This document shows positions 1 to 64,000 of a stretch of DNA of 64,000 nucleotides, one piece after another. Position 1 is the stretch's first letter. The number at the start of each line of letters is the position of its first letter. This DNA is from Anaerolineales bacterium (GTDB lineage Bacteria; Chloroflexota; Anaerolineae; 4572-78; J111): the NCBI GenBank assembly GCA_015075185.1, contig JABTUW010000004.1, positions 1,144,761-1,208,760 of the forward strand, written 5' to 3'. The notes beneath the pieces are model-generated. The model did no database searches, was not told the origin of the DNA, and saw nothing but the letters and a program-made list of their open reading frames with translations. A program made the translations under genes and the position numbers.

Positions 1-6
1 GCTTAG

Positions 7-1119
7 ATGTTAAAGAGACTGGTCCTGTTGGTGATAGCCACGCTGGGGCTGGGGTTGATTGCAGCCTGCGGCGCCGCGCCGACACCCGAAACGGTGACGG
101 TGGTCGAAACCGTCATTGTGGAAAAAGAGGTTGAGAAGATCGTCACGGTTGAGGTTCCGCCGGCGGCCCCAACCGAGGCGGCGGCCAAGCAACTTGTCGT
201 TTTTGGGGCCTATGCCACGGCCATTGAAGAGCCGTGGGACGGGGTCATCCATGCTGCCCTGAACAAGGCCAAGGATGAGGGCAAAATTGAGTACACCTAC
301 ACCGACGATATCGGCTACGCCGGCGACATGGAACGGGTGCTGCGCGAGGTCGCCGAGAACAACCAGCCCAACATCATCTTTGGCGATGCCTTTGGCAACG
401 AAGAGGCGGTGCGCCGCGTCGCCGCTGACTATCCTGACATCGCCTTTGTCTTTGGCTCCGGCGGCGGCCCGGCCGAGCCGAATTTCTCCGTGTTTGACAA
501 CTGGATTCACGAACCGGCCTACCTAAGCGGCATGCTGGCCGGCGGCCTGACCAAGAGCAACGTCATCGGCGTGGTCGGCGGCTTCCCCGTGCCCGAAGTG
601 AACCGCATCACCAATGCCTTTATCGCCGGAGCGACGGCGGTGAACCCGGAAGTGGATGTCAAAACCACCTTCATCAATAGCTGGTTCGATCCGGCGGCGG
701 CCAAAGAGGCGGCCCTGGCCCAAATTGACGCCGGGGCGGATGTCCTTTTTGCCGAGCGCTTTGGGGTTATCGAAGCGGCGGCGGAAAAAGGGCTGTACGC
801 TTTTGGCAACATGAGCGACCAGAAGGAGCTGGCCCCCGAAAATGTGGTCAGCGGCCCGGTCTGGAATATGAATCCGACCGTCGAGTATATCATCAACCAG
901 GTCGCCGGCGGAACTTACACCGCTCAGGACCTCAAGGATTTCAGCATGGTCGCCAAGGGAGGCGCGACCCTGGCCCCGGTTAACGAAGGGGTAGAGGGTG
1001 GCATTCCCAAAGAGCTGCTGGATCAGGTCAAAGCGAAAGAGCAGGAAATTGTCAGCGGCCTGTTCCGGGTGGATATTGACGAAGCGCCGCCACCGGCGTC
1101 GTCGAAAGCAGCCCAATAA
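7..1119 (+). CDS. BMP-family (PnrA/Med-like) ABC transporter substrate-binding lipoprotein
   Basis: 370-aa ORF. N-terminal signal with lipobox-like LIAAC, a Pro/Glu/Val-rich tether, then a BMP-type binding-protein body. First gene of an ABC importer set. Confidence 0.8.
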   Translation: MLKRLVLLVIATLGLGLIAACGAAPTPETVTVVETVIVEKEVEKIVTVEVPPAAPTEAAAKQLVVFGAYATAIEEPWDGVIHAALNKAKDEGKIEYTYTDDIGYAGDMERVLREVAENNQPNIIFGDAFGNEEAVRRVAADYPDIAFVFGSGGGPAEPNFSVFDNWIHEPAYLSGMLAGGLTKSNVIGVVGGFPVPEVNRITNAFIAGATAVNPEVDVKTTFINSWFDPAAAKEAALAQIDAGADVLFAERFGVIEAAAEKGLYAFGNMSDQKELAPENVVSGPVWNMNPTVEYIINQVAGGTYTAQDLKDFSMVAKGGATLAPVNEGVEGGIPKELLDQVKAKEQEIVSGLFRVDIDEAPPPASSKAAQ

Positions 1120-1148
1120 CGACCACAGACCGCGAACCCCCACCCAAA

Positions 1149-1171
1149 CCCTCCCCCTTCGAGGGGGAGGG
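1149..1171 (+). terminator. GC-rich hairpin after the binding-protein gene (CCCTCCCCC-ttcga-GGGGGAGGG)
   Basis: Perfect 9-bp stem about 30 nt after the stop at 1119. No clear T-tract, so possibly an attenuator or mRNA stabiliser rather than a full terminator. Confidence 0.3.
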
Positions 1172-1213
1172 CAGGAGGGGGTCGGTGGTTGGTCGTTTGC
1201 TTAAGGATTACCC

Positions 1214-2713
1214 GTGAACCACACCCATGCCGTCGAAATGCGGCAGATTACCAAACGATTTGGCCCGCTGGTTGCCAACGACCGGGTTGATTTTTGCCTG
1301 CGCCAGGGTGAAATCCACGCCTTGCTGGGCGAGAACGGCGCGGGCAAAAGCACGCTGATGCGCATTCTCTACGGCCTCTACCACGCCGACGAGGGCGAAA
1401 TCCTGGTTAACGGCCAGCCGGCCCCCATCAAGTCGCCCAAAGATGCGATTGGCCGGGGCATCGGCATGGTCACGCAGCACTTTGCCCTGGTGCCGCCGCT
1501 GACCGTGACCGAAAATATTGTCCTGGGCTACACCGGCGCGTTCCGGCTGGACCTGAAGGAAGCGCACCGGAAGGTCGCGGCGGCTTCGGCCCAGTACGGC
1601 ATCGAGGTGGAGCCAACGGCCCTGGTCAAAAATTTATCGGTGGGCCAGCGGCAGCGGGTCGAGATTTTGAAGGCGCTTTACCGCCAGGCCCGGGTGCTGA
1701 TCCTGGACGAGCCAACCGCCGTGCTGATTCCGCAGGAGGTGGAGCAGCTTTTTGCCACCTTGCAGCATTTGCAGCGGAGCGGCCTGTCGGTCATTTTTAT
1801 CAGCCACAAGCTCAACGAGGTCATGAACATTACCCAGCAGGTGACGGTGCTGCGCGGCGGCAAGGTCATCGGCTCGGTGACGACCAGCGAGACAACGCCG
1901 GCGCAGCTCGCCCGCATGATGGTCGGCCGCGAAACGTTCGGGGTGACGAAAGACCCTCCCGGCGACGCCGGAACGGCTAAGACCGCGCTGCAACTGGAGG
2001 GGGTCACGGCGCATGATAACCAGGGCCTGCCGGCGCTCAAAGGGATTAGTCTGGCCGTCCACGCTGAGGAAATTCTGGGGCTGGCCGGGGTGTCGGGTAA
2101 CGGGCAGAGCGAACTGGCCGAGGTTCTGGCCGGGACGCGCCGCTGCACCGGCGGGCGGGTCAGCGTGGCCGGGCGCGACCTGACGAATGCTGGCCCGGCG
2201 GAAATGATGGCCGCCGGGGTGGGCCGGATTCCGGAGGACCGCCACGCCAGCGTGGTCGGCGAGATGACGGTGGCCCAGAATATGGCCCTGGAACACCTGG
2301 ACAGCTTTGCCCCCAACGGCCTGCTGAAACGGCGGCAGATCCAGCAGCACGCCGAGAAGCTGATCGCCGCCTACCAGATCAAGGCCGCGCCGGGCGACAA
2401 AATCCGCACGCTGTCGGGCGGCAACATGCAAAAGGTCATTCTGGCCCGCGTCTTTGAGCAAAACCCGCAGGTAATTGTCGTTGCCCAGCCGACGCGCGGC
2501 CTCGACGTGGGCGCGACCGAGTACGTGCGCGGCAAGCTGCTGGAGCAGCGCGACCGGGGCGCGGCTATTCTGCTCATCTCCGAGGATCTGGACGAGATTC
2601 TGGAGCTGTCGGACCGCATCGCCGTGATTTACGAGGGCGAGATTATGGGCATCCTCCCGGCGGCGGAGGCGGATACGGAGCGGCTGGGATTGTTGATGGC
2701 CGGGGTGAGGTGA
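1214..2713 (+). CDS. ABC transporter ATP-binding protein with two tandem nucleotide-binding domains
   Basis: 499 aa with a GTG start. First NBD has GENGAGKST, LSVGQRQR and LILDEPT. The second NBD has LSGGNMQK. Confidence 0.9.
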   Translation: MNHTHAVEMRQITKRFGPLVANDRVDFCLRQGEIHALLGENGAGKSTLMRILYGLYHADEGEILVNGQPAPIKSPKDAIGRGIGMVTQHFALVPPLTVTENIVLGYTGAFRLDLKEAHRKVAAASAQYGIEVEPTALVKNLSVGQRQRVEILKALYRQARVLILDEPTAVLIPQEVEQLFATLQHLQRSGLSVIFISHKLNEVMNITQQVTVLRGGKVIGSVTTSETTPAQLARMMVGRETFGVTKDPPGDAGTAKTALQLEGVTAHDNQGLPALKGISLAVHAEEILGLAGVSGNGQSELAEVLAGTRRCTGGRVSVAGRDLTNAGPAEMMAAGVGRIPEDRHASVVGEMTVAQNMALEHLDSFAPNGLLKRRQIQQHAEKLIAAYQIKAAPGDKIRTLSGGNMQKVILARVFEQNPQVIVVAQPTRGLDVGATEYVRGKLLEQRDRGAAILLISEDLDEILELSDRIAVIYEGEIMGILPAAEADTERLGLLMAGVR

Positions 2714-2842
2714 TTAATCTTTGACTTTTGGGCTTAAAAAGTTGTTAGATCGCCAAGAAACAAGTTGCTCCATTTAGTTTTATGCTCTCAGATTTTCCTA
2801 AAAACCGTGATCTCTAGCCGTATAATGAGATAGGCCTAATGG

Positions 2843-4219
2843 TTGAAGGCAATGGACCAAAACTATAATTGGAAGAATATCCGCACTTTACTTACTGAGG
2901 GATTTACCGCTGAAGAACTGCGTCGTTTCTGTTTTGATGAGGGCAACTTTAGGGCTGTTTATAATAAGTTGACGCAGGATACTGGTAAAGATAAGATTAT
3001 TGACTTACTTTTAGACTACGCTAACCAAAAATTGCAGACTGAAATTCTTTTAATCTGGGCTAAAGAACATAACCCTATAAGATACGAAAAATATCAACCT
3101 TACTATGACATCACTATTAACCCTACTATATCTACTGATGTCAACAGAAAACCTCAAAAAACTGTATTTATCAGTTATGGACACGAGGATGTAGAAGCAG
3201 CTAGACGCCTATATCAAGAGCTTAAGGCGGAAAAAGGGATAGAACCTTGGTTTGATAAGGAGAATCTCCTGCCCGGCATGAAATGGGAGCCTGCAATAAG
3301 GAAGGCAATCCGTGAGGCAGATTTCTTCATAGTTCTTCTATCCAAGAACTCAACATCGAGAAAAGGATATATTAACAGCGAATTACACACCGCGTTAGAA
3401 ATTCTTAAACAATTTCCAGATGATCAGATCTACCTTATTCCGATTCGTTTGGACGAATGTGAAATACACATCGAGGATTTGAGAGATATACAGCATGTTG
3501 ATTTCTTTCCAGATTGGAAGAAGGGGCTGGAGCGTATACGTGTGGTCATCAAGTCCCGAATTCCTATAGAGAAGCCAGAGGGGGAAAAAATGGAAACCAA
3601 TTCTTCGGGATTGGGCTACCATTACAGAGTGGGCATTGTTGATCTTGATATTGGCCTCACCAATCTTTTTCAGTTAGCACAACGGTTGAATACCATACAG
3701 AATTACTTTCACTTTACCTGCCCAACTCTTCCATCAATTACAAATGCAGTTCGAGAAATTGAAGGACAACGGAATCTTGATGTCCACCAAGTGCCCGATA
3801 ATTTTTACGAAGAGCATCAGTATTTAAGCGTTGATTTAATTGCTTGCTTAACCAAATACCCTCTTGCGTTTCGAGAGAATGGTAAGCTTTTATCAAACTA
3901 CTTCTCAGGCCCAGGTGAGAAAGATGACCGCTTCATGTTCATTTCAACTCATCTACTTTATGAATTGATCAGACTAGCAGGTTGCACATTTGAGAAAGGC
4001 ATTATCTACATTATCATATCTCAGTTAGTTGTGTATTTTACTGATTGGGGATACCACGATGCAACCCTTGGTTGTGTCATGGATTTCTGCGAAAACCGTT
4101 GGGATATGGTGGAAGGGCTTAAATCAATGAGGTTCTGTGATGGGTGCAAAGTTATGATTCAAAATCCAGACTTGGAAAAAGCACTTAATAGAATGCTTCT
4201 AGATGATATGAGGCTATAG
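2843..4219 (+). CDS. Three-part protein: helical adaptor-like N-domain, TIR domain, uncharacterised Cys-containing C-domain
   Basis: 458 aa in an AT-rich stretch. aa ~106-235 (VFISYGHEDVEAARRLYQEL...PGMKWEPAIRKAIREADFFIVLLSKNS...NSELHTALE) is a TIR_2-like motif set. aa ~10-80 (FTAEELRRFCFDEG...IIDLLLDYA) resembles effector-associated/death-like adaptor helices. aa ~250-458 match no family I recognise and end in FCDGC. TTG at 2843 or ATG at 2852 could be the start. Confidence 0.75.
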   Translation: MKAMDQNYNWKNIRTLLTEGFTAEELRRFCFDEGNFRAVYNKLTQDTGKDKIIDLLLDYANQKLQTEILLIWAKEHNPIRYEKYQPYYDITINPTISTDVNRKPQKTVFISYGHEDVEAARRLYQELKAEKGIEPWFDKENLLPGMKWEPAIRKAIREADFFIVLLSKNSTSRKGYINSELHTALEILKQFPDDQIYLIPIRLDECEIHIEDLRDIQHVDFFPDWKKGLERIRVVIKSRIPIEKPEGEKMETNSSGLGYHYRVGIVDLDIGLTNLFQLAQRLNTIQNYFHFTCPTLPSITNAVREIEGQRNLDVHQVPDNFYEEHQYLSVDLIACLTKYPLAFRENGKLLSNYFSGPGEKDDRFMFISTHLLYELIRLAGCTFEKGIIYIIISQLVVYFTDWGYHDATLGCVMDFCENRWDMVEGLKSMRFCDGCKVMIQNPDLEKALNRMLLDDMRL

Positions 4220-4251
4220 TCAAGTAGCAAAATCTTGAGCCGAGTTAAATT

Positions 4252-4569
4252 ATGATAAAAATACCAGTCCAAACGAAAAAAGAAATTCTTGCGCTTATCC
4301 AGGCAAATCAAGAAAGCATTAAGACCTTTGGGGTGAAGAAACTCGGCTTGTTTGGTTCTTTTATGCGCAATCAGCAACGCAGTGAGAGCGATATTGATTT
4401 ACTGGTCGAATTTGAGCCGGGCCAGAAGAGCTTTGATAACTTTATGCAGCTCTCATTTTTGCTGGAAGATATTCTCCAACGGCCTGTGGAATTGGTGACG
4501 CTCGAGTCGCTCAGTCCCTACATTGCCCCTTATATTACCCAAGAGGTAGAGTATGTTATCTCCGCTTGA
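4252..4569 (+). CDS. MntA-type minimal nucleotidyltransferase (type VII toxin-antitoxin antitoxin family), apparently orphan
   Basis: 105 aa with the GLFGSFMRNQQRSESDIDLLVEF (GSxxRG...DxD) NTase motif. No intact HepT/DUF86 partner follows. Confidence 0.8.
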   Translation: MIKIPVQTKKEILALIQANQESIKTFGVKKLGLFGSFMRNQQRSESDIDLLVEFEPGQKSFDNFMQLSFLLEDILQRPVELVTLESLSPYIAPYITQEVEYVISA

Positions 4570-4586
4570 GTACCTGAGATTAAACA

Positions 4587-5027
4587 ATGCGCAAAGGCAT
4601 CGAAATCGAGGAACTGCGCCCCGGCAGCGGGCCGACCGCCGAACGAGGCCAGACCGCCACCATTCGCTACACCGGCTTCTTGAATCACGGGGATAAATTC
4701 CAGGAGAACGTTACCTGCACCTTCCGGGTGGGCAGCCGGGAGGTGATTCTCGGCCTGGCCTATGGCGTCGAGGGGATGCGGGTGGGCGGATTGCGGCGGG
4801 TGCGGGTCAGTCCGCACCTGGCTTATGGTTCGGCGGGCGTTTCCGGCCTGATCCCGGCGAACGCCGTGCTGATTTTTGAGATTGAGCTGCTCGAAGTATC
4901 GGACGCTGGGCAGCGGCATAGCATGGACCAAATGGAACAAAGCCATGCCGAAGGTTATGCTCAACACCCGGTTGAGCCGGGCGAGTTCGACGCCTGGGAA
5001 ACCGAACAAACCTGGGACGAAGAATGA
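4587..5027 (+). CDS. FKBP-type peptidyl-prolyl cis-trans isomerase with acidic C-terminal tail
   Basis: 146 aa. RYTGFL..G.KF, GLAYGVEGMRVGG.RRV.V.P.LAYG and LIFEIELLEV are FKBP_C hallmarks. High GC resumes exactly here. Confidence 0.85.
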   Translation: MRKGIEIEELRPGSGPTAERGQTATIRYTGFLNHGDKFQENVTCTFRVGSREVILGLAYGVEGMRVGGLRRVRVSPHLAYGSAGVSGLIPANAVLIFEIELLEVSDAGQRHSMDQMEQSHAEGYAQHPVEPGEFDAWETEQTWDEE

Positions 5028-5923
5028 TTCTTGTCACCGGCGGCGGCGGATTGATTGGGAGACGGGTCTGCGGGTTGTTAGCGGCCCACGGCTATGAGGT
5101 CGTCGCGGTTGATCGCAACAGGATTACCGGCCTGCCCTGCCAAACGGTCCAGGGCGATTTGACCAGCCAGGCGTTCCTGAATGAATTATTCCGCGGCTAT
5201 TCCTTTGCAGCCGTCGTCCATCTGGCCTCGCTGCTGAACACGGCTTCGCAAAAGCAGCCGCAAGAGGCGATGCGGGTGAATATCGGCGGCAGTCTTGGCT
5301 TGCTGGAGGCGGCGGCTCAAGCCCGTGTCCCAAAATTCATTTACGGCAGTTCCATCAGCGCCTACGGCTCAAAACCTTATGCCCAATATGGCGAGGTGGC
5401 GGAGTCCGAGCCAGCCTCGCCGGAAGATGTCTACGGCCTCTGCAAACGCTATGTTGAAATTGTAGGGGAGAGTTACCGGCAGCAACACGGGATGCAGTTT
5501 GTGGCTTTGCGCATTGCCTCGGTCATCAGCCCGGGAGCGATGCAGACTGCCTCGCCGTGGCGCTACGAGATTTTTGAAAAACTGAGGGTAAACCGGCCGG
5601 CCCCCATCCACTTTCCTTACCAGGCCGGCCAGAGATTTCCCCTGATTTACCTGGACGATGTGGCCGAAGTTATCAGGAGGTTCGTCGCCGAAACCCGGAT
5701 CGCCGAGACCATTTATAACACCCCCGCCGAAAATTGGCGTTTTGGCGAACTGGCGACCTATCTCCAAACGCTCAACAGCCAGATCGAATTTACTTATGGC
5801 TCGACGCCGGCGAGCGGTCTGCCGGAGGCAATCAACGGCTGCCGTTTTATCCATGAATTTGGCTTCAGCCCAATCCCGGTGAAGGAACGTCTGCGCTGCT
5901 TTCTCGAAGGGGGCGGCAATTAA
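5024..5923 (+). CDS. NAD-dependent epimerase/dehydratase family protein
   Basis: 299 aa. N-terminal Rossmann motif ILVTGGGGLIGRRV and catalytic YGLCK (YxxxK). ATGA overlap with the FKBP gene. Confidence 0.8.
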   Translation: MILVTGGGGLIGRRVCGLLAAHGYEVVAVDRNRITGLPCQTVQGDLTSQAFLNELFRGYSFAAVVHLASLLNTASQKQPQEAMRVNIGGSLGLLEAAAQARVPKFIYGSSISAYGSKPYAQYGEVAESEPASPEDVYGLCKRYVEIVGESYRQQHGMQFVALRIASVISPGAMQTASPWRYEIFEKLRVNRPAPIHFPYQAGQRFPLIYLDDVAEVIRRFVAETRIAETIYNTPAENWRFGELATYLQTLNSQIEFTYGSTPASGLPEAINGCRFIHEFGFSPIPVKERLRCFLEGGGN

Positions 5924-6003
5924 CCTTCCTGCCAATCACTTATTACTGTGATGCAGAAGGTTATCAGTGACAATATATTTGTACGCAACATCCTGGAATT
6001 TTT

Positions 6004-6828
6004 ATGCATCCGAAAATCACGCCAGGCGAACTCAGGCAGAGAATTAAAGAGCTGGAAAAGGAAAATCTCGACCTCAAAAACGAAGTCGAGGTTCTGCGGG
6101 AGGCCGCCGAAAAATATCAAACGATCTTTGAGACGGTCCCGACCTCGATCCAGGTGGTAGATAAAAACGGGATCATCGTCGAGGTCAACCCTTACCACCT
6201 TCGACAAATGGGTCGGGGCAAAACAACCAAACAGGACTATTTAAACCAACATATTTTGGACCGCCCCAGCATCGTTCGAGCCGGATTAATCGAAAAATAC
6301 AGGCGCGTGCTTGCCGGAGAAAAGATGGAGGAGTGGGAAGTCCATTTCCCCGTCACCAGCGGCGGCGTTAAAGACGCCTATTCCAACATTAGAGGAGCGC
6401 CCATTATACGGGATGGAGAAATTATTGGGGCGATTTTTATCTCAGAAGATGTGACGCAGCTCAAACAGGACCACGAAGAGTTAATCCGGCATCGCGAAAA
6501 ACTTGAAGAGTTGGTAGCGGCGCGGACCCAAGATTTGCAGGAGGCCTATCTCCAATTGCGAGAAGAGAATGCAGAACGCCGCAAAGCCGAAGAAGAAAAA
6601 GAAAAAATAATCGTCCAGCTTCAAGAAGCCCTGGCCAGAGTCAAAACATTGAGCGGCCTGCTGCCGATTTGCGCTTCGTGCAAAAAAATTCGGGATGATG
6701 ACGGCTATTGGTACCAGGTAGAAGTCTATATCAGAGACCATGCCGAGGTGGAATTTAGTCACAGCATCTGCCCCGAGTGTGTGAAAAAGTTATATCCAGA
6801 ATTTTATTCCGGCAGTGAAAAGCAATAA
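6004..6828 (+). CDS. PAS-domain sensor protein with coiled coils and a Cys-rich C-terminal module
   Basis: 274 aa: N-terminal coiled coil, PAS core (ETVPTSIQVVDKNGIIVEVNP...GAIFISEDVTQLK), second coiled coil, then LSGLLPICASCKKIRDDDGYWYQVEVYIRDHAEVEFSHSICPECVKKLYPE. Confidence 0.7.
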   Translation: MHPKITPGELRQRIKELEKENLDLKNEVEVLREAAEKYQTIFETVPTSIQVVDKNGIIVEVNPYHLRQMGRGKTTKQDYLNQHILDRPSIVRAGLIEKYRRVLAGEKMEEWEVHFPVTSGGVKDAYSNIRGAPIIRDGEIIGAIFISEDVTQLKQDHEELIRHREKLEELVAARTQDLQEAYLQLREENAERRKAEEEKEKIIVQLQEALARVKTLSGLLPICASCKKIRDDDGYWYQVEVYIRDHAEVEFSHSICPECVKKLYPEFYSGSEKQ

Positions 6829-6856
6829 ATTAAATCCTGCTTGAGGAGATTGATGG

Positions 6857-7912
6857 ATGAGCCTGAAAATCGAGCGTCTCCCCGCGCCGGTATGGGTGCG
6901 CCCGCTCATTCCGGTGGCGGCCATTATCGTGACGTTTTTGCTCACGGCCACGCTGGTGATGCTGGTCAAGGCCAACCCGCTGGAAGCTTATTATTACTTC
7001 CTGGTTGACCCGCTCTCCAGCCGGGTCAGCGCCATCGAGGTGCTGGTCAAGGCCACGCCGCTGCTGCTGACCGGCGCCGCCGTGACCTTTGCCTTTGCCG
7101 GCGGCTACTGGAACATCGGCGCGGAGGGACAGCTTTACGCCGGGGCCGTTGCCGCTACGGCGGTTGGCTTGCAGGTGCATGGCCTCTCGCCCTGGCTGGC
7201 CATTCCGGCCATGCTGATCGGCGGGTTTGCCGCAGGAATGCTTTGGGCCTTAATCCCGGCTTTAATGAAGATCAAATTAGCCATTGACGAGGTGGTGACG
7301 ACGTTATTACTCAATTCGGTGGCGCTGTTCGTTGTCAGTTTTCTGCTCAACGGCCTCTGGCGCAATCCCATCTCGCAGTGGCCGCAGTCGCCGGAGATCG
7401 CCCCGGCGGCGATTTTTCCCAAGCTCATTCCGCGCTCCCGGCTGCACCTGGGCTTTATCCTGGCAGTGATTATCATCGTCGTGCTGTGGTTTGTGCTGAC
7501 CCGCACCGCCTTTGGCATGCGCATGCGGGCGGTCGGCCTCGGGCCGGAAGCGGCCCGTTTTGCCGGGATCAACGTAGGCCGGACCATGCTCATTTCGGCC
7601 CTGGTCAGCGGCGGTATCGCCGGGCTGGCCGGCGTCAGCGAGGTGGCCGGGATCCATTATCACCTGATTGACGCCATTTCGCCGGGTTACGGCTATACCG
7701 GCATCATCATCGCCACCCTGGGCACGTTGAATGCCTGGGGCGTCGCCCTGGCGGCGCTGTTCATCGGTCTGATTGACACCGGCGCTCAGACGGTCAGCCG
7801 GGCGCTGGGTGTGCCTGCTTATCTCGGCGATGTGATCCAGGCGGCGCTGTTATTAGTCACGCTGGGGATGTTGTTATTGCAGAGTTACCGGATTCGCTGG
7901 AGAAGGAACTGA
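6857..7912 (+). CDS. ABC transporter permease (BMP/nucleoside importer type)
   Basis: 351-aa polytopic membrane protein of the BPD_transp_2 type. Matches the SBP and ATPase genes at 7-2713. Confidence 0.85.
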   Translation: MSLKIERLPAPVWVRPLIPVAAIIVTFLLTATLVMLVKANPLEAYYYFLVDPLSSRVSAIEVLVKATPLLLTGAAVTFAFAGGYWNIGAEGQLYAGAVAATAVGLQVHGLSPWLAIPAMLIGGFAAGMLWALIPALMKIKLAIDEVVTTLLLNSVALFVVSFLLNGLWRNPISQWPQSPEIAPAAIFPKLIPRSRLHLGFILAVIIIVVLWFVLTRTAFGMRMRAVGLGPEAARFAGINVGRTMLISALVSGGIAGLAGVSEVAGIHYHLIDAISPGYGYTGIIIATLGTLNAWGVALAALFIGLIDTGAQTVSRALGVPAYLGDVIQAALLLVTLGMLLLQSYRIRWRRN

Positions 7913-7936
7913 GGAGAAAAGTTTCCTCATTCTATA

Positions 7937-8005
7937 TGTCATTTCGACCGAAGGGAGAAATCCCTACCGAGTCTCGGGGGATTTCTCCCTTCGGTCGAAA
8001 TGACA
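7937..8005. repeat. Perfect 28-bp-arm inverted repeat between the two permease genes
   Basis: TGTCATTTCGACCGAAGGGAGAAATCCC (7937-7964) is the exact reverse complement of 7978-8005. The 13-nt loop is itself partly palindromic (ccgag-t-ctcgg). Confidence 0.9.
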
Positions 8006-8068
8006 GGCGGGAAATAATTCTTTCACAGGCCCCTAATTCCTACTCTTCCTGAAATTGGTGATTGACCT

Positions 8069-9016
8069 ATGGATCTCACTTTATTCCTAACCTTCCTCGT
8101 CGGTCTCATTGCCGCGACGCTGCGGGTGGCGACGCCGCTGGTTTACGCGACCATTGGCGAAGTCTATACCGAACGCGCCGGGATTTTGAATTTGGGTATT
8201 GAAGGGATTATGTTCTTGGGCGCGTTTATTGGCTTTGCCACAGCCTACAAGGCCAATGAGGCCGGCCTTGGCGGCTATTTGTGGCTGGGGCTGCTCGGCG
8301 CGTTGACGAGCGGGGTAGTAATGAGCCTGCTGATGGGCTTTTTCAGCGTGACGTTGGGGGTCAACCAGCACGTCTCCGGGCTGGGGATTACCTTGCTGAG
8401 TATGGGGCTGTCGCTGTTTGGGTTCCGGCTGGTTTTCGGCGAGAGTTCCGTTCTGCCTTCAATTGACCCGTTTGCCCAATTCTCGGTTTTTGGCAACCTG
8501 CCGGGGCTTGGCCCGATATTTAACCAATACCTGCTGACCTATATCGCCTTCATTGTCCTCGTCCCGCTGGCCTGGTGGATTTTGTATCATACCAGTTTTG
8601 GGCTGCAACTGCGCTCCGTGGGCGAAAATCCTGAAGCCGCCGACGCCGCCGGAGTTAATGTGTTTCGCACCCGTTACCTGGCCCTGGTCATCGGGGGGGC
8701 GTTGATGGCCGCAGGCGGGGCGTTCCTGTCGCTGGCGCAGTTGGGCGCGTTTTCGCCGGGGATTATCGCCGGGCGGGGCTGGGTTTGCATCGCCCTGGTC
8801 ATCTTTGCCAACTGGAACCCGGTGCGGGCCATGGGGGGCGCGCTCCTCTTCGGTGGGGTTGCTGCCTTGCAGCTTCGCCTGCAAACCACCGGCCTGAATT
8901 TACCCTACGAGGTCTTTCTGGCCCTGCCCTACCTGGCCACGATTATCGCCCTGGCCATCGCCGGACGCAACGCGGCCTATCCGGGGGCGTATCTCAAGCC
9001 GTACCGGCGGGAATAA
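8069..9016 (+). CDS. ABC transporter permease (second permease of the BMP importer)
   Basis: 315-aa polytopic membrane protein, paralogous in type to 6857-7912. Confidence 0.85.
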   Translation: MDLTLFLTFLVGLIAATLRVATPLVYATIGEVYTERAGILNLGIEGIMFLGAFIGFATAYKANEAGLGGYLWLGLLGALTSGVVMSLLMGFFSVTLGVNQHVSGLGITLLSMGLSLFGFRLVFGESSVLPSIDPFAQFSVFGNLPGLGPIFNQYLLTYIAFIVLVPLAWWILYHTSFGLQLRSVGENPEAADAAGVNVFRTRYLALVIGGALMAAGGAFLSLAQLGAFSPGIIAGRGWVCIALVIFANWNPVRAMGGALLFGGVAALQLRLQTTGLNLPYEVFLALPYLATIIALAIAGRNAAYPGAYLKPYRRE

Positions 9017-9019
9017 ACT

Positions 9020-9096
9020 CATTGACAATTAATCATTGACCGTTGATTATTGGCAATTGCCAACAGTCAATTGTCAACGGTTAATTGTCAATTTTT
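9020..9096. promoter_or_regulatory. AT-rich nested palindrome cluster upstream of the deaminase gene
   Basis: ATTGACAATTAA (9021-9032) pairs with TTAATTGTCAAT (9081-9092). TTGACCGTTGA pairs with TCAACGGTTA. The centre is the perfect palindrome TTGGCAATTGCCAA (9050-9063). Confidence 0.35.
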
Positions 9097-9115
9097 AATT
9101 ACTTGGAGGACACCT

Positions 9116-9556
9116 ATGGACGAATTCATGCAAGCCGCCATCGAAGAAGCCCGGCAAGGGCTGGTCGAGGGCGGCATCCCCATCGGCTCGGTGCTGGTCA
9201 TTGACGGCAAAATTGTTGGGCGGGGGCACAACCGCCGGGTTCAGAAAGGCAGCGCCATTTTGCATGCCGAGATGGACTGTCTGGAAAATGCCGGCCGGCT
9301 CACGGCCAAAGATTACCAGCGCGCCGTTTTGTATTCCACCCTCTCGCCGTGCGACATGTGCAGCGGCACGGCCCTGCTCTACAAAATCCCCAAAATTGTC
9401 ATCGGCGAGAATCGAACTTTTCAAGGGCCGGAAGATTATGTCCGCTCGCGGGGCGTGGAGCTGGTCATCTTGAATAACCAGGAATGCATCCAGTTGATGC
9501 GCGATTTCATCGCCGCCCGGCCGGAGTTGTGGAACGAGGATATCGGGGAAGATTAG
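9116..9556 (+). CDS. Fcy1-like zinc cytosine deaminase (CDA fold)
   Basis: HAEMDCLENAG and SPCDMCSGT zinc motifs. The C-terminal RPELWNEDIGED closely recalls yeast Fcy1 (RPQDWFEDIGE). GGAGGA RBS lies before the ATG at 9116; the track ORF from 9050 is an N-terminal over-extension. Confidence 0.8.
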   Translation: MDEFMQAAIEEARQGLVEGGIPIGSVLVIDGKIVGRGHNRRVQKGSAILHAEMDCLENAGRLTAKDYQRAVLYSTLSPCDMCSGTALLYKIPKIVIGENRTFQGPEDYVRSRGVELVILNNQECIQLMRDFIAARPELWNEDIGED

Positions 9557-9662
9557 ACAACATTAAAGACTTGTGCATTTTGTAGCAAAACTTTGCATAC
9601 CGTAACTCTTGAGTAAAATAACAAGCCTGTGACTGCAAAATTTTGAATAGAATAGCAAGCTT

Positions 9663-11042
9663 GTGACCGCAAAAACTCAACCTTCCTGGCTTAGATTTAG
9701 TTTAATAGCAACCTTGACCGGCAGCCTGGGCTTCATCCTCTGGAAAACTCTACGGTATGGCTACCGTCTAGCCCGGCGGCCGGCGCTGGCCTCCCACCCC
9801 CTGCCTGCCGACATTGCCAAGCACCAAACGGTTGAGGCTAAAGCGCTGCTCATTGCTTCAGCCAACTTGCGGGCCGGGATCGAAAAACGCCGCCTCCCTG
9901 ACGCTCAGGAAAAATTGGTTTTGTGCGCCGGGCTGCGCAATTTCCGTGAACCGTGGGCGCGTGATCTGGGCTTTGCCAGTTTCGGCCTGGTCGAGTTGAA
10001 CGAATTTCAAGCTACCCGTGAGTCGCTGGAAGTTTTTTTGATCAACCAGCGGCCTTCCGGCCAATTTCCGGTCAAGGTTCATTCCACGACGGTGCTGGAT
10101 CGTTACCTGCACTCGCTGCTCAAGCGCGAGCAGCCGGTTGATGCGCCCCTTCGCCCCAAGTACATCACCGCCCATAATACGATTTCGCTGGATGGCAACG
10201 CCCTGTTGGTGATTGCTGTGCTTAACTATGCCGCACGCTCCGGCGACGCCGAATTTGGACGCCGCCATTGGCCGGCGCTCAAGCGAGCGATCGCCTGGCT
10301 GGAAACCCATGCCCTGGAAGCGGACGGACTGCTGCACCAGGCGCCCTTCACCGACTGGGCCGACAGCATCGCCCGGCAGGGGCGGGTCTTGTATACTAAC
10401 GTCGTCTATTGGAAAGCCCTGGCCGAATTAGCCCTGCTGGCTCCCCTCTGTGGAGAGTCGGCAGACCAGGGTTACTTTACCGCCAAAGCCAGGCAACTCA
10501 AGCAGGCCCTCAATGACCATTTCTGGCGTGAGAAGCTGGGCTACTTTGTCACCAATCACATTTTTGATAATTTGAGCAGCAGCGGCAATTTGCTGGCCAT
10601 CGCCTGGGGTTTGACCACCCCGGTCCAGGCTCACGCCATTTTGGACAACATGAGCCGCTTCAAAATGGCCGAGCCGGTCCCGACGCAGGTGGTGCATCGA
10701 GCTTATCCCAACAAATTTATCGCTTTGGAAAATCGCCTGGGAGGACTGGCCCATTATCACACCAGTGCGGCCTGGCTGTGGCTGGGGGCGTGGCACGTTA
10801 TTGCTCTGGCCCGCATGGAGCGCCTGGCGGAAGCAGAGGCGCTGCTTTATCGTATTTCAAAAGTTATTGTCCGGGATGGCGCTGTCCACGAAGTTTACGC
10901 CGCCGATGGACATTATCTATCAACCTTTTGGTACACCTCCGAAGTGCCGCTCACCTGGAGCGCCGGCATGGTCGTTCACGCCTACCAGGTGTATCAGCGG
11001 CATCTTCAGGGAATCCCCGTTAGCCCAAAACAAGCTTTATAA
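9663..11042 (+). CDS. Six-hairpin glycosidase-like protein (amylo-alpha-1,6-glucosidase / GDE_C-like), N-terminal membrane anchor
   Basis: 459 aa with a GTG start and one N-terminal TM helix. Motifs such as FREPWARDLGFA, TDWADS and LWLGAWH are typical of (alpha/alpha)6 GDE_C-like enzymes. The family call is tentative. Confidence 0.5.
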   Translation: MTAKTQPSWLRFSLIATLTGSLGFILWKTLRYGYRLARRPALASHPLPADIAKHQTVEAKALLIASANLRAGIEKRRLPDAQEKLVLCAGLRNFREPWARDLGFASFGLVELNEFQATRESLEVFLINQRPSGQFPVKVHSTTVLDRYLHSLLKREQPVDAPLRPKYITAHNTISLDGNALLVIAVLNYAARSGDAEFGRRHWPALKRAIAWLETHALEADGLLHQAPFTDWADSIARQGRVLYTNVVYWKALAELALLAPLCGESADQGYFTAKARQLKQALNDHFWREKLGYFVTNHIFDNLSSSGNLLAIAWGLTTPVQAHAILDNMSRFKMAEPVPTQVVHRAYPNKFIALENRLGGLAHYHTSAAWLWLGAWHVIALARMERLAEAEALLYRISKVIVRDGAVHEVYAADGHYLSTFWYTSEVPLTWSAGMVVHAYQVYQRHLQGIPVSPKQAL

Positions 11043-12680
11043 CCGCGTCTCCTCGACGGTCCACCCCATCTGTTCCAATGGGGAAGATCCGCTTTCGGCC
11101 ACGCGCGGATGAGGAATTTCAACCTCCAACAGCAGGCCGCTGCCCGCTTGATTTTGCAGTTTCAACCGCCCGCCGAGCAGAGTAACCCGCTCGCTGATAC
11201 CCAGCAGGCCGTAATGCCCGCTGGCCGACAGGTGGGCCAGGTCAAAGCGATGGTTGAGGCCCTGTCCATCATCGGCCAGAGCGATCAACAGCGTACGGGG
11301 CGAAGTGTGCTTCAAACAAATTTGAACGGTGCTGGCCTGGGCGTGTTTGCGGATATTGCTCAAGCCTTCCTGGACAATGCGAAAGATGGACAGTTCAGTC
11401 GGCTCCGGCAAACGGCCCAGGTTAGGGTCCAATTCCAGATTAACCGCTATGCCGGTCCGCTCGCTCCAATCACGGGTGTAGGAGCGCAGGGCCGCACCCA
11501 GGCCCAGGCTATCAATCGTGGGCGGGCGTAGATTGCCGCAAATCCGGCGTAAATCATCTACCAGCATTCTGATACTGTCCCGAATATCGGCAATTTCATC
11601 TTTTAGCGGCTCGGTCACGACCTCGTCGGCGCCTACATCTTCCAGGCGATAGTTGATAGAGAGTAAATCCTGAATGACCTGGTCGTGAATTTCGCGGGCC
11701 AGGTGCTTGCGTTCCTGCTCCCGTTCGGTCAGCAGGCGGCGCTGCGCGTCTTGCAAGGCCAGGTTGGCCCGGTCCAGGGCAGTCACCTGGGTGGCTAATT
11801 GGTCAATCAGTTGTTGGTTCATGTTATCTTGAGCGGCCAAATCTCGCTCCAGCAACTGCTGTTGATGGTAGAGGTACTCGGCCTGCTGCCTGGCCCGATA
11901 GTAACTATCCAAGGCCCAGATCGCCGGAGTGAGTTGCTGGCGGTCAGTGGTGCCGACCAGGGCCGCTACCACTTCTTCGCGGGTGACTTCGTCGGTGCGG
12001 TAATTAGCCACCCAATGACCCTGCCGCAGCACGATAATACGGTCGGTCACGGCAAAGAGGTGGTCCAGGCTGTTGCTGCAAAAGATGACTGCAATCCCCT
12101 GCTGCTGCCAGCTCTGGATCAACGACAGCAGTTTCTGCTGGTAAGAGTAGCTCAATAGGACGGTCGGCTCGTCAATGATGATGAGTTTGGCCGGGCGGGT
12201 CATAGTGCGGGCAATGGCAATCATCTGCCGTTTTTCACTCGACAAATTAGCTACCTTTTCATGCAGAGAGTTGAACGGCATATCCAACTGGCGCAGGATC
12301 TGCGCCGCCTCTTTATCCATCCAGCGGCGGTTGGGCACTTTCCACCAATGGACGACGTTCGGCCAGCCAATCTCGCTGCCCAGGAAGATATTGCTGGTAA
12401 TGTCGAGCTGGTCGGCCAGATCTGGCTTCTGGTGGATCACTTCAATGCCCAGGGCGCGGGCCGGGAACGGCCATTCTAACTGCTGGCCGGCAAAGTAGAT
12501 TTCGCCTTCGCTGGGAGCATACAGGCCGGCTAAGAGCATAGTCAGCACCGTTTTACCGGAACCGCTGCGTGCAGCCAGGCCGACTACTTCCCCCGGAGCA
12601 ATCTCAAAACTGACCTGCTGCACGGCCAGCAAGTTGCCAAAGTTTTTGGATAGATTGACGACCTTTAAGAGTGGATTCAT
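11037..12680 (-). CDS. Fusion protein: degenerate ABC nucleotide-binding domain, coiled coil, NarL-class histidine kinase (HisKA_3 + HATPase_c)
   Basis: 547 aa uninterrupted. NBD motifs: ARSGSGKT (Walker A-like), IIIDEPT (Walker B), LSSEKRQ in place of LSGGQ, and N in place of the H-loop His. Kinase motifs: H-box HLAREIHDQV, N-box EGLSNIRKHA, DDGQG, GLLGISERV. ATGA overlap with the upstream permease gene. Confidence 0.85.
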   Translation of the reverse strand: MNPLLKVVNLSKNFGNLLAVQQVSFEIAPGEVVGLAARSGSGKTVLTMLLAGLYAPSEGEIYFAGQQLEWPFPARALGIEVIHQKPDLADQLDITSNIFLGSEIGWPNVVHWWKVPNRRWMDKEAAQILRQLDMPFNSLHEKVANLSSEKRQMIAIARTMTRPAKLIIIDEPTVLLSYSYQQKLLSLIQSWQQQGIAVIFCSNSLDHLFAVTDRIIVLRQGHWVANYRTDEVTREEVVAALVGTTDRQQLTPAIWALDSYYRARQQAEYLYHQQQLLERDLAAQDNMNQQLIDQLATQVTALDRANLALQDAQRRLLTEREQERKHLAREIHDQVIQDLLSINYRLEDVGADEVVTEPLKDEIADIRDSIRMLVDDLRRICGNLRPPTIDSLGLGAALRSYTRDWSERTGIAVNLELDPNLGRLPEPTELSIFRIVQEGLSNIRKHAQASTVQICLKHTSPRTLLIALADDGQGLNHRFDLAHLSASGHYGLLGISERVTLLGGRLKLQNQAGSGLLLEVEIPHPRVAESGSSPLEQMGWTVEETRL

Positions 12681-13729
12681 TCCAAATTTTTACGGCGCTG
12701 CCAATAATCAAAGAGAATCGCCACGAGGATCATGGCCCCGATGGCTACGGCTTGCCAGTAAGCCGAAAAGCCCAATAAGACCAGGCCATTGCGCGTGATC
12801 TGCATCAGAACCGCTCCCAGGAGCACCCCCACTACGCTGCCCTGTCTGCCGAACAGGCTGGTTCCGCCGATGACGACGGCGGCAATCACATCAAGCTCAT
12901 AGCCTAACGCCGCCGTTGGAGCGGCTACCCCCAGCCGGGCGGTCATCAACAAACCTCCTACCGCAGCCAACAAGCCGCACAGCGTGTAAACCAATATTCT
13001 GATGCGGACCACATTGACCCCCGAAACCAGCAGGGCGCGCTCACTGCTCCCCAGGGTGTAGATATAACGCCCCAGGACGGTCTGGCCGAGCAGCAGGCTC
13101 ACCAAAACGGTCAAGCCTAACATAATCAGAACCGGCAGGGGAATGGCCCAGGTCCACACGGGCAGTTTATAAATACCCAGCATGCCAAAACCGGGAGGAA
13201 GGTCGCGGACCGGCCAGCCGCCGGTCAAGCCAAAGGCCAATCCGCGGGCAATACTCATCGTACCCAGGGTAATAATATAGGAGGGCAGTTTGACTCGTCC
13301 CACCAGGATACCGTTGACCCAGCCCGCAGCTCCCCCGGTTAGGAGGCCGGCGCTAATAGCCACGGGGACGGGCATGCCTGCCTGCAAACACAACGCACTG
13401 ATTAGCCCGGCGAGAGCCATCACCGCCCCCACCGACAGATCCTCCCCCCCAATGATAATGACCATACTTTCCCCAAACGCCGCAATCGCAATCCATGAAC
13501 AGGCACGGGCCACATTAAACAAATTATTGCTGGTCAAAAAGGTGCGGGTGTTCAGGCTTAAAAAGGCGCTCACCAGTAACAACAGGATCAAGACAGACAG
13601 ATACCGGTGTTCAACCAGCGTGCGCCGGTACCACCGGCCTACCCCACTGGCCCAGGCCAACCGCCGGCCGGGGGTTGATAAAGATGCCGCTTGCTCACTC
13701 ATCAGGTCCTCACCCCACCAGGTCATCAA
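12677..13729 (-). CDS. RbsC-like (BPD_transp_2) ABC permease paralog in the sensor operon
   Basis: 350-aa polytopic protein. Shares the verbatim run [35 protein letters not shown] with the permease at 19766-20779. A start at 13702 (ATG after GGTGAGGA) is at least as likely as 13729. Confidence 0.85.
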   Translation of the reverse strand: MMTWWGEDLMSEQAASLSTPGRRLAWASGVGRWYRRTLVEHRYLSVLILLLLVSAFLSLNTRTFLTSNNLFNVARACSWIAIAAFGESMVIIIGGEDLSVGAVMALAGLISALCLQAGMPVPVAISAGLLTGGAAGWVNGILVGRVKLPSYIITLGTMSIARGLAFGLTGGWPVRDLPPGFGMLGIYKLPVWTWAIPLPVLIMLGLTVLVSLLLGQTVLGRYIYTLGSSERALLVSGVNVVRIRILVYTLCGLLAAVGGLLMTARLGVAAPTAALGYELDVIAAVVIGGTSLFGRQGSVVGVLLGAVLMQITRNGLVLLGFSAYWQAVAIGAMILVAILFDYWQRRKNLE

Positions 13730-14765
13730 TTACCTGGCGCAATACCGTCGCATCCAGGTCCTTTTTATCCAGAAATGCTACGGCCCCGGCTTCCAGACCC
13801 CGCCGGTGAAATTCACGGTCAGGATAAGCGCTAATCAAAACGATCCGCGAGAGGGGCGATAAAGTTTTGATCCGGCGCGCGCAATGAATTCCATCCTCAT
13901 CGCCCAGGACGACATCCACCAGGACCAACTGCGGTGCAATCTGCTCGGCTAAATGAGTTGCTTCTCTTATATTCTCAGCCTCATAAATCATGGCCTGAGC
14001 GCACACCCTGCCAACCATCCGCCGCAATTGATTGCGATAACGAGCATTATCGTCTACCAAAAGCATGGTGATCTGTTCTGCCTCGAGGAAACGGTCAGCT
14101 ACCAGTTCGCTCCCAGCCTGCTGGCCGGATAAAGCCAACAGCTCGGGATGCTGGTTTACATAATTGGCGGCTTCCAGGCGGCTCTGCACATTGAGCTGCC
14201 GATAGAGGCGAGTCAGATGATTTTCCACAGTTTTAACGCTCAAGTTCATGCGCCGGGCGATGGCATGGTTGTCAAAGCCCTGCTGGAGCAGGTGCAGCAA
14301 ATCACGTTGGCGCGGGGTCAAGGAGAGAGCCAGGTGGGTAGGTGGGCCGCCCTGGACCAGTTTATCAACCAGGCGGCTGCTAATCCACTTTTCTCCCGCC
14401 AAAACCCGGCGAACTGCCAGGCGCAAATCGCTCAAGGGCTGGTCTTTGAGGTGATAACCGTCAACACCGGCGCTCAGTAATCCTTGCACGTAAACCCGGT
14501 CATCATAAGCGCTAACCACCAAAATCTTCATCACCGGGTACATCGTCCGAATCTGGCGAATGGCAGAAAACGGCTCAAAACTGGGCATAGTGACATCGAG
14601 GAGGAGGCAGTCAGGGTGAGCCTGAGCCAGCGCCGTAAAAAGGGTCGGGCCATCCGACACCTCGCCGACCACTTCCAGGTCGGGCAGCTCACGCAAGGCA
14701 TTGCGAATGCCAGCGCAAACAACGGCATGATCGTCTGCCAGCAGAACACGGGTCGTACTCATCAT
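13710..14765 (-). CDS. Response regulator with REC - LuxR/NarL HTH - REC architecture
   Basis: 351 aa. REC1 has VLLADDH...LLLDVTMP. The HTH is LTPRQRDLLHLLQQGFDNHAIARRMNLSVKTVENHLTRLYRQL. REC2 has MLLVDDN...LVLVDVVL...LISAY. Confidence 0.85.
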   Translation of the reverse strand: MMSTTRVLLADDHAVVCAGIRNALRELPDLEVVGEVSDGPTLFTALAQAHPDCLLLDVTMPSFEPFSAIRQIRTMYPVMKILVVSAYDDRVYVQGLLSAGVDGYHLKDQPLSDLRLAVRRVLAGEKWISSRLVDKLVQGGPPTHLALSLTPRQRDLLHLLQQGFDNHAIARRMNLSVKTVENHLTRLYRQLNVQSRLEAANYVNQHPELLALSGQQAGSELVADRFLEAEQITMLLVDDNARYRNQLRRMVGRVCAQAMIYEAENIREATHLAEQIAPQLVLVDVVLGDEDGIHCARRIKTLSPLSRIVLISAYPDREFHRRGLEAGAVAFLDKKDLDATVLRQVIDDLVG

Positions 14766-14847
14766 TCAAATTATACCACTATTAGCCCATCATGCCCATC
14801 CTCTCATTTGGATCGAAATAGGGGGATTTCCCCTATTGTTGGAGGGG

Positions 14848-14887
14848 AGTAAATTTACTGTAAATAGCACCCGGCTTGTGTTATAAT
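14848..14887 (+). promoter_or_regulatory. Candidate promoter of the binding-protein/transporter operon with an adjacent palindrome
   Basis: Extended -10 TGTTATAAT (14879-14887), weak -35 TGTAAA (14859-14864), and the perfect 12-bp palindrome AGTAAATTTACT (14848-14859) abutting the -35. A second hairpin AATAGGGG-gattt-CCCCTATT lies at 14817-14837. Confidence 0.4.
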
Positions 14888-15058
14888 AGATAACGATTGA
14901 TTCAAAGTAGAGGGAAACTATGCTGCCCCAAGTGATGGTTTCCATATTGCATTCCAAGGAGGTGATGCGTTCCCCACAGATGAACAATTATGCCCCACCC
15001 AGGCCATTCCTGGCCCAAATTTTATCCATAAACCATTTTAAAGGAGGACAAAATCAGC

Positions 15059-18004
15059 ATGAAAACTAAGTTATGGTTTGTATTGGCTTTGTTGGTTATC
15101 CTGGCGACAATTGCGCCTCAGCCGACTCAGGCTTCCAGACTTGCTCAGACAGGCTTTGACAAGGACAAAATCCTGGAAGACGGCAAGATCACCATCGCCT
15201 GGATCCCCAAGGCGTTGAACAACCCCGTCTTTGAAATCGGCCGGGTTGGCGCGGAAACCAAGGCCGCCGAACTGACCGAAGCCGGTCCGTACGAGATCGA
15301 GATCAACTACACCGCCTCGGTGGCTTCGGACGCGGCGGAACAGGCCCGTGTCATCGAGGATGCCATTGCCTCAGGAGTAGAAGCCATCGGCGTTTCCTGC
15401 AACGACCCCACCGGCTGTATTGATCCGATCAACAAGGCGATTGAGGCCGGCATTCCGGTGATGACCTGGGACTCTGACTCGCCTGACAGCGACCGCTTCA
15501 CCTACCTCGGCGTGGACAACTACGAGGGCGGGAAGGCTGCCGCTGACCTGATGAAGAAGGCCCTGCCCGACGGCGGGAAAGTGGCCCTGCTGACCGGTGT
15601 GCCGGGCGCGTTCAACCTCGAAGAGCGCATCCGCGGCTTCAAGGATGGCGTCGAGGGGACCAACATCGAGGTTATCGCTACCGTTGCCTGCGACGACGAC
15701 ATCAACAAGGGCGTCCAGGTGGTTGAGGAGACGATGCAGGCCAATCCTGACCTCAACGGCTGGTTCTTTGTCGGCCTGTGGCCGCTCTTCGCCGAGCGCG
15801 GCTCAATGCCGCTCTGGGAAGAGGCCAGCGCCTCCGGCAATCTCAAGACTGTGGCCTTCGACACCCTGCCGGTCGAACTTGAGTACCTCCAGGAAGGGCT
15901 GCTCTACGGGCTGGTCGGGCAGAAGTACTGGGGCTGGGGCTATGACACCACCCAGATGATCTACGACACCATCGTGGACGGCAAGCAGTTCGACTCCTTC
16001 ACCAACTCCGGCATGGACATCGTCGGCCCGGGTAATGTGGATATAATGGCCGAAGCCTGGGCGAACAATGATTTCACTAAGCCGCTGCCGCTGGGCTTCC
16101 CGACTTTTGACAAGGACAAAATCCTGGAAGACGGCAAGATCACCATTGCCTGGATTCCCAAAGCGTTGAACAACCCTGTCTTTGAAGTTGGCCGGGTTGG
16201 CGCGGAAACCAAGGCCGCCGAACTGACCGAAGCCGGCCCATACGAGGTCGAGATCAACTACACCGCCTCGGTCGCTTCCGACGCGGCAGAACAGGCCCGC
16301 GTTATCGAAGATGCCGTCGCCGCGGGGGTAGAAGCCATCGGCGTTTCCTGCAACGACCCCACCGCCTGCGTGGACCCGATCAATAATGCCATTGACGCCG
16401 GCATTCCGGTGATGACCTGGGACTCCGACTCGCCTGATAGCGATCGTTTCACCTACCTGGGTGTGGACAACTATGAGGGTGGGAAGGCCGCCGCCGAACT
16501 GATGATCCAAGCCCTGCCGGATGGCGGGAAGGTGGCGCTGCTGACCGGCGTGCCCGGCGCGTTCAACCTCGAAGAGCGCATCCGCGGCTTCAAGGACGGC
16601 GTTGCCGGTACCAACATCGAGGTTGTCGCTACCGTCGCCTGCGATGACGACATCAACAAGGGTGTCCAGGTGGTTGAGGAGACAATGCAGGCCAATCCTG
16701 ACCTCAACGGCTGGTTCTTTGTCGGCCTGTGGCCGCTCTTCGCCGAGCGCGGCTCAATGCCGCTGTGGGAAGAGGCCAGCGCCTCCGGCAATCTCAAGAC
16801 TGTGGCCTTCGACACCCTGCCGGTCGAACTTGAGTACCTCCAGGAAGGGCTGCTCTACGGGCTGGTCGGGCAGAAGTACTGGGGCTGGGGCTATGACACC
16901 ACCCAGATGATCTACGACACCATCGTGGACGGCAAGCAGTTCGACTCCTTCACCAACTCCGGCATGGACATCGTCGGCCCGGGTAATGTGGATATAATGG
17001 CCGAAGCCTGGGCGAACAATGATTTCACTAAGCCGCTGCCGCTGGGCTTCCCGACTTTTGACAAGGACAAAATCCTGGAAGACGGCAAGATCACCATTGC
17101 CTGGATTCCCAAAGCGTTGAACAACCCTGTCTTTGAAGTTGGCCGGGTTGGCGCGGAAACCAAGGCCGCCGAACTGACCGAAGCCGGCCCATACGAGGTC
17201 GAGATCAACTACACCGCCTCGGTCGCTTCCGACGCGGCAGAACAGGCCCGCGTTATCGAAGATGCCGTCGCCGCGGGGGTAGAAGCCATCGGCGTTTCCT
17301 GCAACGACCCCACCGCCTGCGTGGACCCGATCAATAATGCCATTGACGCCGGCATTCCGGTGATGACCTGGGACTCCGACTCGCCTGATAGCGATCGTTT
17401 CACCTACCTGGGTGTGGACAACTATGAGGGTGGGAAGGCCGCCGCCGAACTGATGATCCAAGCCCTGCCGGATGGCGGGAAGGTGGCGCTGCTGACCGGC
17501 GTGCCCGGCGCGTTCAACCTCGAAGAGCGCATCCGCGGCTTCAAGGACGGCGTTGCCGGTACCAACATCGAGGTTGTCGCTACCGTCGCCTGCGATGACG
17601 ACATCAACAAGGGTGTCCAGGTGGTTGAGGAGACAATGCAGGCCAATCCTGACCTCAACGGCTGGTTCTTTGTCGGCCTGTGGCCGCTCTTCGCCGAGCG
17701 CGGCTCAATGCCGCTCTGGGAAGAGGCCTCCCTGGCCGGGATGAAGACCGTTGCCTTCGACACCCTCCCGGTCGAGCTCGACTATCTGAAGGAAGGGCTG
17801 CTCTACGGACTGGTCGGCCAGAAGTACTGGGGCTGGGGCTATGACACCACCCAGATGATCTATGACACCATCGTGGATGGCAAGCAGTTTGAGCCTTTCA
17901 CCAACTCCGGCATGGACATCGTCGGCCCCAATAACGTTGACGTGATGTCTGAAGCCTGGGCGAACAACGATTTCACCAAAGAGTTACCACCGGCGTTTGA
18001 GTAA
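15059..18004 (+). CDS. Secreted triple-tandem periplasmic sugar-binding protein (three PBP1/RbsB-like units in one polypeptide)
   Basis: 981 aa with one N-terminal signal peptide, then three ~317-aa units, each starting FDKDKILEDGKITIAWIPKALNNPVF and ending ...AWANNDFTK. Confidence 0.85.
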   Translation: MKTKLWFVLALLVILATIAPQPTQASRLAQTGFDKDKILEDGKITIAWIPKALNNPVFEIGRVGAETKAAELTEAGPYEIEINYTASVASDAAEQARVIEDAIASGVEAIGVSCNDPTGCIDPINKAIEAGIPVMTWDSDSPDSDRFTYLGVDNYEGGKAAADLMKKALPDGGKVALLTGVPGAFNLEERIRGFKDGVEGTNIEVIATVACDDDINKGVQVVEETMQANPDLNGWFFVGLWPLFAERGSMPLWEEASASGNLKTVAFDTLPVELEYLQEGLLYGLVGQKYWGWGYDTTQMIYDTIVDGKQFDSFTNSGMDIVGPGNVDIMAEAWANNDFTKPLPLGFPTFDKDKILEDGKITIAWIPKALNNPVFEVGRVGAETKAAELTEAGPYEVEINYTASVASDAAEQARVIEDAVAAGVEAIGVSCNDPTACVDPINNAIDAGIPVMTWDSDSPDSDRFTYLGVDNYEGGKAAAELMIQALPDGGKVALLTGVPGAFNLEERIRGFKDGVAGTNIEVVATVACDDDINKGVQVVEETMQANPDLNGWFFVGLWPLFAERGSMPLWEEASASGNLKTVAFDTLPVELEYLQEGLLYGLVGQKYWGWGYDTTQMIYDTIVDGKQFDSFTNSGMDIVGPGNVDIMAEAWANNDFTKPLPLGFPTFDKDKILEDGKITIAWIPKALNNPVFEVGRVGAETKAAELTEAGPYEVEINYTASVASDAAEQARVIEDAVAAGVEAIGVSCNDPTACVDPINNAIDAGIPVMTWDSDSPDSDRFTYLGVDNYEGGKAAAELMIQALPDGGKVALLTGVPGAFNLEERIRGFKDGVAGTNIEVVATVACDDDINKGVQVVEETMQANPDLNGWFFVGLWPLFAERGSMPLWEEASLAGMKTVAFDTLPVELDYLKEGLLYGLVGQKYWGWGYDTTQMIYDTIVDGKQFEPFTNSGMDIVGPNNVDVMSEAWANNDFTKELPPAFE
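15155..18001 (+). repeat. 951-bp tandem repeat x3 (coding); 15734-17728 is about 2.1 copies with a single mismatch
   Basis: Unit starts at 15155, 16106 and 17057. 15734-16777 equals 16685-17728 except for C/G at 15814/16765. Confidence 0.9.
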
Positions 18005-18020
18005 GCCGGTTTAAGGGGGC

Positions 18021-18072
18021 AGGCAGTAGTGTACCCACGGCAAGTTGACAACTTGTCCTACACTACCCGAAA
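18021..18072 (-). repeat. Copy of a ~52-nt dispersed hairpin repeat (second copy at 22827-22879, opposite orientation)
   Basis: The reverse complement TTTCGGGTAGTGTAGGACAAGTTGTCAACTTGCCGTGGGTACACTACTGCCT aligns with 22827-22879 at roughly three quarters identity. It contains the palindrome CAAGTTG-a-CAACTTG. Confidence 0.6.
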
Positions 18073-18139
18073 TCTTGGAACACACCGGTTCTGCTTGCCC
18101 CTAGCCTCGTCTTGCGTGTTGTGTGTTTCGTAATGAAAA

Positions 18140-18175
18140 TTCGGAGTGCAAAAACTATAGTTTTTGCACTCCGAA
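18140..18175. promoter_or_regulatory. Perfect 36-bp palindrome between the binding-protein and ATPase genes
   Basis: TTCGGAGTGCAAAAACTA | TAGTTTTTGCACTCCGAA. No T-tract on the + strand, so likely a partial terminator or mRNA-stabilising hairpin that sets the SBP:transporter ratio. Confidence 0.45.
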
Positions 18176-18207
18176 AAAGCTACTCTCGAAGGTGTGAGGA
18201 GTCAACC

Positions 18208-19728
18208 TTGAACACAACCCCATTACTGGAAATGCGTGGCGTTTCTAAAGCCTTTCCCGGCGTGCAGGCACTGGATAACGTAGATTTTGAAGTATACCCT
18301 GGCGAGGTAGTGGCCTTGCTCGGTGAGAATGGTGCAGGCAAGTCTACCTTGATGAAGATTTTGTCCGGCGCCTATCATATGGATCAGGGCGAAATTCGCC
18401 TGCGAGGGGAACAGGTCACGCCGCAAAATCCGCACCATGCTCAGAAACTGGGCATCTCCATCATCTACCAGGAATTCAATCTAACCCCTAATCAGAGCGT
18501 CGCCACCAATATTTTCCTGGGCCGCGAACCCAAAGAGCAAGGTCCAGGCCGGTTGTTCCAATTTGTTGACCGCAATTATATGCGCCGGGAGGCGGTCAAG
18601 CTGCTGGCCCAAGTTGGCGCGCGCTTTTCACCCGATGCGCTGGTGCGTAATCTGTCGGTCGCCGAACAGCAGATGGTCGAGATTGCCAAAGCCCTGGCCG
18701 AAAAAGCCGAGGTAATTATCATGGACGAGCCGACCTCTGCGCTGGGCGAAGAGGAAGTCGTGGTGCTCTTTGACATCATCAAGTCGTTGAAAGAGCAGGG
18801 GCTGGCGATCATTTTCATCACTCACCGCATGGAAGAAGTGTTCCGCGTCACCGACCGGATTATTATTTTCCGCGATGGCCGGCGCGTCGGCGGGATGCCG
18901 ATTGGTGAAGCAACCACCGAAAAGATAATTGCGCTCATGGTCGGCCGTCCACTGGAAGAAGTCTTTCAACATAGTGATGGACAAAAGGGCGATGTGGTCC
19001 TGGAAGTGCGCGGCCTGACCCGGCGCGGGGTCATTGAAGATGTCAGTTTTGCGCTGCGTCGTGGCGAGATTCTGGGGCTGGCCGGGTTGGTGGGCGCGGG
19101 CCGGACTGAAACAGTGCGGGCCATTTTTGGGGCCGACCCGCTGGATGCGGGAGAAATTTTGATTGACGGTAAACGGATCAATATTGACTCCCCAGAGACG
19201 GCGGTGAGAGCCGGACTAGCCCTGGTCCCAGAGAGCCGCCAGATACAGGGGTTGATGCTCATTCACAGTGTCGAGCGTAATATAGCCGTTCCTAATTTGG
19301 ACTGGCTGTTCCCCAATCGCCTGGTTGACCAGCAAAAAACACGCGCCCTGGGCCAACAATATGTGGACCGGCTGAATATCCGCACCCCTGGCCTTGCCCA
19401 GAAAGTGATGTTTTTGTCCGGCGGAAATCAGCAGAAAGTGGTGCTGGCCAAGTGGCTGGCGACCAACCCAAAAGTGTTGATCCTGGACGAACCGACCCGG
19501 GGCATTGATGTGGGGGCTAAGGCCGAAGTTCATGGGATTATGAACAATCTGGCCTTACAGGGCATCGGCATTATAATGATTTCCTCAGAAATGCCCGAGG
19601 TGCTGGCTATGAGCGACCGCATTGTGGTCATGTGCGAAGGCCGGGTGTCGGGCATTTTAGACCGGGCTGAGGCTACCCAGGAACGGATTATGGCTTATGC
19701 CAGCGGTCATGTGGCCGAGCAAGTCTGA
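18208..19728 (+). CDS. Sugar ABC transporter ATP-binding protein (RbsA-like, two NBDs)
   Basis: NBD1 has GENGAGKST, LSVAEQQ and IIMDEPT. NBD2 has LSGGNQQK and LILDEPT. A TTG at 18208 preceded by AGGAG is the likely start; the track ORF from 18112 runs through the palindrome. Confidence 0.85.
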   Translation: MNTTPLLEMRGVSKAFPGVQALDNVDFEVYPGEVVALLGENGAGKSTLMKILSGAYHMDQGEIRLRGEQVTPQNPHHAQKLGISIIYQEFNLTPNQSVATNIFLGREPKEQGPGRLFQFVDRNYMRREAVKLLAQVGARFSPDALVRNLSVAEQQMVEIAKALAEKAEVIIMDEPTSALGEEEVVVLFDIIKSLKEQGLAIIFITHRMEEVFRVTDRIIIFRDGRRVGGMPIGEATTEKIIALMVGRPLEEVFQHSDGQKGDVVLEVRGLTRRGVIEDVSFALRRGEILGLAGLVGAGRTETVRAIFGADPLDAGEILIDGKRINIDSPETAVRAGLALVPESRQIQGLMLIHSVERNIAVPNLDWLFPNRLVDQQKTRALGQQYVDRLNIRTPGLAQKVMFLSGGNQQKVVLAKWLATNPKVLILDEPTRGIDVGAKAEVHGIMNNLALQGIGIIMISSEMPEVLAMSDRIVVMCEGRVSGILDRAEATQERIMAYASGHVAEQV

Positions 19729-19765
19729 TTGAAGAGTATCTATAAAAAGAAGGGGCTAGAGTCGA

Positions 19766-20779
19766 ATGTCTTCTACCGCTAAATCATCAGCTATCAGCCG
19801 TGATGGCGCAACAACGGGTGGAACACGCTTGCGCCGCATCTTTCAAGCTCAGGAAATCGGCATTTTTCTGGTTTTACTTTTAATGGGCGCTGTTCTGGCC
19901 TGGCAAACCGAGGGAAAATTTTTAGACATCAACCGCAACCTGTTCAATGTCCTGCGGGCCTTTTCCTGGATTGCTATCAGCGCCTTTGGGCAGATTCTGG
20001 TCATTATCACCGCCGGAATTGATCTCTCGGTCGGTTCGACCATGGCCCTGTCCGGTATGCTTGCCGCCCTGGCAATGACCTCCTGGGGCTTGCCGGTTGT
20101 GCCGGGGGTGATCGTCGGTCTGCTGACCGGGGTCATGATCGGCCTGCTGAACGGCTTGTTGATCAGCAAGGCCAAGCTGCCCCCCTTTATTGCCACCCTG
20201 GGCCTGATGAGTATTGCCCGCGGTATCTGTTACGGCGTGGCGAAAGGGCAGCCGGTTCGCGGCTTACCCAAGGAGTTTAATCTTCTGGGGCAGTATGACT
20301 TGCCGGTATTCGGTTTCGGCGTGCCGCTGCCGGTCATTGTGATGTTTGTTCTGGCGATTATCATGTCGCTGTTTCTCACCCGGACCGTCTGGGGTTATCG
20401 CATCTATGCGCTGGGCGGTAATGAGCAGGCGGCGGGTCTATCCGGCATCAACACGGGCCGCATCAAGATCCTGGTCTACACCCTATGCGGCTTGCTCACG
20501 GCCCTGGGCGGCCTGCTGATGACGGCTCGCCTGGGGGTAGCGGCGCCTACGGCTGCGTTGGGCTACGAGTTGGATGTCATTGCCGCCGTGGTGATTGGTG
20601 GGACCAGCCTGGCCGGTGGGGAAGGCACAATCCTGGGCGTGCTCATCGGTGCAGCGATTATGCAGGTGCTCCGCAACGGCTTGGTCCTGCTGGGCTTTGA
20701 CCCTTACTGGCAGCCGGCGGCGATTGGCCTGGTCATTATCCTGGCCATCACGCTGGATCAACTGCGCAAACGACGATGA
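19766..20779 (+). CDS. Sugar ABC transporter permease (RbsC-like)
   Basis: 337-aa polytopic protein of the BPD_transp_2 type. Confidence 0.85.
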
Positions 20780-20808
20780 ACCAATAGCCTATTTCTTAAG
20801 AAGACTTT

Positions 20809-21417
20809 ATGACGACAATTTCAGAACAGATTATTTACATTGCCCGTTATATGTTTGAACAGCGGCTGACCGACCTGGCCGGCGGCAACATCAGCGTCCG
20901 CGACGGCGACCAAATCCATATCTCGGCGCGCTTCAGCGGCAGCAAAAAACACTGGCGGCTCAGTGACGAAGATATTATCTCCGGCGACATCTCGACCGAT
21001 GCGGTGTTAGAACACCCCCGCTTCTCGCGGGAGGGCCGGGCGCATCTGGCTATCTACCGGACCTTCGCCGATGTCGGCGCGGTGATTCACGCCCACCCTT
21101 TTCATATTCTGCCGTTCTGCGCCGCCGGGCGAGCGATGGAGCCGGTGCTGGAACAAACCCAAAAATTCGGCGTGACCCCCATCGCGCCTTATGCGCCGGC
21201 TCACAGTCCCCAGTTGGCGGAAAACATCGTGGCCGGACTGCGCGGCAAAGAAGAAGCCATTCGCAAGCAGGCGGCGGCCGTCCTGGCGGACCGGCATGGC
21301 ATCTTTGTAGCCGGCAAAGACCTCTTGGCTACCATTGACGCCCTGGAACGGCTCGACTGGAATGCCTGGTGCATTTTAGCGCAATCCTCGCTGCCCCTAG
21401 CCCCAGTAGCGCGCTGA
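20809..21417 (+). CDS. Class II aldolase/adducin-family protein
   Basis: 202 aa. Has GGNISVR near the N-terminus and an HAHP metal-binding His cluster. Confidence 0.7.
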
Positions 21418-21444
21418 TTGCGCTGGTCACGCCCTATCTCGATT

Positions 21445-22347
21445 ATGCAGATAATCTTCACAGATGCACAAATATCGGACCTGGATACGTTGCTCCCTTT
21501 TGCCCAGAAGTTTAACCAGGAAGACCATCACCCGTTCGACGAAGTGGCAGTCCGGGCCGGATTGACCGGGCTGTTAAGTGACGCAGCAGCGGGCCAGGCT
21601 TGGCTTATCCGTGACGGAACTGAGGCAGTAGGCTATCTGGTCTTAACCCTGGGTTACCGCCTGGCCTATGGCCGCTACGCCTTTATTGATGAAATCTATG
21701 TCCGCCCCGATTATCGGAGCCGGGGCATTGGCCGCCGGGCTATTGCTTTTGCCGAGGAAATGTGCCGCACGTTGGGGGTCAAGGCGCTGCATCTTGAGGT
21801 GGAACGGGAGAACACCAAAGCCCGCTCCCTGTATCTGGCAGTAGGTTTTAGGGATTATAACCATTACCTGATGACCTGCTGGCTGGCCGACGCTCAAAGT
21901 CACAGCAGCGGTCCGGCTGAAGTTGCCTTCAAACCAGCTCAGAATTCAGATATCGAATTACTCGTCGGGCTGCGGCAAGAAGCAGGCGCAGAGGGTCAGG
22001 CGAACAGTCGAACTTCCCTGGGCCAGGTGGTCGGCGACAACGGGCTGGGCCGGATCTGGCTGGTCGAAACCCTTGACCAGCCGGTTGGATATGTGGCGGT
22101 CACGTTTAGTTACAGCCTGGAATTTCACGGGCGTGACGCCTTGCTGGATGAGCTGTATTTACGCCCCTCCGCCCAAGCGTTTGACAGACCAAGCCTCAGG
22201 TTTGCCCAGGCGCAGTGCCAGGTTTTAGGAGTGAATGCGCTGCATGTGGAGATGGAACGCACCAACGCTCCGGCGCAGAGCCTCTACCGGGCGGCAGGGT
22301 TTGCGGACGATGATAGTTACTTGATGACGAAGTGGCTTCTGAAATGA
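21445..22347 (+). CDS. Tandem GNAT-domain N-acetyltransferase
   Basis: Two acetyl-CoA-binding-like segments (RSRGIGRRAIAFAE plus LHLEVERENTKARSLYLAVGF, and a second LHVEMERTNAPAQSLYRAAGF). The ATG at 21445 is preferred over 21418. Confidence 0.7.
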   Translation: MQIIFTDAQISDLDTLLPFAQKFNQEDHHPFDEVAVRAGLTGLLSDAAAGQAWLIRDGTEAVGYLVLTLGYRLAYGRYAFIDEIYVRPDYRSRGIGRRAIAFAEEMCRTLGVKALHLEVERENTKARSLYLAVGFRDYNHYLMTCWLADAQSHSSGPAEVAFKPAQNSDIELLVGLRQEAGAEGQANSRTSLGQVVGDNGLGRIWLVETLDQPVGYVAVTFSYSLEFHGRDALLDELYLRPSAQAFDRPSLRFAQAQCQVLGVNALHVEMERTNAPAQSLYRAAGFADDDSYLMTKWLLK

Positions 22348-22373
22348 GGCAGGAGATATGAAACGGTGATGTA

Positions 22374-22709
22374 TTACCGATCACTCTCCGCCGGAGCAAA
22401 GAAGACAAGGATCTTCAAATCTTCTCTGATGGAGTGAAAGTGATGCTCCACGTTAGCGGCAACAAAAACTATCGTACCTGGCTCCACCGGGCGATCTTCC
22501 GCTTCCACCCGAATGTAGCCACGACCTTCCACCACGTAATAGACCTCGTCTTCGGCATGGGGCTGTTGGGGGTCAACTCCGCCCGCCGGCAGGTTGTATA
22601 AGCCTACGCTGAGAGTCGGAACCCGCAAAAACTCCAGGTAGGAACCGCCCAAACGTTGTTGCTCAATAATTAGCTGCGAAATCTCAAAAGCATTCATGCC
22701 TATCTCCAA
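22374..22709 (-). CDS. Cupin-domain protein
   Basis: 111 aa with the HAEDEVYYVVEGRG...G..VFV.A...HHF cupin motifs. Confidence 0.7.
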   Translation of the reverse strand: MEIGMNAFEISQLIIEQQRLGGSYLEFLRVPTLSVGLYNLPAGGVDPQQPHAEDEVYYVVEGRGYIRVEAEDRPVEPGTIVFVAANVEHHFHSIREDLKILVFFAPAESDR

Positions 22710-22826
22710 TGAAGAGGACGGTTTTAGCCAGTCTATCCACTCGGGTTGTTCTTCAACGATAGCGAGATGCAGTATACTATTGAACGCCGGTTTAGACCAA
22801 CTGTCAAAGCCTGGCTGTGTCTCAAT

Positions 22827-22879
22827 TTTGTGGTAGGGTAGGACAAGTTGCCCGCTTCGCGTGCCCTACAGAACTGCCT
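22827..22879 (+). repeat. Second copy of the ~52-nt dispersed hairpin repeat
   Basis: TTTGTGGTAGGGTAGGACAAGTTGCCCGCTTCGCGTGCCCTACAGAACTGCCT; see 18021-18072. Confidence 0.6.
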
Positions 22880-22964
22880 AAAATTTGAGATAGACCCTTA
22901 AAGCCCCCTCACTTGCTTGCTATTTCTACCCCGGCAAATTACAATTCAGGAAAGGAGCAAGCCG

Positions 22965-23717
22965 ATGACCCCGCTCTCTTCAACTGAGATAGGAGCGCCC
23001 GCCCGTAAATTTCTCACCGCCGAATGGCGCTACCTGGCCATGCTTAATTACGAGATTGATCCGGCCTATCTACTATCTTATGTGCCCAACGGCACAGAAT
23101 TGGATAGCTGGAACGGTAAAACTTTCGTCAGCATGGTCGGTTTTTTATTTCTCAACACCAGAATATTGGGTTGGTCAATTCCTTTTCATCGCAGCTTTGA
23201 GGAGATTAATTTACGCTTTTACGTCCGCCGCTTAGGCCCGGAAGGCTGGCGGCGGGGAGTCGTTTTTATTAAGGAAATTGTGCCCAGGGCCGCTATCGCC
23301 GGGGTGGCTCGCCGGGTGTACAACGAGAATTATGTCGCCTTGCCCATGCGGCACGAGGTTACCGCCAGCTTTGCGCCGCCATCCCTGGTGGTTGACTATA
23401 GCTGGCGCTTTAAGGAAAAGTGGAATCAACTCCAGGTACGAACCAAAGGGGATCTACAGCCCATTGTTTCCGGTTCAGAAGAAGAATTTATTACCGAGCA
23501 TTACTGGGGCTACGCGGCTCAACGTGACGGCGGCTGCGTGGAATACCAGGTGGAACATCCACGTTGGCGAATTTGGCAAGTGGGTGAAAGTGTTTTGGAC
23601 TGTGATGTGTCAGGGTTGTATGGTGATGTGTTTGTCGAGAGCCTGCGGGCTGCACCCAGCTCGGCTTTTCTGGCCGAAGGGTCAGCAGTGGTGGTTCGTC
23701 GAGGAGTTAAACTTTAA
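22965..23717 (+). CDS. DUF2071 (YqjF-like) family protein
   Basis: WRYLAMLNYEIDP..L..YVP.GTELD.W.G..FVSMVGF is typical of COG2071/DUF2071. ATG at 22965 follows AGGAGCAAGCCG. Confidence 0.6.
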   Translation: MTPLSSTEIGAPARKFLTAEWRYLAMLNYEIDPAYLLSYVPNGTELDSWNGKTFVSMVGFLFLNTRILGWSIPFHRSFEEINLRFYVRRLGPEGWRRGVVFIKEIVPRAAIAGVARRVYNENYVALPMRHEVTASFAPPSLVVDYSWRFKEKWNQLQVRTKGDLQPIVSGSEEEFITEHYWGYAAQRDGGCVEYQVEHPRWRIWQVGESVLDCDVSGLYGDVFVESLRAAPSSAFLAEGSAVVVRRGVKL

Positions 23718-23738
23718 CGGCCAAACCGGAGTGCAGAG

Positions 23739-24716
23739 ATGGTACGGAAAGATAAAGGCCGTCTAGTCATCAACGAGACCGCTAAAAAGAGTTTGAGAGT
23801 CAAAGCTCAGGCGCGCTATCGGCGTGTGAACCGGTTGAGCCAGGGTATTTTAGGAATTGTCGTGGACGCGTTCCGTAGTTTTCTGCATGCCCGCGCCCTC
23901 GAAGGGGCCGCCGCCATCGCTTACTATGCTTTGTTTTCGCTTTTTCCTCTTCTCTTTTTTCTGGTGGCGGTTGGCAGCTCGGTCTTAAAGGACGAACAGG
24001 TGCAGCGGCAGGTCCTGGCTTCTGTTACCGAAGCACTGCCTACAGCCCGAGATTTGGTTGAGAAGAACATCGAACACATGCTGGAGATACGCGGCACGGT
24101 GGGTTTGCTCGGTACGGTGGGTTTAGCCTGGTCAGCGACAGCAGTCTTTAATGCCTTGACGCACAGTATCAACCGGGCCTGGCGCAATGCCGGCAGTCAT
24201 AATTTTCTGCGGGGGCGCTTAATGGCCCTGGTCATCGCCGGCAGTTTGATCGGGTTGCTGCTGATCCTGTCACTGTTTCTGGTAACGCTTTTTAATATTT
24301 TGAGCCAGTTGAGCATTCCCCTGTTGGGCGATGTTTCAATTTATACCTCTCTTTTGTGGGGAATTTTGACCCGGTTGATTCCCTGGGTGTTGATGTATTT
24401 TGTATTTTTACTCCTGTATTGGTGGATCCCCAACATTAAAGTCAAATGGTCGGAAGCCAACTGGGGTGCTTTAATGGCCGCCTCGGCCTGGGAAGTTAAT
24501 CGGGCCGGTTTTGTCTGGTACTTGAACAGTGGTCTGGCCAGATACCAGTTGGTCTACGGTTCAATCGGCGCGCTGGTAGCCTTAATGCTATGGATTTATT
24601 TGAGCAGTGCGATTGCCATTTTTGGGGCACACTTGAGCGCGTCTATCGCCAATCACACCCGGCCCAAAAACGAAAAAAAAGGTCTGGCGAGTTACCAGAC
24701 CTACCTCAAACCTTAA
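23739..24716 (+). CDS. YihY/BrkB-family integral membrane protein
   Basis: 325 aa. A(A)AIAYYALFSLFPLL, multiple TM helices, and a WIYLSS.I.IFGA C-terminal motif. Confidence 0.7.
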   Translation: MVRKDKGRLVINETAKKSLRVKAQARYRRVNRLSQGILGIVVDAFRSFLHARALEGAAAIAYYALFSLFPLLFFLVAVGSSVLKDEQVQRQVLASVTEALPTARDLVEKNIEHMLEIRGTVGLLGTVGLAWSATAVFNALTHSINRAWRNAGSHNFLRGRLMALVIAGSLIGLLLILSLFLVTLFNILSQLSIPLLGDVSIYTSLLWGILTRLIPWVLMYFVFLLLYWWIPNIKVKWSEANWGALMAASAWEVNRAGFVWYLNSGLARYQLVYGSIGALVALMLWIYLSSAIAIFGAHLSASIANHTRPKNEKKGLASYQTYLKP

Positions 24717-24730
24717 ATCCTGAAATAATC

Positions 24731-26134
24731 TTACAAAATCTGGCCCGATTTGGCCTTAACGAAGTACCCCTGGCAGGCTTCCTCGATTAACCCCGGAGTC
24801 ATATGCAGCGGCTCGCCGGCGTATTCACATAAAACCTTCACCGCTTTCAAAATATCACGCGGGTGAACCGATTGAAGGGGTTTGCCCGTTTTTCGATACC
24901 ACTCATTGAGAAAATAGAGAAACGAGTCCCGGTCAACGGGCATTGGAAAACCCAAGGTTTGAGCCTGGTTCTCAAAGATTTGATAAAACATCTTTTCATC
25001 AGGCCCAAATACGCCGACTTTGATCTGGATACGGCGCAGAAATGCCCCGTCCACCAGGTCATCCGGGTCCAGATTGGTGCTGAACACCAGCAACTGCTTA
25101 AAGGGTATCTGGAAGGTCATGCCGGAGTTGAGTCGCAAAAAGTCAATTCGGGTTTCCAACGGTACAATCCAGCGGTTTAAAAGCTGGGTTGGGCTAATCT
25201 GTTGGCGGCCAAAGTCGTCAATGAGGAACATGCCGCCGTTAGCTTTCAACTGTAAGGGCGCTTCGTAGAATTTGGCCACCGGCTCATACCGCAGGTCCAG
25301 GTGTTCCATGGTTAATTCGCCGCCGACCATGACCCCCGGCCGCTGAATCAGCCCCCAGCGATTATCCGCTCCGCCCCGTTCGTCAGTACTGAATTTGTGA
25401 ATCAGGCTATCGTAAATCTGAATAATCGCTCCACCGATCGTAATGGCGTAGGGCATCCAGATTGGCTCGCCGCCGCCCAGCATCTTGGCGATGGCTTCGG
25501 AAATAGTCGTTTTACCATTGCCCGGCGGGCCGTACAAAAAGAGCGAGCTGCCGGCGTTAACCGCCGGGCCAATTTTGCGGTCAAAATCCTTAGGTAAAAT
25601 GAGGTGGTTTAAGGCTTGTTGAACCTGGGGTCGGGTTAGTTTTTCAATGGTGGCCTGCGCCAAAACGGATTTGGTGTACTTCTCCAACGGCACCGGCGTC
25701 GGGCCGACATACTGGGTCCGCTCAAAAGCCTCCTTGGCCCTGTTCCGTCCGCCATCGGTGAGACTGTAAACATAGCCGCGCCGGCCCAGGCTGCCCACCG
25801 CTTTGGCCACTTCTAGCATGTGTTCCTGCTGCATCCAGGCCAATAAATCATCAATAATCCGGTAGGGAAGTTTAACGACCTCTTCGGCATGGGTGGCGCT
25901 AACCTCACCCTCGTTGTACGTCAAGCGCAAAAGGATATCAACCACCATCCCCTGGTTAACATCCAAATCATCTAGCGAAGCCGGGGGGGTCAAAAGTTCG
26001 GCCATCCCCTTAAAGCGCTGAATGCTGGGTGCAGTCAACTGCGCCGTGCTTGAGAGAGGTCGTTGTGGTGATATTGTTGCTGTATTGGACAATTGCTTCA
26101 AAGTTCCAGTCGTAGCCATTGGCTCTTTCTCCAA
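24731..26134 (-). CDS. AAA+ ATPase with N-terminal winged-helix-like region
   Basis: 467 aa with Walker A LFLYGPPGNGKTT and Walker B MFLIDDFGRQ. Family not resolved further. Confidence 0.65.
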   Translation of the reverse strand: MEKEPMATTGTLKQLSNTATISPQRPLSSTAQLTAPSIQRFKGMAELLTPPASLDDLDVNQGMVVDILLRLTYNEGEVSATHAEEVVKLPYRIIDDLLAWMQQEHMLEVAKAVGSLGRRGYVYSLTDGGRNRAKEAFERTQYVGPTPVPLEKYTKSVLAQATIEKLTRPQVQQALNHLILPKDFDRKIGPAVNAGSSLFLYGPPGNGKTTISEAIAKMLGGGEPIWMPYAITIGGAIIQIYDSLIHKFSTDERGGADNRWGLIQRPGVMVGGELTMEHLDLRYEPVAKFYEAPLQLKANGGMFLIDDFGRQQISPTQLLNRWIVPLETRIDFLRLNSGMTFQIPFKQLLVFSTNLDPDDLVDGAFLRRIQIKVGVFGPDEKMFYQIFENQAQTLGFPMPVDRDSFLYFLNEWYRKTGKPLQSVHPRDILKAVKVLCEYAGEPLHMTPGLIEEACQGYFVKAKSGQIL

Positions 26135-26444
26135 CGATAGGTTATATGCAATTTAAAATAGTGGGGGGCAGCTTAAAATTATTTTCCAGGGTAATTATAC
26201 TAAAGGCTTCTTAAATTGTCGAGATTTTCTGTTAAGGTTAAGGTACTATTGATCCTTAATAGTCATCAAAAACAATTCCGGCCCTGTTGAGTGAAGATTG
26301 GCATGGCCAGAGCTTCAGTACTCTCACGGGCATGCAGCTCTCATCTCTAAAAATTAAACTATTTTTGGTAGAATTGCCAGAGGACAAAAGTGCCAGTTGG
26401 CTAGAAATTTAGCCGACAAAACCAAAACTACAACAAAAAGCGGA

Positions 26445-26507
26445 TTGACAGTTGTTTACTTTTAGAGTAAAATGAGTGTGTACTCACTCAACTGAGTGAA
26501 CACTCAT
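26445..26507 (+). promoter_or_regulatory. Strong sigma70-type promoter with a palindromic operator for the LuxR/TetR/ABC-2 efflux operon
   Basis: TTGACA (26445-26450), 17 bp, TAAAAT (26468-26473). Immediately followed by nested palindromes ATGAGTGT...ACACTCAT and TCACTCA-ac-TGAGTGA (26472-26507). Confidence 0.6.
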
Positions 26508-26587
26508 ATCACAAAAATGATGGATTTGAAGTTATCTGCTTTAAATCTGGCGAACCCCTTGAGTGTGAACGGCAAGGAGAAATAGAG

Positions 26588-26812
26588 ATGGATTTTTATC
26601 CTGAGCCCTTAACCAAACGCGAGTATGAAGTATTGCTACGCTTGGCTTCCGGCGTGCCAAACCGACAAATTAGCCGAAGTTTATTCATCACCGAAAGCAC
26701 AGTTAAGCGGCATATCTACAACATTTTGACCAAATTGAATGTACATAACCGTACTGAGGCTGCCCTATGGGCGCATCATCTTAGCTTTGACCCGGAGTCA
26801 ACCCATGTTTGA
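26588..26812 (+). CDS. Stand-alone LuxR-type HTH protein
   Basis: 74 aa: LTKREYEVLLRLASGVPNRQISRSLFITESTVKRHIYNILTKL. Confidence 0.75.
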   Translation: MDFYPEPLTKREYEVLLRLASGVPNRQISRSLFITESTVKRHIYNILTKLNVHNRTEAALWAHHLSFDPESTHV

Positions 26813-27440
26813 TCCAACCGTAGACCTAAAAGAGCAAATGGTCGAACACCGGCGCACTCAGATTTTGCTGGGTGCGGCCAAAGTGTTTGCTGAAAAAGGG
26901 TATCACAAAGCCACCACTAAAGAGATTGCTCAAGCGGCTGGCGTATCCGAGGGTACGATTTACAACTACTTCGACAACAAGCGGGAATTGCTGCTGGCCA
27001 TGATCGAACTGCTGGCCCTTCAATCTCTCAAAAGCATCATCAACACTCAGCCGCCCGCTGACCCTAAAGAATTTATCACTATCATTCTCCGCGATCGTTA
27101 TCAACTGGCTCAGGAACGCGGTTACCTGATTATGCCCATCCTGGCCGAAATGTTTACCGATGCAGAGCTGCGCCAGGAGGTTTATCAAAAACTGGCTATG
27201 CCGGTCGCCGGTTTCCTGGAGCGATATATCCAGACCCACATTGACTCCGGCATGTTTCGCCCGGTTAATCCGGTAATTGCGACCCGCGTTTTTATTGGCT
27301 CTATCGTCGTAAACTTTGCCATGAAACTGGCTAACCTTGATGCCAGGTATGAAGATATCTCGCCCGATGCCCTGATCGAGGAATTAGCCTCCCTTTTTAT
27401 GGACATGCTTTTAAATCCGGAGCGAGCAAATGAGAAATAA
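26805..27440 (+). CDS. TetR-family transcriptional regulator
   Basis: ILLGAAKVFAEKGYHKATTKEIAQAAGVSEGTIYNYF is a TetR_N HTH. The ATG at 26805 overlaps the LuxR stop. Confidence 0.8.
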   Translation: MFDPTVDLKEQMVEHRRTQILLGAAKVFAEKGYHKATTKEIAQAAGVSEGTIYNYFDNKRELLLAMIELLALQSLKSIINTQPPADPKEFITIILRDRYQLAQERGYLIMPILAEMFTDAELRQEVYQKLAMPVAGFLERYIQTHIDSGMFRPVNPVIATRVFIGSIVVNFAMKLANLDARYEDISPDALIEELASLFMDMLLNPERANEK

Positions 27441-27501
27441 GAAATGAGACCCGTGAGGATGTCTAACTTCTAATTTCTTATCTCTTATAGGTAATTGAAC
27501 T

Positions 27502-28620
27502 ATGCTTCGTCGTGTCTATAGTCTAATCCGCAAAGAATTTACCCACATCGTGCGTGACCCGCGCACCCTGGCGATCATGATCGTCATGCCCATCCTGATG
27601 CTTATCCTCCTGGGCTACGCCGCCACCACCGATGTTGAATCCCTGCGCACCGCCGTTTATGACGCCGACAAGACTCCTCAGAGCCGCGATCTCATCGCTG
27701 CCTACCAGGCCTCCAATTATTTCGACATTGTGGCTTATGTGGAAAAAGAAGATGACCTGCGCTATCTGATTGATCACAACGACGTACGCAGTGCGCTGAT
27801 TATTCCTGCCGGTTACGGTCGAGATATGGCAGCCCGCGAGCGCACCGATGTCGCCTTCCTTATGGACGGCTCAGACCCGACCGTAGCCCGGACGGTTTTT
27901 GCTGCCTCCCAGCAGGTGGGACAGGCGGTCTCGATGAAACTGTTGGAACAACAGTTGGATGTGCTGGGTCCCCTGCCAGGTGTCGAGGTCAGGCCACGGG
28001 TCTGGTACAACCCCAATATGGAAAGCGCCCATTTTTTGATTCCCGGCACCATCGTGCTGATCCTGTTCCTGTTTACCACCCTTTTTACCTCGACCTCCAT
28101 CGTCCGGGAGCGCGAGCTAGGAACCATCGAGCAATTGATTGTGACGCCCATCCGGCCCATCGAATTGGTTGTAGCCAAAGTATTGCCTTATATCCTGGTC
28201 TCTTTTTTCGTCATCATCGAAGTTCTAACCCTGGGGGTGTTAATCTTCGGCGTGCCGATTAATGGCAGTATCCCTTTGCTCCTGGGCCTGTGCAGCCTGT
28301 TTCTGGTGACGGCGCTGGGGATAGGCATCTTTATTTCCAGTGTTGCCAAGACTCAAGTGGAAGCATTTTTGATGACCTTTGCTACCGTTATGCCTACCGT
28401 CTTTCTGAGTGGTTTCTTCTTTCCCCTCGAGGCAATGCCCTGGGCGTTGCAGCTTATCAGCTATATCATCCCGGCTAAATATGGCCTGATTATCGTCCGT
28501 AGCATTCTCCTGAAGGGAGTGGGGCTGGAGATTTTGAGGGAGCAGGTTGTGGCCATCCTGATTTTTGCCGCCGTCATTGTCACCCTGGCCTCAACCCGCT
28601 TCAAGAAAAAGTTGGACTGA
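27502..28620 (+). CDS. ABC-2-type transporter permease (YbhS/YbhR-like)
   Basis: 372 aa: one N-terminal TM helix, a large extracytoplasmic loop, and an IVRERE.GT.EQL motif followed by 5 TM helices. Confidence 0.8.
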   Translation: MLRRVYSLIRKEFTHIVRDPRTLAIMIVMPILMLILLGYAATTDVESLRTAVYDADKTPQSRDLIAAYQASNYFDIVAYVEKEDDLRYLIDHNDVRSALIIPAGYGRDMAARERTDVAFLMDGSDPTVARTVFAASQQVGQAVSMKLLEQQLDVLGPLPGVEVRPRVWYNPNMESAHFLIPGTIVLILFLFTTLFTSTSIVRERELGTIEQLIVTPIRPIELVVAKVLPYILVSFFVIIEVLTLGVLIFGVPINGSIPLLLGLCSLFLVTALGIGIFISSVAKTQVEAFLMTFATVMPTVFLSGFFFPLEAMPWALQLISYIIPAKYGLIIVRSILLKGVGLEILREQVVAILIFAAVIVTLASTRFKKKLD

Positions 28621-28623
28621 ATT

Positions 28624-29745
28624 ATGTTACGCAGACTTGCCTATTTGGTCTATAAAGAATTCATCCATATCCGGCGCGACCCACGAACGTTATTCATCAT
28701 GATCGTCATGCCGCTGGTTATGCTGATTTTGCTGGGCTATGCCGCCACCACCGATATTGAGCACCTGCGTATCGCCGTTTACGATGGCGATAAAAGCGCT
28801 CAGAGCCGCAGCCTGATTGAAGCCTACCGGGCCTCCAACTCGTTTGACATTGTCCAGTACGTGGCCAGGGAGGACGATCTGACCTATTTGCTCGATCACA
28901 GCGACGTGCGGGGGGCGCTGGTCATCCCCGCCGACTTCGGCCAGCAAATGACGGCTCAGAAAAAGACCGAGGTGGCCTTTTTGATTGACGGCTCAGACGG
29001 AACTGCAGCCAATACTGTTTTTGCCGGCTCACAGAGTGTGGGCCAGGCCGTCACCGTAAAACTCATCGAGCAAAAACTGGGCACATCAGTTGATCGCATG
29101 CCCGGCGTCGAAGTCAGACCCCGGGTCTGGTACAACCCCAACCTGGAGAGCGCCTATTTTATGATCCCCGGCATGATCGTGCTCGTGCTCTTTATCTTTA
29201 CCATCCTCTTTACAGCCACGTCCATCGTCCGCGAGCGTGAGTTGGGGACGATTGAACAATTGATTGTCACCCCTATCCGGCCCATAGAACTGGTGGTAGC
29301 TAAGGTACTGCCGTATGTCGTGATTTCTTTTGTGGTCGTCATCGAAGTCCTGACGATAGGGGTATTGCTTTTTGGTGTGCCGATTAACGGCAGCATCCTG
29401 CTGCTGTTGGGGCTGGCCGCCCTGTTTCTGTTGACCTCTTTGGGGGTTGGCATCCTGGTCTCCAGTATCGCTACGACCCAACAAGAAGCCCTGCTCATGA
29501 CTTTTGCCACCGCACTGCCGACAGTTTATCTGAGCGGCTTTCTATTTCCCATCGAAGCGATGCCGCGCTGGCTGCAATTGGTTACATACGTCGTACCGGC
29601 TCGTTACGCTATGGTCATCATGCGCGGCATTATCTTGAAAGGGGTAGGGCTGGAGATTCTGTTCGAACAGGTTGCGGCTGTGCTTATCTTCAGCACGGTG
29701 GTGGTCATCCTGGCGGCAACTAGGTTCAAGAAGAAGTTGGAATGA
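28624..29745 (+). CDS. ABC-2-type transporter permease (close paralog of 27502-28620)
   Basis: 373 aa, collinear with the preceding gene. Confidence 0.8.
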   Translation: MLRRLAYLVYKEFIHIRRDPRTLFIMIVMPLVMLILLGYAATTDIEHLRIAVYDGDKSAQSRSLIEAYRASNSFDIVQYVAREDDLTYLLDHSDVRGALVIPADFGQQMTAQKKTEVAFLIDGSDGTAANTVFAGSQSVGQAVTVKLIEQKLGTSVDRMPGVEVRPRVWYNPNLESAYFMIPGMIVLVLFIFTILFTATSIVRERELGTIEQLIVTPIRPIELVVAKVLPYVVISFVVVIEVLTIGVLLFGVPINGSILLLLGLAALFLLTSLGVGILVSSIATTQQEALLMTFATALPTVYLSGFLFPIEAMPRWLQLVTYVVPARYAMVIMRGIILKGVGLEILFEQVAAVLIFSTVVVILAATRFKKKLE

Positions 29746-29873
29746 TCGAGGTATCAACAGCGTTACCTACGATGGACGCTATAGGCCCATCCTTTGGCTC
29801 AAAAAGCGCTTGATCGTTTATAGCTTCAGCACTGCACTTTAAAAAAATAAGACGAATTACGTATAAAACCCTC

Positions 29874-29929
29874 TTGACAAGTAAGTTAATAGTAGTTTAT
29901 ACTAGAACTAGTAGTAAGTCTTAGAACTA
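29874..29929 (+). promoter_or_regulatory. Internal promoter with repeat operator upstream of the TrmB-like regulator
   Basis: TTGACA (29874-29879), 18 bp, TATACT (29898-29903). Direct repeats TAGAACTA at 29903 and 29922, with inverted TAGTAGTT/AACTACTA flanks. Confidence 0.45.
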
Positions 29930-29943
29930 CTATAGGAGGATTG

Positions 29944-30747
29944 ATGGATTTACTGGCAAATCTCATAGCCGTTGGTTTTACCGAGTATGAAGCCAAAGTC
30001 TACCTGGCTTTGCTGCGTGAGAGTCCGGCCAGCGGTTACCAACTGGGCAAGTCGGCCGGCATTCCGCGCTCGATGGTTTATGAAGCGTTGGGGCGGCTCA
30101 ATGCACGGGGAGCAATCCTTAAATCGGATGAACGCAAGACGACCCTTTACCGGCCCCTCCCCCCAGACGTGTTGCTCAACCGCTATGAGCAAGAACACCG
30201 GCGTTTGATCCAGAGCTTGCAGGAGAGTTTACACGCCCTGTATAACGCCCCGGCGGAAGACCGTTTTTGGACGATGAGCGGGCGTGACTCAATTCTGGCC
30301 TATGTAGTCCAGACGATCCAAGAAGCTGAGACCGAGTTGCTGCTGGTCCTAGGGGATACCGAGCTGGCTGAATTACGCGAAGAGATTATGCAGGCTTGCC
30401 AGCGCGGCATAACCGTTAGCACCATTCTCACCGGGCGGGGAGAGCTGAACTGTGGCCAGGTGACCCGGCACCCGCCCTTAGAGAGCAAGCTCCAGGAATT
30501 GGTTGACGTGCTGGTTGTCGTGGCCGATAAACGCCAGGCCCTCATTGCCAGCACCGAGGCGGTGATGACGGCGACACTGACCAACAATCGCCACCTGGTA
30601 CTCATTGCCCGGCAGTTCGTGTGGATGGAGCTGTTTACCCAGCGCCTTTACAAGCGGCTAGGTGTGGAATTACTGGCTAACCTGGATCCTGAAGATCGCG
30701 CGATCTTCGAAAGTTTTTCGTTAGGGACAGAGTCACGAGTGGAATAA
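29944..30747 (+). CDS. TrmB-family transcriptional regulator
   Basis: N-terminal GFTEYEAKVYLALLRESPASGYQLGKSAGIPRSMVYEAL is a TrmB-type wHTH. The ~150-aa C-domain is typical of TrmB. Confidence 0.7.
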   Translation: MDLLANLIAVGFTEYEAKVYLALLRESPASGYQLGKSAGIPRSMVYEALGRLNARGAILKSDERKTTLYRPLPPDVLLNRYEQEHRRLIQSLQESLHALYNAPAEDRFWTMSGRDSILAYVVQTIQEAETELLLVLGDTELAELREEIMQACQRGITVSTILTGRGELNCGQVTRHPPLESKLQELVDVLVVVADKRQALIASTEAVMTATLTNNRHLVLIARQFVWMELFTQRLYKRLGVELLANLDPEDRAIFESFSLGTESRVE

Positions 30748-30760
30748 CGGAGCCAGAAAT

Positions 30761-31894
30761 ATGCGGTGTCTTTTGGCTGTTGTGCGCAAAGAGTTTCGGC
30801 ATATCCTGCGTGATCCCTGGACACTCTCTGGAGTCACCCTAGCGGCTGCTGTGCTGATGCTGTTGCTGGCTTACACCTTCTCCGCCACCGTCGAGGAAGT
30901 GCCTGTAGCCGTTTGGGACCTGGACCGCAGCCCTGCATCGCGGACATACCTGCAACGATTTAACAACGACAAATTTTTCGATCTGAAGTATTGGGCGAGC
31001 AGCTATAAAGAGGCATGTGATTGGGTCGAGAGTGGCCAGGTCCGAGCCGCGATGATCATCCCGGCTGGCTTTGCTGAGGCAACGCGTCAGGGAGAGCCAG
31101 CGCCGGTCCAGATTATCGTAGATGGCGCCGAGCCAAACACGACTTATCAGATTGTGGGAAATGCCGACGCCCTATCGGCCAGCTTCTCTACCGAGCTGCT
31201 GGCCCAACGCCTGAATGGAGCAGGGGCAGCCTCAGCGTCTCACCGTCTGCCGCTCGAGTTCCGGGTGCGCGCCCTGTACAACCCCGACCTGGAAGAAATC
31301 AACGGAATCCTGCCGGGTCTCATGGCCATTGTCTTAGCCATGCCAGCGCTCTATGCGGCCTTGTCCCTGGCGCGAGAGAAAGAACTGGGCAGTCTGGAAG
31401 GCTTGATGGCCACGCCAATCCAGCGTTACCAATTGCTGGTAGGAAAGGTCATTCCTTATTTGCTTATCGGTTTGATGGATATTTTCCTTTTTACTTTGAT
31501 TGCGCTGTTCATCTTTGGCATCCCCTTTCGGGGAAGACTGGCCGATCTAATGGTGTTCTCTGGCTTATTCCTGCTGGCGAACTTGGGGCTCGGGCTGCTG
31601 ATCTCGAGTCTGGTCCGGACTCAAATGGCCGCCCTGATTATTGCCGGATTGATTTTTATCATGCCGCCTATCAATGAGTCGGGGATTTTTTATCCCCTCT
31701 ATGCCATGGCCCCCGAGGCCCGCCTGGAAGCTATACTCTGGCCGGCCACCCATTTTGTCATTATCGCTCGAGGAATTTTTCTAAAAGGAGCCAGTTGGCC
31801 GGTACTGCTGCCCAATGGATTGTATCTGCTGGGGCTGAGCCTGCTGCTCAATGGACTGGTCACATGGCGGCTTAAGAAAAAGCTGGGCAACTGA
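30761..31894 (+). CDS. ABC-2-type transporter permease
   Basis: 377 aa with the same topology and the LAREKE.GSLE motif. Confidence 0.8.
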   Translation: MRCLLAVVRKEFRHILRDPWTLSGVTLAAAVLMLLLAYTFSATVEEVPVAVWDLDRSPASRTYLQRFNNDKFFDLKYWASSYKEACDWVESGQVRAAMIIPAGFAEATRQGEPAPVQIIVDGAEPNTTYQIVGNADALSASFSTELLAQRLNGAGAASASHRLPLEFRVRALYNPDLEEINGILPGLMAIVLAMPALYAALSLAREKELGSLEGLMATPIQRYQLLVGKVIPYLLIGLMDIFLFTLIALFIFGIPFRGRLADLMVFSGLFLLANLGLGLLISSLVRTQMAALIIAGLIFIMPPINESGIFYPLYAMAPEARLEAILWPATHFVIIARGIFLKGASWPVLLPNGLYLLGLSLLLNGLVTWRLKKKLGN

Positions 31895-31939
31895 TATTCT
31901 TGGAGGAACAGCAATTTAAGGGGGGTAGGAGTTTATGAC

Positions 31940-33064
31940 GTGTTGGGACGAATTTGGAGTTTGGTGTGGAAAGAAGCATTGCAGTTGTGGCGCTATAAGC
32001 TGGTCTTGATTTTTGTCCTGGTTTTTCCGGTCTGGAACCTGTGGTCCGTTGCTAACATGGTCTCACAAGGCATCATGCACATCCCCACGGCCATTTGCGA
32101 CGAAGATCACAGCCAGGCCAGCCGCCGCCTGGCGACTATCCTGGATAACTCGCGTGGCTTTGAGGTAGCTTACCAGGTGAGCAGTCGGGCTGAGCTGGAA
32201 CAGTTATTGAAATATGGAACTGTTAAAGTGGGACTGGTCATTCCCCCGAATTTCGAGAGCGACGCCCAGGAGAACGGGGCCTCGGTTCAAGTGCTTCTTG
32301 ACGGCAGTGAAACCACAACGGCCTTAGTTGCTCAAGCCTACCTGGAAGGGCTGGCTTTTGAATATATCCGCTGGCTGCTCGGAATATCGCCAGCGCAGGC
32401 GGCAGCACTGGACCAGTTGGCGCAAAATGAGCCGCGGGTGCGGGTCTGGTTTAACGAGGAGCTGCGCCGCGAAGTTTTTCAACTGCCGGCCGAAATGGCC
32501 GGCGGAGTGGCCATTCTGGCCGTGCTGCTGCCCGCCGTAACCATCATTCGGGAGCGAGAGGCCGGAACCCTGGAACAACTGTTGGTCGCGCCAATGCGCT
32601 CTGTTGAGTTAATTACCGGCAAAAGCCTGCTGACCCTGTTGATAACGTTGCTGGTTTTTGGCGAGACGCTGGCTTTGAATGTCTTATATTTTCGGATTCC
32701 GCTGCGCGGATCGCTGGCGCTGCTGGTGGTCTTGACCGGCTACTACATTTTTATCGAAATGGGCTGGGGGTTGTTGATTTCGGCGGTCGCTCGAACCCAG
32801 GGCCAGGGCTTTGTGGGCGCGTTTGTCGTCGTCATCCTGGAAGTCATTCTCTCCGGGCAGGTTTTGCCGGTTGAGTATATGCCCTGGCTGGCTCAGGCAG
32901 CTTCTTATCTCATGCCGAACCGCCACTACAACACCATCGTGCGGGGAATCATGCTCAAGGGCTACACGCTGGGCGATCTCTGGCCCGAGGTGGTGATCCT
33001 CGGCTTGATAGGGGTCATGCTCTATGCGCTGGTGTTACACCGCCTGCGGAAAGGGTTGGAGTAA
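31940..33064 (+). CDS. ABC-2-type transporter permease
   Basis: 374 aa with a GTG start and the IIREREAGTLEQL motif. Confidence 0.8.
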   Translation: MLGRIWSLVWKEALQLWRYKLVLIFVLVFPVWNLWSVANMVSQGIMHIPTAICDEDHSQASRRLATILDNSRGFEVAYQVSSRAELEQLLKYGTVKVGLVIPPNFESDAQENGASVQVLLDGSETTTALVAQAYLEGLAFEYIRWLLGISPAQAAALDQLAQNEPRVRVWFNEELRREVFQLPAEMAGGVAILAVLLPAVTIIREREAGTLEQLLVAPMRSVELITGKSLLTLLITLLVFGETLALNVLYFRIPLRGSLALLVVLTGYYIFIEMGWGLLISAVARTQGQGFVGAFVVVILEVILSGQVLPVEYMPWLAQAASYLMPNRHYNTIVRGIMLKGYTLGDLWPEVVILGLIGVMLYALVLHRLRKGLE

Positions 33065-33071
33065 TGTATCC

Positions 33072-34037
33072 ATGAATAATGGCAACGAACTTATCATCAA
33101 AACCGAAAATTTAATCAAACACTTCGGCCACATCGTCGCGGTAGACGGGCTGCAATTGGAAGTCAGGAAAGGCGAGATTTTTGGCCTGGTCGGGCCGGAC
33201 GGCGCGGGCAAAACCACCACCATCCGCATGCTGGCGGGCATTATGGACCCGACCAGCGGCAACGCGACCATCGCCGGGTTCAACCTGCGTAAGGAGTCGG
33301 AGCGGATCAAGGAGCATATCGGCTACATGGCCCAGCAGTTTGCCCTGTACGGCGATTTGACCGTGCTGGAAAATCTCAACTTTTTTGCCGACGTGTTTGG
33401 GGTGCGGGGCCAGGTGCGCCGGGAGCGCATCGAGCGGCTGCTCAACTTTGCCCGCCTGACCGAGTTCACCAACCGGCGAGCCGGGCAACTCTCCGGCGGC
33501 ATGAAGAAGAAATTGGGGCTGGCCTGCGCCCTGATTCATGCCCCCGACATTCTTTACCTGGATGAACCGACCACCGGCGTTGACCCGGTCTCCCGGCGCG
33601 AGTTTTGGGACATCCTGGCCGGCCTGCATGTGGACGGCACGACCATCCTGGTCAGCACGCCCTACATGGACGAAGCCGAGCGCTGCGGCCGGGTGGGGCT
33701 GATGTACAACGGCCGGCTGATCGAACACGGGACGCCGCAGGAAATCAAAGCTTTGATTCCGGGCGAGTTGATGGAATTTAAACCGGAGTCAACCCGTTTG
33801 TTTGGGGTGGGCCTGCTGCGCCAGGCCAATCAAATCTTGAGCCGGCAGGCCGGCGTGTTAGAAGTACAAACTTACGGCGATCTGATGCACGTCTTTGTTG
33901 ACAACATTGAACAGCGCCGCTCTCAACTTGAAGCCGCCCTCGCCGCCCAGCAAATCAGCATCACCAACTTCCGCCAGACGGTGCCGAGGATGGAAGAGGC
34001 GTTTATCTCGCTGATTGGGAAGATGGAGAAAGCGTGA
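33072..34037 (+). CDS. ABC transporter ATP-binding protein (ABC-2/YbhF-like)
   Basis: GPDGAGKTT, LSGGMKKK and LYLDEPT. ATG at 33072 is preferred over the 33024 extension. Confidence 0.85.
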   Translation: MNNGNELIIKTENLIKHFGHIVAVDGLQLEVRKGEIFGLVGPDGAGKTTTIRMLAGIMDPTSGNATIAGFNLRKESERIKEHIGYMAQQFALYGDLTVLENLNFFADVFGVRGQVRRERIERLLNFARLTEFTNRRAGQLSGGMKKKLGLACALIHAPDILYLDEPTTGVDPVSRREFWDILAGLHVDGTTILVSTPYMDEAERCGRVGLMYNGRLIEHGTPQEIKALIPGELMEFKPESTRLFGVGLLRQANQILSRQAGVLEVQTYGDLMHVFVDNIEQRRSQLEAALAAQQISITNFRQTVPRMEEAFISLIGKMEKA

Positions 34038-34112
34038 GGGGTGTTGCGGTCCGCATCTTCTGTGAGCCTACGCACCATGCAACACGTAAGATGAATTTTA
34101 CAGGTATAAGTT

Positions 34113-35078
34113 ATGACTGAACAGAACGGTAATTATAACGGCCTCGCTATCGAAGTGCTGGGGCTGACTAAAAAATTTGGCGATTTTGTCGCCGTCAACA
34201 ATGTCAATTTTGAAGTGCAGCGGGGTGAAATCTTCGGGTTTTTGGGGCCGAATGGTGCGGGCAAAACCACTACCATCCGCATGCTGTTGGGGCTGCTGAC
34301 CCCGACCAGCGGCACGGCCAGAGTGGTTGGCTTCGATGTGATCAAAGAACCTGAGGCCATGCGCAAACGGATTGGCTACATGAGCCAGAAATTTAGCCTG
34401 TACAACGACCTGACCGTGGAAGAGAACTTAAATTTTTACGGGGGTGTTTATGGCGTGCGCGGGCGCAAGCTAAAGGAGCGCAAGGATTACATTCTGAAAA
34501 TGGCTGGCCTGGTGGGGCGGGAGCGAGAACTGACCCGCAACCTGTCGGGCGGCTGGAAGCAGCGGCTGGCCCTGGGCGCGGCCATCATCCACGAACCGGA
34601 GGCGCTCTTTTTGGACGAGCCGACCGCCGGGGTTGATCCCATCTCGCGCCGGGCTTTCTGGGAATTGATTTACGAACTGGCCGAAGTCGGCACGACCATC
34701 CTGGTCACCACCCACTACATGGACGAAGCCGAACACTGCCAGGATTTGGTCTTTATCCAACGGGGCAGGCTGGTCGCCAAAGGCTCCCCGGAAGAAATCA
34801 AAGTGACCAAAATGCACGGCGACGTAATCGAAATTGACTGTGACGATGCCGCTCGGGCCATCCAGCTTTTGCGTGATCTCAACATATTTGAAGAGGTGGC
34901 CTTATACGGCTCGCTCATTCACGTGGTCACGGATAATTTGCCGGAACACCTGCCCTTCATCAAAAAAACCTTAACCGAGCATGGGGTTCAGGTCAATTCG
35001 GTAGAGCGTATCGCCCCATCCCTGGAAGATGTCTTCATTTCCAGCGCCCGCGAGGCGGAGAAAGTCATCGGAAGATAG
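34113..35078 (+). CDS. ABC transporter ATP-binding protein (paralog)
   Basis: GPNGAGKTT, LSGGWKQR and LFLDEPT. Confidence 0.85.
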   Translation: MTEQNGNYNGLAIEVLGLTKKFGDFVAVNNVNFEVQRGEIFGFLGPNGAGKTTTIRMLLGLLTPTSGTARVVGFDVIKEPEAMRKRIGYMSQKFSLYNDLTVEENLNFYGGVYGVRGRKLKERKDYILKMAGLVGRERELTRNLSGGWKQRLALGAAIIHEPEALFLDEPTAGVDPISRRAFWELIYELAEVGTTILVTTHYMDEAEHCQDLVFIQRGRLVAKGSPEEIKVTKMHGDVIEIDCDDAARAIQLLRDLNIFEEVALYGSLIHVVTDNLPEHLPFIKKTLTEHGVQVNSVERIAPSLEDVFISSAREAEKVIGR

Positions 35079-35169
35079 AAGATAGAAAGTGGCAAAGTAA
35101 AAGCTGACAAGTGCAAATAATGCTATTTGCTACCCTGCTACCTGCTACTTGTCTTGGAGGTAAGTTATT

Positions 35170-36629
35170 ATGAAACACAAAATCATTCGTCTCATCGTTA
35201 TTCTCATAATTCTTAGCGTGGTGGGAGGCGGTTACTGGTATTTTAGCCAGCATCCCGACCAATTGAGCCGGGTGCAACGCCAGCTTGGCTTGACGAGTCA
35301 GGCGAATGCGAATGACGCCAGTGTCTCTGGCTTTATCGAGGCTGAAGAAGTCAGTGTCGCGGCGGAGATCAAGGGGCGCATCGCCGGGATTGCCGTCACC
35401 GAGGGCGATTTTGTCAAGGCGGGGCAGGTTTTGGTTGAGTTGGATACCGCTTTGTTGGCTGCCCAGGTGCAGCAAGTTCAGGCCAAAATCGGGACAGCCA
35501 AAGCGCAACTGGCTAAAATCGAGGCCGGGGTCCGGCCCGAAGAAATGCCAAGGCTGAAGCGGCGGTAAAGACGGCCGAGGCCGAGGCCGAGGCTACGCGT
35601 ATTTTGTGGCAGGATGCCATCACCCTGCGCGATAATCCTCAGGAGTTAGACATTCAAATTGACGCCGCTCGCACCAACCTGAAACTGGCCGAGCTGCGGG
35701 TCGAGTATGCTATTCCCTTCAAAGATGCGGCCGTAGCCCTGAATGCCTTGCAGGAACAGCAAGTCAAAACCATCGAGGCAGGCACTAATATTCATATCGA
35801 ACTGCCTCACGACACGCGCGACATGAAAATACCGAGCAATGTGGAACTGCTCGAAGATCTGGAGGGGGCCGCGCCCGGAGATGATATCCGCGCTCATGTG
35901 GAGTTTCCAGAGGGCACCAAACGCCAGGCCTGGACCAATTGGAACCTGGCCAGCGCCGACGAATGGCAGCGCTGGGTAGATTTGAACAGCGCCCAAGCTG
36001 ACCGCGCCGATGCCGAGATCGCTCTCAACGATCTACTGACCCTGCGCCACGATCCGCAGGTGGCCCAAATCAAAGTTGCCCAGGCGGAGGCAGCCTACCA
36101 GAGTGCTTTAGCCCAGGTGGATGTCGCCAAGGCCCAGGTGGATATTCTTAAAGCCGGCGCACGCACCGAGCAGATTGCCCTGGCCCAGGCCCAGGTAAAA
36201 CAGGCCGAAGCCAGCCTGGCCGCGTTGCAGGTTCAGCGTGACCAGCATACCCTGGTCGCTCCTTTGGCGGCCTGGGTGGTGGAGCAGCCGGCCCACGAGG
36301 GCGAGATGGCCAATCCAGGCGCCACCCTGCTGACCCTGGCCGATCTGAGCAACCTGACCCTGACTGTCTACATCGCCGAGACAAGGGTGGGACAGGTCGC
36401 TATTGGCCAAAGTGTACAGGTCTACGTTGACGCTTTTCCGGGCGAACCGTTTACCGGCCACGTCACCTTTATTAGTGACAAGGCCGAATTTACGCCGAAG
36501 AATATTCAGTCCAAGGAAGAACGGGTCAATACGGTTTTTGCCGTCAAAATCAAGCTCGATAATCCCGACCAGCGACTCAAACCCGGTATGCCCGCCGACG
36601 CCATCCTGGCCGAAGGCCCGCAGTTATGA
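35170..36629 (+). pseudogene. HlyD-family periplasmic adaptor, interrupted by a 1-nt frameshift near 35545-35547
   Basis: The ORFs 35170-35568 and 35604-36629 are the N- and C-parts of one HlyD protein. Shifting frame at GAAGAAAT|GCC restores ...RPEE(I)AKAEAAVKTAEAEAEATRILWQDAITLRDNPQ, collinear with RPEDIAAAEARLAQA... in the paralog. Confidence 0.75.
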
Positions 36630-36721
36630 TTATGATAGGAGTCAGGAGTAACGAGTAGGGGCAGGAAGCAATTCCTTACTCCTTACTCCGTACTCCCTAC
36701 TTCCTACAAATGAGGTGGACT

Positions 36722-38350
36722 ATGAAACGCATTATCCCAATCATCATCCTGATTGCCCTTATCGGCGGCGCATACTGGTGGTACAACCAACCCCGCGTGG
36801 ATGCCTCCGCTTCCACGGCGTTGGTCGGCTCCGGCGCTATTGAGGCCGACATCGTGGCCATCACCACCGAAATCGGCGGGCGCATCATTGCCGTCAGAGC
36901 TAATGAAGGCGATGAAGTCGCTGCCGGGCAGGTGCTGGTTGAAATAGACCGGTCCGCCTTGCTGGCGCAGCAGGCCCAACTGGAAGCAGCCGTGGAGACA
37001 GCCCAGGCTGGCTTAATTGCCGCCAGCGCTCCCCCCCGGCCCGAAGATATTGCGGCCGCAGAAGCCCGGCTGGCTCAGGCCATCGTGCTCCGCGATGGGG
37101 CCAAAATTACCTGGCAGACAGCCCAGCTTTTGGTGAACAATCCACACGAATTGCAGGCCCAGATTGATCAGGCCCAGGCCCGCGTGACCAAAGCCCAGAC
37201 TGGCCTGGAACAGGCCCAGATCAATTTGAAACGCATGGAGATTCAAGCCGAAGCGGCCAGCCGCAACCAGAGCAGCCACGCCGCGTTGGTCCAAAATGAG
37301 GTTGCGCAAAATCAGCTCAAAGCTGCCCAGGTGGGTCTCCAGATCGCCGAGGTCGGGCTGGCTGGAGCCAAACAGCAGGTTGAACTGCTGCAGCATCTGC
37401 GGGCTAGACCTTTACAGCTTGTCAGCCAGGTCAACGCCGCCAAAGCCGCCTATCAACAAGCCGAAGCCGCCGTTGGGGTGGCCGAAGCCAATCTGACGGC
37501 GGTCAAAGCTAACCCGACCCCAGAGGATATAGCCGTAGCCGAGGCGCAGGTGGCCGAAGCCGAAGCGGCTCTGGCCCAAGTGAAGGTGCAGCTCGACAAG
37601 CTGACCCTGACCGCTCCCCGAGCCGGCCTGATCAGCCACCGGCTGGTCCAGCCCGGCGAGTTGGCCGCGCCCGGCGCGGTGCTGCTTGAACTCAGCGATG
37701 TTGATACCGTTGACCTGACCGTTTACATTCCCGAAACGCTGATTGGGCATGTGAAAATTGGCCAGCCAGCCCGGGTTTTTGTGGACGCCTATCCTGGCGA
37801 GGTTTTTGAAGGAACGGTCAGTTTCATCAATCATGAGGCTGAGTTCACACCACGCAATGTCCAAACTAAAGAAGAACGAGTCAACCTGGTTTTTGGGGTC
37901 AAAATTACCCTGGACAATCCTGACCATCGTTTGAAGCCCGGCATGCCCGCCGATGCGGAATTAGAAGAACGGAGGGATGGAAGAGTGGAAGAGGCGAAGA
38001 AAGGAGAAGTAGTAGAGGCGACGGGGAGCAGTCCCAAGCCAACCTTCCAACCTTCCTCTCCTCCAACCCCCCAGCCCTCTCCAACCCCAACTTCCCAGCC
38101 TTCCAATCTTCCAACCCTCCAGCCCTCCCCCACTGCGACCCGTGCCCCCCAAGCCGAAATTATTACCTGGGGCTTGAACGTGCGCAGCGGGCCGGGGGTC
38201 AACTATCCGGTGGTGGCTCACCTGGCTCAGGGTACGGTTGTGTCGGTGCTTGAGATTGACGCCCAGAGCGGCTGGCTGCACGTCCAGCTTCCTACAGGCG
38301 AGCAAACCGGCTGGATCACAAATAGTCCTACGTTTGTGTCCGTACACTAA
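36722..38350 (+). CDS. HlyD-family periplasmic adaptor fused via a charged/Pro-rich linker to a C-terminal SH3b domain
   Basis: The HlyD body runs up to ...LKPGMPADAELEE. The linker is ERRDGRVEEAKKGE...PTFQPSSPPTPQPSPTPTSQPSNLPTLQPSP. It is followed by WGLNVRSGPGVNYPVVAHLAQGTVVSVLE...GWLHVQLPTGEQTGWI (SH3_3-like). Confidence 0.8.
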   Translation: MKRIIPIIILIALIGGAYWWYNQPRVDASASTALVGSGAIEADIVAITTEIGGRIIAVRANEGDEVAAGQVLVEIDRSALLAQQAQLEAAVETAQAGLIAASAPPRPEDIAAAEARLAQAIVLRDGAKITWQTAQLLVNNPHELQAQIDQAQARVTKAQTGLEQAQINLKRMEIQAEAASRNQSSHAALVQNEVAQNQLKAAQVGLQIAEVGLAGAKQQVELLQHLRARPLQLVSQVNAAKAAYQQAEAAVGVAEANLTAVKANPTPEDIAVAEAQVAEAEAALAQVKVQLDKLTLTAPRAGLISHRLVQPGELAAPGAVLLELSDVDTVDLTVYIPETLIGHVKIGQPARVFVDAYPGEVFEGTVSFINHEAEFTPRNVQTKEERVNLVFGVKITLDNPDHRLKPGMPADAELEERRDGRVEEAKKGEVVEATGSSPKPTFQPSSPPTPQPSPTPTSQPSNLPTLQPSPTATRAPQAEIITWGLNVRSGPGVNYPVVAHLAQGTVVSVLEIDAQSGWLHVQLPTGEQTGWITNSPTFVSVH

Positions 38351-38364
38351 AAGGGACAGCCCAC

Positions 38365-38397
38365 AAAAAACGCTTCGCGTCAGGCGAAGCGTTTTTT
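38365..38397. terminator. Bidirectional rho-independent terminator
   Basis: AAAAAACGCTTCGC-gtcag-GCGAAGCGTTTTTT lies between convergent genes. Confidence 0.85.
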
Positions 38398-38483
38398 AAT
38401 TGGAATGGAACACGGATGGGTCGGATCGAGTGGATTTCTTGAGTTTTATTCGTACTATCCGCTCGATCCAGACCCAGTAAGTC

Positions 38484-38807
38484 TCAGCGTTTACTATTGG
38501 GGACAAAGAATTGAAAGGGATTTCTGGCAACTACCACGCGCTCCTCGTAATCCCGGACCAGCTTGAGCAGTCTTTCCTTAGCGGCGCGCCATTCGTCGCT
38601 GTGCAGCATCTTGTGCATCATGCTTTCATCCTGGGCGCGGAAGGCAATCAGGCGCATAGGGTAGTCGCCGTAGGCCGTGTGCCAGCCTTCTACCATAACT
38701 AGGCCCATATTTTGCAGGGTGGGTAAGAATTCACCCAGCACGTAGCGATAGTATTCAGCTTCTCGATGCGGTTTAATATCGTAAACAAGCAGTAATTTAA
38801 CTTCCAT
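38484..38807 (-). CDS. Hypothetical small protein (alpha+beta, possibly ferredoxin-like)
   Basis: 107-aa ORF with sensible composition, upstream of the terminator at 38365-38397. No family recognised. Confidence 0.5.
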   Translation of the reverse strand: MEVKLLLVYDIKPHREAEYYRYVLGEFLPTLQNMGLVMVEGWHTAYGDYPMRLIAFRAQDESMMHKMLHSDEWRAAKERLLKLVRDYEERVVVARNPFQFFVPNSKR

Positions 38808-39006
38808 ACCAAACCTTTATCGCTGAACGATGAGCGCCGGGCAGGATAAACAGTTTTCCAGTTAAAATGCGCCTCCATTATAACACGCCGCCAGGGTTTA
38901 GGCCAACCTGATTCAATCTATTTTGCTGGGTATAGGCAGAAAAAGAAGGGTTGGCTCAGGCGAAAAGCCTGTAGTATAATGGCTCCAACCTATCGCATGG
39001 AAAGAC

Positions 39007-39753
39007 GTGTCTATCTTGAAGAGCAAAAATTCTACCGGGATTATCGTCCTGGTCATTCTTCTGCTCGGGGGTTCGTGTGTGTTAGTCGCCTTTACCGCCC
39101 TCGGCTCCGGCCTGACCCTCTGGCTGGCCGTGAACAAAATTGAAGTGACGGCCACACCAACGGCCACACCAACCCGAAAGCTGGCGGCTCTGCCCAGCCC
39201 GACGCCATCATCCAGCCCGACCTTTACTCCCATTCCAACCGAAACACCGGCCCCTCCGCCCACGGCTACCGCCACCCTTGTCCCAACATTGACGCCGAGT
39301 TTCACCCCTACTCCCCTTCCAGCCACCCCGACCCCAACCCCGCTCCCACCAACACCCACGCCCATTCCCAGCGACACGCCAACGCCCGCGCCCAGTTTTC
39401 CCTTTGTGGTGCTGGAAACCGAGGGGCACGAAACCAACCATTTCAACTTTGATATTTATGTGGCTATTACCGATAAAGACAACAAGCCCCTCAGCGGCTA
39501 TCGGCTGCTGGGCCGCCACAGCAGCGGTTTGCAGGTAGACAGCCAGGTCAGCGCCAATGATTGGACCGTCAACAGTGGGGCCAGGCAGTACAAAGGCGGC
39601 AACCTGAAATATGAGGCCCCCAACTCGCCGACCGGGACATGGACATTACAACTCGTAGACGAGGCCGGCCAGCCGGTCGCACCGTCCCTTGTATTCCCGT
39701 TTGACACCGCCAGCCCGTCCTGGTATTTTATCCTGTACCGGCGAATTGAGTAG
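39007..39753 (+). CDS. Membrane-anchored protein with Pro/Thr-rich stalk and unknown C-terminal domain
   Basis: 248 aa with a GTG start: N-terminal TM helix, a ~100-aa PT-rich linker, then a ~110-aa beta-rich domain. Confidence 0.55.
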   Translation: MSILKSKNSTGIIVLVILLLGGSCVLVAFTALGSGLTLWLAVNKIEVTATPTATPTRKLAALPSPTPSSSPTFTPIPTETPAPPPTATATLVPTLTPSFTPTPLPATPTPTPLPPTPTPIPSDTPTPAPSFPFVVLETEGHETNHFNFDIYVAITDKDNKPLSGYRLLGRHSSGLQVDSQVSANDWTVNSGARQYKGGNLKYEAPNSPTGTWTLQLVDEAGQPVAPSLVFPFDTASPSWYFILYRRIE

Positions 39754-39876
39754 GCAGGTTGGAAGACTGGAGGAATGGAAGATTGCTAATCCTCGGCCTT
39801 CCAACTCTCCATTCTTCCAGCAGCTATCAGATTATCTCAATTACCTAAATCCCGCCCCTTTTTCCTTTCAGCTCAC

Positions 39877-39905
39877 TTGCCACTAGAAAAGGTTCGTGGT
39901 ATAAT
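39877..39905 (+). promoter_or_regulatory. sigma70-type promoter of the nusA operon
   Basis: TTGCCA (39877-39882), 17 bp, TATAAT (39900-39905). Confidence 0.6.
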
Positions 39906-39936
39906 CCCCACCGTCTAAGGGAAAAGTTGTGACCAG

Positions 39937-39965
39937 AAAAGTGGGGACTCCCCACTTTTTCTTTA
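39937..39965 (+). terminator. Leader intrinsic terminator between the promoter and nusA
   Basis: AAAAGTGGGG-act-CCCCACTTTTTCTTT lies about 30 nt downstream of the -10 and about 45 nt upstream of the GTG start. Confidence 0.55.
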
Positions 39966-40010
39966 TGTTGTAAATTTTTTACCTGCCTGAGTCAGGAGGC
40001 TGAAGTAGCA

Positions 40011-41753
40011 GTGAAGAAAGATTTTAAAGAGCTAATGATCGCCATTAATCAGGTGTGTCATGAGCGGCAGTTACCTATTGATATTGTGTTGGAAGCGGTT
40101 GAGGTGGCGCTGATTTCTGCCTACAAACGTAATTTTAGCGGCAATCACTCCGTCACGGCTCAAATCGAGCCAAAAACCGGGAAAGTCGCTATCTTAACTG
40201 AAAAGATGGTGGTTGAAAGCGTCCAGGATGAACGGAATGAAATCTCGCTGGGCGAGGCCAAGGCTATTAACCCTCGGATCAAAGTCGGCGAGTTGATTTC
40301 CATTGATAGCACCCCTGACGGTGATTTTGGACGAATTGCGGCGCAAACCGCCAAACAAGTAATTTTACAACGTATCCGCGAAGCCGAACGGGATGCTCTT
40401 TACAATACCTACGCCGAACGCGAGGGTGAGATTGTTAACGGCACCGTGCATAAAATTGATCCACATCAGGTTACGCTCTCCCTGGGCAAAGTCGAGGCCT
40501 TCTTACCGCGCAGCGAGCAAATTCCTACCGAGCGCTACAACGAAGGCCAGCGGCTGCGCGCTTACGTGGCTTCGGTCTCCAAGGCCAGCCGCGGCCCTCA
40601 GATTATTGTCTCCCGCACCCACCGCAATATGCTGCGCCGCCTGCTGGAAGTGGAAGTGCCGGAAATCTATAATGGCACGGTTGAAATTAAATCCATTGCC
40701 CGCGAGGCCGGTTATCGCTCTAAGGTGGCCGTGGCGGCTTTGCAGGAAGGGGTTGACCCGGTCGGTTCGTGCGTTGGAATGCGGGGCACCCGGATTCAAA
40801 GCATTGTCAATGAGCTGAACGGCGAAAAAATTGACGTCGTCCAATGGAATCCTGACCTGTCCTTTTTCATCGCCAATGCGCTGAGCCCGGCGCGGGTCAT
40901 GAATGTCATGCTCAACGATGAAAAGGGCAAAACGGCGGTGGTTGTCGTACCGGATAAGCAGCTCTCGCTGGCTATTGGCAAAGAAGGTCAAAATGCGCGT
41001 TTGGCTGCTAAGCTGACCGGCTGGCGCATTGACATCAAAAGCTCCAGCGAAGCCATTGCCGAAACTCTGGACAGGCTGAGAGAAGATAAAGCCCTGCGTG
41101 AGCGTCTGGCTGGCAAGGCCGAAATTTTCAACATGGCCTCGATTATTCATAAGGACAAAGTGCCGATTGAGTACTCTGACGCCGAATTGAATGTTCTGAG
41201 CCAGGCGATTGAGGCGGTTAATCTGGCCGAGATGGCCATGCGCCGCGAACTCAAGGCCAAGCAAGCGGCCGAGGCCGAAGCTGCTAAACAAGCTGCCAGA
41301 ACCAGGGACATTTTGGCCGAGGCTGAAGCTATTCTGACCGGTCAAGCCCCGGCCACAATTGAGGAAGCACCGGCAGAAGTAGAACCGGAAGTTGAACCAG
41401 CCGTCGAGTCAGAAGAAATTGCGGCTGAGGTGGTTGAAGCCAAGGCAGCCGTTGAAGTTGAGGTTGAGCCTGAAGCCGTAGCTGCTCCGGAAACCGAAGA
41501 AGAGGTTGTGGCCGTGGCTGAAGCGGTTTCGGCTGAAGCTGAACCGCTCACCCTGGAGCCAATAGCCGTGGCCGAGGATTGGACTGAAGAAGAAGAGGAC
41601 GGCGACGCAGACAAGGATCAGGGCAAGAAGAAGGCCCGCGCCAAAAAACGCCGCCTGGTTTACGATGAAAAACTGGGCGAAGTTGTGGCCGAGCGCCGCC
41701 GCAAGCCCAGCCGGCGTGGTGGTGGCTGGCTAGATTACGAAGAAGACGAATAA
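40011..41753 (+). CDS. nusA: Transcription termination/antitermination factor NusA with long acidic C-terminal extension
   Basis: 580 aa: NusA N-domain, S1 ([11 protein letters not shown]...) and KH1/KH2 ([11 protein letters not shown]..., [22 protein letters not shown]), then an E/A-rich tail. Confidence 0.95.
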
Positions 41754-42035
41754 ATGCTTCGACCGAAGCATAAGCCGCAGCGGACATGCATTGCCTGCCG
41801 GGAAACAAAAGATAAGCGCGATTTAATTCGAGTGGTGCGCACCCCGGCAGGCACTCTCATCGTTGACCCAACAGGCAAGGCCAATGGGCGCGGCGCTTAT
41901 CTGTGCCGGCAAGCAAGCTGCTGGGAAAAAGGCTTATCCAAGCAGCGGCTGGCTCAGGCACTAAAAGTGACCTTGTCGGCAGAAGAAGTGGCTGAACTCC
42001 AGGCCCAATTACAGGCTGAACTTTTAAAAGTTTAA
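41754..42035 (+). CDS. ylxR: YlxR/DUF448-family RNA-binding protein
   Basis: 93 aa with RTCIACRE...K..LIRVV...G...D..GK..GRGAY.C. Canonical position after nusA. Confidence 0.85.
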   Translation: MLRPKHKPQRTCIACRETKDKRDLIRVVRTPAGTLIVDPTGKANGRGAYLCRQASCWEKGLSKQRLAQALKVTLSAEEVAELQAQLQAELLKV

Positions 42036-42401
42036 GTTTTATGTGCAGGGTAGATCCTAAAGGAAGGATGACGCACCCAAATCAAAACCGCCAGAGCGGT
42101 TTGAGGTTGATAAAGGAATATGAGCTGTGAACACGTGTCCAGAAAACGTGTGGAGCGAGGCTTTATGACTAACTAACGGAACCTGTTTGTTTCCCTCTCC
42201 TCCCCCTTAAAGCCAAACTCCCCTCGGCTTTGTCAGGCTTTATCACCTCAAAAGTTACTTCCACATAATAGTGTTTCAGACACTCTACCGGCGACGACTG
42301 AGTAAGTGAGCGCCTGGGGTCGGGTTGCTTATGCTTGGTGCCGGAGAAAAGTTGCAAACAAGATCCATTTTGTTTGCATATCCTAAAGAAGAGGTGATTC
42401 T

Positions 42402-44228
42402 ATGGCAGTCAGTATGCAAAAAACCAAACCAAAAGAAGCGGCAGTGGGTAATGGTCGAACCATCGAAGTGCCGCCCGTCATAACGGTCAGAGAGCTGGCT
42501 AAATTAATGTCCGTCAGTCCTATTGAAATCATCAAAGAGTTGATGAACAACGGGATGATGGCAAATATCAACCAGCAAATTGACTTTGATACGGTGTCTA
42601 TCATCGGCGAGGGTATGGGGTTTGAAATTACGGCCCCCAAAACGCCGGAGCCGGAACCGGTTAAAGAAGTGCAGAATCTCCCGCTGCACCGGCGGCTGAT
42701 CGCCAATGAAGACCCGAACAAACTCCAACCGCGCCCGCCGGTTGTGACCGTTCTTGGCCATGTGGATCACGGCAAAACAACCCTGCTCGACGCTATTCGT
42801 AAAACCCAGGTGGTCAAAGGCGAAGCAGGGGGTATTACCCAGCACATTGGCGCTTACCAGGTTTTTCTGGGCGACCGGCCAATTACCTTTTTGGATACGC
42901 CGGGCCACGCTGCCTTTACAGCGATGCGGGCACGCGGCGCGCAGGCCACCGATCTGGCCGTGCTGGTTGTCGCCGCCGACGATGGGGTCATGCCCCAGAC
43001 CCGAGAAGCCGTTGAGCACGCCCGCGCGGCCCAGGTGCCGATCATTGTCGCTATGAATAAAATTGACAAAGCTAATGCCAATCCCGACCGGGTCAAACAG
43101 GGCCTGGCCGATATTGGCCTGGTGGTCGAAGATTGGGGCGGCGACGTCATTTGTGTGCCTCTTTCCGCCAAAGAAAACCGGGGCATTGACGAGCTGCTCG
43201 AAAACATCCTCCTGGTGACCGATGTGGCCAATCTTAAGGCCAATCCTGATCGCCTGGCTCAAGGGGTGGTCATCGAAGGTCAAGTGGACAAGCGCAGCGG
43301 CGTTTCGGCCACCCTGCTGGTCCAAAATGGCACCCTTAATGTAGGCGATATTATTGTCATCGGCACTCAGTATTCACGTATCCGGGCCATGTTCAACGAT
43401 AAGGGCAAACGCATCAAACAGGCTGGCCCTTCTGTGCCGACCTCTATTCTGGGGCTATCCGAAGTTCCCGAAGCCGGTGAATTTTTTGAAGTGGTCGAGA
43501 ATGAGCGAACTGCCCGGACAATGGTCGAAGAGCACCGGGCCAAGACAAGCAAAGGAACGCCGACCGCGGCCATCCGGCCCATTTCCCTGGAAGATTTCTT
43601 TAGTCGAACTCAAGAACATGGCGATCAAACGCTGAACATCATCGTCAAAGCCGATGTGCAGGGTTCGCTGGAACCCATTGTCAACTCGCTGAAAGAGTTG
43701 GGTGATGAGAAGTTAAAAATTAAATTGCTGTTGGAGGGCACGGGCAACATTTCCGAATCGGACGTGAACCTGGCGGTAGCCTCCGGGGCTATTATCGTCG
43801 GTTTCAGTGTTGACGTAGATCAAGGTGCGCAGCGAGTTGCCGAAACCGAGGGTGTGGATATCCGGCAGTATGATGTTATTTACAAGCTCATTGACGATAT
43901 TGATAAGGCACTCAAGGGGCTGTTAGAACCAGTCTACGCCGATAAGGTGATTGGCCGAGCGGAAGTCCGGGTCGTATTCAAAATCCCCAAGCGGGGTAAC
44001 ATTGCCGGCTCCTATGTCCTCGAAGGCCAAATTACCCGCAATGCCATGGTCCGGGTCATGCGTCAAAGTAAACTGTTACATGAAGGTAAGATTTCTTCGT
44101 TAAAACGCTTCACCGAGGATGCCCGCGAGGTGGCGACCGGCTTTGAGTGTGGGATTGGCGTTGAGGGCTTTAATGATTTCCTGGTAGGCGATATTATCGA
44201 AGCTTACGTCAAGGAGCGGGTTAACTAG
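42402..44228 (+). CDS. infB: Translation initiation factor IF-2 (short form)
   Basis: 608 aa: IF2_N ([22 protein letters not shown]), G-domain ([21 protein letters not shown]) and the C-terminal IF-2 domains. Confidence 0.95.
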
Positions 44229-44231
44229 CTA

Positions 44232-44615
44232 ATGGCCAGCCGGCGCCAGCGGCAGGTCGGTGAACTGCTGCACGAGGAACTTAGCCAGATTATCCAGCGT
44301 GACACAAAAGACCCACGCCTGGGTTTTGTTACCGTCACTGGCGTTGATGTTAGCCCGGATTTACGCCAGGCGCGCGTCTATATCACCGTGCTCGGCGACA
44401 AAGGTGACGTCAAAAGCACGCTGGCCGGGTTGACCAGCGCGGCCAATTATTTCCGTCACCTCCTGCGGCAGTCACTGTCGCTGCGCTACATCCCGGAACT
44501 CAGCTTCAAGCTGGATACATCTTTGGAATACGGCATGCACATCGAGGCCCTGCTGGATGAAATTAAGGAAGAGAGTGACGAGGCCGGTGAAAGAGAGCCA
44601 GAGGATGATACGTGA
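44232..44615 (+). CDS. rbfA: Ribosome-binding factor A
   Basis: 127 aa with DPRLGFVTVTGV.VS.DL..A.VY and a conserved operon position. Confidence 0.9.
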   Translation: MASRRQRQVGELLHEELSQIIQRDTKDPRLGFVTVTGVDVSPDLRQARVYITVLGDKGDVKSTLAGLTSAANYFRHLLRQSLSLRYIPELSFKLDTSLEYGMHIEALLDEIKEESDEAGEREPEDDT

Positions 44616-44640
44616 TGCTTGATGCGTAAAAATTTACCCT

Positions 44641-45609
44641 ATGTATCCCGCATCACGTATCAGGTGTACATTTGTGGTGACAAAAACTGATTTCCCCTTC
44701 CTCTCCGGCCTGCTCAATATCGACAAACCCAAAGGTATTACCTCTCACGATGTCGTCAACCGGGTGCGTCGGCTGGTCGGACAGCGGCGCGTGGGGCATG
44801 CCGGTACGCTTGATCCCATGGCGACCGGCGTTTTGCTGGTTTGTCTGGGGCAAGCCACCCGGCTGATTGAATATGTGGTGGCCGGCCAAAAACAGTATCG
44901 TGCCACCATCCGTTTTGGCGTTACCACCGACACGCTGGACGCCGAGGGGCAAGTTACCGCGGTAAACGATCTTTCCTCGCTTGACGAAGCGCATTTGCGC
45001 GAGATTCTGCCTGCCTTTCTAGGTGAAATTGAACAAATTCCGCCGCTCTTTTCAGCCATCAAACAAGCGGGCCAGCCGCTCTACAAGCGGGCCAGGGCTG
45101 GGAAGGTGGTTGAAGTGGCTCCCCGCCGCGTCACCATCCACGCCCTGACCTGGGTAGCCTGGCAGCCACCTGATTTGATCCTTGACATCACCTGTTCAGC
45201 CGGTACCTATATCCGCGCCCTGGCCCGCGATTTAGGCGAAGCCGCCGGTTCGGGCGCGCACCTGGCCGAGCTGACCCGGACGGCCAGCGGTCCGTGGCAG
45301 TTAGCCGAAGCCGTATCGTTAGAACAGCTTGAATGGGAAGCAGCCCAAAATGCTTCGGCCTGGCAGAGACACCTCCACCCGCCCGATAAGGCCATCACCC
45401 ATTTACCTAAAGTCATCTTAACGGAGGAGGCAGTCAAGCACGTCCAGCAAGGACGGCAGCTCCAAATCGAAGCTGCGCCTTATCTCGAAAACGCTGGACC
45501 GATACGAGCTTATACCCCAAGTGGGGATTTCCTGGCGATTTTGACATCGGTTGAACCCAGTGCTAAACTCTGGCAGCCGAAGAAGGTATTTCAAATAAAA
45601 GACAAGTAG
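44641..45609 (+). CDS. truB: tRNA pseudouridine-55 synthase TruB
   Basis: GLLNIDKPKGITSHDVV and GHAGTLDPMATGVL motifs. The true start may be GTG at about 44674. Confidence 0.9.
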   Translation: MYPASRIRCTFVVTKTDFPFLSGLLNIDKPKGITSHDVVNRVRRLVGQRRVGHAGTLDPMATGVLLVCLGQATRLIEYVVAGQKQYRATIRFGVTTDTLDAEGQVTAVNDLSSLDEAHLREILPAFLGEIEQIPPLFSAIKQAGQPLYKRARAGKVVEVAPRRVTIHALTWVAWQPPDLILDITCSAGTYIRALARDLGEAAGSGAHLAELTRTASGPWQLAEAVSLEQLEWEAAQNASAWQRHLHPPDKAITHLPKVILTEEAVKHVQQGRQLQIEAAPYLENAGPIRAYTPSGDFLAILTSVEPSAKLWQPKKVFQIKDK

Positions 45610-45702
45610 CAAGGTTGCAGAGTAGCAACAGGAAGAGCAATTTGCGACTTTGCTACCTTGTTATCTTGGGATCTATTATCCGAGCGAGTTGAACCCAAAA
45701 CT

Positions 45703-46659
45703 ATGCGAATTATTCGAGATTTTGCGGCGGCTCATCTGAATGGGCCGACGGTACTGACGATTGGCACCTTTGATGGCCTGCACCGGGGCCATCAAGCCCT
45801 GATCAAGCAGCTTCAACAATCAGCTAAGGAGCGCCAGGCTCAGGCGGCCGTGATTGCCTTTCATCCCCGACCCAAGACCGTTTTAGCCCCCCACCTACCT
45901 CATAATGATTATCTGACCACTCCGGGAGAACGGATCGCCCTGTTTGAAGAGTTAGGGCTTGATATCTTGATTTTGATCCCCTTCACCCTGGAATTTTCCC
46001 AAACTACAGCCGCCGATTTTATGAAGTTATTAGTAGACCGGCTGAATTTGATTGAATTGTGGGCGGGTCACGATTTTGCTCTGGGCAAAAATCGCGAAGG
46101 CAACCTGGAGAAATTGAGAGCGTTGGGTCATGAGCTGAATTACCACGTGTGTGAATTCACCCCGATTTTGATTAACGACAAAGTTGTGAGCAGTACCCAA
46201 ATTCGGGACCTACTGCGGGCGGGAGAGGTGCGCCAAGCGACCGAGTTTTTGGGACGTTACCCCTCTTTGAACAGTGAAATTGTGCAGGGTGCGAACCGGG
46301 GCCACACCATCGGTTTTCCTACGGCTAATTTTGCGGTTCCCCCCGAACGATTGCTGCCCGCCAATGGGGTTTACGCTACGTTTGTCAAGCTCCCCGGCGA
46401 AACCCAACGCCGCGCCAGCGTGACCAATGTCGGTATTCGCCCCAGCTTTGAGGGCACCGAGCGCACTGTCGAAGCCTATATTTTTGATTTTGACCAGATG
46501 ATTTACGGCCAGCGGCTAACCCTGGAATTTGTAGAGCGCCTCCGCCCGGAAAAGAAATTTAACGGCATCAATGAACTGGTTGCGCAGATCAGGCATGACG
46601 CAGAGCAGGCCAGGGAACTGCTGGCAGAAGAAAAAGCAGTAGACAGTAGACGGCGCTAA
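45703..46659 (+). CDS. ribF: Bifunctional riboflavin kinase / FMN adenylyltransferase
   Basis: VLTIGTFDGLHRGHQ in the N-terminal FAD synthetase part and GFPTANF...GVY in the kinase part. ATG at 45703 is preferred over 45658. Confidence 0.9.
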   Translation: MRIIRDFAAAHLNGPTVLTIGTFDGLHRGHQALIKQLQQSAKERQAQAAVIAFHPRPKTVLAPHLPHNDYLTTPGERIALFEELGLDILILIPFTLEFSQTTAADFMKLLVDRLNLIELWAGHDFALGKNREGNLEKLRALGHELNYHVCEFTPILINDKVVSSTQIRDLLRAGEVRQATEFLGRYPSLNSEIVQGANRGHTIGFPTANFAVPPERLLPANGVYATFVKLPGETQRRASVTNVGIRPSFEGTERTVEAYIFDFDQMIYGQRLTLEFVERLRPEKKFNGINELVAQIRHDAEQARELLAEEKAVDSRRR

Positions 46660-46903
46660 AGCGTACCCTTGCGGTATAGACAGTAGACGAAAAAGATTAG
46701 ACGGCGATCGGCGGTCGGTCGTCTACGGTCGTATATTAACTGAGGCCACGAAGCCTTCGACAATCGGGAGCGAGCAGACCGGTAGCCGAGGGCTTTCTTT
46801 TTTGGTTACTACTCAGGTGGCTGGCACTTTTCTCCTAACCAAGTGCCAGTCACCTTTAGCCTGAACAATTACCTTTTTTGTTTAAGGAGGGACCGAATTA
46901 ACT

Positions 46904-47827
46904 GTGGAATATCCAAAAACTCTATCCCCGCAAACAACCTTCTGGCGCGACTATCAGGCGGCTTTTAGCGAAATCACTTTTGTAGTTGTGGTGATGGTCT
47001 GGGGTATTACCTTCATCTTTTCCAAAGATGCCTTACAAGTCATTGGACCATTTGCTTATAATACCATCCGCCTGCTGCTGGGTGCGGTCACCCTGGCCGT
47101 TTTGGTTGGCCGTGACTGGCAATCTATTGACCGCTCGTACCTTTGGCCTTCGCTCATAACAGGACTGGTCCTCTTTGGCTCTTACGCAGTTCAGGCCTAC
47201 GGCATGCAGTTCACCACGGCCAGCAAAGCCGGCTTTCTGACCGGCACCAACCTGGTTTATGTGCCGATCCTATCGGCCTGGCTGCTCCGCCGCGCTCCCA
47301 GCCGCACTGCTGTTGCCGGCGTCATTCTGGCTTTTGTTGGCCTGTATTTGATTTCCTTTGAAAGCGGTCTGAACGGTTTGACCATTGCTCCTGGTGATTT
47401 TTGGGTCGCTCTGGGTGGCGTCGGCTGGGCGCTTTATATCATTGTCCTGGCCCGTTACTCGCCCTATTTAAATGTGATGGTTTATGCGGCGCTGCATGTT
47501 TTGGTCGCCGCCCTGATGACGGGGATCTGCTGGCTGGTTGTCGAGCCGTTGGTTGTGCCGGTCACCTCAACCGCTTTATGGATTGGCGTGCTGACCACCG
47601 GCTTTTTAATTATCGGCCTGGGCACCAGTGTCCAAACCTGGGTAACCCGCACCGCCTCGCCCACCCGCGTGGCTCTCATTGCCGCCCTTGAGCCGGTCTT
47701 TGCCGCCATCGGCGGCTGGTGGATTGGGGAACTCATTACCCCGCGGATCATATTGGGCGGTGCACTAATTATGGCCGGCATGCTCCTGGCCGAGTTGGGA
47801 CACCTGCTGCGACAGAAAGGCTTATGA
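46904..47827 (+). CDS. EamA/DMT-family transporter
   Basis: 307 aa, ten predicted TM helices as two EamA repeats. GTG start. Confidence 0.75.
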   Translation: MEYPKTLSPQTTFWRDYQAAFSEITFVVVVMVWGITFIFSKDALQVIGPFAYNTIRLLLGAVTLAVLVGRDWQSIDRSYLWPSLITGLVLFGSYAVQAYGMQFTTASKAGFLTGTNLVYVPILSAWLLRRAPSRTAVAGVILAFVGLYLISFESGLNGLTIAPGDFWVALGGVGWALYIIVLARYSPYLNVMVYAALHVLVAALMTGICWLVVEPLVVPVTSTALWIGVLTTGFLIIGLGTSVQTWVTRTASPTRVALIAALEPVFAAIGGWWIGELITPRIILGGALIMAGMLLAELGHLLRQKGL

Positions 47828-47829
47828 AC

Positions 47830-48030
47830 TCACTTGGCTTGCTCAAAAGCCCTTTGGTAATATTCCCAACCATTGATCTGCGGTTTGGGAGGGCTGCTTA
47901 TATTCTGAGCCAGATAAATAACCACTATCATAATTAACAACACAATCATGAAGTACCGCTTAACTTGGTCAAGTGTTATCCTCGTTTTCAGATTGAGACT
48001 GAATAATTTGGAACGATACATGTTGCGCAT
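47830..48030 (-). CDS. Small single-pass membrane protein (hypothetical)
   Basis: 66 aa with ATG preceded by GGGGGATAAGACC and the TM helix YFMIVLLIMIVVIYLA. Last gene of the AT-rich minus-strand cassette. Confidence 0.4.
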   Translation of the reverse strand: MRNMYRSKLFSLNLKTRITLDQVKRYFMIVLLIMIVVIYLAQNISSPPKPQINGWEYYQRAFEQAK

Positions 48031-48428
48031 GGTCTTATCCCCCTTCTGGTCAAGGTTAAAAGATGAAACAGCTCATACCTGCGTAGCATCCATTGGAGCC
48101 GCTTTGGCCAACAACGTAGCGCCATAGCCTTGCAGCTTGCGCCCCAACTCGACCATCCGGCTACCCAACCAGATAGCAAACTTCCGGGTAGTTTCCTGAT
48201 AATTGAACATTTGGGGCCGGGCAAGCTTAATCAGCCGGATATGTTCAGCGTCCTGTAATCTTTCGGAATATCGTTCACGACCAAAAAATTCGATATTATT
48301 GGGAAATATTTTAAGACCTCCTGTCGCTCAAACTAAAAGTTAAGTGTCATCAGCTATAAATTCTTTAATCTAATCTGTAGGTATCTGAGTTCATCCGTGG
48401 ACGATTTCTTATTGAGAACAGCCGGCCC

Positions 48429-48863
48429 TTACGAGAACGGGCTAATGGCTAATTCCAGGGTCAGCCAATCCAGAAAATCGGCGGCGACCGGGGTCAGTTC
48501 AGCGATGCGCCGCTCGCGCACAGCCGGAGAGTCAGGTCCCAATTGCGCGTCCCAGTCCAGCGCCAGTGGGCTTGCTTGAGGGAGACGCCCATCGCGGATA
48601 TAGCCGACCATGAGCGATGTTGCGCCATAATTGAGAAAGTGCTCGTCGAAGAGCGAAGCCGCCCATTGGGGGTAGTAACCGGCAAAGCCGGTATAGGCCC
48701 GTTTGAGCGCAGCCGGGAAAACCAGGCGGCGAATCCAGCCCGGCGCTGTTGTCGCCGGTATGTAGTTGAAAACTGCTTTGGTTAGCGGCATCATCACTGC
48801 TGTGGTGAATAAAAAAGCTGCCACTCCTTCAAAAAGATTAGAACTTACATTTTGAGTAGTCAC
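48429..48863 (-). CDS. Hypothetical protein (144 aa)
   Basis: GTG start 6 nt after GGGAGG. N-terminus reads (M)TTQNVSS. No family recognised. Confidence 0.55.
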   Translation of the reverse strand: MTTQNVSSNLFEGVAAFLFTTAVMMPLTKAVFNYIPATTAPGWIRRLVFPAALKRAYTGFAGYYPQWAASLFDEHFLNYGATSLMVGYIRDGRLPQASPLALDWDAQLGPDSPAVRERRIAELTPVAADFLDWLTLELAISPFS

Positions 48864-48928
48864 TGCTATCCTCCCAAAGATTTGCTTACGTCTAATTAAA
48901 AGTTAGTTCATCAATTTCTATAATTCAG

Positions 48929-48986
48929 ATTATAAACCAGACCTGTTTGGAGACTGGCTCAGTAATTGTTCGGAAACTACTCGAAA
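48929..48986 (-). promoter_or_regulatory. Phased direct-repeat promoter element A (candidate SARP box plus -10)
   Basis: On the minus strand, four heptamers at 11/12/11-bp spacing (rc of CTGTTTG, CTGGCTC, TTGTTCG, CTACTCG). The proximal one is 8 bp from TATAAT (48929-48934). About 65 nt upstream of the 144-aa gene. Confidence 0.55.
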
Positions 48987-49015
48987 GCTGTTTCTGAGAG
49001 GCAAAGTTGTTATCA

Positions 49016-49053
49016 AAACCTGACAGGTTTTCATACAGTGACCTGTCAGGTTT
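49016..49053 (-). terminator. Intrinsic terminator after the 192-aa gene
   Basis: A 13-bp perfect stem (AAACCTGACAGGT / ACCTGTCAGGTTT) with a 12-nt loop. On the minus strand the stem runs into TTTT. Confidence 0.6.
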
Positions 49054-49103
49054 GATTCCCCAAGATTTATTTCGGCCAGTCAGCAGAAGATCTGTGTGAC
49101 TTC

Positions 49104-49682
49104 TTACTTGGTTGAAAACTCCATCAGGCCAACATCTCCATCCGTAGTAATCTTATTGAGGCGAATTACCCCATTTTCGATGAGGTGAAACTGCATGGGA
49201 CGAGGCGGCCAGGCCAGGGTATGGCTGTCTGCCGGGATACGCCCGCGTTCGCTCTGATGGTAGGCAGACAGGGCATTCTCCAGACGAGACGTTACATCGG
49301 CCCTATAAAACTCAGCCAGTCGGTTATACCGGGCCGCTTCAGCCGCCATTGCCTGCTGCGCCTTAGCCTCACTGCCAGCCGCATAAAACAGCCCCAAGCT
49401 GGTGTAACGAGCCGCTTCGGCTTCACGCACACGCTGAATATTAGCTTCAGTGGCAATGTGCGTTTTCCTTTCCAGCTCAAGCAGATTGGGACGGGCTGGG
49501 AAATCGCGCACAATCCGCTGAGGAACGCCGGCGGCATCGCTTTTATTGATGGCTGCAACCAGATTAGTGGCAAACACGCCCAGGACTAAACCCAGGGCCA
49601 GAATAGCCAGGGCTAAAGGCCAACTGAAGGGCCGCACCGGGGCGACTTCGATCGATCTGTTAACATTACTTTGAGTTGTCAT
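49104..49682 (-). CDS. Hypothetical single-pass membrane protein with internal AARY..L..FY repeat
   Basis: 192 aa, ATG 7 nt after AAGGAG. N-terminus MTTQSNVN, one TM helix, and repeats EAEAARYTSLGLFYAA / AAEAARYNRLAEFYRA. Confidence 0.6.
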   Translation of the reverse strand: MTTQSNVNRSIEVAPVRPFSWPLALAILALGLVLGVFATNLVAAINKSDAAGVPQRIVRDFPARPNLLELERKTHIATEANIQRVREAEAARYTSLGLFYAAGSEAKAQQAMAAEAARYNRLAEFYRADVTSRLENALSAYHQSERGRIPADSHTLAWPPRPMQFHLIENGVIRLNKITTDGDVGLMEFSTK

Positions 49683-49822
49683 CGGTTATCTCCTTATTTA
49701 ACAAAAAATCTTGTTATCCACCTAGTTTACAACTGGCGAGACGTAAAAAGTCGTCAGAGATGAGCCTGAGTTGCTTTACGCTCGACATTCCCCCTCTTAT
49801 CAGCCAAATATTTCTCCTTTAT

Positions 49823-50044
49823 TCATTCTTCATGGACTTCAACCTCCCCCGGCTGGCCGAAAAACTCATTTCCCAGAAAGTTTGTCACTTGTTCCAGAGT
49901 GTAAAACTCCCACCGCCGCCGTTCTCCGGCAACCTCTTCAATAGCAACGATGCGGGGCGGCGGCTGTTTTGGAGCGGTAAATAATTCCATCTCACTATGC
50001 AGCATAAGGTAAGTACGGTAGGATTTTATAGGTTGGGTATTCAT
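49823..50044 (-). CDS. Hypothetical small protein (73 aa)
   Basis: ATG (MNTQPIKS...) downstream of GGAGGAG. The track ORF starts 18 nt further upstream. Confidence 0.45.
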   Translation of the reverse strand: MNTQPIKSYRTYLMLHSEMELFTAPKQPPPRIVAIEEVAGERRRWEFYTLEQVTNFLGNEFFGQPGEVEVHEE

Positions 50045-50112
50045 TGGCCCCATCTCCTCCACGACTCCACGTTCATCCTTGGTTAGAGCTGTTGATTAAT
50101 TATTCTGTATTG

Positions 50113-50170
50113 ACTATAAGCCATAGCTGTTTGGAAATTGCCTCAAAAACTGTTCGGAAACTGTTCAAAA
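50113..50170 (-). promoter_or_regulatory. Phased direct-repeat promoter element B
   Basis: rc of CTGTTTG, TTGCCTC, CTGTTCG, CTGTTCA at 11/12/11 bp. The proximal repeat is 8 bp from TATAGT (50113-50118). About 70 nt upstream of the 73-aa gene. Confidence 0.55.
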
Positions 50171-50257
50171 ATAGCGATCATTACTTTTCTCCTGAAGTTT
50201 TTACCGGCGTTTTATTCCGCCAAAAGGTCAGTTTGTTTATTTACCACTCTGGCTTAA

Positions 50258-50315
50258 AATATAAGCCAGAGTTGTTGGGAGATTGGCTCAAAAACTGTTC
50301 GCAAACTGTTCGAAG
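50258..50315 (-). promoter_or_regulatory. Phased direct-repeat promoter element C
   Basis: rc of TTGTTGG, TTGGCTC, CTGTTCG, CTGTTCG at 11/12/11 bp. The proximal repeat is 8 bp from TATATT (50258-50263). The element overlaps the palindrome CTCTGGCTTA-aaata-TAAGCCAGAG. Confidence 0.5.
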
Positions 50316-50404
50316 CCCGTTTACGGCTGAGACAAAAGTACTATATCGAGATTGTTTGAGCCTTTGTAGACTTCTTCACAAATCACTGGGGCAAAATAGG
50401 ATAC

Positions 50405-53400
50405 ATGGACGTTATTTATCGTCTCCGCCTGCTGGGGATGATGCAAGTTGAGAAGAAGGGTGTACTACTGCGCGATTTTGAATCGCGCAAGGCGCTGGCC
50501 CTCCTCGGCTACCTGGCACGACAAGACCAGCCTGTTTCGCGCAGCCACCTGGCCGGCCTTTTTTGGGGTGATAAAGAGGAAGCGCGCGGACGGCGCAATC
50601 TCAGCCGAGAATTGAGCCAGCTTTCAGCCCTGCTTCCCGGCTGCTTCCAGGCCGACTACCACACCATCCAGTTTCTACCGCCGGACACGTTCTGGGTAGA
50701 TGTCCACATCTTTGCCAAATTGGTGAAAAGTGGTCTTGGCAAAAGCGCGTCCAAATCATCCCTGTCCAAAACCGGGCCACATTCACAAATGCCCAAAACT
50801 GCCACCGATTGGTTTCCGGCACACCTTGCCGCCGATATCCAGGTGGAGTTACTGGCCGAGGCCGTCGCTCTGTACTGCGGCGACTTTATGACCGGCTTTT
50901 TTCTGGACGATTGTCCTGAATTTGAAACGTGGCTGCTGCGCGAGCAAGAAGGCTGGCGGCGGCAGGTCACAGAGCTGCTGGAAAGACTGCTTGTTTATTA
51001 CGCCCGGTCCAACCAGGATGACCTGGCCCTAACCCAGGCCCGGCGCTGGCTGGAATTGGAACCCTGGCGCGAACGCGCCCATCGCTACCTGATGGTTCTG
51101 TTGGCCCGCCAGGATGAGCGCAGCGCCGCCCTGGCCCAGTATGAAATCTGCCGCCGCGCCCTGGCCGAGGAACTGGCGGTAGAGCCTTCGGCGGCGATGG
51201 TAACATTGTATGAACAGATTCGCTCAGGAGAATTGAGCAGGGAGGCAGAGGAGCAGGGGAGCGCAGGGGAAGTTGTTAGTGCATCCCTGCACCCTGGTGA
51301 CCCCCTCCCCTCCCCCTCACCGGTTGCTTTGCATAAAGTTCCGACCCCCTCCACGCCTTTTATTGGCCGGGAAGAGGAATTGGCCCAAATTGCCGCGCAT
51401 TTAAACGACCCGGCTGTCCGCTTGCTGACCCTGATCGGCCCTGGCGGTATTGGTAAAACCCGCCTGGCCATTCAGTCCACCTGGCAGGCAATCCAGGCGG
51501 ACACCGGGCTGTTTGCAGATGGCGTCTACTTCATTCCCCTGGACTCGCTCAGCTCAGCCGAATTTCTCGTTGCTACCCTGGCCGACGTGTTGAACTTTTC
51601 TTTTTACAGCGGGGCTAATCCGGCTAACCAACTCCTCGACTATCTGCGGGAAAAGCGGCTGCTTTTGGTGCTTGACAATTTTGAGCATCTCCTGGCGGGG
51701 GTCGGCCTGCTGAGCGATATTCTCCGGCAGGTCCCTCAGGTCAAGATTCTGGCTGTATCGCGCGAACGTCTGAATTTGCAGGAGGAATATTTGCTGCCGA
51801 TCCAGGGGTTGAAAGTACCCGAACCCCAGCCCAAGCTGAGTTGGCAGCGGGCCAAGGCCCCGGCGCTGGAGGCGTACAGCGCGGTGCAGCTCTTTCTGCA
51901 GCGCGCCCAAACCGTCAACCCTGGCTATATCCTTTCGGAAGCGGAAACGCCCTGCGTGGTCCACGTCTGCCGCCTGACCGAAGGGACGCCGCTGGCCATT
52001 GAACTGGCCGCGGCCTGGCTGCGGCTGCTCTCTTGCCAGGAAATCGCCCAGGAAATTGAGCAAAATCTCGATTTTCTGACCACTTCACTGCGCAATATCC
52101 CCGAACGGCAGCGCAGCCTGCGGGCCGTGTTTGACTATTCCTGGCGGCTCTTATCGGCGGAAGAGCAGCGGGTTTTCCGGCAGTTGGCCGTGTTTTGGGG
52201 TGGGTTTCAGCTTGAGGCGGCCAGGCAAGTCGTCGGCGCTGCCCTACCGCTGCTGCTGGCCCTGATGGACAAGTCGCTGCTGCGCCGAACCGAGACGGGA
52301 CGTTATACCCGGCACCTGCTCCTGTGGCAGTACGCCGCCGAAAAGCTGGACGAGACGCCCCAGGAAAAAGAAGAAGTTCAAGCCTTACACGGCCAGTACT
52401 ACGCGGCGTTTCTGTATGGCAAAGAGCAATTACTGACCGGGGGCCAACAAAAAGAGGCGTTAGCCGAGATCAATATCGAGATTGAGAATGTCCGAGCCGC
52501 TTGGCGCTGGGCCGTTGCTCACGGCGACCTCGCCACTATCGAGCCAGCCCTGGAAAGCCTGTTCCATTTTTACGACATCCGCAGTTGGTTTCAGGAAGGC
52601 GCTGAGTCTTTCGGCTGGGCAGCGACGAGTTTGAGAGACGAGACGCAGGGAAACGAGGAAACGAGGGGCGGAGAAGCGGAAGAACTCAAGGGAACTGAGG
52701 GGAACTCAGGGGAACTCGGGGAAGCCGGAGAAAGCGATAATCGTAAATCCAAAATCCAAAATCCAAAATCCAAAATTGTCTTGGGCAAGCTGTTGGCGCG
52801 GCAGGGCTGGTTTACGTTCCAACTTGGCCAGCATGAGGCGGCCAAGGCGCTGCTGCACGAGAGTTTGGGCATCCTCCGTAGTCTTGATTCCGCAGCCCGA
52901 GGGGAAACAATCTTTCCGCTAAATTATCTGGGGGCGGTACACCGGCATCTGGGCGAGTATGAACTCGCCCGGCAGTTGTGCCAGGAGAGTATGGTCCTTT
53001 GCCGAGAAATGGGAGACACGCTGGGTTTGAGTATTGCTCTCAACATTCTAGGCCAGGTGGCTTACCTAAAAGGGGATTACAGCCGATCCCGGCAGTTATG
53101 CCAGGAGAGTCTGGCCTTGAAGCAAGGGATTGGCGACCGGCGGGGTATGACCTTCTCCCTCAATAATCTGGGACAAGTGGCTTATGCCCTGGGCGAGTAT
53201 CCCGAAGCCAAAGCATTTTTTGAAGAAAGCCTGACGATTTGCCAGGAAATCGGCGACCGGCGCGGGATTGCCCTCTGCCTCAGTTACCTGGGCGATGTGG
53301 TGCAAATGATGGCCGAATACCAGGGTGCCAAACAATTATATCAAGAAAGCCTGTCTATTTTTAAAGAGATTGGCAATCAATGGGGCGCTATTTCCGCCCG

Positions 53401-53761
53401 CACCAAGCTGGGTTACGTGACCAGTCTCGACGATATTCAAACCGCCAGGGACTATTTCAGTGAGGCCCTCAAGGTGGCGCTCAACATCCAGGCGATTCCG
53501 GGTGCGCTGGATGCCCTGGTAGGGTTGGCTTCCCTGCTGATAAAAACGGGTGGCGCGGAAAGAGAGCAAGCCCTGGAGATTCTGGCTTTAGCCCTCAGCC
53601 ATCCAGCCAGCAGCCGCGATAATCAAGACCGGGCGGCGCGTCTATTGGCCGAGGTAGAACCTCAGTTTTCAGCAGCGACGGTTAAAGCCGTTCGAACCAG
53701 AGGGCAGGTTAATACACTGGAGACGGTAGTAAGAGCGGTATTGAGCAAAGAGAGAAGTTGA
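50405..53761 (+). CDS. SARP/AfsR-like regulator: OmpR-type wHTH + BTAD + NB-ARC (STAND) ATPase + TPR array
   Basis: 1118 aa. wHTH/BTAD part: RLLGMMQVEKKG...ESRKALALLGYLA..., ...ERAHRYLMVLLARQDERSAALAQYEICRRAL..ELAVEPS. P-loop LIGPGGIGKTRLA and Walker B LLVLDNFEH. At least 6 C-terminal TPR_12-like repeats. Confidence 0.85.
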   Translation: MDVIYRLRLLGMMQVEKKGVLLRDFESRKALALLGYLARQDQPVSRSHLAGLFWGDKEEARGRRNLSRELSQLSALLPGCFQADYHTIQFLPPDTFWVDVHIFAKLVKSGLGKSASKSSLSKTGPHSQMPKTATDWFPAHLAADIQVELLAEAVALYCGDFMTGFFLDDCPEFETWLLREQEGWRRQVTELLERLLVYYARSNQDDLALTQARRWLELEPWRERAHRYLMVLLARQDERSAALAQYEICRRALAEELAVEPSAAMVTLYEQIRSGELSREAEEQGSAGEVVSASLHPGDPLPSPSPVALHKVPTPSTPFIGREEELAQIAAHLNDPAVRLLTLIGPGGIGKTRLAIQSTWQAIQADTGLFADGVYFIPLDSLSSAEFLVATLADVLNFSFYSGANPANQLLDYLREKRLLLVLDNFEHLLAGVGLLSDILRQVPQVKILAVSRERLNLQEEYLLPIQGLKVPEPQPKLSWQRAKAPALEAYSAVQLFLQRAQTVNPGYILSEAETPCVVHVCRLTEGTPLAIELAAAWLRLLSCQEIAQEIEQNLDFLTTSLRNIPERQRSLRAVFDYSWRLLSAEEQRVFRQLAVFWGGFQLEAARQVVGAALPLLLALMDKSLLRRTETGRYTRHLLLWQYAAEKLDETPQEKEEVQALHGQYYAAFLYGKEQLLTGGQQKEALAEINIEIENVRAAWRWAVAHGDLATIEPALESLFHFYDIRSWFQEGAESFGWAATSLRDETQGNEETRGGEAEELKGTEGNSGELGEAGESDNRKSKIQNPKSKIVLGKLLARQGWFTFQLGQHEAAKALLHESLGILRSLDSAARGETIFPLNYLGAVHRHLGEYELARQLCQESMVLCREMGDTLGLSIALNILGQVAYLKGDYSRSRQLCQESLALKQGIGDRRGMTFSLNNLGQVAYALGEYPEAKAFFEESLTICQEIGDRRGIALCLSYLGDVVQMMAEYQGAKQLYQESLSIFKEIGNQWGAISARTKLGYVTSLDDIQTARDYFSEALKVALNIQAIPGALDALVGLASLLIKTGGAEREQALEILALALSHPASSRDNQDRAARLLAEVEPQFSAATVKAVRTRGQVNTLETVVRAVLSKERS
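52745..52775 (+). repeat. In-frame heptanucleotide tandem repeat (AAATCCA x4) inside the regulator gene
   Basis: AAATCCAAAATCCAAAATCCAAAATCCAAAA. Preceded by stuttered words GGAAACGAGGAAACGAGG and GGGAACTGAGGGGAACTCAGGGGAACTCGGGG (52640-52720). Confidence 0.9.
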
Positions 53762-53827
53762 ACTCCTGCCTCCGCCTGAAAGTACCCATCGGATTTAACC
53801 CATGTTCCCCATAAATTGTCCCAAAAG

Positions 53828-53855
53828 TTGCATGCACCATGAACCATGTTATAAT
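53828..53855 (+). promoter_or_regulatory. sigma70-type promoter of the RiPP operon
   Basis: TTGCAT (53828-53833), 16 bp, TGT-TATAAT (extended -10, hexamer 50-55). Implies a ~140-nt leader before the AAAGGAGG RBS and ATG at 54003. Confidence 0.55.
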
Positions 53856-54002
53856 CCCGCGTCAGGAGGAGCAGGCCGAATCGAGGATCATTATCCTTGA
53901 AGCTCCACTTCCCCACCATTTTCATTATTCCATTTCACAACATCAAAACCATACTGGTCTATTCGCCAGGTAAGAGTTTAATTCGTTAAAGGAGGCATTG
54001 TC

Positions 54003-54251
54003 ATGGCAACACCGATCACCGATAAGGAATGGGCGCAGATACTGGTCCACGCCTGGACTGACGAGGCGTTTAGGAAGAAGCTTGAAAAGAGTCCGACCGC
54101 AGCGCTCAAAGAGGCAAAAAAGAAATTTGGCTTCAAATACGATGTTTTTGTCAATATCCCTGACCCACCGGCAGACTTGACCCAAGAACAACTCCATGCC
54201 TTTGCCCACGGGATGTCCCTGTCCTCACCTAAAAGTTGTTCCTACAGCTAA
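54003..54251 (+). CDS. NHLP-family (nitrile hydratase-like leader) RiPP precursor peptide
   Basis: 82 aa. Leader KEWAQILVHAWTDEAFRKKLEKSPTAALKEA...LTQEQLHAFAHG matches the NHLP pattern (W.DE.F...L...P..AL..., ...L.AVAGG). The Ser/Cys-rich tail is MSLSSPKSCSYS. Confidence 0.85.
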   Translation: MATPITDKEWAQILVHAWTDEAFRKKLEKSPTAALKEAKKKFGFKYDVFVNIPDPPADLTQEQLHAFAHGMSLSSPKSCSYS

Positions 54252-54305
54252 ATAGAAAGCGATCCTCAGGATCAGCTTAACCTGCCGTCTCTAAAACTGG
54301 CAACA

Positions 54306-56558
54306 ATGACCCAACGGCCGCACTTTAAGCCCTATTTTCGGTGTGAAATCATACCGACTGAGGGTATTTTTTTACTTTCCGAAAAAAAACAGTTCTTGCT
54401 GCAAGGGGCAGCCTACCTTAAGCTGGCGCCGTTGCTTACCGGCCAATATACCATTGACGAAATCATGGCTGAACTTAACGGTCAGCTTTCCCCGGCAGAA
54501 GTGTTCTATGCCCTGGAGATGCTGCGGCGTGAGGGGTACATTGTTGATTCGGCCCCATCCCTGCCCTCGGAGCAGGCCGCCTTCTGGGAGATGCTGGGGG
54601 TAGCTGCGGAGCACGCGGCCAGGCAGTTACAGCAGAGGACAGTTTCCCTGATCGCCTTGGGCCAAGTTGACCCTGCTCCTCTGAAAGCGATGCTCGAAAG
54701 TGCTGGGGTCGGCTGTGTTGACAACGGCGCACTGGGCGTGGTCTTGACTGACGATTATTTGCAGCCTGGTTTGGAGGCCTTCAATCGAGCGGCCTTGCTG
54801 CATCATCGGCCGTGGCTGCTGGTCAAACCGGTTGGAGTAGAGGTGTGGATCGGCCCTGTCTTTATCCCCGGACAAACCGGGTGTTGGGCATGTCTGGCCG
54901 ACCGTCTGCAAGGGCAGCGCAAAGTCGAAAGTTATCTGGAGAGAAAGAAAAGCCTTCCCGGTCCGCTGGTTACCTCTCTGGCTGTTCTGCCGTCAACCCT
55001 GCAAACAGCCCTGGGACTTGCCGCTACCGAAATTGCAAAATGGGTGGTCCTTGAACAGAACGAAGCGCTTACGGGCCGGATCATTGCCCTGGATACCCTT
55101 TCGCTCGAAATGAAAACCCATCTTCTTACCCGGCGTCCCCAGTGCCCCCACTGCGGAAACCCGAAGCTGGTTTCGAGGCAACAATCAGCCTCACTTAAGC
55201 TGCAAAGCCAACAGAAACTCTATACCAGCGATGGCGGACATCGTCGTTGCTCACCTGTGGAGACTTTCCAGCGTCTCGCGCATCACCTTAGCCCAATCAC
55301 CGGCATCGTCGGGAGTCTCCACCCCATCACCCTGGAAGGGGACAAGAACGGTTTGATACCCGGCTATATTGCCGACCACAATTTTGCCCTGACCAATAAC
55401 AATCTGGACACCCTGCGGGAAAATCTGCGCGCCCAATCCGGCGGCAAAGGGAAACAGGACATTCAAGCCAAAGTGAGCGCGCTGGGCGAATCCATTGAGC
55501 GGTATTCAGGGGTCTTTCAGGGTGACGAGGCCCGGATCCGGGCCAGCTTCAAAGAGTTGGGAGTCGCCGCCATTCATCCCAATGCCTGTATGCTTTTCAG
55601 CGAACGCCAATTGGCGAAGCAAGCGCAGACTGCCAATGGCTCTCCATTCAGGTGGGTTCCAACCCGCTTTGATGAGACCAGAGAAATTGAGTGGAGTCCC
55701 GTTTGGTCTTTAATCTCTGGAGAGACGCGCTATGTGCCAACAGCTTACTGCTACTACGGTTATTCCCGGATATATCAGACCAGCTTCACTCGAGCCGACT
55801 CGAATGGCTGCGCAGCCGGTAACACTAAAGAAGAGGCGATTCTACAGGGTTTCATGGAGTTGGTTGAACGGGACAGCGTGGCTTTGTGGTGGTACAATCG
55901 CCTCAAGAAACCGGCTGTGGATCTGGCCAGTTTTGACGAACCATATTTTCAGCAACTGCCAGCCTATTATAAAACGTTGCAGCGCGACCTCTGGGTCCTT
56001 GACCTGACGAGCGATTTGAATATTCCCACCTTCGCCGCTATCTCACGCCGCACTTCCCACAAGACTGAAGATATTATTTTTGGTTTTGGCGCTCACTTCG
56101 ATGCCCAACTGGCTATACTCCGTGCCCTGACCGAACTCAATCAGTCGCTTCCTTCAGTCGTTGCAGCTCAACCGGCTAAAGAAAATCACCGCTACCTGAA
56201 CCCCGACGCGTTCGCCTGGTGGCAGGCGGCGACCCTTGAGAATCAGCCTTACCTGACCCCCGACGGAACCCTGGCCTCAAAAGTTCAGGCCGATTATCCC
56301 CAGAGTTGGGAGGATGATCTCCATCTTGATGTTATAAATTGTGTGCGGATTGCCCAAGATAAAGGCCTGGAAACGTTGGTCTTGGACCAAACCCGGCCAG
56401 ACCTGGGACTCCATGTGGTGAAGGTGATTGTCCCCGGTCTGCGGCATTACTGGGCCAGATTTGGTCCCGGCCGCCTGTATGATATTCCGGTTCAAATGGG
56501 GTACCTGAGTGAACCCTTGAGCGAGGACCTGTTGAACCCTCATGTTGTTTACTTCTAA
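54306..56558 (+). CDS. Fused TOMM cyclodehydratase (E1/ThiF-like leader-binding domain + YcaO)
   Basis: 750 aa. N-terminal winged-helix/RRE-like region (LAPLLTGQYTIDEIMAEL), Zn-Cys pairs CWAC and CPHC, and a YcaO core with GGKGKQDIQAKVSALGESIERYSG. Confidence 0.9.
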   Translation: MTQRPHFKPYFRCEIIPTEGIFLLSEKKQFLLQGAAYLKLAPLLTGQYTIDEIMAELNGQLSPAEVFYALEMLRREGYIVDSAPSLPSEQAAFWEMLGVAAEHAARQLQQRTVSLIALGQVDPAPLKAMLESAGVGCVDNGALGVVLTDDYLQPGLEAFNRAALLHHRPWLLVKPVGVEVWIGPVFIPGQTGCWACLADRLQGQRKVESYLERKKSLPGPLVTSLAVLPSTLQTALGLAATEIAKWVVLEQNEALTGRIIALDTLSLEMKTHLLTRRPQCPHCGNPKLVSRQQSASLKLQSQQKLYTSDGGHRRCSPVETFQRLAHHLSPITGIVGSLHPITLEGDKNGLIPGYIADHNFALTNNNLDTLRENLRAQSGGKGKQDIQAKVSALGESIERYSGVFQGDEARIRASFKELGVAAIHPNACMLFSERQLAKQAQTANGSPFRWVPTRFDETREIEWSPVWSLISGETRYVPTAYCYYGYSRIYQTSFTRADSNGCAAGNTKEEAILQGFMELVERDSVALWWYNRLKKPAVDLASFDEPYFQQLPAYYKTLQRDLWVLDLTSDLNIPTFAAISRRTSHKTEDIIFGFGAHFDAQLAILRALTELNQSLPSVVAAQPAKENHRYLNPDAFAWWQAATLENQPYLTPDGTLASKVQADYPQSWEDDLHLDVINCVRIAQDKGLETLVLDQTRPDLGLHVVKVIVPGLRHYWARFGPGRLYDIPVQMGYLSEPLSEDLLNPHVVYF

Positions 56559-56608
56559 TCGTTCCACTATCATTTTTTGCCAGTTGGGTGGGATGAGGAG
56601 ACCTCCCA

Positions 56609-58033
56609 ATGAATAGTTTTGATTTATTGACCCAGGACTTTGTTTTATCGTTTAAGGAGGGCATCTCTCTGGTTGAACAAGCAGACGGGAGCGCCGTCCT
56701 GGAGTCACCTGGGGCGAATTTGCCGCTGGGGCAAGCTTCAAAGGGCATGAGGGCAGCGCTGCGGCTACTCTCGACTCAGGGCGCTATAGAAAAGGAACTG
56801 GTAGACCTGGCCGGACAGCATGACGGGAGCGCCGGCTTGCCCAAGATGCTCTACTACCTGCAACGTTTTACCCAATCCGGTCTGATTTGTCACACCGTCA
56901 CTTCAAACGGAAGCAAATTAGCGACGATTGTCCCGACCTCGCCCATCTATCAATTCAGACTCGTTGAGCCTGCCCTCCATGAACCGTACAGCCTGTCACG
57001 CTTTGCTTATCTGCATCAAAACGGTGGACAATTCGTCCTGGAATCGCCCTTGGCGCAGGCCAAAATAGTGCTGCACTGTTGGCAAGCCACAGCCATGCTG
57101 CATGGCCTGGCGACATCCCGGACTTTGACCGAGTTGGGTAAGGATTTTCAGGATATAACCGACGCCTCCATTTCTCTGTTTGTGAGTTTGCTGCTGGGGT
57201 GCGATATGGTACAGAGGGCTGGAAAAGAAGAGCCGGAAGCGCTGGCTCAATGGGATTTTCACGACCTGCTTTTCCATTCAAGAAGCCGGCTGGGCCGATA
57301 CACCGGCCCCTATGGCGCTACCTATCGTTTTCGAGACAAGACTCAGCCCCTGCCTGTGGTTAAACCACTGATGTCAGAAGAAACGATTAGTTTGTACAAG
57401 CCCGACCTGGATACCCTCAAAAAAGATGATCCATCCTTCACCTGTGTCCTGGAAGAAAGGCAATCTATGCGCAAACAGGATGGCGAACGGCCCATCACGC
57501 TTGAACAATTAGGCGAGTTTCTCTATCGCACGGCGCGCATCAGGGCCTTGCATCAGGCAGAACAGGGTTTGTATGAGTACAGCAGCAGACCCTACCCCAA
57601 CGGCGGAGCTTGTTATGAATTGGAACTCTACGTTGCAGCCAGGGCTTGTACCGGACTTAGTCAGGGTCTCTACCATTATGACCCGCGTGAGCATCAACTT
57701 TGCAAGCTGGCTGGCCGCGCCGACGCAGTTAACATTCTCCTGCAGGAGGCCTCTTATGCCACCGCCGAACAGAGCAGGCCCCAGGTTTTAATCATCCTGA
57801 CAGCCCGTTTTCACCGAGTGACCTGGAAATATGAAGCTATGGCCTACGCCCTGATCTTGAAGAATGTCGGTGTGCTCTACCAAACCATGTACCTTGTCGC
57901 CACCGCGATGGGACTGGCCGCTTGCGCCCTGGGCGGCGGAAACTCGGATCTATTTGCCGCCGCTGCCGGCACCGATTATTTCGCCGAGACGTCCGTTGGT
58001 GAATTTATTTTAGGGACCAAGGCCGGGCGGTAG
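56609..58033 (+). CDS. SagB-type FMN-dependent dehydrogenase (azoline oxidase)
   Basis: 474 aa with a C-terminal nitroreductase-like domain (RPYPNGGACYELELYV...LKNVGVLYQTMYLVATAMGLAACALG) typical of SagB-family enzymes next to YcaO. Confidence 0.85.
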   Translation: MNSFDLLTQDFVLSFKEGISLVEQADGSAVLESPGANLPLGQASKGMRAALRLLSTQGAIEKELVDLAGQHDGSAGLPKMLYYLQRFTQSGLICHTVTSNGSKLATIVPTSPIYQFRLVEPALHEPYSLSRFAYLHQNGGQFVLESPLAQAKIVLHCWQATAMLHGLATSRTLTELGKDFQDITDASISLFVSLLLGCDMVQRAGKEEPEALAQWDFHDLLFHSRSRLGRYTGPYGATYRFRDKTQPLPVVKPLMSEETISLYKPDLDTLKKDDPSFTCVLEERQSMRKQDGERPITLEQLGEFLYRTARIRALHQAEQGLYEYSSRPYPNGGACYELELYVAARACTGLSQGLYHYDPREHQLCKLAGRADAVNILLQEASYATAEQSRPQVLIILTARFHRVTWKYEAMAYALILKNVGVLYQTMYLVATAMGLAACALGGGNSDLFAAAAGTDYFAETSVGEFILGTKAGR

Positions 58034-58125
58034 CCAAGATCGAGATTGCACACAATCCATCGGTTTTCGGAGGGTGAAAGTGTACTTTTTTACTCCGGTT
58101 TTAGGTTGATAGGAGGAGTTCGAGC

Positions 58126-58806
58126 GTGGAAAACCAATTGCAGGTTGACTTATTGAATGAGCAACTCGATCAGTTTCAGGAACAGGGCTACCTCAACCTG
58201 GGCCGGATCACCTCTGACGCAGAGATCGAATCGCTGAAAGAGGTCTGCGCTCAGATCGTCGAGCGAAAAACAGGTTATACTTTGGCAGAACTGGCCCAGA
58301 TTAGCCGCTTTAAACCTCAACCAGCGCCCCTAACAGTCAGCGCGCCGAAAGAAATGTTTCCTGCTCTCAAGAACACGACCTACTATCGAAATGCGCTCAG
58401 GGTAGTAGCCAGACTACTCGAGACCGAAGAAACTAACCTCATCAGCGGCTGGCGGCTATTTATCAAACCGCCCGGCTGCGGCGGGACCCCTTGGCACCAG
58501 GACGCCGCTTATCGCCCCCCGCCCTATCGCAGCGCCACCATCTGGCTGCCGCTGGACCCGATGATAAAGGAGAGCGGTTGTTTACAATTTATTGAGGGGT
58601 CTCATCGTCAGGGGATACAGCCCTATCAAGCTAACGATGGGTTCCTGATCACCGAAAATGTTAATGAGGCACAGGCTGTCGCCTGTCCCCTCTTGCCGGG
58701 CGAAGCAACGGTTCATCACTGTTTTGTGCTGCATTACGCCGGGCCTAATCAGACCGACCAATTACGCCGGGTTTTGGTCACTATTTTTCAAGCAACGGGA
58801 AGGTAG
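58126..58806 (+). CDS. PhyH-family Fe(II)/2-oxoglutarate-dependent dioxygenase
   Basis: 226 aa with a GTG start. Has WHQDAAY (HxD) and a distal TVHHCFVLH His, plus phytanoyl-CoA dioxygenase-like N-terminal motifs (GYLNLGRI). Confidence 0.7.
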   Translation: MENQLQVDLLNEQLDQFQEQGYLNLGRITSDAEIESLKEVCAQIVERKTGYTLAELAQISRFKPQPAPLTVSAPKEMFPALKNTTYYRNALRVVARLLETEETNLISGWRLFIKPPGCGGTPWHQDAAYRPPPYRSATIWLPLDPMIKESGCLQFIEGSHRQGIQPYQANDGFLITENVNEAQAVACPLLPGEATVHHCFVLHYAGPNQTDQLRRVLVTIFQATGR

Positions 58807-58812
58807 GGATTT

Positions 58813-60591
58813 ATGACTCATATTCATGCAGCCAACTCGCAGCCAGCGCCCCTCATTGATATCGCCATTATCGGGGGGGGTGTTTCTGGCGCTTATACGG
58901 CTTACCGGTTAATGAAATCAGACCCGGCGGCAAGCCCGGTGCTCAAGCGCCTGTTACAAATCAGCGGCAAAGACCGGCTGGACATCGGATTATTCGAGCT
59001 AAGTAACCGCATCGGAGGCCGGCTTTGGTCATACCATCTGCCCGGAATGACCAGCTTGCCGGCTGAATTGGGGGGTCAGGGCTTTGCCCAGTACATGCAA
59101 AATGTTTACGGCTTAGCCACCCAAGAACTGAGGCTTGAGCTTTCTGCGTCTTCGAGCTACAACAAGCGCTACTTTCAGTATCTCCGAGGGCATCGTTTTA
59201 ACTATAAAGATAATTTACTTCGCGGCCCACGCAAGAAAAAGTATTACCCCGGTGTTATTCCCTATTTTCTGAAAAATGACGAAAAGGAGAAGGATCTGGA
59301 TGAGTTGATAGAAGAGGCAAGCCTGGCCGGCATACCAGAACAAATCAAAACAGTCATTGCTGATATAGAAGAGGCGCTGAAGCAAGGCGATCTTGGGGGG
59401 GCATTTAAGAAAAGGAAACAAGAATTGATCCCTCTCCTTCGTAATGCCAGAGTTAACGACAGCGGGCCGGCCTTTTCCCAAAGACCGCTCTACGAGTTGG
59501 GGTTTTGGAATGTCCTGGAGGCCAGGCTCAGCAGCGAGGCCTACCAGCTTATTTCGGATTCATCTTATGATTATTCGGATTTCCGCAACTTCAACTTCTA
59601 CGACTCTATTGTGAGTAATTTAGACGCAGATTTTTGCTTCGATCTGAACCCCCAACCTTTTGTGCAACTCAAAAATGGTTACCAGGAACTGCCGAAAACG
59701 CTGGTCAAGCATTTTCGAGACGAGGGCGGTTCGGTGCATCTACAAACTATGTTGCGCTGTCTGCGCCTCGAATATCATAACGGCGAACCCTTGATTGCCC
59801 TGGATATTGGCCCAACCGGAGTACCCCTTGACTCCACGCTGTACGCCCGTTATGTGGTCCTGGCGCTGCCGCAGCGGGCGCTGGAATTACTTGATCCGGC
59901 CAGTGTTATCTTCCAAAATCCTCGTTTCAAGACGGAGATGAATACTGTTACCCCGGCATTAGCAGGCAAAATCTTCTTAGCCTATGACCAGCCCTGGTGG
60001 GAAGCCCTGGAATACGGACCGGGCAAGGTTCCCAATGAGCAGATTACATGTGGCTTTTCCATCACCGATTTACCGATCCGGGTTTGTTACTACATTGGGA
60101 AGCAGGAGGATGGAAAATCACTCTTGCTGGCCTCTTTGAACGATGACGTTATTAGCCCCTTTTGGGATGGATTTTTACATGCGTCTCGCATGGGAGTTCA
60201 TAATGCCCCCTATGGGGGTAACCCCAATAGTGGATTTAACCTGTTTGCTCCAGAAGACATGGTCAGCGCGGTTCAACGGCAACTGGTCCAAATGCATGGG
60301 CTTAAACCCGGAAAGTTTCCCGAACCCTATGCCGCTATTTATCACTATTGGGGCGACGATCCTTTTGGCGGGGGCTGGCATGATTGGAACCCCCACGTGC
60401 GAAGTTGGGAAGTTATCCCCAGCATTCGCCAGCCCATCCCCGGTGTGAACATTTTTCTGTGTGGCGAAGCCTATTCCGCCTCTCAGGGCTGGGTTGAAGG
60501 CGCCCTCAACACCGCTGAAATGGTTCTGGAAACTCATTTTGGTCTGCCCCGGCCCGATTGGGTCCATCCAGAGTATGATTTTGGCCCTTGA
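58813..60591 (+). CDS. Flavin-dependent amine oxidase family protein
   Basis: 592 aa. N-terminal IAIIGGGVSGAYTAYRL (GxGxxG) and C-terminal FLCGEAYSASQGWVEGALNTAE, typical of FAD amine oxidases. Only 6 nt separate it from the dioxygenase gene. Confidence 0.75.
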   Translation: MTHIHAANSQPAPLIDIAIIGGGVSGAYTAYRLMKSDPAASPVLKRLLQISGKDRLDIGLFELSNRIGGRLWSYHLPGMTSLPAELGGQGFAQYMQNVYGLATQELRLELSASSSYNKRYFQYLRGHRFNYKDNLLRGPRKKKYYPGVIPYFLKNDEKEKDLDELIEEASLAGIPEQIKTVIADIEEALKQGDLGGAFKKRKQELIPLLRNARVNDSGPAFSQRPLYELGFWNVLEARLSSEAYQLISDSSYDYSDFRNFNFYDSIVSNLDADFCFDLNPQPFVQLKNGYQELPKTLVKHFRDEGGSVHLQTMLRCLRLEYHNGEPLIALDIGPTGVPLDSTLYARYVVLALPQRALELLDPASVIFQNPRFKTEMNTVTPALAGKIFLAYDQPWWEALEYGPGKVPNEQITCGFSITDLPIRVCYYIGKQEDGKSLLLASLNDDVISPFWDGFLHASRMGVHNAPYGGNPNSGFNLFAPEDMVSAVQRQLVQMHGLKPGKFPEPYAAIYHYWGDDPFGGGWHDWNPHVRSWEVIPSIRQPIPGVNIFLCGEAYSASQGWVEGALNTAEMVLETHFGLPRPDWVHPEYDFGP

Positions 60592-60677
60592 CCCAGGTGT
60601 TGCAGCGCAAGAGGAATTCAAAATTTTATGGGGTTCTAATGGTTAGCGATTTGATTGAAAGTAAAGGACGGGCATAA

Positions 60678-63600
60678 ATGGCAGTCTCTCTATCGGGCTA
60701 TCAAGTTAAGGAAACGATTCACGAAAGTAGTAGCTCGCTGGTTTACCGGGGACTCTCCAGGACAAACAACCAATCTGTTATCCTCAAAATGCTGAAACAG
60801 GCCTACCCTTCCCCGGAAAAGATCGCCTGGTTCAAGCGAGAATTTGAAAGAACCCAGAACTTGAACCCTTCACCCGATACGGGAAAGGCTCTGCCAGGTG
60901 TCGTGGAAGCTTACAGCCTGGAAAGTGACCAACAGCGCTGGATCATGGTGCTGGAAGATTTTGGCGGCGACTCCCTCGACCGGTACCTCCGGCGCAAACC
61001 CTTCACCGTCACTGAGTTTCTACCGCTGGCCCTTGAGATAGCCGAAATTTTGGGGCAAATCCATCAACGACAAATCATCCATAAAGATATTAACCCTTCC
61101 AACATTGTTTTGCACCCGACGAGCCGCCAGATCAAAATTATTGACTTTGGCATTTCCACAACCCTCTCCCGTGAAAACCCGACCCTCCGCAATCCTAACG
61201 TTTTGGAAGGAACGTTGGCTTACATCTCCCCGGAACAAACAGGACGGATGAATCGGGCTTTAGACTATCGCACCGATTTTTACTCTCTGGGCGTCACCTT
61301 TTATCAGATGTTGACGGGTGAATTACCCTTTCCATCCTCCGATGCGCTGGCGTTAGTCCATGCCCATCTTGCCAAACAGCCCATCCCGCCCCATGAACTT
61401 AATGCCGCTATTCCCCTGCCGCTCTCCCAAATTGTTCTCAAGCTGATGGCTAAAAACGCCGAAGATCGCTACCAGTCGGTGATCGGCCTTAAGGCGGATT
61501 TAGCGGAATGTCTGCGCCAGTGGCAGACCAGCGGGCTGATTGAGCCTTTTTCTCTGGGCCAGCATGATATTGCCGATCACTTCCAAATTCCCCAAAAACT
61601 GTATGGCCGAGAACAGGAAATCGAGCAACTCTTATCTGCTTTTGAGCGTGTTGGCCAGGGCGCCTGTGAAATGATGCTGGTCTCCGGTTATGCCGGCGTT
61701 GGCAAATCAGCCTTGATCCAGGAAGTCTACCGGCCCATCACCCGCCAACGCGGCTACTTCATCGCCGGCAAGTTCGACCAATTGCAGCGAAATATTCCCT
61801 ATGCCTCTCTCGTTCGCGCCTTTCAGTCTTTAATTCAGCAGCTTTTGGCGGGGAATGAGGCAGAAATCACCGAGTGGCGCACCAAAATGTTAGACGCTCT
61901 AGGCTCAAACGCCCAGGTCATTATCGAAATAATTCCCCAGGTGGAACTGATTGTTGGCCCTCAACCGGCAGCGCCTGACCTGCCCCCGTCCGAAGCTCAG
62001 AACCGCTTCAAGCTGGTCTTTCAAAACTTTATCCGGGTATTTACCCGGCCAGAACACCCGCTCGTGCTCTTTCTGGACGATTTGCAATGGGCCGACATTG
62101 CTTCGCTGGATTTGCTCAAATTGCTACTGACCGCGCCGGACAGCCAATACCTGTTTGTCATCGGGGCATATCGGGATAATGAAGTCGGCGAGGCTCACCC
62201 GCTGGGATTGACCCTGGCCGATATCCAACAGGCCGGCAGACCCACCGCTCATATTTCTCTCAAGCCCTTAGACTTTCCCCATGTTAATCAGTTCATGGCC
62301 GATATGCTCCACACCTCACCAGAGAGGGTCACACCTCTGGCCGAGTTAGTGACGGCCAAAACCGCCGGCAACCCCTTTTTCATGAATGAGTTTTTGAAAT
62401 CACTCTATACCGAGTCGCTGCTGGTATTTGAGCATACCCCCGATAAAGAAGTCCAGGGGAGCGGCTGGCGCTGGAACCTGGCGGAAATTCAAGCGCGGGA
62501 CATGACCAGTAATGTCGTCGAACTGATGGCCGGCAAGATTCAGAGATTGAGCCAGGAGACGCAGCAGGTTTTGAAGCTGGCTGCTTGCATCGGCAACCAA
62601 TTCGATCTTCACACTCTGGCCCTTGTCCATGAAAAATTGCCCGGCCAGACAGCCGCCGATTTATGGCAGGCTATTACGGAGGGCTTAGTTTTGCCTCTGA
62701 ATGATGTCTACAAAGTCATGGACCTGGAGGTCGAGGGGTTGGCTGATGAAGTAACGGTTGACTATAGGTTTGCTCACGACCGTATCCAGCAGGCGGCCTA
62801 TTATCTTCTTTCGGACGAGGATAAAGAAGCCGTTCACCGCCAGGTAGGGCAACTCATCCTGCGGCATACTCCCCCGGAAAAGCGCGAGCAGAAGATCTTT
62901 GAAATTGTTGACCAACTGAATTTGGGTCTCAAACACATCAGCAGCCAGACAGAACGGCTGGAATTGGCAGAATTAAACCTGCTGGCCGGTCAAAAAGCAA
63001 AGGGGACAGCGGCCTATCAAGCCGCCCTCAATTACCTGCGGATGGGTATCGGCTTGCTTGGAGAAGATAGCTGGTCGCAACAGTATGAGCTGAGTTTGGC
63101 GCTCTATATCGAAGCAACAGAAGCGGCCTACCTCAGCGGTGACTATGACGGAATGGAGCAGTTGAGCGGGGTCGTACTCCAACACGCCAACAGCCTCCTC
63201 GATAAGGTGAAAGTATATGAATGTCTCATCGAGGCCGGTTATGTTGCCCAGCACAGAATCATGGAAGCAATCAAGGTGGGGCTTGACGTTCTGGAACAAT
63301 TGGGGCTGAAACTACCGGACAAACCGGATTATGCGGACATTGGGCGCGCTCTTGAAGAGACCTACGAGGCTATCGCCGGCAAGGACATCGAGGAGCTCAT
63401 CAATCTGCCGGAAATGACCGACCCCTCCAAACAGGCGACGATAGCTTTGCTGATGAGGTTGTTCAGCCCGGCTTATATTGGCGCGCCGGAATTGTTTGTG
63501 CTGATTGTTCTGAGCGTCGTCAGGTTATCTGTTGAATATGGCAATACCCCTCTGTCGGCTCAGGCTTACGCCTCTTACGGGTTGATCCTCTGCGCCGTAG

Positions 63601-64000
63601 TCGGCGATATTGATGCCGGCTATCGTTTTGGCAAACTCGCTTTGAAGCTGGTTGAACAGTTCAATGCCCAGGAAATCAAAGCCAGCACTATGTTTATGGT
63701 TAATGGCTTCGTCAAACACTGGCAGGAGCCTCTCCGGGCCACGCAGCGCCCCTTGCTTGAGTCCTATCAAATTGGCCTTGAAACAGGGGCGATAGAATAT
63801 GCTGCTTTGGCAGCGTTTGTCTACACTTATCATGCCTACTGGACCGGCATGCCCCTGGCTGAGCTTGACCATGAGCTGGCCAAATATAGTGAGGCGATTG
63901 ACCAACTCAAGCAAGGCACGGTTTTGGATTTGAATAAGCAATATCGGCAAGCTGTTTTGAACTTGATGGGACAGGCAGAAAACCCGTCTCACTTAAAGGG
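60678..64000 (+). CDS. Ser/Thr protein kinase - AAA_16 (STAND-type) ATPase multidomain protein, 5' part (runs off the window)
   Basis: Read by hand; not in the ORF track because no stop is reached. Kinase motifs IIHKDINPSNIV, IIDFGIS and LAYISPEQ. P-loop VSGYAGVGKSALI and Walker B LFLDDLQWAD, then a helical-repeat region. Confidence 0.8.
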   Translation, partial: MAVSLSGYQVKETIHESSSSLVYRGLSRTNNQSVILKMLKQAYPSPEKIAWFKREFERTQNLNPSPDTGKALPGVVEAYSLESDQQRWIMVLEDFGGDSLDRYLRRKPFTVTEFLPLALEIAEILGQIHQRQIIHKDINPSNIVLHPTSRQIKIIDFGISTTLSRENPTLRNPNVLEGTLAYISPEQTGRMNRALDYRTDFYSLGVTFYQMLTGELPFPSSDALALVHAHLAKQPIPPHELNAAIPLPLSQIVLKLMAKNAEDRYQSVIGLKADLAECLRQWQTSGLIEPFSLGQHDIADHFQIPQKLYGREQEIEQLLSAFERVGQGACEMMLVSGYAGVGKSALIQEVYRPITRQRGYFIAGKFDQLQRNIPYASLVRAFQSLIQQLLAGNEAEITEWRTKMLDALGSNAQVIIEIIPQVELIVGPQPAAPDLPPSEAQNRFKLVFQNFIRVFTRPEHPLVLFLDDLQWADIASLDLLKLLLTAPDSQYLFVIGAYRDNEVGEAHPLGLTLADIQQAGRPTAHISLKPLDFPHVNQFMADMLHTSPERVTPLAELVTAKTAGNPFFMNEFLKSLYTESLLVFEHTPDKEVQGSGWRWNLAEIQARDMTSNVVELMAGKIQRLSQETQQVLKLAACIGNQFDLHTLALVHEKLPGQTAADLWQAITEGLVLPLNDVYKVMDLEVEGLADEVTVDYRFAHDRIQQAAYYLLSDEDKEAVHRQVGQLILRHTPPEKREQKIFEIVDQLNLGLKHISSQTERLELAELNLLAGQKAKGTAAYQAALNYLRMGIGLLGEDSWSQQYELSLALYIEATEAAYLSGDYDGMEQLSGVVLQHANSLLDKVKVYECLIEAGYVAQHRIMEAIKVGLDVLEQLGLKLPDKPDYADIGRALEETYEAIAGKDIEELINLPEMTDPSKQATIALLMRLFSPAYIGAPELFVLIVLSVVRLSVEYGNTPLSAQAYASYGLILCAVVGDIDAGYRFGKLALKLVEQFNAQEIKASTMFMVNGFVKHWQEPLRATQRPLLESYQIGLETGAIEYAALAAFVYTYHAYWTGMPLAELDHELAKYSEAIDQLKQGTVLDLNKQYRQAVLNLMGQAENPSHLK

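What the first reader, a model, noticed from the sequence alone, without database searches (positions are those of the whole stretch)
2714..4580. AT-rich islet inside a nucleoside-transporter gene set encodes an adaptor-helix/TIR/unknown-domain protein
Composition drops sharply after the ATPase stop (2713) and recovers at the FKBP gene (4587). The islet holds two genes. The first has (i) an N-terminal helical region resembling the effector-associated/death-like adaptor modules that couple effectors to STAND NTPases in conflict systems, (ii) a TIR domain with the conserved Glu context (NSELH), and (iii) a ~200-aa C-domain I cannot assign, ending in MRFCDGCK. The second is an orphan MntA nucleotidyltransferase. 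Bacterial TIR domains are established NADase or signal-generating immune effectors (Thoeris, CBASS effectors, TIR-STING and others). This domain combination with no adjacent sensor NTPase matches no named system I know. It could be a single-gene abortive-infection effector or the effector half of a dispersed system. The transporter's permease genes resume only at 6857.
Basis: partly seen in the sequence, partly recalled or inferred. Interest (0 to 1): 0.7.

Follow-up and report, generated by a model that had tools for sequence, protein, structure and literature searches.

The report
TIR immune protein with dead metalloprotease domain
A foreign, AT-rich gene dropped into a nutrient-transporter operon of an Anaerolineales bacterium encodes an immune-type TIR (NAD-cleaving) protein whose previously unassignable tail is a catalytically dead, zinc-binding archaemetzincin-like domain. 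That unnamed domain is also found fused to other bacterial immune effectors, and the neighbouring "orphan" MntA gene is what is left of a toxin-antitoxin pair that lost its toxin.

Summary
Window 2714-4580 has GC 0.40 against a window mean of 0.544 and is the most AT-rich stretch of the 64 kb. It holds two intact genes.

Gene 1 (2852/2843-4219, NCBI MBE7555251.1) has three modules:
- an all-helical EAD7 adaptor;
- a TIR domain closest to the SPARTA TIR, with an invariant catalytic-position Glu (E180);
- a C-domain ("X") now assigned: an archaemetzincin (Peptidase_M54)-like fold in which HEXXH is lost, while the third His, the Met-turn and a Cys-rich zinc site remain.

X is absent from Pfam, NCBIfam and PADLOC. 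It has about 550 representative clusters and is fused to TIR, CHAT protease, PRTase or FGE-sulfatase modules.

Gene 2 (MntA) is not a partner of gene 1. In syntenic relatives (91-96% identity) MntA-HepT is resident, and the slot upstream of it carries other cargo: an AAA ATPase or a type II restriction-enzyme-like gene. In the window HepT is deleted, leaving only its first 7-9 codons.

The islet is therefore composite: a swappable cargo slot plus a decayed toxin-antitoxin module.

Most likely function (inferred, not shown): an abortive-infection NADase whose assembly is controlled by X and, uniquely here, by EAD7.

Verdict: a new variant of a known kind, of moderate interest.

The parts
2711..4219 (.). 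Strain-variable cargo segment (GC 0.39). It is bounded on the left by the ABC ATPase stop codon and on the right by sequence conserved with relatives.
   Evidence: blastn against syntenic contigs L031, L033 and L034. Flanks 1331-2710 and 4220-4572 are 91-95% identical, but nothing matches 2711-4219. Relatives carry an AAA ATPase (305 aa, GC 0.38) or an NmeDI_C/REase_II-like gene (364 aa, GC 0.44) in the same slot.
2852..4219 (+). EAD7-TIR-X gene. It is 455 aa from ATG 2852 (NCBI MBE7555251.1) or 458 aa if read from TTG 2843. Residue numbers in this report use the 458-aa frame.
   Evidence: ORF list. Upstream sequence with TATAAT and GAAGG. NCBI and Logan records.
2858..3103 (+). N-terminal EAD7 adaptor: aa 6-87, six predicted helices.
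   Evidence: Pfam EAD7 aa 13-70, E=1.7e-5, 24.9 bits, below the cut-off of 32. Homologues P0055-57 (58-69% identical) pass it at 33.8-39.9 bits. AF2 predicts six helices at low pLDDT, 35-60.
3158..3556 (+). TIR domain (aa 106-238). The catalytic-position Glu180 is encoded at 3380-3382.
   Evidence: TIR_2 95.4 bits. phmmer to SPARTA TIR-APAZ at about 1e-7, with E180 aligned to Glu77. Foldseek to SPARTA TIR 4e-7, rmsd 3.2 A, 31% identity. E180 is invariant in 48 sequences.
3614..4216 (+). X domain (aa 258-458): archaemetzincin/Peptidase_M54-like fold without HEXXH.
   Evidence: AF2 pLDDT 90, pTM 0.85. Foldseek to AmzA 2x7m/3zvs/4axq E=7e-6 to 2e-5, probability 1.0, TM 0.55/0.63-0.69, with the next hit at E=0.06. 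Bridging homologue P0180. No canonical HEXXH in 205 family sequences; the single HE..H string (P0118) lies off the active-site-helix columns.
4055..4147 (+). Retained metzincin and zinc-site signature: H405-x5-C411-V-M413-D414-F-C416-x15-C432-x2-C435.
   Evidence: Invariant columns. Alignment of AmzA 'HC--snnCvMrfs..fCreC' with P0180 'HegtrgCvMdfC..fCdeC'. AmzA consensus HEXXHXXGXXHCX4CXMX17CXXC (PMC3427221).
4252..4569 (+). MntA-type minimal nucleotidyltransferase (105 aa, MBE7555252.1). It is the antitoxin half of a resident MntA-HepT module.
   Evidence: NTP_transf_2/Polbeta. NCBIfam MntA 51.3 bits, below the cut-off of 60. Orthologues 96% and 91% identical are followed by overlapping HepT genes in L031-L035.
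4553..4579 (+). 5' remnant of the deleted HepT toxin gene (ATG 4553, MLSPLEYLR...). It overlaps the MntA stop as the intact gene does in relatives.
   Evidence: Junction comparison with L031. The blastn gap corresponds to L031 2813-3152, which is the HepT gene. HepT-like Pfam 4.6e-30 for the L031 gene.
1214..2713 (+). Left flank: ABC transporter ATPase of the Bmp/PnrA-type uptake system (native, GC 0.65).
   Evidence: Pfam ABC_tran. 93-94% DNA identity with relatives.
4587..5027 (+). Right flank: FKBP-type isomerase gene (native GC 0.62). Its 5' 320 bp are shared with relatives.
   Evidence: Pfam FKBP_C. blastn 80-90%.

Best explanation
Gene 2852-4219 is horizontally acquired cargo. It sits in a strain-variable, defence-type slot between the ABC ATPase gene and a resident, now toxin-less, MntA-HepT module of an Anaerolineales bacterium. 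It encodes a three-module immune-type protein.

(1) TIR domain. It is of the NAD+-cleaving kind, closest to the SPARTA effector TIR, with the catalytic-position Glu (E180) intact.

(2) X domain. This is a C-terminal domain descended from archaemetzincin-like metalloproteases. It has lost the HEXXH catalytic site but keeps the third His, the Met-turn and a Cys-rich, presumably zinc-binding, site. X is a modular partner of several immune effectors (TIR, CHAT protease, PRTase).

(3) EAD7 adaptor. This N-terminal helical module is found on no other member of the family.

Proposed mechanism (inferred). In the resting state the TIR is monomeric or held inactive. An infection-derived cue, most plausibly a protein or peptide bound in the relic substrate cleft, acts on X and drives self-association. 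TIR domains then form the composite NADase site and deplete NAD+, or make an ADPR-derived signal, which aborts the infection. EAD7 would add a second route: homotypic docking to an EAD7-bearing partner encoded elsewhere.

Shown here: the anatomy, the conservation, the fold assignment, the cargo and synteny relations and the HepT deletion. Inferred: NADase activity, the trigger, oligomerisation and the immune role.
For: Foreign, swappable cargo.
- GC is 0.39 against 0.65 in the flank.
- There are exact boundaries against 91-95% identical relatives that carry an AAA ATPase or a REase_II-like gene in the same slot.

TIR.
- Pfam 95 bits.
- The best sequence and structure matches in the PDB are SPARTA TIR-APAZ.
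- E180 aligns with Glu77 and is invariant.

X domain.
- AF2 pLDDT 90.
- Archaemetzincin structures are the only significant PDB hits. Viral metalloprotease-like hits agree.
- The A3 profile hits P0180 at 615-782 (E=3.7e-17), the same region that Pfam calls Peptidase_M54 (E=5.8e-18).
- That region aligns to AmzA at E=0.002 with C-V-M and CxxC in register.
- Peptidase_M54 is the only Pfam family hit by more than one of the 29 members (3/29, best E=0.013).
- No canonical HEXXH in 205 members.

Modularity of X.
- Of the 150 best representative clusters, 37 are CHAT-X, 25 TIR-X, 4 PRTase-X and 1 X-FGE-sulfatase.
- CHAT and X also occur as adjacent overlapping genes on a Gluconobacter plasmid.

Immune-type contexts.
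- TPR-S/patatin/CHAT/TIR neighbours in Bacteroidota loci.
- PRTase-X sits next to a CAP12-type TIR and an HNH gene.

Single-gene behaviour.
- No conserved neighbour across 23 TIR-X loci.

Intact and maintained.
- All family-invariant residues are present.
- The identical protein occurs in four assemblies.
Against: - No experiment supports any part of the function. NADase activity, toxicity, zinc binding and any phage phenotype are all untested.
- The trigger and the role of X are inferred only from domain-fusion logic.
- X keeps many conserved polar residues (D267, D269, Q286, D331, E384, H405, D414, R419), so it could be an enzyme of another kind rather than a passive sensor.
- No model coordinates were available, so I could not check whether these residues line the relic cleft.
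- The family was not found in phage genomes and only once, distantly, on plasmids. The usual enrichment on mobile elements is therefore not shown.
- The slot's other cargo, an AAA ATPase, has no established defence role.
- EAD7 predicts a partner that was not found within the 64 kb.
Confidence: 0.55

Rival explanations
1. Obligate effector arm of a dispersed EAD7 network. The protein has no sensing capacity of its own. It is recruited and activated only through homotypic EAD7-EAD7 docking to a core component (STAND/iSTAND, VMAP or GAP1 type) encoded elsewhere in the genome. X would serve only as a structural or oligomerisation module.
For: - An EAD7 module is present.
- Kaur et al. 2020 (PMC7159879) describe EADs as coupling adaptors with one copy on a core component. 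[quoted passage not shown]
- The closest EAD7 homologue lies beside Mrr_cat and cNMP-patatin effector-type genes in another Chloroflexota MAG.
- STAND-type proteins exist in the window at 50360-53758 and from 60678 to the window end.
Against: - About 50 other TIR-X clusters lack any EAD and occur as lone genes, so the TIR-X core seems self-sufficient.
- No second EAD7 lies within the 64 kb, and the window's STAND-like proteins lack it.
- A search of 5.8 billion proteins with the N-terminal domain found only three small EAD7-only proteins and no large core component. That search depends on shared 5-residue words, so its sensitivity is limited.
Confidence: 0.2
2. X is an active enzyme with non-canonical chemistry, or a small-molecule receptor, and the protein's main role is not NAD+ depletion. 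For example, X could use a new metal site built from H405, D414 and the conserved Asp residues, while TIR acts as a scaffold or signal generator for it.
For: - Many invariant polar residues lie outside the Cys site: Y261, D267, Q286, D331, Y339, H405 and D414.
- H405 and D414 are conserved across the whole superfamily, even where C416 and C432 change.
- The effectors fused to X (TIR, CHAT, PRTase) are the same set that is fused to nucleotide-sensing SAVED domains. P0180 combines X-like domains with SAVED.
Against: - Both zinc-binding His residues and the catalytic Glu of HEXXH are missing in every member examined.
- No fold match to any nucleotide-binding sensor.
- The C-terminal domain of the type IV Thoeris caspase, the one published candidate receptor for a TIR-made signal on a caspase-like protease, is unrelated to X.
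Confidence: 0.12
3. TIR-X and MntA form a functional two-gene module of the type VII toxin-antitoxin kind. MntA would nucleotidylylate and silence TIR-X, replacing HepT as the toxin.
For: - An orphan MntA-type gene lies directly downstream, on the same strand, in two unrelated TIR-X loci: the window and L021. Neither has a HepT.
- The GS-x10-DxD nucleotidyltransferase motif is intact.
- Invariant Tyr residues (Y261, Y339) exist in X.
Against: - Synteny shows that MntA is resident and paired with HepT in relatives whose slot holds other cargo.
- The window still carries the first codons of HepT, so the pairing arose by deletion.
- 21 of 23 TIR-X loci have no MntA.
- This MntA family is extremely abundant, with 2960 hits at E<=1e-10, mostly from Anaerolineae, so chance adjacency is plausible.
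Confidence: 0.06
4. A decaying passenger with no current function: foreign DNA awaiting loss, like the neighbouring HepT.
For: - The neighbouring toxin gene was deleted.
- The GC content is unamended.
- The slot turns over between close relatives.
Against: - The ORF is full length, with every family-invariant residue kept, including E180 and the His/Cys/Asp signature.
- The identical protein was recovered from four independent assemblies.
- The AF2 models are confident.
Confidence: 0.04

Closest known systems
SPARTA TIR-APAZ (short prokaryotic Argonaute/TIR-APAZ systems)
   Same: It has the closest TIR domain by sequence (phmmer about 1e-7; PADLOC Aga_TIR-PNTD1-PNTD2 1.8e-20) and by structure (Foldseek 4e-7, 31% identity, rmsd 3.2 A). 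The catalytic Glu is in register, E180 with Glu77. The layout is also similar: an N-terminal TIR followed by a roughly 200-300 aa regulatory domain.
   Different: The C-terminal domain is metzincin-like, not APAZ. No APAZ or Argonaute structure matches significantly; the best Piwi hit has E=0.1. No pAgo gene is adjacent. The extra N-terminal EAD7 is absent from SPARTA.
Archaemetzincin (AmzA, MEROPS/Pfam Peptidase_M54)
   Same: Same fold over the whole domain (TM 0.55-0.69, probability 1.0). The third zinc-binding His, the C-V-M Met-turn segment and the C-terminal CxxC are in register. A sequence bridge exists through P0180.
   Different: HEXXH is absent in all 205 family members examined, so canonical metalloprotease activity is excluded. 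The first Cys of the AmzA Cys4 site is lost and another Cys (C416) appears two residues after the Met. In more distant clades C416 becomes N or T and C432 becomes D or E. AmzA proteins are stand-alone; X is fused to immune effectors.
EAD-coupled effectors of NTP-dependent conflict systems (Kaur, Burroughs, Iyer and Aravind, eLife 2020 and 2021)
   Same: An N-terminal all-helical EAD7 is fused to an enzymatic effector (TIR). Those papers list EAD7 among the effector-recruiting adaptors and TIR among the effectors. They also note inactive enzyme domains, including inactive zincin-like metalloprotease domains, as typical components.
   Different: No core component (vWA-MoxR/VMAP, iSTAND, GAP1 GTPase or STAND-FGS) lies adjacent or within 64 kb. 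The TIR-X core normally occurs without any EAD. I did not find the specific TIR plus dead-M54 combination in those texts.
Sensor-effector fusions such as TIR-SAVED, SAVED-CHAT and PRTase effectors (CBASS, type III CRISPR, retron III-A)
   Same: The same set of effectors (TIR, CHAT, PRTase) is attached to one shared non-catalytic domain, which is the hallmark of a sensor or switch module. TIR-SAVED and TIR-STING are among the structural TIR matches.
   Different: X has no similarity to SAVED, CARF or STING. No cyclase or CD-NTase gene is linked. The ligand, if there is one, is unknown.
MntA-HepT type VII toxin-antitoxin system
   Same: Gene 2 is a minimal MntA-type nucleotidyltransferase. Its 91-96% identical orthologues overlap a HepT gene in the canonical arrangement.
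   Different: In the window HepT is deleted except for its first 7-9 codons. Only the antitoxin remains, and it scores below NCBIfam's MntA cut-off (51.3 against 60).

Membership tests
TIR domain (Pfam TIR_2, enzymatic NADase-type bacterial TIR) | Profile match above the curated cut-off | tested here: met
   TIR_2 95.4 bits against a cut-off of 28. TIR 35.8 against 21.3.
TIR domain (Pfam TIR_2, enzymatic NADase-type bacterial TIR) | Catalytic glutamate at the conserved position | tested here: met
   E180 aligns with Glu77 of SPARTA TIR-APAZ in the phmmer alignment and is invariant in 48 family members. That Glu77 is the catalytic residue is from my own knowledge of the SPARTA literature.
TIR domain (Pfam TIR_2, enzymatic NADase-type bacterial TIR) | TIR (flavodoxin-like) fold | tested here: met
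   AF2 pLDDT is above 90 over the domain. Foldseek gives SPARTA, SARM1, AbTir and MyD88 TIR hits, the best at 4e-7.
TIR domain (Pfam TIR_2, enzymatic NADase-type bacterial TIR) | NAD+ hydrolase or cyclase activity | not testable with these tools
   Needs a biochemical assay.
EAD7 (Pfam PF19960) coupling adaptor | Profile match above the curated cut-off | tested here: inconclusive
   The window protein scores 24.9 bits against a cut-off of 32 (E=1.7e-5). Its only homologues (58-69% identical over 81% of the domain) score 33.8-39.9 bits and pass.
EAD7 (Pfam PF19960) coupling adaptor | Small, non-enzymatic, all-alpha domain at a protein terminus, fused to an effector | tested here: met
   Six helices are predicted in aa 6-87, though at low pLDDT. 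The domain is N-terminal to TIR.
EAD7 (Pfam PF19960) coupling adaptor | [quoted passage not shown] | tested here: not met
   There is no other EAD7-like ORF in the 64 kb (phmmer --max). The STAND-like proteins in the window show no EAD7 in Pfam. The rest of the genome could not be searched.
Archaemetzincin / Peptidase_M54 | Metzincin fold | tested here: met
   Foldseek to 2x7m, 3zvs and 4axq: E=7e-6 to 2e-5, probability 1.0, 186-208 aligned columns of 209.
Archaemetzincin / Peptidase_M54 | HEXXHXXGXXH catalytic zinc motif | tested here: not met
   The window has ..SQLVVYFTDWGYH405. No canonical HEXXH occurs in 205 family sequences; the single HE..H string is off-register. Only the third His is kept.
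Archaemetzincin / Peptidase_M54 | Cys4 site and Met-turn (CX4CXMX17CXXC) | tested here: inconclusive
   C411-V-M413 and C432-x2-C435 are in register with AmzA. The first AmzA Cys is missing and C416 is new. Zinc binding was not tested.
Archaemetzincin / Peptidase_M54 | Pfam Peptidase_M54 match above the cut-off | tested here: not met
   No hit for the window domain. 3 of 29 members give weak hits, the best at E=0.013. Only the distant homologue P0180 passes, at 66 bits against 24.4.
SPARTA (short pAgo + TIR-APAZ) | APAZ domain C-terminal to the TIR | tested here: not met
   The C-domain model matches archaemetzincins, not APAZ or Argonaute N/L domains. Sequence matches to TIR-APAZ stop at about aa 252-288.
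SPARTA (short pAgo + TIR-APAZ) | Adjacent short pAgo gene | tested here: not met
   The neighbours are the ABC ATPase and MntA.
Thoeris (types I-IV) | TIR gene paired with a ThsA-type effector (SIR2/SLOG, Macro, or caspase-like) | tested here: not met
   There are only weak ThsB-type TIR hits and no such neighbour. The type IV Thoeris caspase (E. coli locus L045) does not match the X profile, scoring -2 bits.
MntA-HepT type VII toxin-antitoxin | MntA minimal nucleotidyltransferase with the GS..DxD motif | tested here: met
   NTP_transf_2 50.6 bits. The motif is GSFMRNQQRSESDID. The NCBIfam MntA equivalog scores 51.3, below its cut-off of 60.
MntA-HepT type VII toxin-antitoxin | Overlapping downstream HepT (HEPN) toxin gene | tested here: not met
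   Only 17 nt separate MntA from FKBP. A 7-9 codon HepT remnant remains at 4553-4579. The intact HepT is present in L031-L035.

The most novel reading that the evidence does not exclude
The catalytically dead archaemetzincin-like domain X would be a previously unnamed, widespread sensor or switch module of prokaryotic immunity. It has about 550 clusters at 50% identity and is fused to TIR, CHAT-caspase and PRTase effectors. It would act as a pseudo-protease that captures an infection-derived protein or peptide (or another ligand) in its relic substrate cleft and so licenses effector assembly. This would be functionally analogous to SAVED or CARF domains, but derived from a protease. The window protein would further show that such a unit can be wired through a death-domain-like EAD7 adaptor into a second activation network.
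Probability: 0.3. Interest if true: 0.75.

Novelty: new variant of a known kind. Interest (0 to 1): 0.55.

Why it matters
Bacterial TIR effectors are defined by what switches them on: SAVED, STING, APAZ/pAgo, or ThsA partners.

This work assigns a fold and an evolutionary origin to a new switch candidate, a protease fossil that keeps its zinc scaffold. The same module serves at least three different immune effectors, yet it is missing from Pfam, NCBIfam and PADLOC.

That gives a concrete, testable entry point into how single-gene TIR, CHAT and PRTase proteins sense infection. The relevant handles are E180, H405, the four Cys residues and the relic cleft.

The locus also gives a clean natural example of cargo swapping at a fixed chromosomal slot in Anaerolineales, an uncultured, filamentous lineage. 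It also shows a type VII toxin-antitoxin pair decaying by toxin loss.

Tried and rejected
1. Sequence-only assignment of the C-domain failed. Pfam, NCBIfam and PADLOC gave nothing for the window domain. A family profile against PDB sequences gave nothing. Only the structure prediction and a distant bridging homologue resolved it.

2. The C-domain as APAZ was rejected. This idea came from the PADLOC Aga_TIR-PNTD match reaching aa 288. Foldseek does not support it; the best Piwi hit has E=0.1.

3. My first guess from the 'YRVGIVDLD' strand, a PIN/NYN-type nuclease, was not supported by any structural hit.

4. MntA as a dedicated partner of TIR-X was rejected on synteny and on the HepT remnant. 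One further TIR-X locus with an orphan MntA (L021) remains unexplained.

5. X as the unknown C-terminal domain of the type IV Thoeris caspase was rejected. I recovered the E. coli operon from the paper's cloned sequence and scanned the caspase with the X profile. There was no match.

6. Conserved neighbours of TIR-X: an all-against-all comparison of ORFs in 23 loci found none.

7. Mobile-element signatures at the islet borders: no flanking direct or inverted repeats of note, no tRNA in the window, and promoter or terminator matches at the chance level.

8. Carriage on phages or plasmids: no phage hit and one distant plasmid hit.

9. Literature searches for a described TIR or CHAT plus M54/archaemetzincin-like combination, and for 'PRTase-CE', found nothing specific.

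10. Adding the EAD7 homologues to the full-length alignment (A4) misaligned them, so that alignment was not used.


Full report
OBSERVATION

The composition drop is real and extreme. GC falls from 0.64-0.71 in the ABC ATPase gene to 0.35-0.42 between about 2700 and 4500, and returns to about 0.60 in the FKBP gene. The islet 2714-4580 has GC 0.398. The mean of 1.5-kb windows is 0.544 (sd 0.037), and the lowest of all (0.391) starts at 2801. Only 0.8% of such windows are at or below 0.41, and all of them lie in the islet.

The islet holds two intact + strand ORFs: 2843..4219 and 4252..4569. NCBI calls the first from ATG 2852, giving 455 aa (MBE7555251.1, 'toll/interleukin-1 receptor domain-containing protein [Anaerolineales bacterium]'). 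The second is MBE7555252.1, and both lie on a 1.41-Mb MAG contig. ATG 2852 is preceded by GAAGG and a TATAAT. Residue numbers below keep the 458-aa frame.

GENE 1, N-TERMINUS

- Pfam EAD7 matches aa 13-70 at E=1.7e-5 but below the curated cut-off (24.9 against 32 bits).
- A search of 5.8 billion proteins with aa 4-105 found only three relatives. All are small EAD7-only proteins, 58-69% identical, and each passes the EAD7 cut-off at 33.8-39.9 bits. The assignment therefore holds by transitive homology.
- The full-length AF2 model gives six helices in aa 6-87, at low confidence because no alignment covers them.
- One relative (P0055, a Chloroflexota MAG) lies beside Mrr_cat and cNMP-binding patatin genes.
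- No other EAD7-like ORF exists in the 64 kb. The window's STAND-like proteins (BTAD-NB-ARC/NACHT-TPR at 50360-53758, and kinase-AAA_16 from 60678) show none.

GENE 1, TIR

- TIR_2 scores 95 bits.
- The best PDB relatives are the TIR domains of SPARTA TIR-APAZ, by sequence (about 1e-7) and by structure (Foldseek 4e-7, about 31% identity, rmsd 3.2 A).
- In the residue-level alignment, E180 ('NSELH') pairs with Glu77 of TIR-APAZ. E180 is invariant in 48 family members.
- The refutation criterion 'catalytic Glu absent' is therefore not met.

GENE 1, C-DOMAIN ('X')

The family.
- A search with aa 235-458 found 54 clusters. Nearly all are about 350-aa proteins made of TIR_2 plus this domain, without an N-terminal extension. 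They come from Chloroflexota-type metagenomes, Bacteroidota, Acidobacteriota, Halobacteria and Thermoplasmata.
- Invariant residues include Y261, D267, Q286, D331, Y339, H405, C411, D414, C416, C432 and C435.

Fold.
- AF2 on aa 250-458 gave pLDDT 90 and pTM 0.85.
- The only significant PDB matches are archaemetzincins (2x7m, 3zvs, 4axq): E=7e-6 to 2e-5, probability 1.0, TM 0.55/0.63-0.69 over almost the whole domain. The next hit has E=0.06.
- In the viral library the matches are an uncharacterised giant-virus protein and entomopoxvirus metalloproteases.

Sequence bridge.
- A profile of the domain alone (A3) found nothing among PDB sequences.
- Against 1.84 billion representative proteins it found 550 proteins at E<=1e-3.
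- One of them, P0180 (2016 aa, with a C-terminal SAVED domain), is hit at residues 615-782 (E=3.7e-17). Pfam calls the same region Peptidase_M54 (E=5.8e-18).
- That region aligns to A. fulgidus AmzA at E=0.002. The '..H..C-V-M..' and 'F-C-x-x-C' segments are in register.
- Peptidase_M54 is also the only Pfam family hit by more than one of the 29 X-domain sequences scanned (3 of 29, best E=0.013).

Motif comparison. The published AmzA signature is HEXXHXXGXXHCX4CXMX17CXXC (PMC3427221). Against it, X keeps:
- the third His (H405);
- the second Cys (C411);
- the Met-turn Met (M413);
- the CxxC (C432, C435).

X has lost the first Cys and gained C416. It has no HEXXH: the window reads SQLVVYFTDWGYH. 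None of 205 family sequences has the motif at that position, and the single HE..H string found lies off the active-site-helix columns.

X is therefore a catalytically dead, probably zinc-stabilised, relative of archaemetzincins. It is not a member of the M54 peptidases in any functional sense.

MODULARITY OF X

Among the 150 best representative clusters:

| Architecture | Clusters |
|---|---|
| CHAT protease + X | 37 |
| TIR + X | 25 |
| PRTase + X | 4 |
| X + FGE-sulfatase | 1 |
| No recognisable partner domain | 83 |

- On a Gluconobacter albidus conjugative plasmid, CHAT, X and an LCAT/DUF7379-type lipase are three consecutive overlapping genes. This is a split form of the CHAT-X fusion.
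- PRTase-X lies beside a CAP12-type TIR and an HNH gene.
- No model in Pfam (2025), NCBIfam (June 2026) or PADLOC (2023) covers X.

CONTEXTS OF TIR-X

- In 23 loci with flanks, no neighbouring gene family recurs.
- Three Bacteroidota loci have TPR-S proteins fused to patatin, CHAT or MAP3K_TRAF_bd, and further TIR genes.
- Elsewhere the gene stands alone in unrelated surroundings.
- The window protein is the only family member found with an EAD7. Only the identical protein, shorter members of its own 90%-identity cluster, and copies in three Logan assemblies with the same context were seen.

GENE 2 AND THE STRUCTURE OF THE ISLET

The 105-aa protein is a MntA-type minimal nucleotidyltransferase from a very abundant family (2960 hits at E<=1e-10). 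Its 96% and 91% identical orthologues sit in syntenic loci:

| Locus | Gene order |
|---|---|
| L031-L033 | ABC ATPase - AAA (305 aa) - MntA - HepT - FKBP - PAS - permeases |
| L034/L035 | ABC ATPase - NmeDI_C/REase_II-like (364 aa) - MntA - HepT - FKBP - PRiA4_ORF3 - PAS - permease |

blastn fixes the boundaries:

| Window coordinates | Counterpart in L031 |
|---|---|
| 1331-2710 | 1-1380 (94% identity) |
| 2711-4219 | none |
| 4220-4572 | MntA (95% identity) |
| (missing from the window) | 2813-3152, the HepT gene |
| 4586-4906 | FKBP |

The window still carries ATG 4553 and the first 7-9 HepT codons (MLSPLEYLR), overlapping the MntA stop exactly as the intact gene does in relatives.

The islet is therefore composite. 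It consists of a cargo slot with strain-specific, low-GC, defence-flavoured genes, plus a resident, also low-GC, MntA-HepT module whose toxin was deleted here. The 'orphan' MntA is explained, and it is not a designed partner of the TIR gene.

One loose end remains. In L021 another TIR-X gene (55% identical in X) is also followed by an orphan MntA-type gene.

MECHANISM (INFERRED)

Bacterial enzymatic TIR domains act only after assembly. That assembly is controlled by the attached domain or a partner: SAVED, STING, APAZ-pAgo or STAND (established knowledge; the structures are listed).

X behaves like such a control module. It is one non-catalytic domain shared by TIR, CHAT and PRTase effectors. 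Its origin as a protease with a preserved scaffold suggests that it binds a protein or peptide cue in the relic cleft. Kaur et al. proposed this logic in general terms for inactive peptidase domains in conflict systems (PMC7159879).

I therefore favour a single-protein sensor-effector that depletes NAD+ on infection (confidence 0.55). In this lineage EAD7 would add optional homotypic coupling to a partner encoded elsewhere.

Rivals:
- an obligate EAD7-dependent effector arm (0.20);
- X as an enzyme or receptor of another kind (0.12);
- a TIR-X/MntA toxin-antitoxin pair (0.06);
- a functionless passenger (0.04).

COMPARISON AND NOVELTY

- The protein works most like TIR-SAVED or TIR-APAZ-type effectors and, by its adaptor, like the EAD-coupled effectors of Kaur et al.
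- It is a member of the TIR family.
- It is not a SPARTA, Thoeris, CBASS or M54-peptidase member, because defining features were tested and not met.
- I rate it a new variant of a known kind: a TIR immune effector with an unnamed, protease-derived control domain and a unique EAD7 fusion.

LIMITS

- There is no functional evidence of any kind.
- No model coordinates were available for residue mapping.
- The rest of the genome could not be searched for EAD7 partners.
- The X-domain census rests on the 150 best of 550 representative clusters.

Noticed in passing
window 4907-5986: There is a second variable slot just downstream. Relative to L031 the window has about 1.08 kb extra: a longer FKBP C-terminus (146 against 108 aa) and an NAD-dependent epimerase gene (5024-5923). 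L034 carries a PRiA4_ORF3 gene at the same place. The transporter operon is thus interrupted by two independently variable segments.
   Followed up: partly
L021 1118-2809: A second TIR-X gene (55% identical in X, from an unrelated context beside a methylmalonyl-CoA mutase-like gene) is also followed directly by an orphan MntA-type nucleotidyltransferase with no HepT. That makes two of 23 loci. This may be chance, given how abundant the MntA family is, but it is unexplained.
   Followed up: partly
L039 4559-7787 (Gluconobacter albidus plasmid pGS1191_1, NZ_CP014690.1): An operon of three overlapping genes: a CHAT protease (362 aa), a stand-alone X-domain protein (255 aa, annotated hypothetical) and an LCAT/DUF7379-type alpha/beta hydrolase (459 aa). 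It is a split version of the CHAT-X fusion, in a cultured organism, and would be a tractable model for the X domain.
   Followed up: partly
P0180 (2016 aa, from the representative library): A giant protein with two X/Peptidase_M54-like domains (about 615-782 and 1076-1160), both without HEXXH, and a C-terminal SAVED domain. It links the X family to cyclic-oligonucleotide sensing architectures.
   Followed up: partly
L015 10001-13327 (Chloroflexota MAG BOKF01000042.1): The closest EAD7 relative (137 aa, EAD7 only) is followed by a Mrr_cat restriction-endonuclease-fold gene and a divergent cNMP-binding patatin gene. This may be another EAD7-linked effector set, or a split EAD7-Mrr fusion.
   Followed up: no
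window 50360-53758, 54252-56555 and 60678-63998: A BTAD-NB-ARC/NACHT-TPR STAND protein (1133 aa), a YcaO cyclodehydratase with an N-terminal winged helix, and a Ser/Thr kinase-AAA_16 protein that runs off the window end. None carries EAD7. Any relation to the TIR gene is unknown.
   Followed up: no
window 15032-18001: A 990-aa protein with three tandem Peripla_BP_4 domains. It also has a short Pfam hit to VMAP-C (E=3.4e-10, aa 118-156), the C-terminal domain of the vWA-MoxR-associated proteins that carry EADs. The hit is probably a local similarity only.
   Followed up: no
window 25901-27600: The only other low-GC stretch in the window (minimum 0.448). It holds a 74-aa LuxR-type HTH ORF and a TetR-like regulator, upstream of an ABC-2-type permease.
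   Followed up: no
window 6004-6828: The PAS protein between the islet and the permeases has lower GC (0.48-0.51), a long coiled coil and a C-terminal Cys/His cluster (CASCKK...HSICPEC). It is conserved in the syntenic relatives.
   Followed up: no

Follow-up and report, generated by a model that had tools for sequence, protein, structure and literature searches.

A fusion of an ABC nucleotide-binding domain with a histidine kinase in Chloroflexota, and its proposed place in a receptor built from a sugar importer

What might a histidine kinase do when its N-terminal half is the nucleotide-binding domain of an ABC importer and its gene lies beside a complete transporter operon? The question is raised by a 64,000-nucleotide stretch of DNA (the window) from a Chloroflexota bacterium (Anaerolineales). 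The gene, termed NBD-HK (11037–12680, minus strand), encodes a soluble protein of 547 residues in which a long helix joins an ABC nucleotide-binding domain (NBD) to a histidine kinase of the HisKA_3 type. An earlier note on this DNA described the reading frame as uninterrupted, which was borne out on re-reading, and expected three Pfam domains in one polypeptide. All three were found above their gathering scores: ABC_tran (PF00005; residues 21–173, E = 3.4e-26, 92.9 bits with the cut-off at 25), HisKA_3 (PF07730; residues 323–387, E = 1.2e-11, 45.5 bits) and HATPase_c (PF02518; residues 430–524, E = 1.1e-6, 29.4 bits). The profile match to PF00005 is accompanied by an ABC fold in the AF2 model, as judged by Foldseek. 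No transmembrane segment was detected (maximum KD19 of 1.15), and the protein is thus classed as soluble. The motifs previously listed are all present (ARSGSGKT, IIIDEPT, LSSEKRQ, REIHD, EGLSNIRKHA, DDGQG and GLLGISERV), as are the Q-loop (IHQ) and an Asn at the position of the H-loop His (FCSNSL).

Relatives of NBD-HK were drawn from NCBI, JGI, ENA and Logan assemblies, and 85 further loci were retrieved beyond the protein listings. The architecture recurs in over 230 protein clusters drawn from assemblies of Chloroflexota. ABC_tran and HisKA_3 occur together in all 120 proteins of a first listing (67–98% identical) and in 117 of the 120 proteins of a second, the exceptions being P0146 and two fragments; most of these proteins also contain HATPase_c. 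The notion that NBD-HK is an assembly chimera, a frameshift fusion or a decaying pseudogene found no support. It is refuted by the recurrence of the same domain order and 77-residue linker in independent assemblies that number in the hundreds and come from four data sources, by the persistence of the architecture in relatives down to 43% identity, and by the invariance of all kinase catalytic residues in the family, and its probability is practically nil. By this comparative evidence, the fusion is a real gene product under selection.

The two halves are joined by a linker helix (11715–11942, minus strand; residues 247–322) that begins at the motif TPxIWALDSYY and is continuous with the first helix of the DHp domain. 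The AF2 model predicts one unbroken helix from residue 247 to 352, passing through the H-box His332. Trp255 of the linker is invariant among the relatives and, in 277 of 278 of them, stands 77 residues from His332, a distance of 11 heptads. The coiled coil of about 80 residues proposed earlier is matched by a modelled helix of fixed length. The kinase core (11109–11714, minus strand) comprises the HisKA_3 domain, with His332 as the phospho-acceptor, and the HATPase_c domain. It contains the H-box within the DHp domain and the N, G1 and G2 boxes of a NarL-class kinase; all 242 relatives retain H332, N442, G472 and G474, together with the DxGxG and GxxG motifs. Against the UhpB model, this half of the protein gives an E-value of 8e-31.

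The start codon of NBD-HK overlaps the stop codon of permS (12677–13702, minus strand) in an ATGA, an overlap that the earlier note had recognized and that is real; the two genes are translationally coupled. PermS is a 341-residue RbsC-like (BPD_transp_2) permease with 10 transmembrane helices in its AF2 model. Its gene had been said to abut or overlap that of the regulator RR3 upstream; it abuts without overlapping, because the likely start is the ATG at 13702, 7 nt past the RR3 stop and preceded by GAGGA. An NCBI protein of 341 residues, 100% identical to PermS, supports this start. Divergent from these genes, as had been proposed, lies an operon with genes for a binding protein, an ATPase with two NBDs and a permease. 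The binding protein (SBP; 15059–18004, plus strand) has 981 residues, with an N-terminal signal or anchor and three tandem Peripla_BP_4 units according to Pfam, each of 317 residues and 88–94% identical to one another at the DNA level. The CUT2 ATPase (18112–19728, plus strand; two ABC_tran stretches by Pfam), whose real start is probably downstream of 18112, is canonical and belongs to the true transporter, as does the permease Perm2 (19766–20779, plus strand).

PermS was rightly regarded as a paralog of Perm2, to which it is 57% identical at the amino-acid level. A run of 35 residues is identical in the two proteins while 21 of the 105 nucleotides differ, as previously observed, but the run alone says little; it sits in the most conserved stretch of the RbsC-like permease family. 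A search for specificity-determining positions that separate PermS from Perm2 yielded only two, which speaks against a dedicated sensor role of PermS. A consistent difference is found in the EAA-like loop, which reads SSERALLVSG in PermS and GGNxEAAxLSG in transporter permeases. PermS is not needed to complete the window transporter, so the one NBD encoded at the locus with which it could still pair is that of NBD-HK. From the sequence data as a whole, RR3, PermS and NBD-HK probably constitute a binding-protein-dependent sensor kinase receptor built from an ABC sugar importer.

The NBD itself (11952–12680, minus strand; residues 1–243) is of the NBD1 type of CUT2 ATPases, with LSSEK as its signature and Asn203 in the H-loop. 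Compared with the window ATPase, it shows 38% identity to NBD1 and 28% to NBD2, and the NCBIfam XylG, AraG and RbsA models match it only over model positions ~3–242. These alignments indicate an origin from the first NBD of an RbsA-like CUT2 ATPase. The model of the domain (pLDDT ~90) gives target-normalised Foldseek TM-scores of 0.8–0.86 to PhnK, LptB and NBDs of amino-acid importers. NBD-HK thus resembles RbsA, XylG and AraG in aligning to their first half and in having a degenerate NBD1 signature. By contrast, those proteins carry two fused NBDs in about 500 residues, whereas in NBD-HK the helix and kinase replace NBD2 and the H-loop His is lost. Classification as a CUT2 ATPase equivalog was rejected because there is a single NBD and the best equivalog score, 160.8 bits, is far below the NCBIfam cut-off of 699.

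Among 242 relatives, the Walker A Lys is kept in 238, the Walker B Asp in 241 and the Q-loop Gln in 232. The H-loop His is found in none of them, being replaced by Asn, Lys or Asp, and the catalytic Glu is kept in 67, with Asp or Asn in the other 175. The motifs for nucleotide binding (ARSGSGKT, LIIID and IHQ) are present, whereas the catalytic set formed by LSGGQ, the Walker B Glu and the H-loop His is incomplete, the window protein keeping only the Glu. The domain therefore looks able to bind ATP and catalytically degenerate. The family signature is LS[SGDN]EQRQ. Its degeneracy had been noted correctly, but is inherited rather than a new loss, because NBD1 of the window ATPase itself reads LSVAEQQ (GENGAGKST, DEPT and TH being its other motifs; NBD2 has GAGRT, LSGGNQQ, DEPT and SS), and NBD1 of CUT2 ATPases is already degenerate. 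From the sequence, no consensus ATP site is predicted to form in an NBD-HK homodimer.

These features bear on the suggestion that PermS and NBD-HK are a slow working importer whose turnover also drives the kinase. The genes for an SBP, a transmembrane domain (TMD) and an NBD are all at the locus, PermS is intact and conserved, and the window protein retains Lys43, Asp170-Glu171 of the DEPT motif and the Q-loop; with the Walker B Glu still in place, some hydrolysis may persist, which is also a point against the receptor reading. We nevertheless consider such an importer quite improbable, given the missing H-loop His in every relative, the replacement of the catalytic Glu in most of them, the degenerate NBD1-type signature that a homodimer would have at each of its composite sites, and the complete canonical transporter encoded next door.

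The receptor reading was further assessed from gene order at 73 informative NBD-HK loci. The linkage of permease and NBD-HK, which the earlier note had suggested looking for in related genomes, recurs, nearly always with RR3 adjoining. PermS directly precedes NBD-HK at 16 of the loci (type A, window included) and is separated from it by an SBP gene at 15 (type B); an SBP gene precedes NBD-HK at 9 more, where the sequence ends upstream. Five loci encode a PermS–SBP fusion upstream of NBD-HK, in which an extra transmembrane helix places the SBP outside, in the correct topology. Counting loci with an intervening SBP, a dedicated RbsC-type permease lies directly upstream of NBD-HK at no fewer than 36 of the 73. 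The window SBP is orthologous to the SBP between permS and NBD-HK at type-B loci (55% identity, L005), and is presumed to be a ligand receptor common to transporter and sensor.

At 22 of the 73 loci, those of types D, E and F (~30%), no dedicated permease adjoins the kinase gene, which is found next to or within a complete operon for SBP, ATPase and permease, or next to RR3 alone; the partner TMD may thus sometimes be the transporter's own. This pattern speaks for a sensor of flux, in which NBD-HK would bind either the permease or the ATPase of the active transporter and signal how busy it is, in the way that BceS does for BceAB, and PermS would be just an extra or second TMD subunit. Two operons (L082 and L168), with the order SBP, canonical single-NBD ATPase, permease and NBD-HK, point the same way, as do type-B loci, where permS comes straight after another permease gene, an arrangement seen in heterodimeric CUT2 systems, and could encode the second subunit of the transporter's TMD. 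However, in the window and the 15 other type-A loci, permS belongs to the regulator operon and the transporter has its own permease; at L101, the PermS–SBP fusion and NBD-HK occur alongside a separate full transporter on the other strand. Moreover, the coupling loop of PermS is unlike that of transporter permeases, and transport would be poisoned if a dead NBD vied with a competent ATPase for the same TMD. We judge this alternative unlikely.

The solubility of NBD-HK, together with type-F loci that contain only RR3 and NBD-HK and one orphan kinase gene (L003), is compatible with a cytoplasmic sensor of ATP or energy state, in which the NBD would bind nucleotide and gate the kinase with no membrane partner and the transporter genes would be mere targets. 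This is very improbable in view of the translational coupling to permS and of the recurrence of permS and permS–SBP linkage across deep and shallow clades. In ABC importers, the Q-loop and the segment that follows it (NIFLGxE here) contact the coupling helices of the TMD, and both are among the best conserved parts of the NBD-HK family. PermS would, in addition, be left with no NBD at all.

In the receptor that we favor, the output would be RR3 (13710–14765, minus strand), the product of the first gene of the sensor operon. Its proposed organization of a DNA-binding domain between two receiver domains was confirmed by Pfam (REC-GerE(HTH)-REC), and a regulator of the NarL/GerE type is hence encoded in the same operon as the HisKA_3 kinase. 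Both REC domains retain the DD pair, the acceptor Asp (D57 and D284), the Ser and the Lys in 47 of 47 orthologs. RR3 is present beside NBD-HK at 24 of the 26 loci with enough flanking sequence. A candidate operator, the palindrome ATAGGGG-N5-CCCCTAT (14818–14836), lies between the divergent promoters, some 60 bp upstream of RR3. It is the sole match in the 64-kb window, a single match at the same tolerance being obtained in 19 of 100 shuffles, and it is recognizable in 15 of 16 related intergenic regions, with its centre 59–75 bp from the RR3 ATG in 12 of those 15. A promoter-like site of the sensor operon (TGGGCA-17-TGgTATAAT; 14770–14798, minus strand), whose element TGGTATAA is conserved in 10 of the 16 regions, has a -10 hexamer ending 4 nt before the RR3 ATG, so the mRNA may be leaderless. 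As the palindrome is placed relative to the RR3 promoter and not the transporter promoter, the evidence is stronger for autoregulation than for an effect on the transporter operon. The relay previously proposed, from SBP through permease and NBD to kinase, is supported by the comparative evidence; its suggested target, the transporter operon, is the less supported part.

A working model for the receptor would place a PermS homodimer in the membrane, with two NBD-HK chains docked through their NBDs on its cytoplasmic EAA-like loops and held together as a dimer by their DHp domains and 11-heptad coiled coil. The membrane-anchored SBP, loaded with sugar (possibly a rhamnose-like deoxy-sugar), would dock on PermS from outside and favor the ATP-bound, closed NBD dimer, as in importers. 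Because both composite sites are degenerate, ATP would serve as glue and not as fuel, and switching between open and closed NBDs would follow SBP occupancy. Movement of the NBD C-termini, transmitted along the rigid helix of fixed length to His332, would alter the balance of kinase and phosphatase activities. Phosphoryl groups would pass to RR3, which may bind the palindrome to control its own operon and probably also the divergent binding-protein and transporter operon.

A literature search revealed no description of an NBD–kinase fusion in the searchable library, in agreement with the earlier remark that no characterized example was known. The receptor that NBD-HK most likely forms with PermS and the SBP, made from a whole ABC importer, is likewise a design without description in that literature. 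The module would be a form of transporter-coupled signalling, of which the BceAB-BceRS antimicrobial-peptide sensing modules of Bacillus subtilis are another (PMC11109136, PMC9169098). The likeness lies in an ABC transporter as the sensor of a two-component system; unlike the Bce kinases, that of NBD-HK is soluble and forms a single chain with a non-catalytic NBD, within an importer-type module that has a binding protein. In Bce modules, the ABC transporter is the actual sensor, and its conformational cycling sets the activity of the histidine kinase. They combine an exporter-type, FtsX-like permease that bears a large extracellular domain with a hydrolysing NBD (BceA) and a separate two-helix intramembrane-sensing kinase that contacts the TMD, and they have no binding protein. 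Assignment to this type was rejected, as the permease here is BPD_transp_2 and the kinase is NBD-fused and free of transmembrane segments.

In UhpABC of Escherichia coli, a transporter paralog senses external substrate, and a HisKA_3 kinase and a NarL-family regulator induce the transporter gene. The proposed receptor shares this dedication of a paralog to sensing and the same class of kinase and regulator, but UhpC is an MFS protein and UhpB a separate membrane kinase, with no ABC machinery, binding protein or fusion. A transporter component covalently joined to a histidine kinase is also known from CbrA of Pseudomonas, where the membrane domain of a secondary transporter (SLC5) is fused through STAC and PAS domains and still transports (PMC7096432, PMC8871633). 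In NBD-HK, by contrast, the part joined to the kinase is the motor domain from the cytoplasmic side of a primary transporter, and the membrane domain is encoded as a polypeptide of its own. A CbrA-type kinase was rejected, since SLC5/SSS and STAC domains are absent and only PF00005, PF07730 and PF02518 are found.

In PstSCAB-PhoU-PhoR and MalK-MalT, a signalling protein reads the state of an ABC importer NBD. A similar readout is envisaged here, although those systems rely on non-covalent contacts with fully active transporters and catalytic NBDs. In LuxP-LuxQ, TorT-TorS, ChvE-VirA and XylFII-LytS, the binding protein touches the periplasmic domain of the kinase itself. These share with the proposed receptor a periplasmic-type sugar or solute binding protein that signals to a two-component kinase; as NBD-HK has no membrane or external domain, the permease would have to relay the signal.

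Other fusions of NBDs to signalling domains were encountered. P0146, an exception among the listed relatives, is an NBD-TPR-LuxR singleton from a contig of 1981 bp and may be a chimera itself. Further support for the receptor reading comes from an independent NBD-PAS-HisKA_3 family, which has no ATPase gene within 8 kb of its operon; the operon shows the order RR-kinase-perm-perm-SBP, and its permeases are of the BPD_transp_2 family.

The sensor locus of the earlier note was confirmed. Three tightly packed genes lie on the minus strand: RR3 (13710–14765), a response regulator with the Pfam domain order REC-GerE-REC; permS (12677–13702), an RbsC-like BPD_transp_2 permease; and NBD-HK (11037–12680), which encodes a 547-aa protein. 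Pfam places ABC_tran (residues 21–173), HisKA_3 (323–387) and HATPase_c (430–524) in this one polypeptide, each above its gathering score, as had been anticipated. Every motif originally quoted is present, and the ATGA overlap between the start of NBD-HK and the stop of permS is real. The permease had been said to abut or overlap the stop of the regulator. It abuts it: the likeliest start is ATG 13702, 7 nt past the RR3 stop and with GAGGA in front, and is backed by a 100% identical NCBI protein whose length is exactly 341 aa. The divergent plus-strand genes encode a 981-aa binding protein with three tandem Peripla_BP_4 units (15059–18004), a canonical double-NBD ATPase of the CUT2 sugar-importer family, the transporter permease perm2 (19766–20779) and, after the transporter, a class II aldolase (20809–21417; Pfam). 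permS and perm2 are 57% identical, and the DNA encoding their identical 35-residue run differs at 21 of 105 nt.

The 120 relatives of NBD-HK listed in a homology search (67–98% identical) all contain ABC_tran and HisKA_3, either with HATPase_c or without it. Their source assemblies are from NCBI, JGI, ENA and Logan, and those carrying a name are labelled Chloroflexota, Anaerolineae or Anaerolineales. About 116 more full-length clusters, forming a deeper clade, were among the matches listed in a second search, and genome and metagenome scans revealed 85 loci with full-length relatives of 53–88% identity. The genome hits are all from Chloroflexota (Caldilineaceae, Anaerolineales and Chloroflexaceae). 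Clustering at 50% leaves only ~5 full-length representatives, and the family is thus compact. The earlier note had weighed an assembly-induced fusion of two genes. This is not the case, as the architecture recurs in four data sources; its recurrence across independent assemblies, together with that of the linker length, rules out an artefact or a frameshift.

Against the XylG, AraG and RbsA models, the NBD aligns with the first half alone (positions ~3–242 of ~500) and scores far under the cut-offs; its identity to the CUT2 ATPase in the window is 38% for NBD1 and 28% for NBD2. That NBD1 itself has a degenerate signature, LSVAEQQ. The LSSEK signature pointed out in NBD-HK is thus present, but as an inherited feature and not as a fresh decay. 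In an NBD-HK homodimer, both sites would use the degenerate signature. Residue conservation was counted over 242 relatives from two clades. The Walker A Lys is found in 238, the Walker B Asp in 241 and the Q-loop Gln in 232, whereas the H-loop His occurs in none, being replaced by Asn, Lys or Asp, and the catalytic Glu is retained in only 67, with Asp or Asn in the others. The kinase His, the N-box Asn and both Gly boxes are invariant (242/242). Judged from residue identities, the pattern is that of an NBD selected for nucleotide binding and partner coupling, not hydrolysis, joined to an active kinase. Some NBD-HK genes have single-NBD ATPases beside them, which could have represented the missing NBD2 half of a split CUT2 ATPase. 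This possibility was ruled out, given that these ATPases carry LSGGQ/FSGGE, DEPT and SH/DH and are fully canonical, NBD1-like domains.

The AlphaFold2 model of NBD-HK (69-sequence alignment; mean pLDDT 78.7, ~90 for the NBD) displays a normal NBD through residue 242, followed by an unbroken helix (residues 247–352) that passes His332, and then by DHp helix 2 and the catalytic domain. No transmembrane segment was found in the protein. A Foldseek search with the model matched NBD-only chains, and no PDB chain was found that joins the NBD and kinase parts. The linker helix begins with a family-specific motif, TPxIWALDSYY, whose Trp is invariant. In 277 of the 278 members where both motifs could be detected, this Trp and the phospho-acceptor His are exactly 77 residues (eleven heptads) apart, also in members just 43–48% identical to the query. 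Such a fixed length is expected if the helical register carries the signal.

Ninety NBD-HK loci were classified, with assignments corrected using gene calls; for 73 of them, the upstream sequence was long enough to be informative. permS lies directly upstream of NBD-HK in 16 loci, as in the window (type A), and is followed by a binding protein and then NBD-HK in 15 (type B); nine more have the binding protein upstream of NBD-HK and then the contig end (type B?). Five loci contain a permS–binding protein fusion of ~710 aa (type C). NBD-HK precedes binding protein, ATPase and permease genes in nine loci (type D), follows a transporter permease in five (type E), RR3 alone in eight (type F) and an ATPase in one (type G), and has no recognisable upstream gene in five. 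In types D, E and F, the gene adjoins or lies within a complete transporter operon, or has just RR3 beside it. Gene order tracks the clades of a neighbour-joining tree, with permS-linked orders on deep and shallow branches alike, and the tree does not separate an ancestral from a derived dedicated permease.

The type-C fusions, located directly upstream of NBD-HK (L093, 3099–5216; L101, 7849–9993; also L097, L099 and L118), consist of BPD_transp_2 and then Peripla_BP_4, with one additional hydrophobic helix between them. This helix corresponds to the signal anchor of the binding protein itself and places the binding domain extracellularly. The AlphaFold2 model of permS (pLDDT 71.5), with ten transmembrane helices and both termini inside, agrees with this topology. 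The EAA-like loop of permS forms short helices (residues 209–226) in the model and reads Y[TA]L[GA]SSE[RQ]AL[LR]VSGVN, with Leu224 in 30 of 33 sequences, as against GGN(P)EAAELSGI or GGNE[TQ]A[TA]ALSGIN in the transporter permeases of the same loci. The difference fits adaptation to a different NBD. A comparison of specificity-determining positions yielded 2 sites only and, with just 6 transporter sequences, is uninformative; by eye, the external and EAA loops of the window's permS and perm2 are both ~52–53% identical, with no asymmetry. Because the transporter in the window is complete without permS, NBD-HK is the sole NBD in the locus free for this permease.

The same association is shown by a different fusion. 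Two distant clusters (P0142 and P0201; L171, 7361–14778, and L169, 98–3351) comprise proteins of ~845 aa with an NBD, three PAS domains, HisKA_3 and HATPase_c. The operon of one such kinase encodes a NarL-type response regulator (REC-GerE), the kinase, two permeases and a binding protein, with all transporter-type genes being BPD_transp_2 or Peripla_BP_4, and no ATPase gene was found within 8 kb.

Among the 26 loci with 3 kb or more of upstream and 1.5 kb or more of downstream sequence, 24 contain RR3, whose two receiver domains keep all phospho-acceptor residues in 47 of 47 sequences. Its REC-HTH-REC layout is unusual, and the second receiver could serve as a phosphate sink or take a second input. 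The intergenic region contains a palindrome, ATAGGGGGATTTCCCCTAT (14818–14836), with a single match at up to 2 mismatches in the 64-kb window; one such match also arose in 19 of 100 shuffled controls (mean 0.20), and this uniqueness is therefore weak by itself. Copies that match 10 or more of the 14 half-site positions are recognisable in 15 of 16 RR3-upstream regions, and in 12 of these the centre is 59–75 bp away from the RR3 start codon. The palindrome thus looks like an operator for autoregulation of the RR3 operon. RR3 might plausibly control the divergent transporter operon too, with less direct support because the distance from palindrome to gene varies. In the stretch 14763–14798 (minus strand), an extended -10 box, TGGTATAAT, ends 4 nt before the RR3 ATG, and 10 of 16 related loci conserve its octamer. 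This position suggests that the mRNA of the sensor operon may be leaderless.

The comparative evidence backs the original interpretation, with the details corrected. On balance, and by a modest margin of confidence, we favour an undescribed receptor class derived by converting a whole ABC importer (binding protein, permease dimer and NBD dimer) into a ligand-gated histidine kinase; the transmembrane signal would be ATP-dependent NBD closure uncoupled from hydrolysis, and an 11-heptad coiled coil locked in register would carry it to the phospho-acceptor His. The class would have apparently arisen at least twice, as NBD-HisKA_3 in Chloroflexota and as NBD-PAS-HisKA_3 accompanied by two permeases and a binding protein of its own. 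Two NBD-HK chains would be held by a permS dimer, and docking of the loaded binding protein outside would favour the ATP-bound, closed NBD dimer. Without a competent hydrolytic site, the open/closed equilibrium would track ligand occupancy. Displacement of the NBD C-termini would be relayed along the coiled coil as far as the DHp domain; RR3, once phosphorylated, would act at the palindrome. The composition, the conservation, the linker constraint, the linkage, the fusions and the candidate operator are observed directly, and we infer every physical contact in this scheme, as well as ATP binding, which ligand is sensed and the sign of the response.

The system is a variant of transporter-coupled two-component signalling that works like BceAB-BceS, UhpC-UhpB, PstSCAB-PhoR, MalK-MalT and the CbrA transporter-kinase fusion (PMC7096432), and is a member of none of them. 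In full-text literature searches, no account of an NBD fused to a kinase turned up, and a 2024 paper on prokaryotic transceptors does not mention one. The S-component/5TMR link was still being called the first prokaryotic transceptor case in 2024 (PMC11109136). If the model is right, ATP hydrolysis would be separated from binding-protein docking, from transmission through the transmembrane domain and from NBD closure, and kinase autophosphorylation would provide an easily measured output for importer coupling. A long-debated importer step would be directly testable in the CUT2 family, for whose permease a PDB sequence search gave no hit and no RbsC-type structure. The transceptor idea would be extended to the motor domain of primary transporters, and signalling, not transport, would be the role of hundreds of database entries annotated as 'ATP-binding cassette domain-containing protein' or 'ribose transport system permease'. 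The arrangement could also provide a modular biosensor scaffold, with the binding protein swapped and the NBD-kinase output kept.

The three units of the binding protein, 317 aa each, share 88–94% DNA identity, which indicates a recent tandem amplification; the 951-nt period exceeds the limit of Tandem Repeats Finder, and the units were measured by script. Multi-unit binding proteins recur near NBD-HK genes, with three units in L090, four in L163 and two in L082, L166 and L167. Stand-alone binding proteins linked to the sensor have lipoboxes. The top NCBIfam match of the binding protein is the rhamnose-binding RhaS, with a score under the cut-off. A six-hairpin glycoside hydrolase with rhamnosidase-like domains (9663–11042, plus strand; Pfam) converges on NBD-HK, overlapping its stop by 6 nt. 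Together with the class II aldolase, these features give a weak hint that the ligand may be rhamnose-like.

One further protein, P0146, carries a MalT-like TPR region and a LuxR HTH behind an NBD and linker of the sensor type (TPVVWALESY), and recalls MalK-MalT. It comes from a 1981-bp JGI contig, no second such protein appeared in the homology search, and it may be a chimera; as a singleton, it was not relied on as a one-component cousin. The window also holds a Bmp/PnrA-type nucleoside ABC operon (7–9556, plus strand), with genes for a binding protein (7–1119), an ATPase (1214–2713), two permeases (6857–7912 and 8069–9016) and a deaminase (9050–9556), broken up by genes for a TIR-domain protein (2843–4219), an NAD-epimerase (5024–5923) and a PAS protein (6004–6828).

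What the first reader, a model, noticed from the sequence alone, without database searches (positions are those of the whole stretch)
53828..60591. Compact NHLP-leader azole RiPP cluster with an unusual oxidative tailoring pair and no protease or exporter
One strand carries, behind a good promoter: an NHLP precursor, a fused E1-like/YcaO cyclodehydratase (750 aa), a SagB dehydrogenase, a PhyH-type Fe/2OG dioxygenase and a 592-aa flavin amine oxidase. The first three define a thiazole/oxazole-modified peptide (TOMM) pathway (established knowledge). NHLP clusters typically also carry a C39-peptidase ABC exporter that cleaves at Gly-Gly. None is present, and the precursor lacks GG. I do not know the dioxygenase plus amine oxidase combination from any characterised azole RiPP. 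The product is likely a very small, heavily modified peptide of a new subtype.
Basis: partly seen in the sequence, partly recalled or inferred. Interest (0 to 1): 0.8.

Follow-up and report, generated by a model that had tools for sequence, protein, structure and literature searches.

The report
Azole peptide cluster with peptide-type amine oxidase
A Chloroflexota genome carries a real, compact gene cluster for a small thiazole/oxazole peptide. Relatives of this cluster occur in at least five bacterial phyla and none has been characterised. They always include a giant signalling kinase and an amino-acid-oxidase relative that has lost the arginine needed to bind free amino acids.

Summary
Six co-directional genes lie at 54003-64000: an 82-aa precursor, a cyanobactin-type fused heterocyclase, a ThcOx-type azoline oxidase, a PhyH dioxygenase, a flavin amine oxidase (AO) and a very large Ser/Thr kinase.

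The host is an Anaerolineales MAG. The same gene set (PhyH in only some lineages) recurs in Chloroflexota, Alphaproteobacteria (including cultured Rhizobium sp. RAF56), Acidobacteriota and cyanobacteria. No protease or exporter is conserved with it.

The precursors form an unannotated family of at least 150 clusters. Each has an NHLP-like leader ending in Gly and an 11-16-aa core, mostly ending in Cys.

New here: the AO is closest to L-arginine and L-lysine oxidases, but the carboxylate-binding Arg is Gly90. Among homologues with enough flank, 20 of 24 Arg-less AOs sit beside the azole genes, against 0 of 75 Arg-containing ones. This argues the AO oxidises a peptide-bound amine, not a free amino acid.

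Closest known relatives are the NHLP-Burk azole-peptide (TOMM) clusters with a large kinase, described in 2010 and of unknown product. The window fails their curated thresholds. Verdict: a new variant of a known kind, with untested chemistry and a testable new tailoring step.

The parts
50405..53761 (+). BTAD/NACHT-AAA/TPR (SARP/AfsR-like) regulator, 1118 aa. It may be the pathway regulator, but it is conserved only in the closest relatives.
   Evidence: Pfam BTAD, NACHT, AAA_16 and TPR_12. Present upstream of the same cluster in L001/L002. Absent from L003 and from the other phyla.
53828..53855 (+). Promoter-like TTGCAT-16 nt-TATAAT, 148 nt upstream of the precursor ATG.
   Evidence: Read from the sequence. 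Both elements are identical in L001 apart from the last base of the -35 hexamer. Not reported by the consensus scan, whose counts equal chance. Weak evidence only.
54003..54251 (+). Precursor peptide, 82 aa. The NHLP-like leader ends ...PADLTQEQLHAFAHG. The predicted 12-aa core is MSLSSPKSCSYS.
   Evidence: RBS AAAGGAGG. Sub-threshold NHLP hits. Scores 107 bits against the family profile built here, and it is the only copy in the window. The leader/core boundary is inferred from the invariant Gly in alignment A2. The seven sequences of its 90% cluster keep PKSCSYS and vary core positions 1 and 3-5.
54306..56558 (+). Cyanobactin-type fused heterocyclase (wHTH/RRE + E1-like + YcaO), 750 aa.
   Evidence: TIGR03604 284 bits and TIGR03882 170 bits. 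LynD 775, MusD 765 and TruD 738 bits over the full length.
56609..58033 (+). ThcOx/CyaGox-type FMN azoline oxidase (HTH_57 + ThcOx + nitroreductase domains), 474 aa.
   Evidence: Pfam. TIGR03605 178 bits. CyaGox 304 bits.
58126..58806 (+). PhyH-family Fe(II)/2-oxoglutarate dioxygenase, 226 aa, GTG start. WHQD and a distal His are present.
   Evidence: PF05721 96 bits. Best solved relatives are EvdO2 (117 bits) and MysH (52 bits). Conserved next to the ThcOx-type oxidase and AO genes in at least 8 lineages.
58813..60591 (+). Flavin amine oxidase derived from bacterial L-amino-acid oxidases, 592 aa. It lacks the carboxylate-binding Arg (Gly90 in GGQGF) and keeps the conserved Lys386.
   Evidence: PF01593. 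L-arginine oxidase 246 bits, AncLAAO 213 bits and AncLLysO 192 bits. Alignments to AROD GGMRW and AncLLysO GGMRY. Association statistics.
60678..64000 (+). N-terminal ~1100 aa of a giant Ser/Thr kinase (Pkinase-AAA_16/STAND-...); it runs off the window. The full-length orthologue is 1803 aa and ends in GAF plus a guanylate/adenylate cyclase domain.
   Evidence: Translation. L001 orthologue scores 2324 bits, with Pfam Pkinase, AAA_16, GAF and Guanylate_cyc. Orthologues scoring 900-1330 bits sit in the same clusters in other phyla.

Best explanation
This is a functional biosynthetic cluster for a short linear azole-containing ribosomal peptide. It belongs to a widespread, uncharacterised family related to the NHLP-Burk azole-peptide (TOMM) clusters.

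Proposed steps:
1. The 82-aa precursor docks its NHLP-like leader on the RRE of the cyanobactin-type heterocyclase. The leader segment P-x-DL-T-x-EQL resembles the cyanobactin and NHLP recognition segment.
2. The heterocyclase cyclodehydrates Cys9, and probably some flanking Ser, in the core MSLSSPKSCSYS.
3. The ThcOx-type FMN oxidase aromatises the azolines to thiazole or oxazole.
4. The PhyH dioxygenase hydroxylates, or otherwise oxidises, a core side chain.
5. The AO is an L-Arg/L-Lys-oxidase relative whose carboxylate-binding arginine is replaced by glycine. It oxidises a primary amine that is part of the peptide, not a free amino acid. The most likely target is the alpha-amine of the new N-terminus after a non-dedicated protease removes the leader. 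That reaction gives an alpha-keto-acyl N-terminus plus NH3 and H2O2.
6. The co-conserved giant kinase (kinase-STAND-GAF-cyclase or His-kinase) is most likely a sensor or regulator coupled to the product, not a tailoring enzyme.

Shown here: gene identities, conservation of the set across phyla, and loss of the Arg specifically in azole-gene context.

Inferred: every chemical step, the AO substrate and the kinase role.

Sub-confidences:
- Genuine azole-peptide cluster: 0.9.
- AO and PhyH tailor the peptide: 0.65.
- AO acts on the N-terminal alpha-amine: 0.35.
- Kinase is a sensor or regulator: 0.5.

The overall confidence of 0.55 refers to the model as a whole, excluding the exact AO target.
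For: Enzyme identity. The curated heterocyclase and dehydrogenase models pass their cutoffs. LynD, MusD and TruD score 738-775 bits and CyaGox 304 bits.

Operon-like layout. Gaps between genes are 6-92 nt, the precursor has a strong RBS, and all genes are on one strand.

Conservation.
- The same set occurs in two Anaerolineae MAGs at 91% AO identity.
- It occurs in a 50%-identity metagenome locus, L003.
- By my phmmer scan it occurs in Alphaproteobacteria (L011-L014, including Rhizobium sp. RAF56), Acidobacteriota (L016, L020, L099), Thermoanaerobaculia (L017), a Phormidium plasmid (L022) and Microcoleus (L023, L027, L034, L036, L051, L116).
- All-against-all clustering of flanking ORFs finds only precursor, YcaO, ThcOx-type oxidase, AO, kinase and PhyH shared across lineages.

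Precursor family. At least 150 clusters at 90% identity, all named 'hypothetical protein'. They share a leader ending in an invariant Gly and an 11-16-aa core, mostly ending [YF]SC, YCC, FCCC, SSC, CAC or similar.

AO evidence.
- The closest solved relatives are free-amino-acid oxidases.
- AncLLysO R76 binds the substrate carboxylate, and the R76A mutant is inactive (PMC8405998).
- That Arg (GGMR[YWFI]) aligns with window Gly90.
- Among 145 non-identical homologues, restricted to those with at least 6 kb of flank: Arg-less with azole genes 20, Arg-less without 4, Arg-containing with azole genes 0, Arg-containing without 75. Fisher p = 2.5e-17, not corrected for phylogeny.
- An NJ tree places the Arg-less, azole-linked AOs in at least two separate clades, with Arg-containing stand-alone enzymes nested in one of them.
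- The conserved Lys (AncLLysO K387) is retained as K386.
- Precedent: replacing the carboxylate-binding Arg of D-amino-acid oxidase with Gly (R283G) yields an amine oxidase (PMC11755151 abstract).

Suggestive only. Most cores begin with Lys or Arg right after the leader Gly. The two clades with such cores carry Glu or Asp at the position of AncLLysO E383, the side-chain binder. The window clade, whose core starts Met or Leu, has Ala there.

Kinase evidence. The output domain varies (cyclase in L001, His-kinase in L003) while the kinase-AAA_16-GAF part is kept. Orthologues also flank other small biosynthetic operons.
Against: - No product, mass or transcript data exist.
- No protease that would expose a free N-terminus is encoded in or conserved with the cluster. 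An amine oxidase cannot act on a leader-blocked alpha-amine.
- The Arg-loss association is partly phylogenetic. Only about 2-3 independent events are visible, and the tree has no support values.
- The Glu/Asp versus Lys/Arg covariation has exceptions. L020 has an Arg-first core with Val at that position, L011 and L014 have Thr/Asn-first cores with Glu, and L022 has a Ser-first core with Asp.
- The window core is atypical for the family. It has no basic first residue and ends SCSYS instead of Cys.
- L003 has a Cys-free, repeat-containing C-terminus.
- PhyH is absent from the cyanobacterial branch, within the flanks sampled.
- The YcaO C-terminal tail (NPHVVYF) departs from the NPxPxFF-like tail of most relatives.
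Confidence: 0.55

Rival explanations
1. The end product is not the whole core. It is a small azole-containing fragment cut from the C-terminus, in the manner of mycofactocin or PQQ. The AO then deaminates the amine exposed on that fragment. The resulting small molecule is the ligand of the neighbouring kinase's GAF domain.
For: The conserved part of the cores is the C-terminal [YF]-[SC]-C motif, or PKSCSYS in the window clade, while the rest varies. No exporter is conserved, and the AO has no signal peptide. A GAF-containing signalling protein is always present. By recollection, mycofactocin maturation uses an oxidative deaminase after peptidase release.
Against: The C-terminal residues differ among clades (YSC, YCC, FCCC, TCS, KSC, SCSYS), which is unlike a cofactor. 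No peptidase is conserved. The near-invariant basic residue at core position 1 would be left unexplained.
Confidence: 0.2
2. The AO and PhyH do not touch the peptide. They act on a free metabolite, or the AO makes H2O2 or a keto acid, and they are co-located for regulatory or ecological reasons.
For: All solved relatives of the AO oxidise free amino acids. The kinase orthologue also sits beside an Arg-containing AO with KASIII-like and ThDP enzymes and no YcaO in Microcoleus L018. So an AO-kinase link exists outside RiPP context.
Against: The carboxylate-binding Arg, essential in AncLLysO (R76A is inactive), is missing from every AO found next to the azole genes and present in every stand-alone one sampled. 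Gene order is tight and co-directional across phyla.
Confidence: 0.12
3. The giant kinase is a biosynthetic enzyme. It phosphorylates Ser or Thr of the Ser-rich core, as the kinase domains of class III/IV lanthipeptide synthetases do.
For: The core holds six Ser. The kinase domain has weak similarity to LanL and LanKC kinase domains, 81 and 33 bits. By recollection, TIGR03903 is described as a probable biosynthesis protein.
Against: No lyase or cyclase partner is present. The architecture is that of a signal transducer: STAND ATPase, GAF, and a nucleotide cyclase or His-kinase output that varies between orthologues. Orthologues accompany unrelated operons. Many family cores have few Ser or Thr.
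Confidence: 0.1

Closest known systems
NHLP-Burk TOMM clusters of Burkholderia, Delftia and Acidovorax (TIGR03795 precursors + TIGR03882/03604 fused cyclodehydratase + TIGR03903 'TOMM system kinase/cyclase fusion protein'); Haft et al. 2010, PMC2887384
   Same: Both have a nitrile-hydratase-like leader without a Gly-Gly site, a short core, a cyanobactin-like fused cyclodehydratase, a large Ser/Thr kinase with a STAND ATPase and a cyclase module next to the precursor, and no PatA/G protease. In sister clades of the window the core also ends in Cys or Cys-Cys. The product is unknown in both.
   Different: The window precursor scores 17 bits against the 41-bit cutoff, and the kinase 142 bits against 706. 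The window has a single precursor, not a tandem pair. Kinase domain order differs: kinase-AAA_16-GAF-cyclase here, against kinase, then cyclase, then the remaining regions as I recall the TIGR03903 description (AAA_16 lies at residues 549-743 of the L089 kinase). The Burkholderia example L089 shows no AO, PhyH or SagB-type gene in 26 kb.
Cyanobactin pathways (PatD/LynD/TruD/MusD heterocyclases, ThcOx/CyaGox oxidases)
   Same: The heterocyclase matches LynD at 775 bits over its full length and the oxidase matches CyaGox at 304 bits, with the same domain architectures.
   Different: There are no PatA/PatG proteases, no macrocyclase, no prenyltransferase and no PatE-type precursor. The leader is NHLP-like.
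Bacterial L-amino-acid oxidases of the AROD / AncLLysO / HTAncLAAO group
   Same: Full-length homology at 190-246 bits, the FAD-binding N-terminus, the conserved Lys and the QGWVEG motif.
   Different: The substrate-carboxylate-binding Arg (AncLLysO R76) is Gly in the window enzyme and non-Arg in all azole-linked homologues. The genomic context is a RiPP operon.
Proteusins and other NHLP-leader RiPPs with a C39-peptidase ABC exporter (TIGR03793 family)
   Same: The N-terminal leader motif (AW-D-x-F...L...P) resembles nitrile hydratase alpha. By recollection, not tested here, Fe/2OG hydroxylases occur in some of these pathways.
   Different: The window precursor falls below the TIGR03793 cutoff. 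There is no Gly-Gly site, no radical-SAM epimerase and no TIGR03796-type exporter.

Membership tests
TOMM / linear azol(in)e-containing peptide (LAP) gene cluster | YcaO cyclodehydratase with an E1-like/RRE partner | tested here: met
   TIGR03604 284 bits (cutoff 219), TIGR03882 170 bits (cutoff 37), and a wHTH domain at residues 7-79.
TOMM / linear azol(in)e-containing peptide (LAP) gene cluster | FMN-dependent SagB-type azoline dehydrogenase | tested here: met
   TIGR03605 178 bits (cutoff 78). CyaGox 304 bits.
TOMM / linear azol(in)e-containing peptide (LAP) gene cluster | Adjacent precursor with a Cys/Ser/Thr-rich core | tested here: met
   The core MSLSSPKSCSYS has 7 of 12 cyclisable residues and lies 54 nt upstream of the heterocyclase.
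TOMM / linear azol(in)e-containing peptide (LAP) gene cluster | Azol(in)e rings actually present in the product | not testable with these tools
   Needs mass spectrometry of the product.
NHLP leader peptide family (TIGR03793) | Score above the curated cutoff | tested here: not met
   26.5 bits against 50.9, with only residues 11-38 aligned. NF038399 scores 29.7 against 40.
NHLP leader peptide family (TIGR03793) | Gly-Gly (or Gly-Ala) cleavage motif with a C39-peptidase ABC exporter | tested here: not met
   The leader ends AHG-M with no GG. No C39 or TIGR03796-type gene was found in the parts of the window examined (26.7-64 kb). The only ABC genes are ABC-2/HlyD type, at least 15.6 kb away beyond a housekeeping operon.
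NHLP-Burk TOMM system (TIGR03795 + TIGR03903) | Precursor passes TIGR03795 | tested here: not met
   17.1 bits against 41. Only 4 of 11 family representatives hit it at all, at E >= 0.003.
NHLP-Burk TOMM system (TIGR03795 + TIGR03903) | Kinase passes TIGR03903 | tested here: not met
   The L001 orthologue scores 142 bits, L003 165 bits and L013 149 bits, against a 706-bit cutoff. The Burkholderia control scores 1934 bits.
NHLP-Burk TOMM system (TIGR03795 + TIGR03903) | A large Ser/Thr kinase encoded beside the precursor and a fused cyclodehydratase | tested here: met
   The kinase starts 86 nt after the AO gene, and orthologues occur in the same clusters in other phyla. This is analogy, not orthology.
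NHLP-Burk TOMM system (TIGR03795 + TIGR03903) | Tandem or fused precursor pair, one ending in Cys or Cys-Cys | tested here: not met
   The window has one precursor, ending SCSYS. Sister clades do end in Cys or Cys-Cys.
Cyanobactins | PatD-type heterocyclase | tested here: met
   LynD 775, MusD 765 and TruD 738 bits.
Cyanobactins | PatA/PatG subtilisin-like proteases and macrocyclase, with a PatE-type precursor | tested here: not met
   None among the genes flanking the cluster in the window or in L001 and L003. No protease family is shared across loci.
L-amino-acid oxidase (free amino-acid substrate) | FAD-binding fold and the conserved active-site Lys | tested here: met
   GGGVSG at residues 21-26. 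K386 is invariant in alignment A1 and aligns with AncLLysO K387.
L-amino-acid oxidase (free amino-acid substrate) | Arg that binds the substrate alpha-carboxylate (AncLLysO R76, AROD GGMRW) | tested here: not met
   The window has Gly90 (GGQGF). The R76A mutant is inactive (PMC8405998).

The most novel reading that the evidence does not exclude
The gene set defines a new RiPP class found in at least five phyla. In it, a flavoenzyme recruited from L-Arg/L-Lys oxidases carries out a modification not yet described for RiPPs: oxidative deamination of a peptide N-terminal residue. For Lys- or Arg-first cores this could produce a cyclic imine cap. The resulting small azole peptide would act as a self-produced signal, read by the co-inherited giant kinase-STAND-GAF-cyclase (or His-kinase) receptor, not as an antibiotic. 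That would make it a portable signal-synthase and receptor module.
Probability: 0.25. Interest if true: 0.85.

Novelty: new variant of a known kind. Interest (0 to 1): 0.62.

Why it matters
1. It gives a concrete, testable candidate for a new RiPP tailoring reaction. An amino-acid oxidase appears to have been repurposed for peptide-bound amines by losing its carboxylate clamp. This natural change parallels the engineered R283G switch in D-amino-acid oxidase.

2. It ties a 2010 bioinformatic curiosity, azole-peptide (TOMM) clusters that travel with a giant Ser/Thr kinase, to a much wider family. The precursor family has at least 150 clusters and is wholly unannotated. It spans Chloroflexota, Proteobacteria, Acidobacteriota and cyanobacteria.

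3. Cultured carriers exist, namely Rhizobium sp. RAF56 and several Microcoleus strains. The product, and the question of whether the kinase senses it, can therefore be addressed experimentally.

4. The cyanobactin-type heterocyclase and oxidase pair acting on a different leader class is of practical interest for peptide engineering.

Tried and rejected
- Plasmid origin: a megablast of the cluster against PLSDB found nothing.
- Close AO relatives in GTDB species genomes: a single-protein scan found none. An alignment query was needed.
- Cyanobacterial origin, suggested by the ThcOx and LynD similarity: rejected. The identical AO and precursor are recorded from an Anaerolineales MAG.
- Dehydrazoles (YcaO + LanM-like enzyme + NHLP): a different enzyme set.
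- Membership in TIGR03793, TIGR03795 and TIGR03903: all below cutoff.
- A single-sequence search with the window precursor found only its own 90% cluster.
- A sigma-70 consensus scan gave no support beyond chance.
- A dedicated protease or exporter: none found among the conserved flanking genes or in the window from 26.7 kb onward.
- Structure prediction was not run. It would only have restated the LAAO fold without giving active-site geometry.

Full report
**1. What is in the window**

The + strand between 50.4 kb and the window end carries the following genes:
- a BTAD/NACHT/TPR regulator, 50405-53761;
- an 82-aa ORF with a strong RBS, 54003-54251;
- a 750-aa fused wHTH/E1-like/YcaO protein, 54306-56558;
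- a 474-aa HTH_57/ThcOx/nitroreductase protein, 56609-58033;
- a 226-aa PhyH dioxygenase, 58126-58806;
- a 592-aa flavin amine oxidase (AO), 58813-60591.

The curated models for the cyclodehydratase (TIGR03604 and TIGR03882) and the SagB dehydrogenase (TIGR03605) all pass their cutoffs.

Translating past 60591 shows a further ORF starting at 60678. It encodes a Ser/Thr kinase and runs off the window after about 1100 residues.

**2. Whose genome, and is the set conserved?**

The AO and the precursor are identical to proteins recorded from an Anaerolineales MAG on a 1.41-Mb contig.

Two further Anaerolineae MAGs (L001, L002; AO 91% identical) have the same regulator-precursor-YcaO-oxidase-PhyH-AO order. 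That order is followed by an 1803-aa Pkinase-AAA_16-GAF-guanylate-cyclase protein.

A metagenome contig, L003, has an AO only 50% identical yet keeps precursor-YcaO-oxidase-PhyH-AO-kinase. Its kinase ends in a His-kinase module instead of a cyclase.

I then scanned GTDB species genomes and JGI metagenomes with an AO alignment. I searched all six-frame ORFs of the 170 fetched loci with the window proteins. The AO lies beside a close YcaO and ThcOx-type oxidase, usually with the kinase orthologue (900-1330 bits) and often with PhyH, in these lineages:
- Alphaproteobacteria (L011-L014, including cultured Rhizobium sp. RAF56; gene order AO-kinase-precursor-YcaO-oxidase-PhyH);
- Acidobacteriota (L016, L020, L099);
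- Thermoanaerobaculia (L017, L096);
- a Phormidium plasmid (L022);
- many Microcoleus genomes (L023, L027, L034, L036, L051, L116).

All-against-all clustering of flanking ORFs finds only these six families shared across lineages. There is no shared protease and no shared transporter.

In the window itself the upstream neighbours are nusA-infB-rbfA-truB-ribF, an EamA transporter and three hypothetical genes. An ABC-2/HlyD exporter set lies at 26.7-38.4 kb, beyond that housekeeping operon, and has no C39 domain.

**3. The precursor family**

Eleven precursors from these loci align over a leader with the pattern M..EW..I.A.AW.D..F...L..P...P..P.DL...Q.....G, followed by a short tail.

A profile search of 5.8 billion proteins returned 150 clusters. 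Every one is unnamed or labelled 'hypothetical protein'.

Their predicted cores are 11-16 residues. Most start with Lys or Arg directly after the invariant Gly (G|K-T-..., G|R-[TA]-E-G-F-P-G-G...). Most end in [YF]SC, YCC, FCCC, SSC, CAC, CCS or similar.

The window core, MSLSSPKSCSYS, is an outlier. Its 90% cluster has seven sequences that vary positions 1 and 3-5 and keep PKSCSYS.

The family matches the NHLP models only below threshold.

**4. The enzymes**

The heterocyclase is a full-length relative of the cyanobactin enzymes LynD, MusD and TruD (738-775 bits). The oxidase is a relative of CyaGox/ThcOx (304 bits).

PhyH is closest to EvdO2 and MysH. It has the HxD...H motif, read from the sequence. 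Its substrate cannot be predicted.

The AO is closest to L-arginine oxidase (8T8A/8JT7, identified through PMC11694665), to a thermostable ancestral LAAO and to the ancestral L-lysine oxidase AncLLysO.

**5. The new point: the oxidase has lost its carboxylate clamp**

In AncLLysO, R76 hydrogen-bonds the substrate's main-chain carboxyl group. R76A has no measurable activity, and the residue is described as highly conserved among LAAOs (PMC8405998).

HMMER alignments place that Arg (ELGGMRY in AncLLysO, EVGGMRW in AROD) opposite Gly90 of the window enzyme (ELGGQGF).

Across the fetched homologues, every AO next to the YcaO and oxidase genes has a non-Arg residue there (G, A, C, Y or F). Every stand-alone homologue has GGMR[YWFI].

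Counting non-identical sequences with at least 6 kb of flank gives the following table.

| AO type | Azole genes beside it | No azole genes |
|---|---|---|
| Arg-less | 20 | 4 |
| Arg-containing | 0 | 75 |

Fisher p = 2.5e-17. Of the four Arg-less exceptions, one (L083) is a pattern-matching artefact and two (L026, L120) sit beside a distant YcaO-like ORF.

This test is not phylogenetically corrected. A neighbour-joining tree without support values shows at least two separate Arg-less azole-linked clades. One of them has Arg-containing stand-alone enzymes (L004, L009, L093) nested inside it. The character has therefore changed with context more than once.

The conserved Lys (K386) and the QGWVEG motif are retained, so the enzyme is probably an active oxidase.

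There is an engineering precedent. Replacing the carboxylate-binding Arg of pig D-amino-acid oxidase with Gly turns it into an amine oxidase (PMC11755151 abstract).

My inference is that the substrate amine has no adjacent free carboxylate. In this context that points to a peptide-bound amine.

**6. Which amine?**

The simplest candidate is the alpha-amine of the residue exposed when the leader is removed after the invariant Gly.

Two observations fit this but do not prove it. First, that residue is Lys or Arg in most cores. Second, the two clades with such cores carry Glu or Asp at the position of AncLLysO E383, the side-chain binder, whereas the window clade (Met or Leu first) has Ala. Exceptions exist (L020, L011, L014, L022).

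Alternatives are cleavage after the basic residue, which would expose the conserved small residue (Thr, Ala or Ser) at position 2, or release of a small C-terminal azole fragment.

The main weakness of all these models is that no protease is encoded or conserved with the cluster.

**7. The kinase**

[quoted passage not shown] NCBI names that protein 'TOMM system kinase/cyclase fusion protein'. I confirmed this on a Burkholderia plasmid, where TIGR03903 scores 1934 bits.

The window-type kinase is not that equivalog: it scores 142-165 bits against a 706-bit cutoff, and its domain order differs.

The theme is the same, however. Orthologues of the window kinase also sit next to:
- YcaO plus an amidohydrolase on cyanobacterial plasmids;
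- an Arg-containing AO with KASIII-like and ThDP enzymes in Microcoleus.

The variable output domain, the GAF domain and the association with different small biosynthetic operons all favour a sensor or regulator role. A tailoring role is not excluded.

**8. Comparison with the known, and novelty**

The cluster works like a cyanobactin-type azole pathway grafted onto an NHLP-like leader. It is a relative of the NHLP-Burk TOMM clusters in theme, but not a member.

Cox et al. 2015 already grouped the NHLP and NHLP-Burk D proteins with the cyanobactin D proteins and noted the lack of PatA/G proteases (PMC4603692).

I found no paper characterising any product of these clusters, nor any paper linking YcaO or RiPPs with amine or amino-acid oxidases. 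The library lacks most subscription journals, so this is absence of evidence only.

I rate the finding a new variant of a known kind. The scaffold chemistry is familiar. The AO and PhyH tailoring and the size of the unannotated family are new.

**9. Limits**

- Everything about chemistry is inference.
- The loci were sampled by AO similarity. The fraction of this YcaO clade that carries an AO is therefore unknown.
- Flanks are at most 10 kb, so PhyH or the kinase may be missed in some loci.

Noticed in passing
window 26739-38350: An exporter gene set: a TetR regulator, four ABC-2 permeases, two ABC ATPases, a TrmB-type regulator and two HlyD-family proteins (one with an SH3 domain). No C39 peptidase. 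A nusA-infB-rbfA-truB-ribF operon separates it from the RiPP cluster, so a link is doubtful.
   Followed up: partly
window 46904-47827: An EamA-family transporter lies 2.6 kb upstream of the cluster's regulator. EamA genes also lie near the AO in L003 and L004. This may be coincidence, or a candidate exporter.
   Followed up: no
L003 5019-5396: The precursor of the 50%-diverged sister cluster has the same leader but a 55-aa Cys-free tail. The tail contains four LSD[EG][GD]PKP repeats and ends in PPDGS. It does not fit the short Cys-terminal core seen elsewhere.
   Followed up: no
L018 4450-14803 (Microcoleus sp. AT9_A5); also L019: An orthologue of the giant kinase (1201 bits) sits directly upstream of an Arg-containing AO. 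A KASIII-like gene follows, and a ThDP-dependent enzyme is encoded on the opposite strand. No YcaO is present. This may be a different signal-synthesis module using the same receptor type.
   Followed up: partly
L091 (Nostoc sp. MS1 plasmid), L172 (Gloeothece PCC 7424 plasmid), L173 (Calothrix PCC 6303 plasmid): Close YcaO homologues (49-50% identity) on cyanobacterial plasmids are followed by an amidohydrolase (L091, L172) and lie 1-6 kb upstream of a 5.5-6 kb gene annotated 'sensor histidine kinase' or 'AAA family ATPase'. No AO is annotated in the stretches shown, and phmmer found none in L091. The YcaO-plus-giant-kinase theme is wider than the AO subfamily.
   Followed up: partly
L090 (Thalassospira marina plasmid) 7926-18709: LanM, a 'thiocillin family RiPP' precursor, a fused YcaO (45% identity), a 2.8-kb gene annotated 'cytochrome P450' that also matches the ThcOx-type oxidase (302 bits), and an S53 peptidase. 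This is a hybrid lanthipeptide/azole cluster.
   Followed up: no
window 56538-56558 (YcaO C-terminus): The heterocyclase ends in NPHVVYF, whereas most relatives end in an NPxPxFF-like tail. The C-terminal Pro-rich tail matters for some azoline-forming YcaOs (by recollection). The effect here is unknown.
   Followed up: partly
L024 9734-13258 (Myxococcales MAG): Two tandem Arg-containing AO paralogues lie 3 kb upstream of a kinase relative (665 bits).
   Followed up: no
L092 1-5459: The closest diverged AO (55% identity, Arg-less AGF) is flanked by a PhyH gene on each side and followed by the kinase. The PhyH step appears to be duplicated in this lineage.
   Followed up: partly
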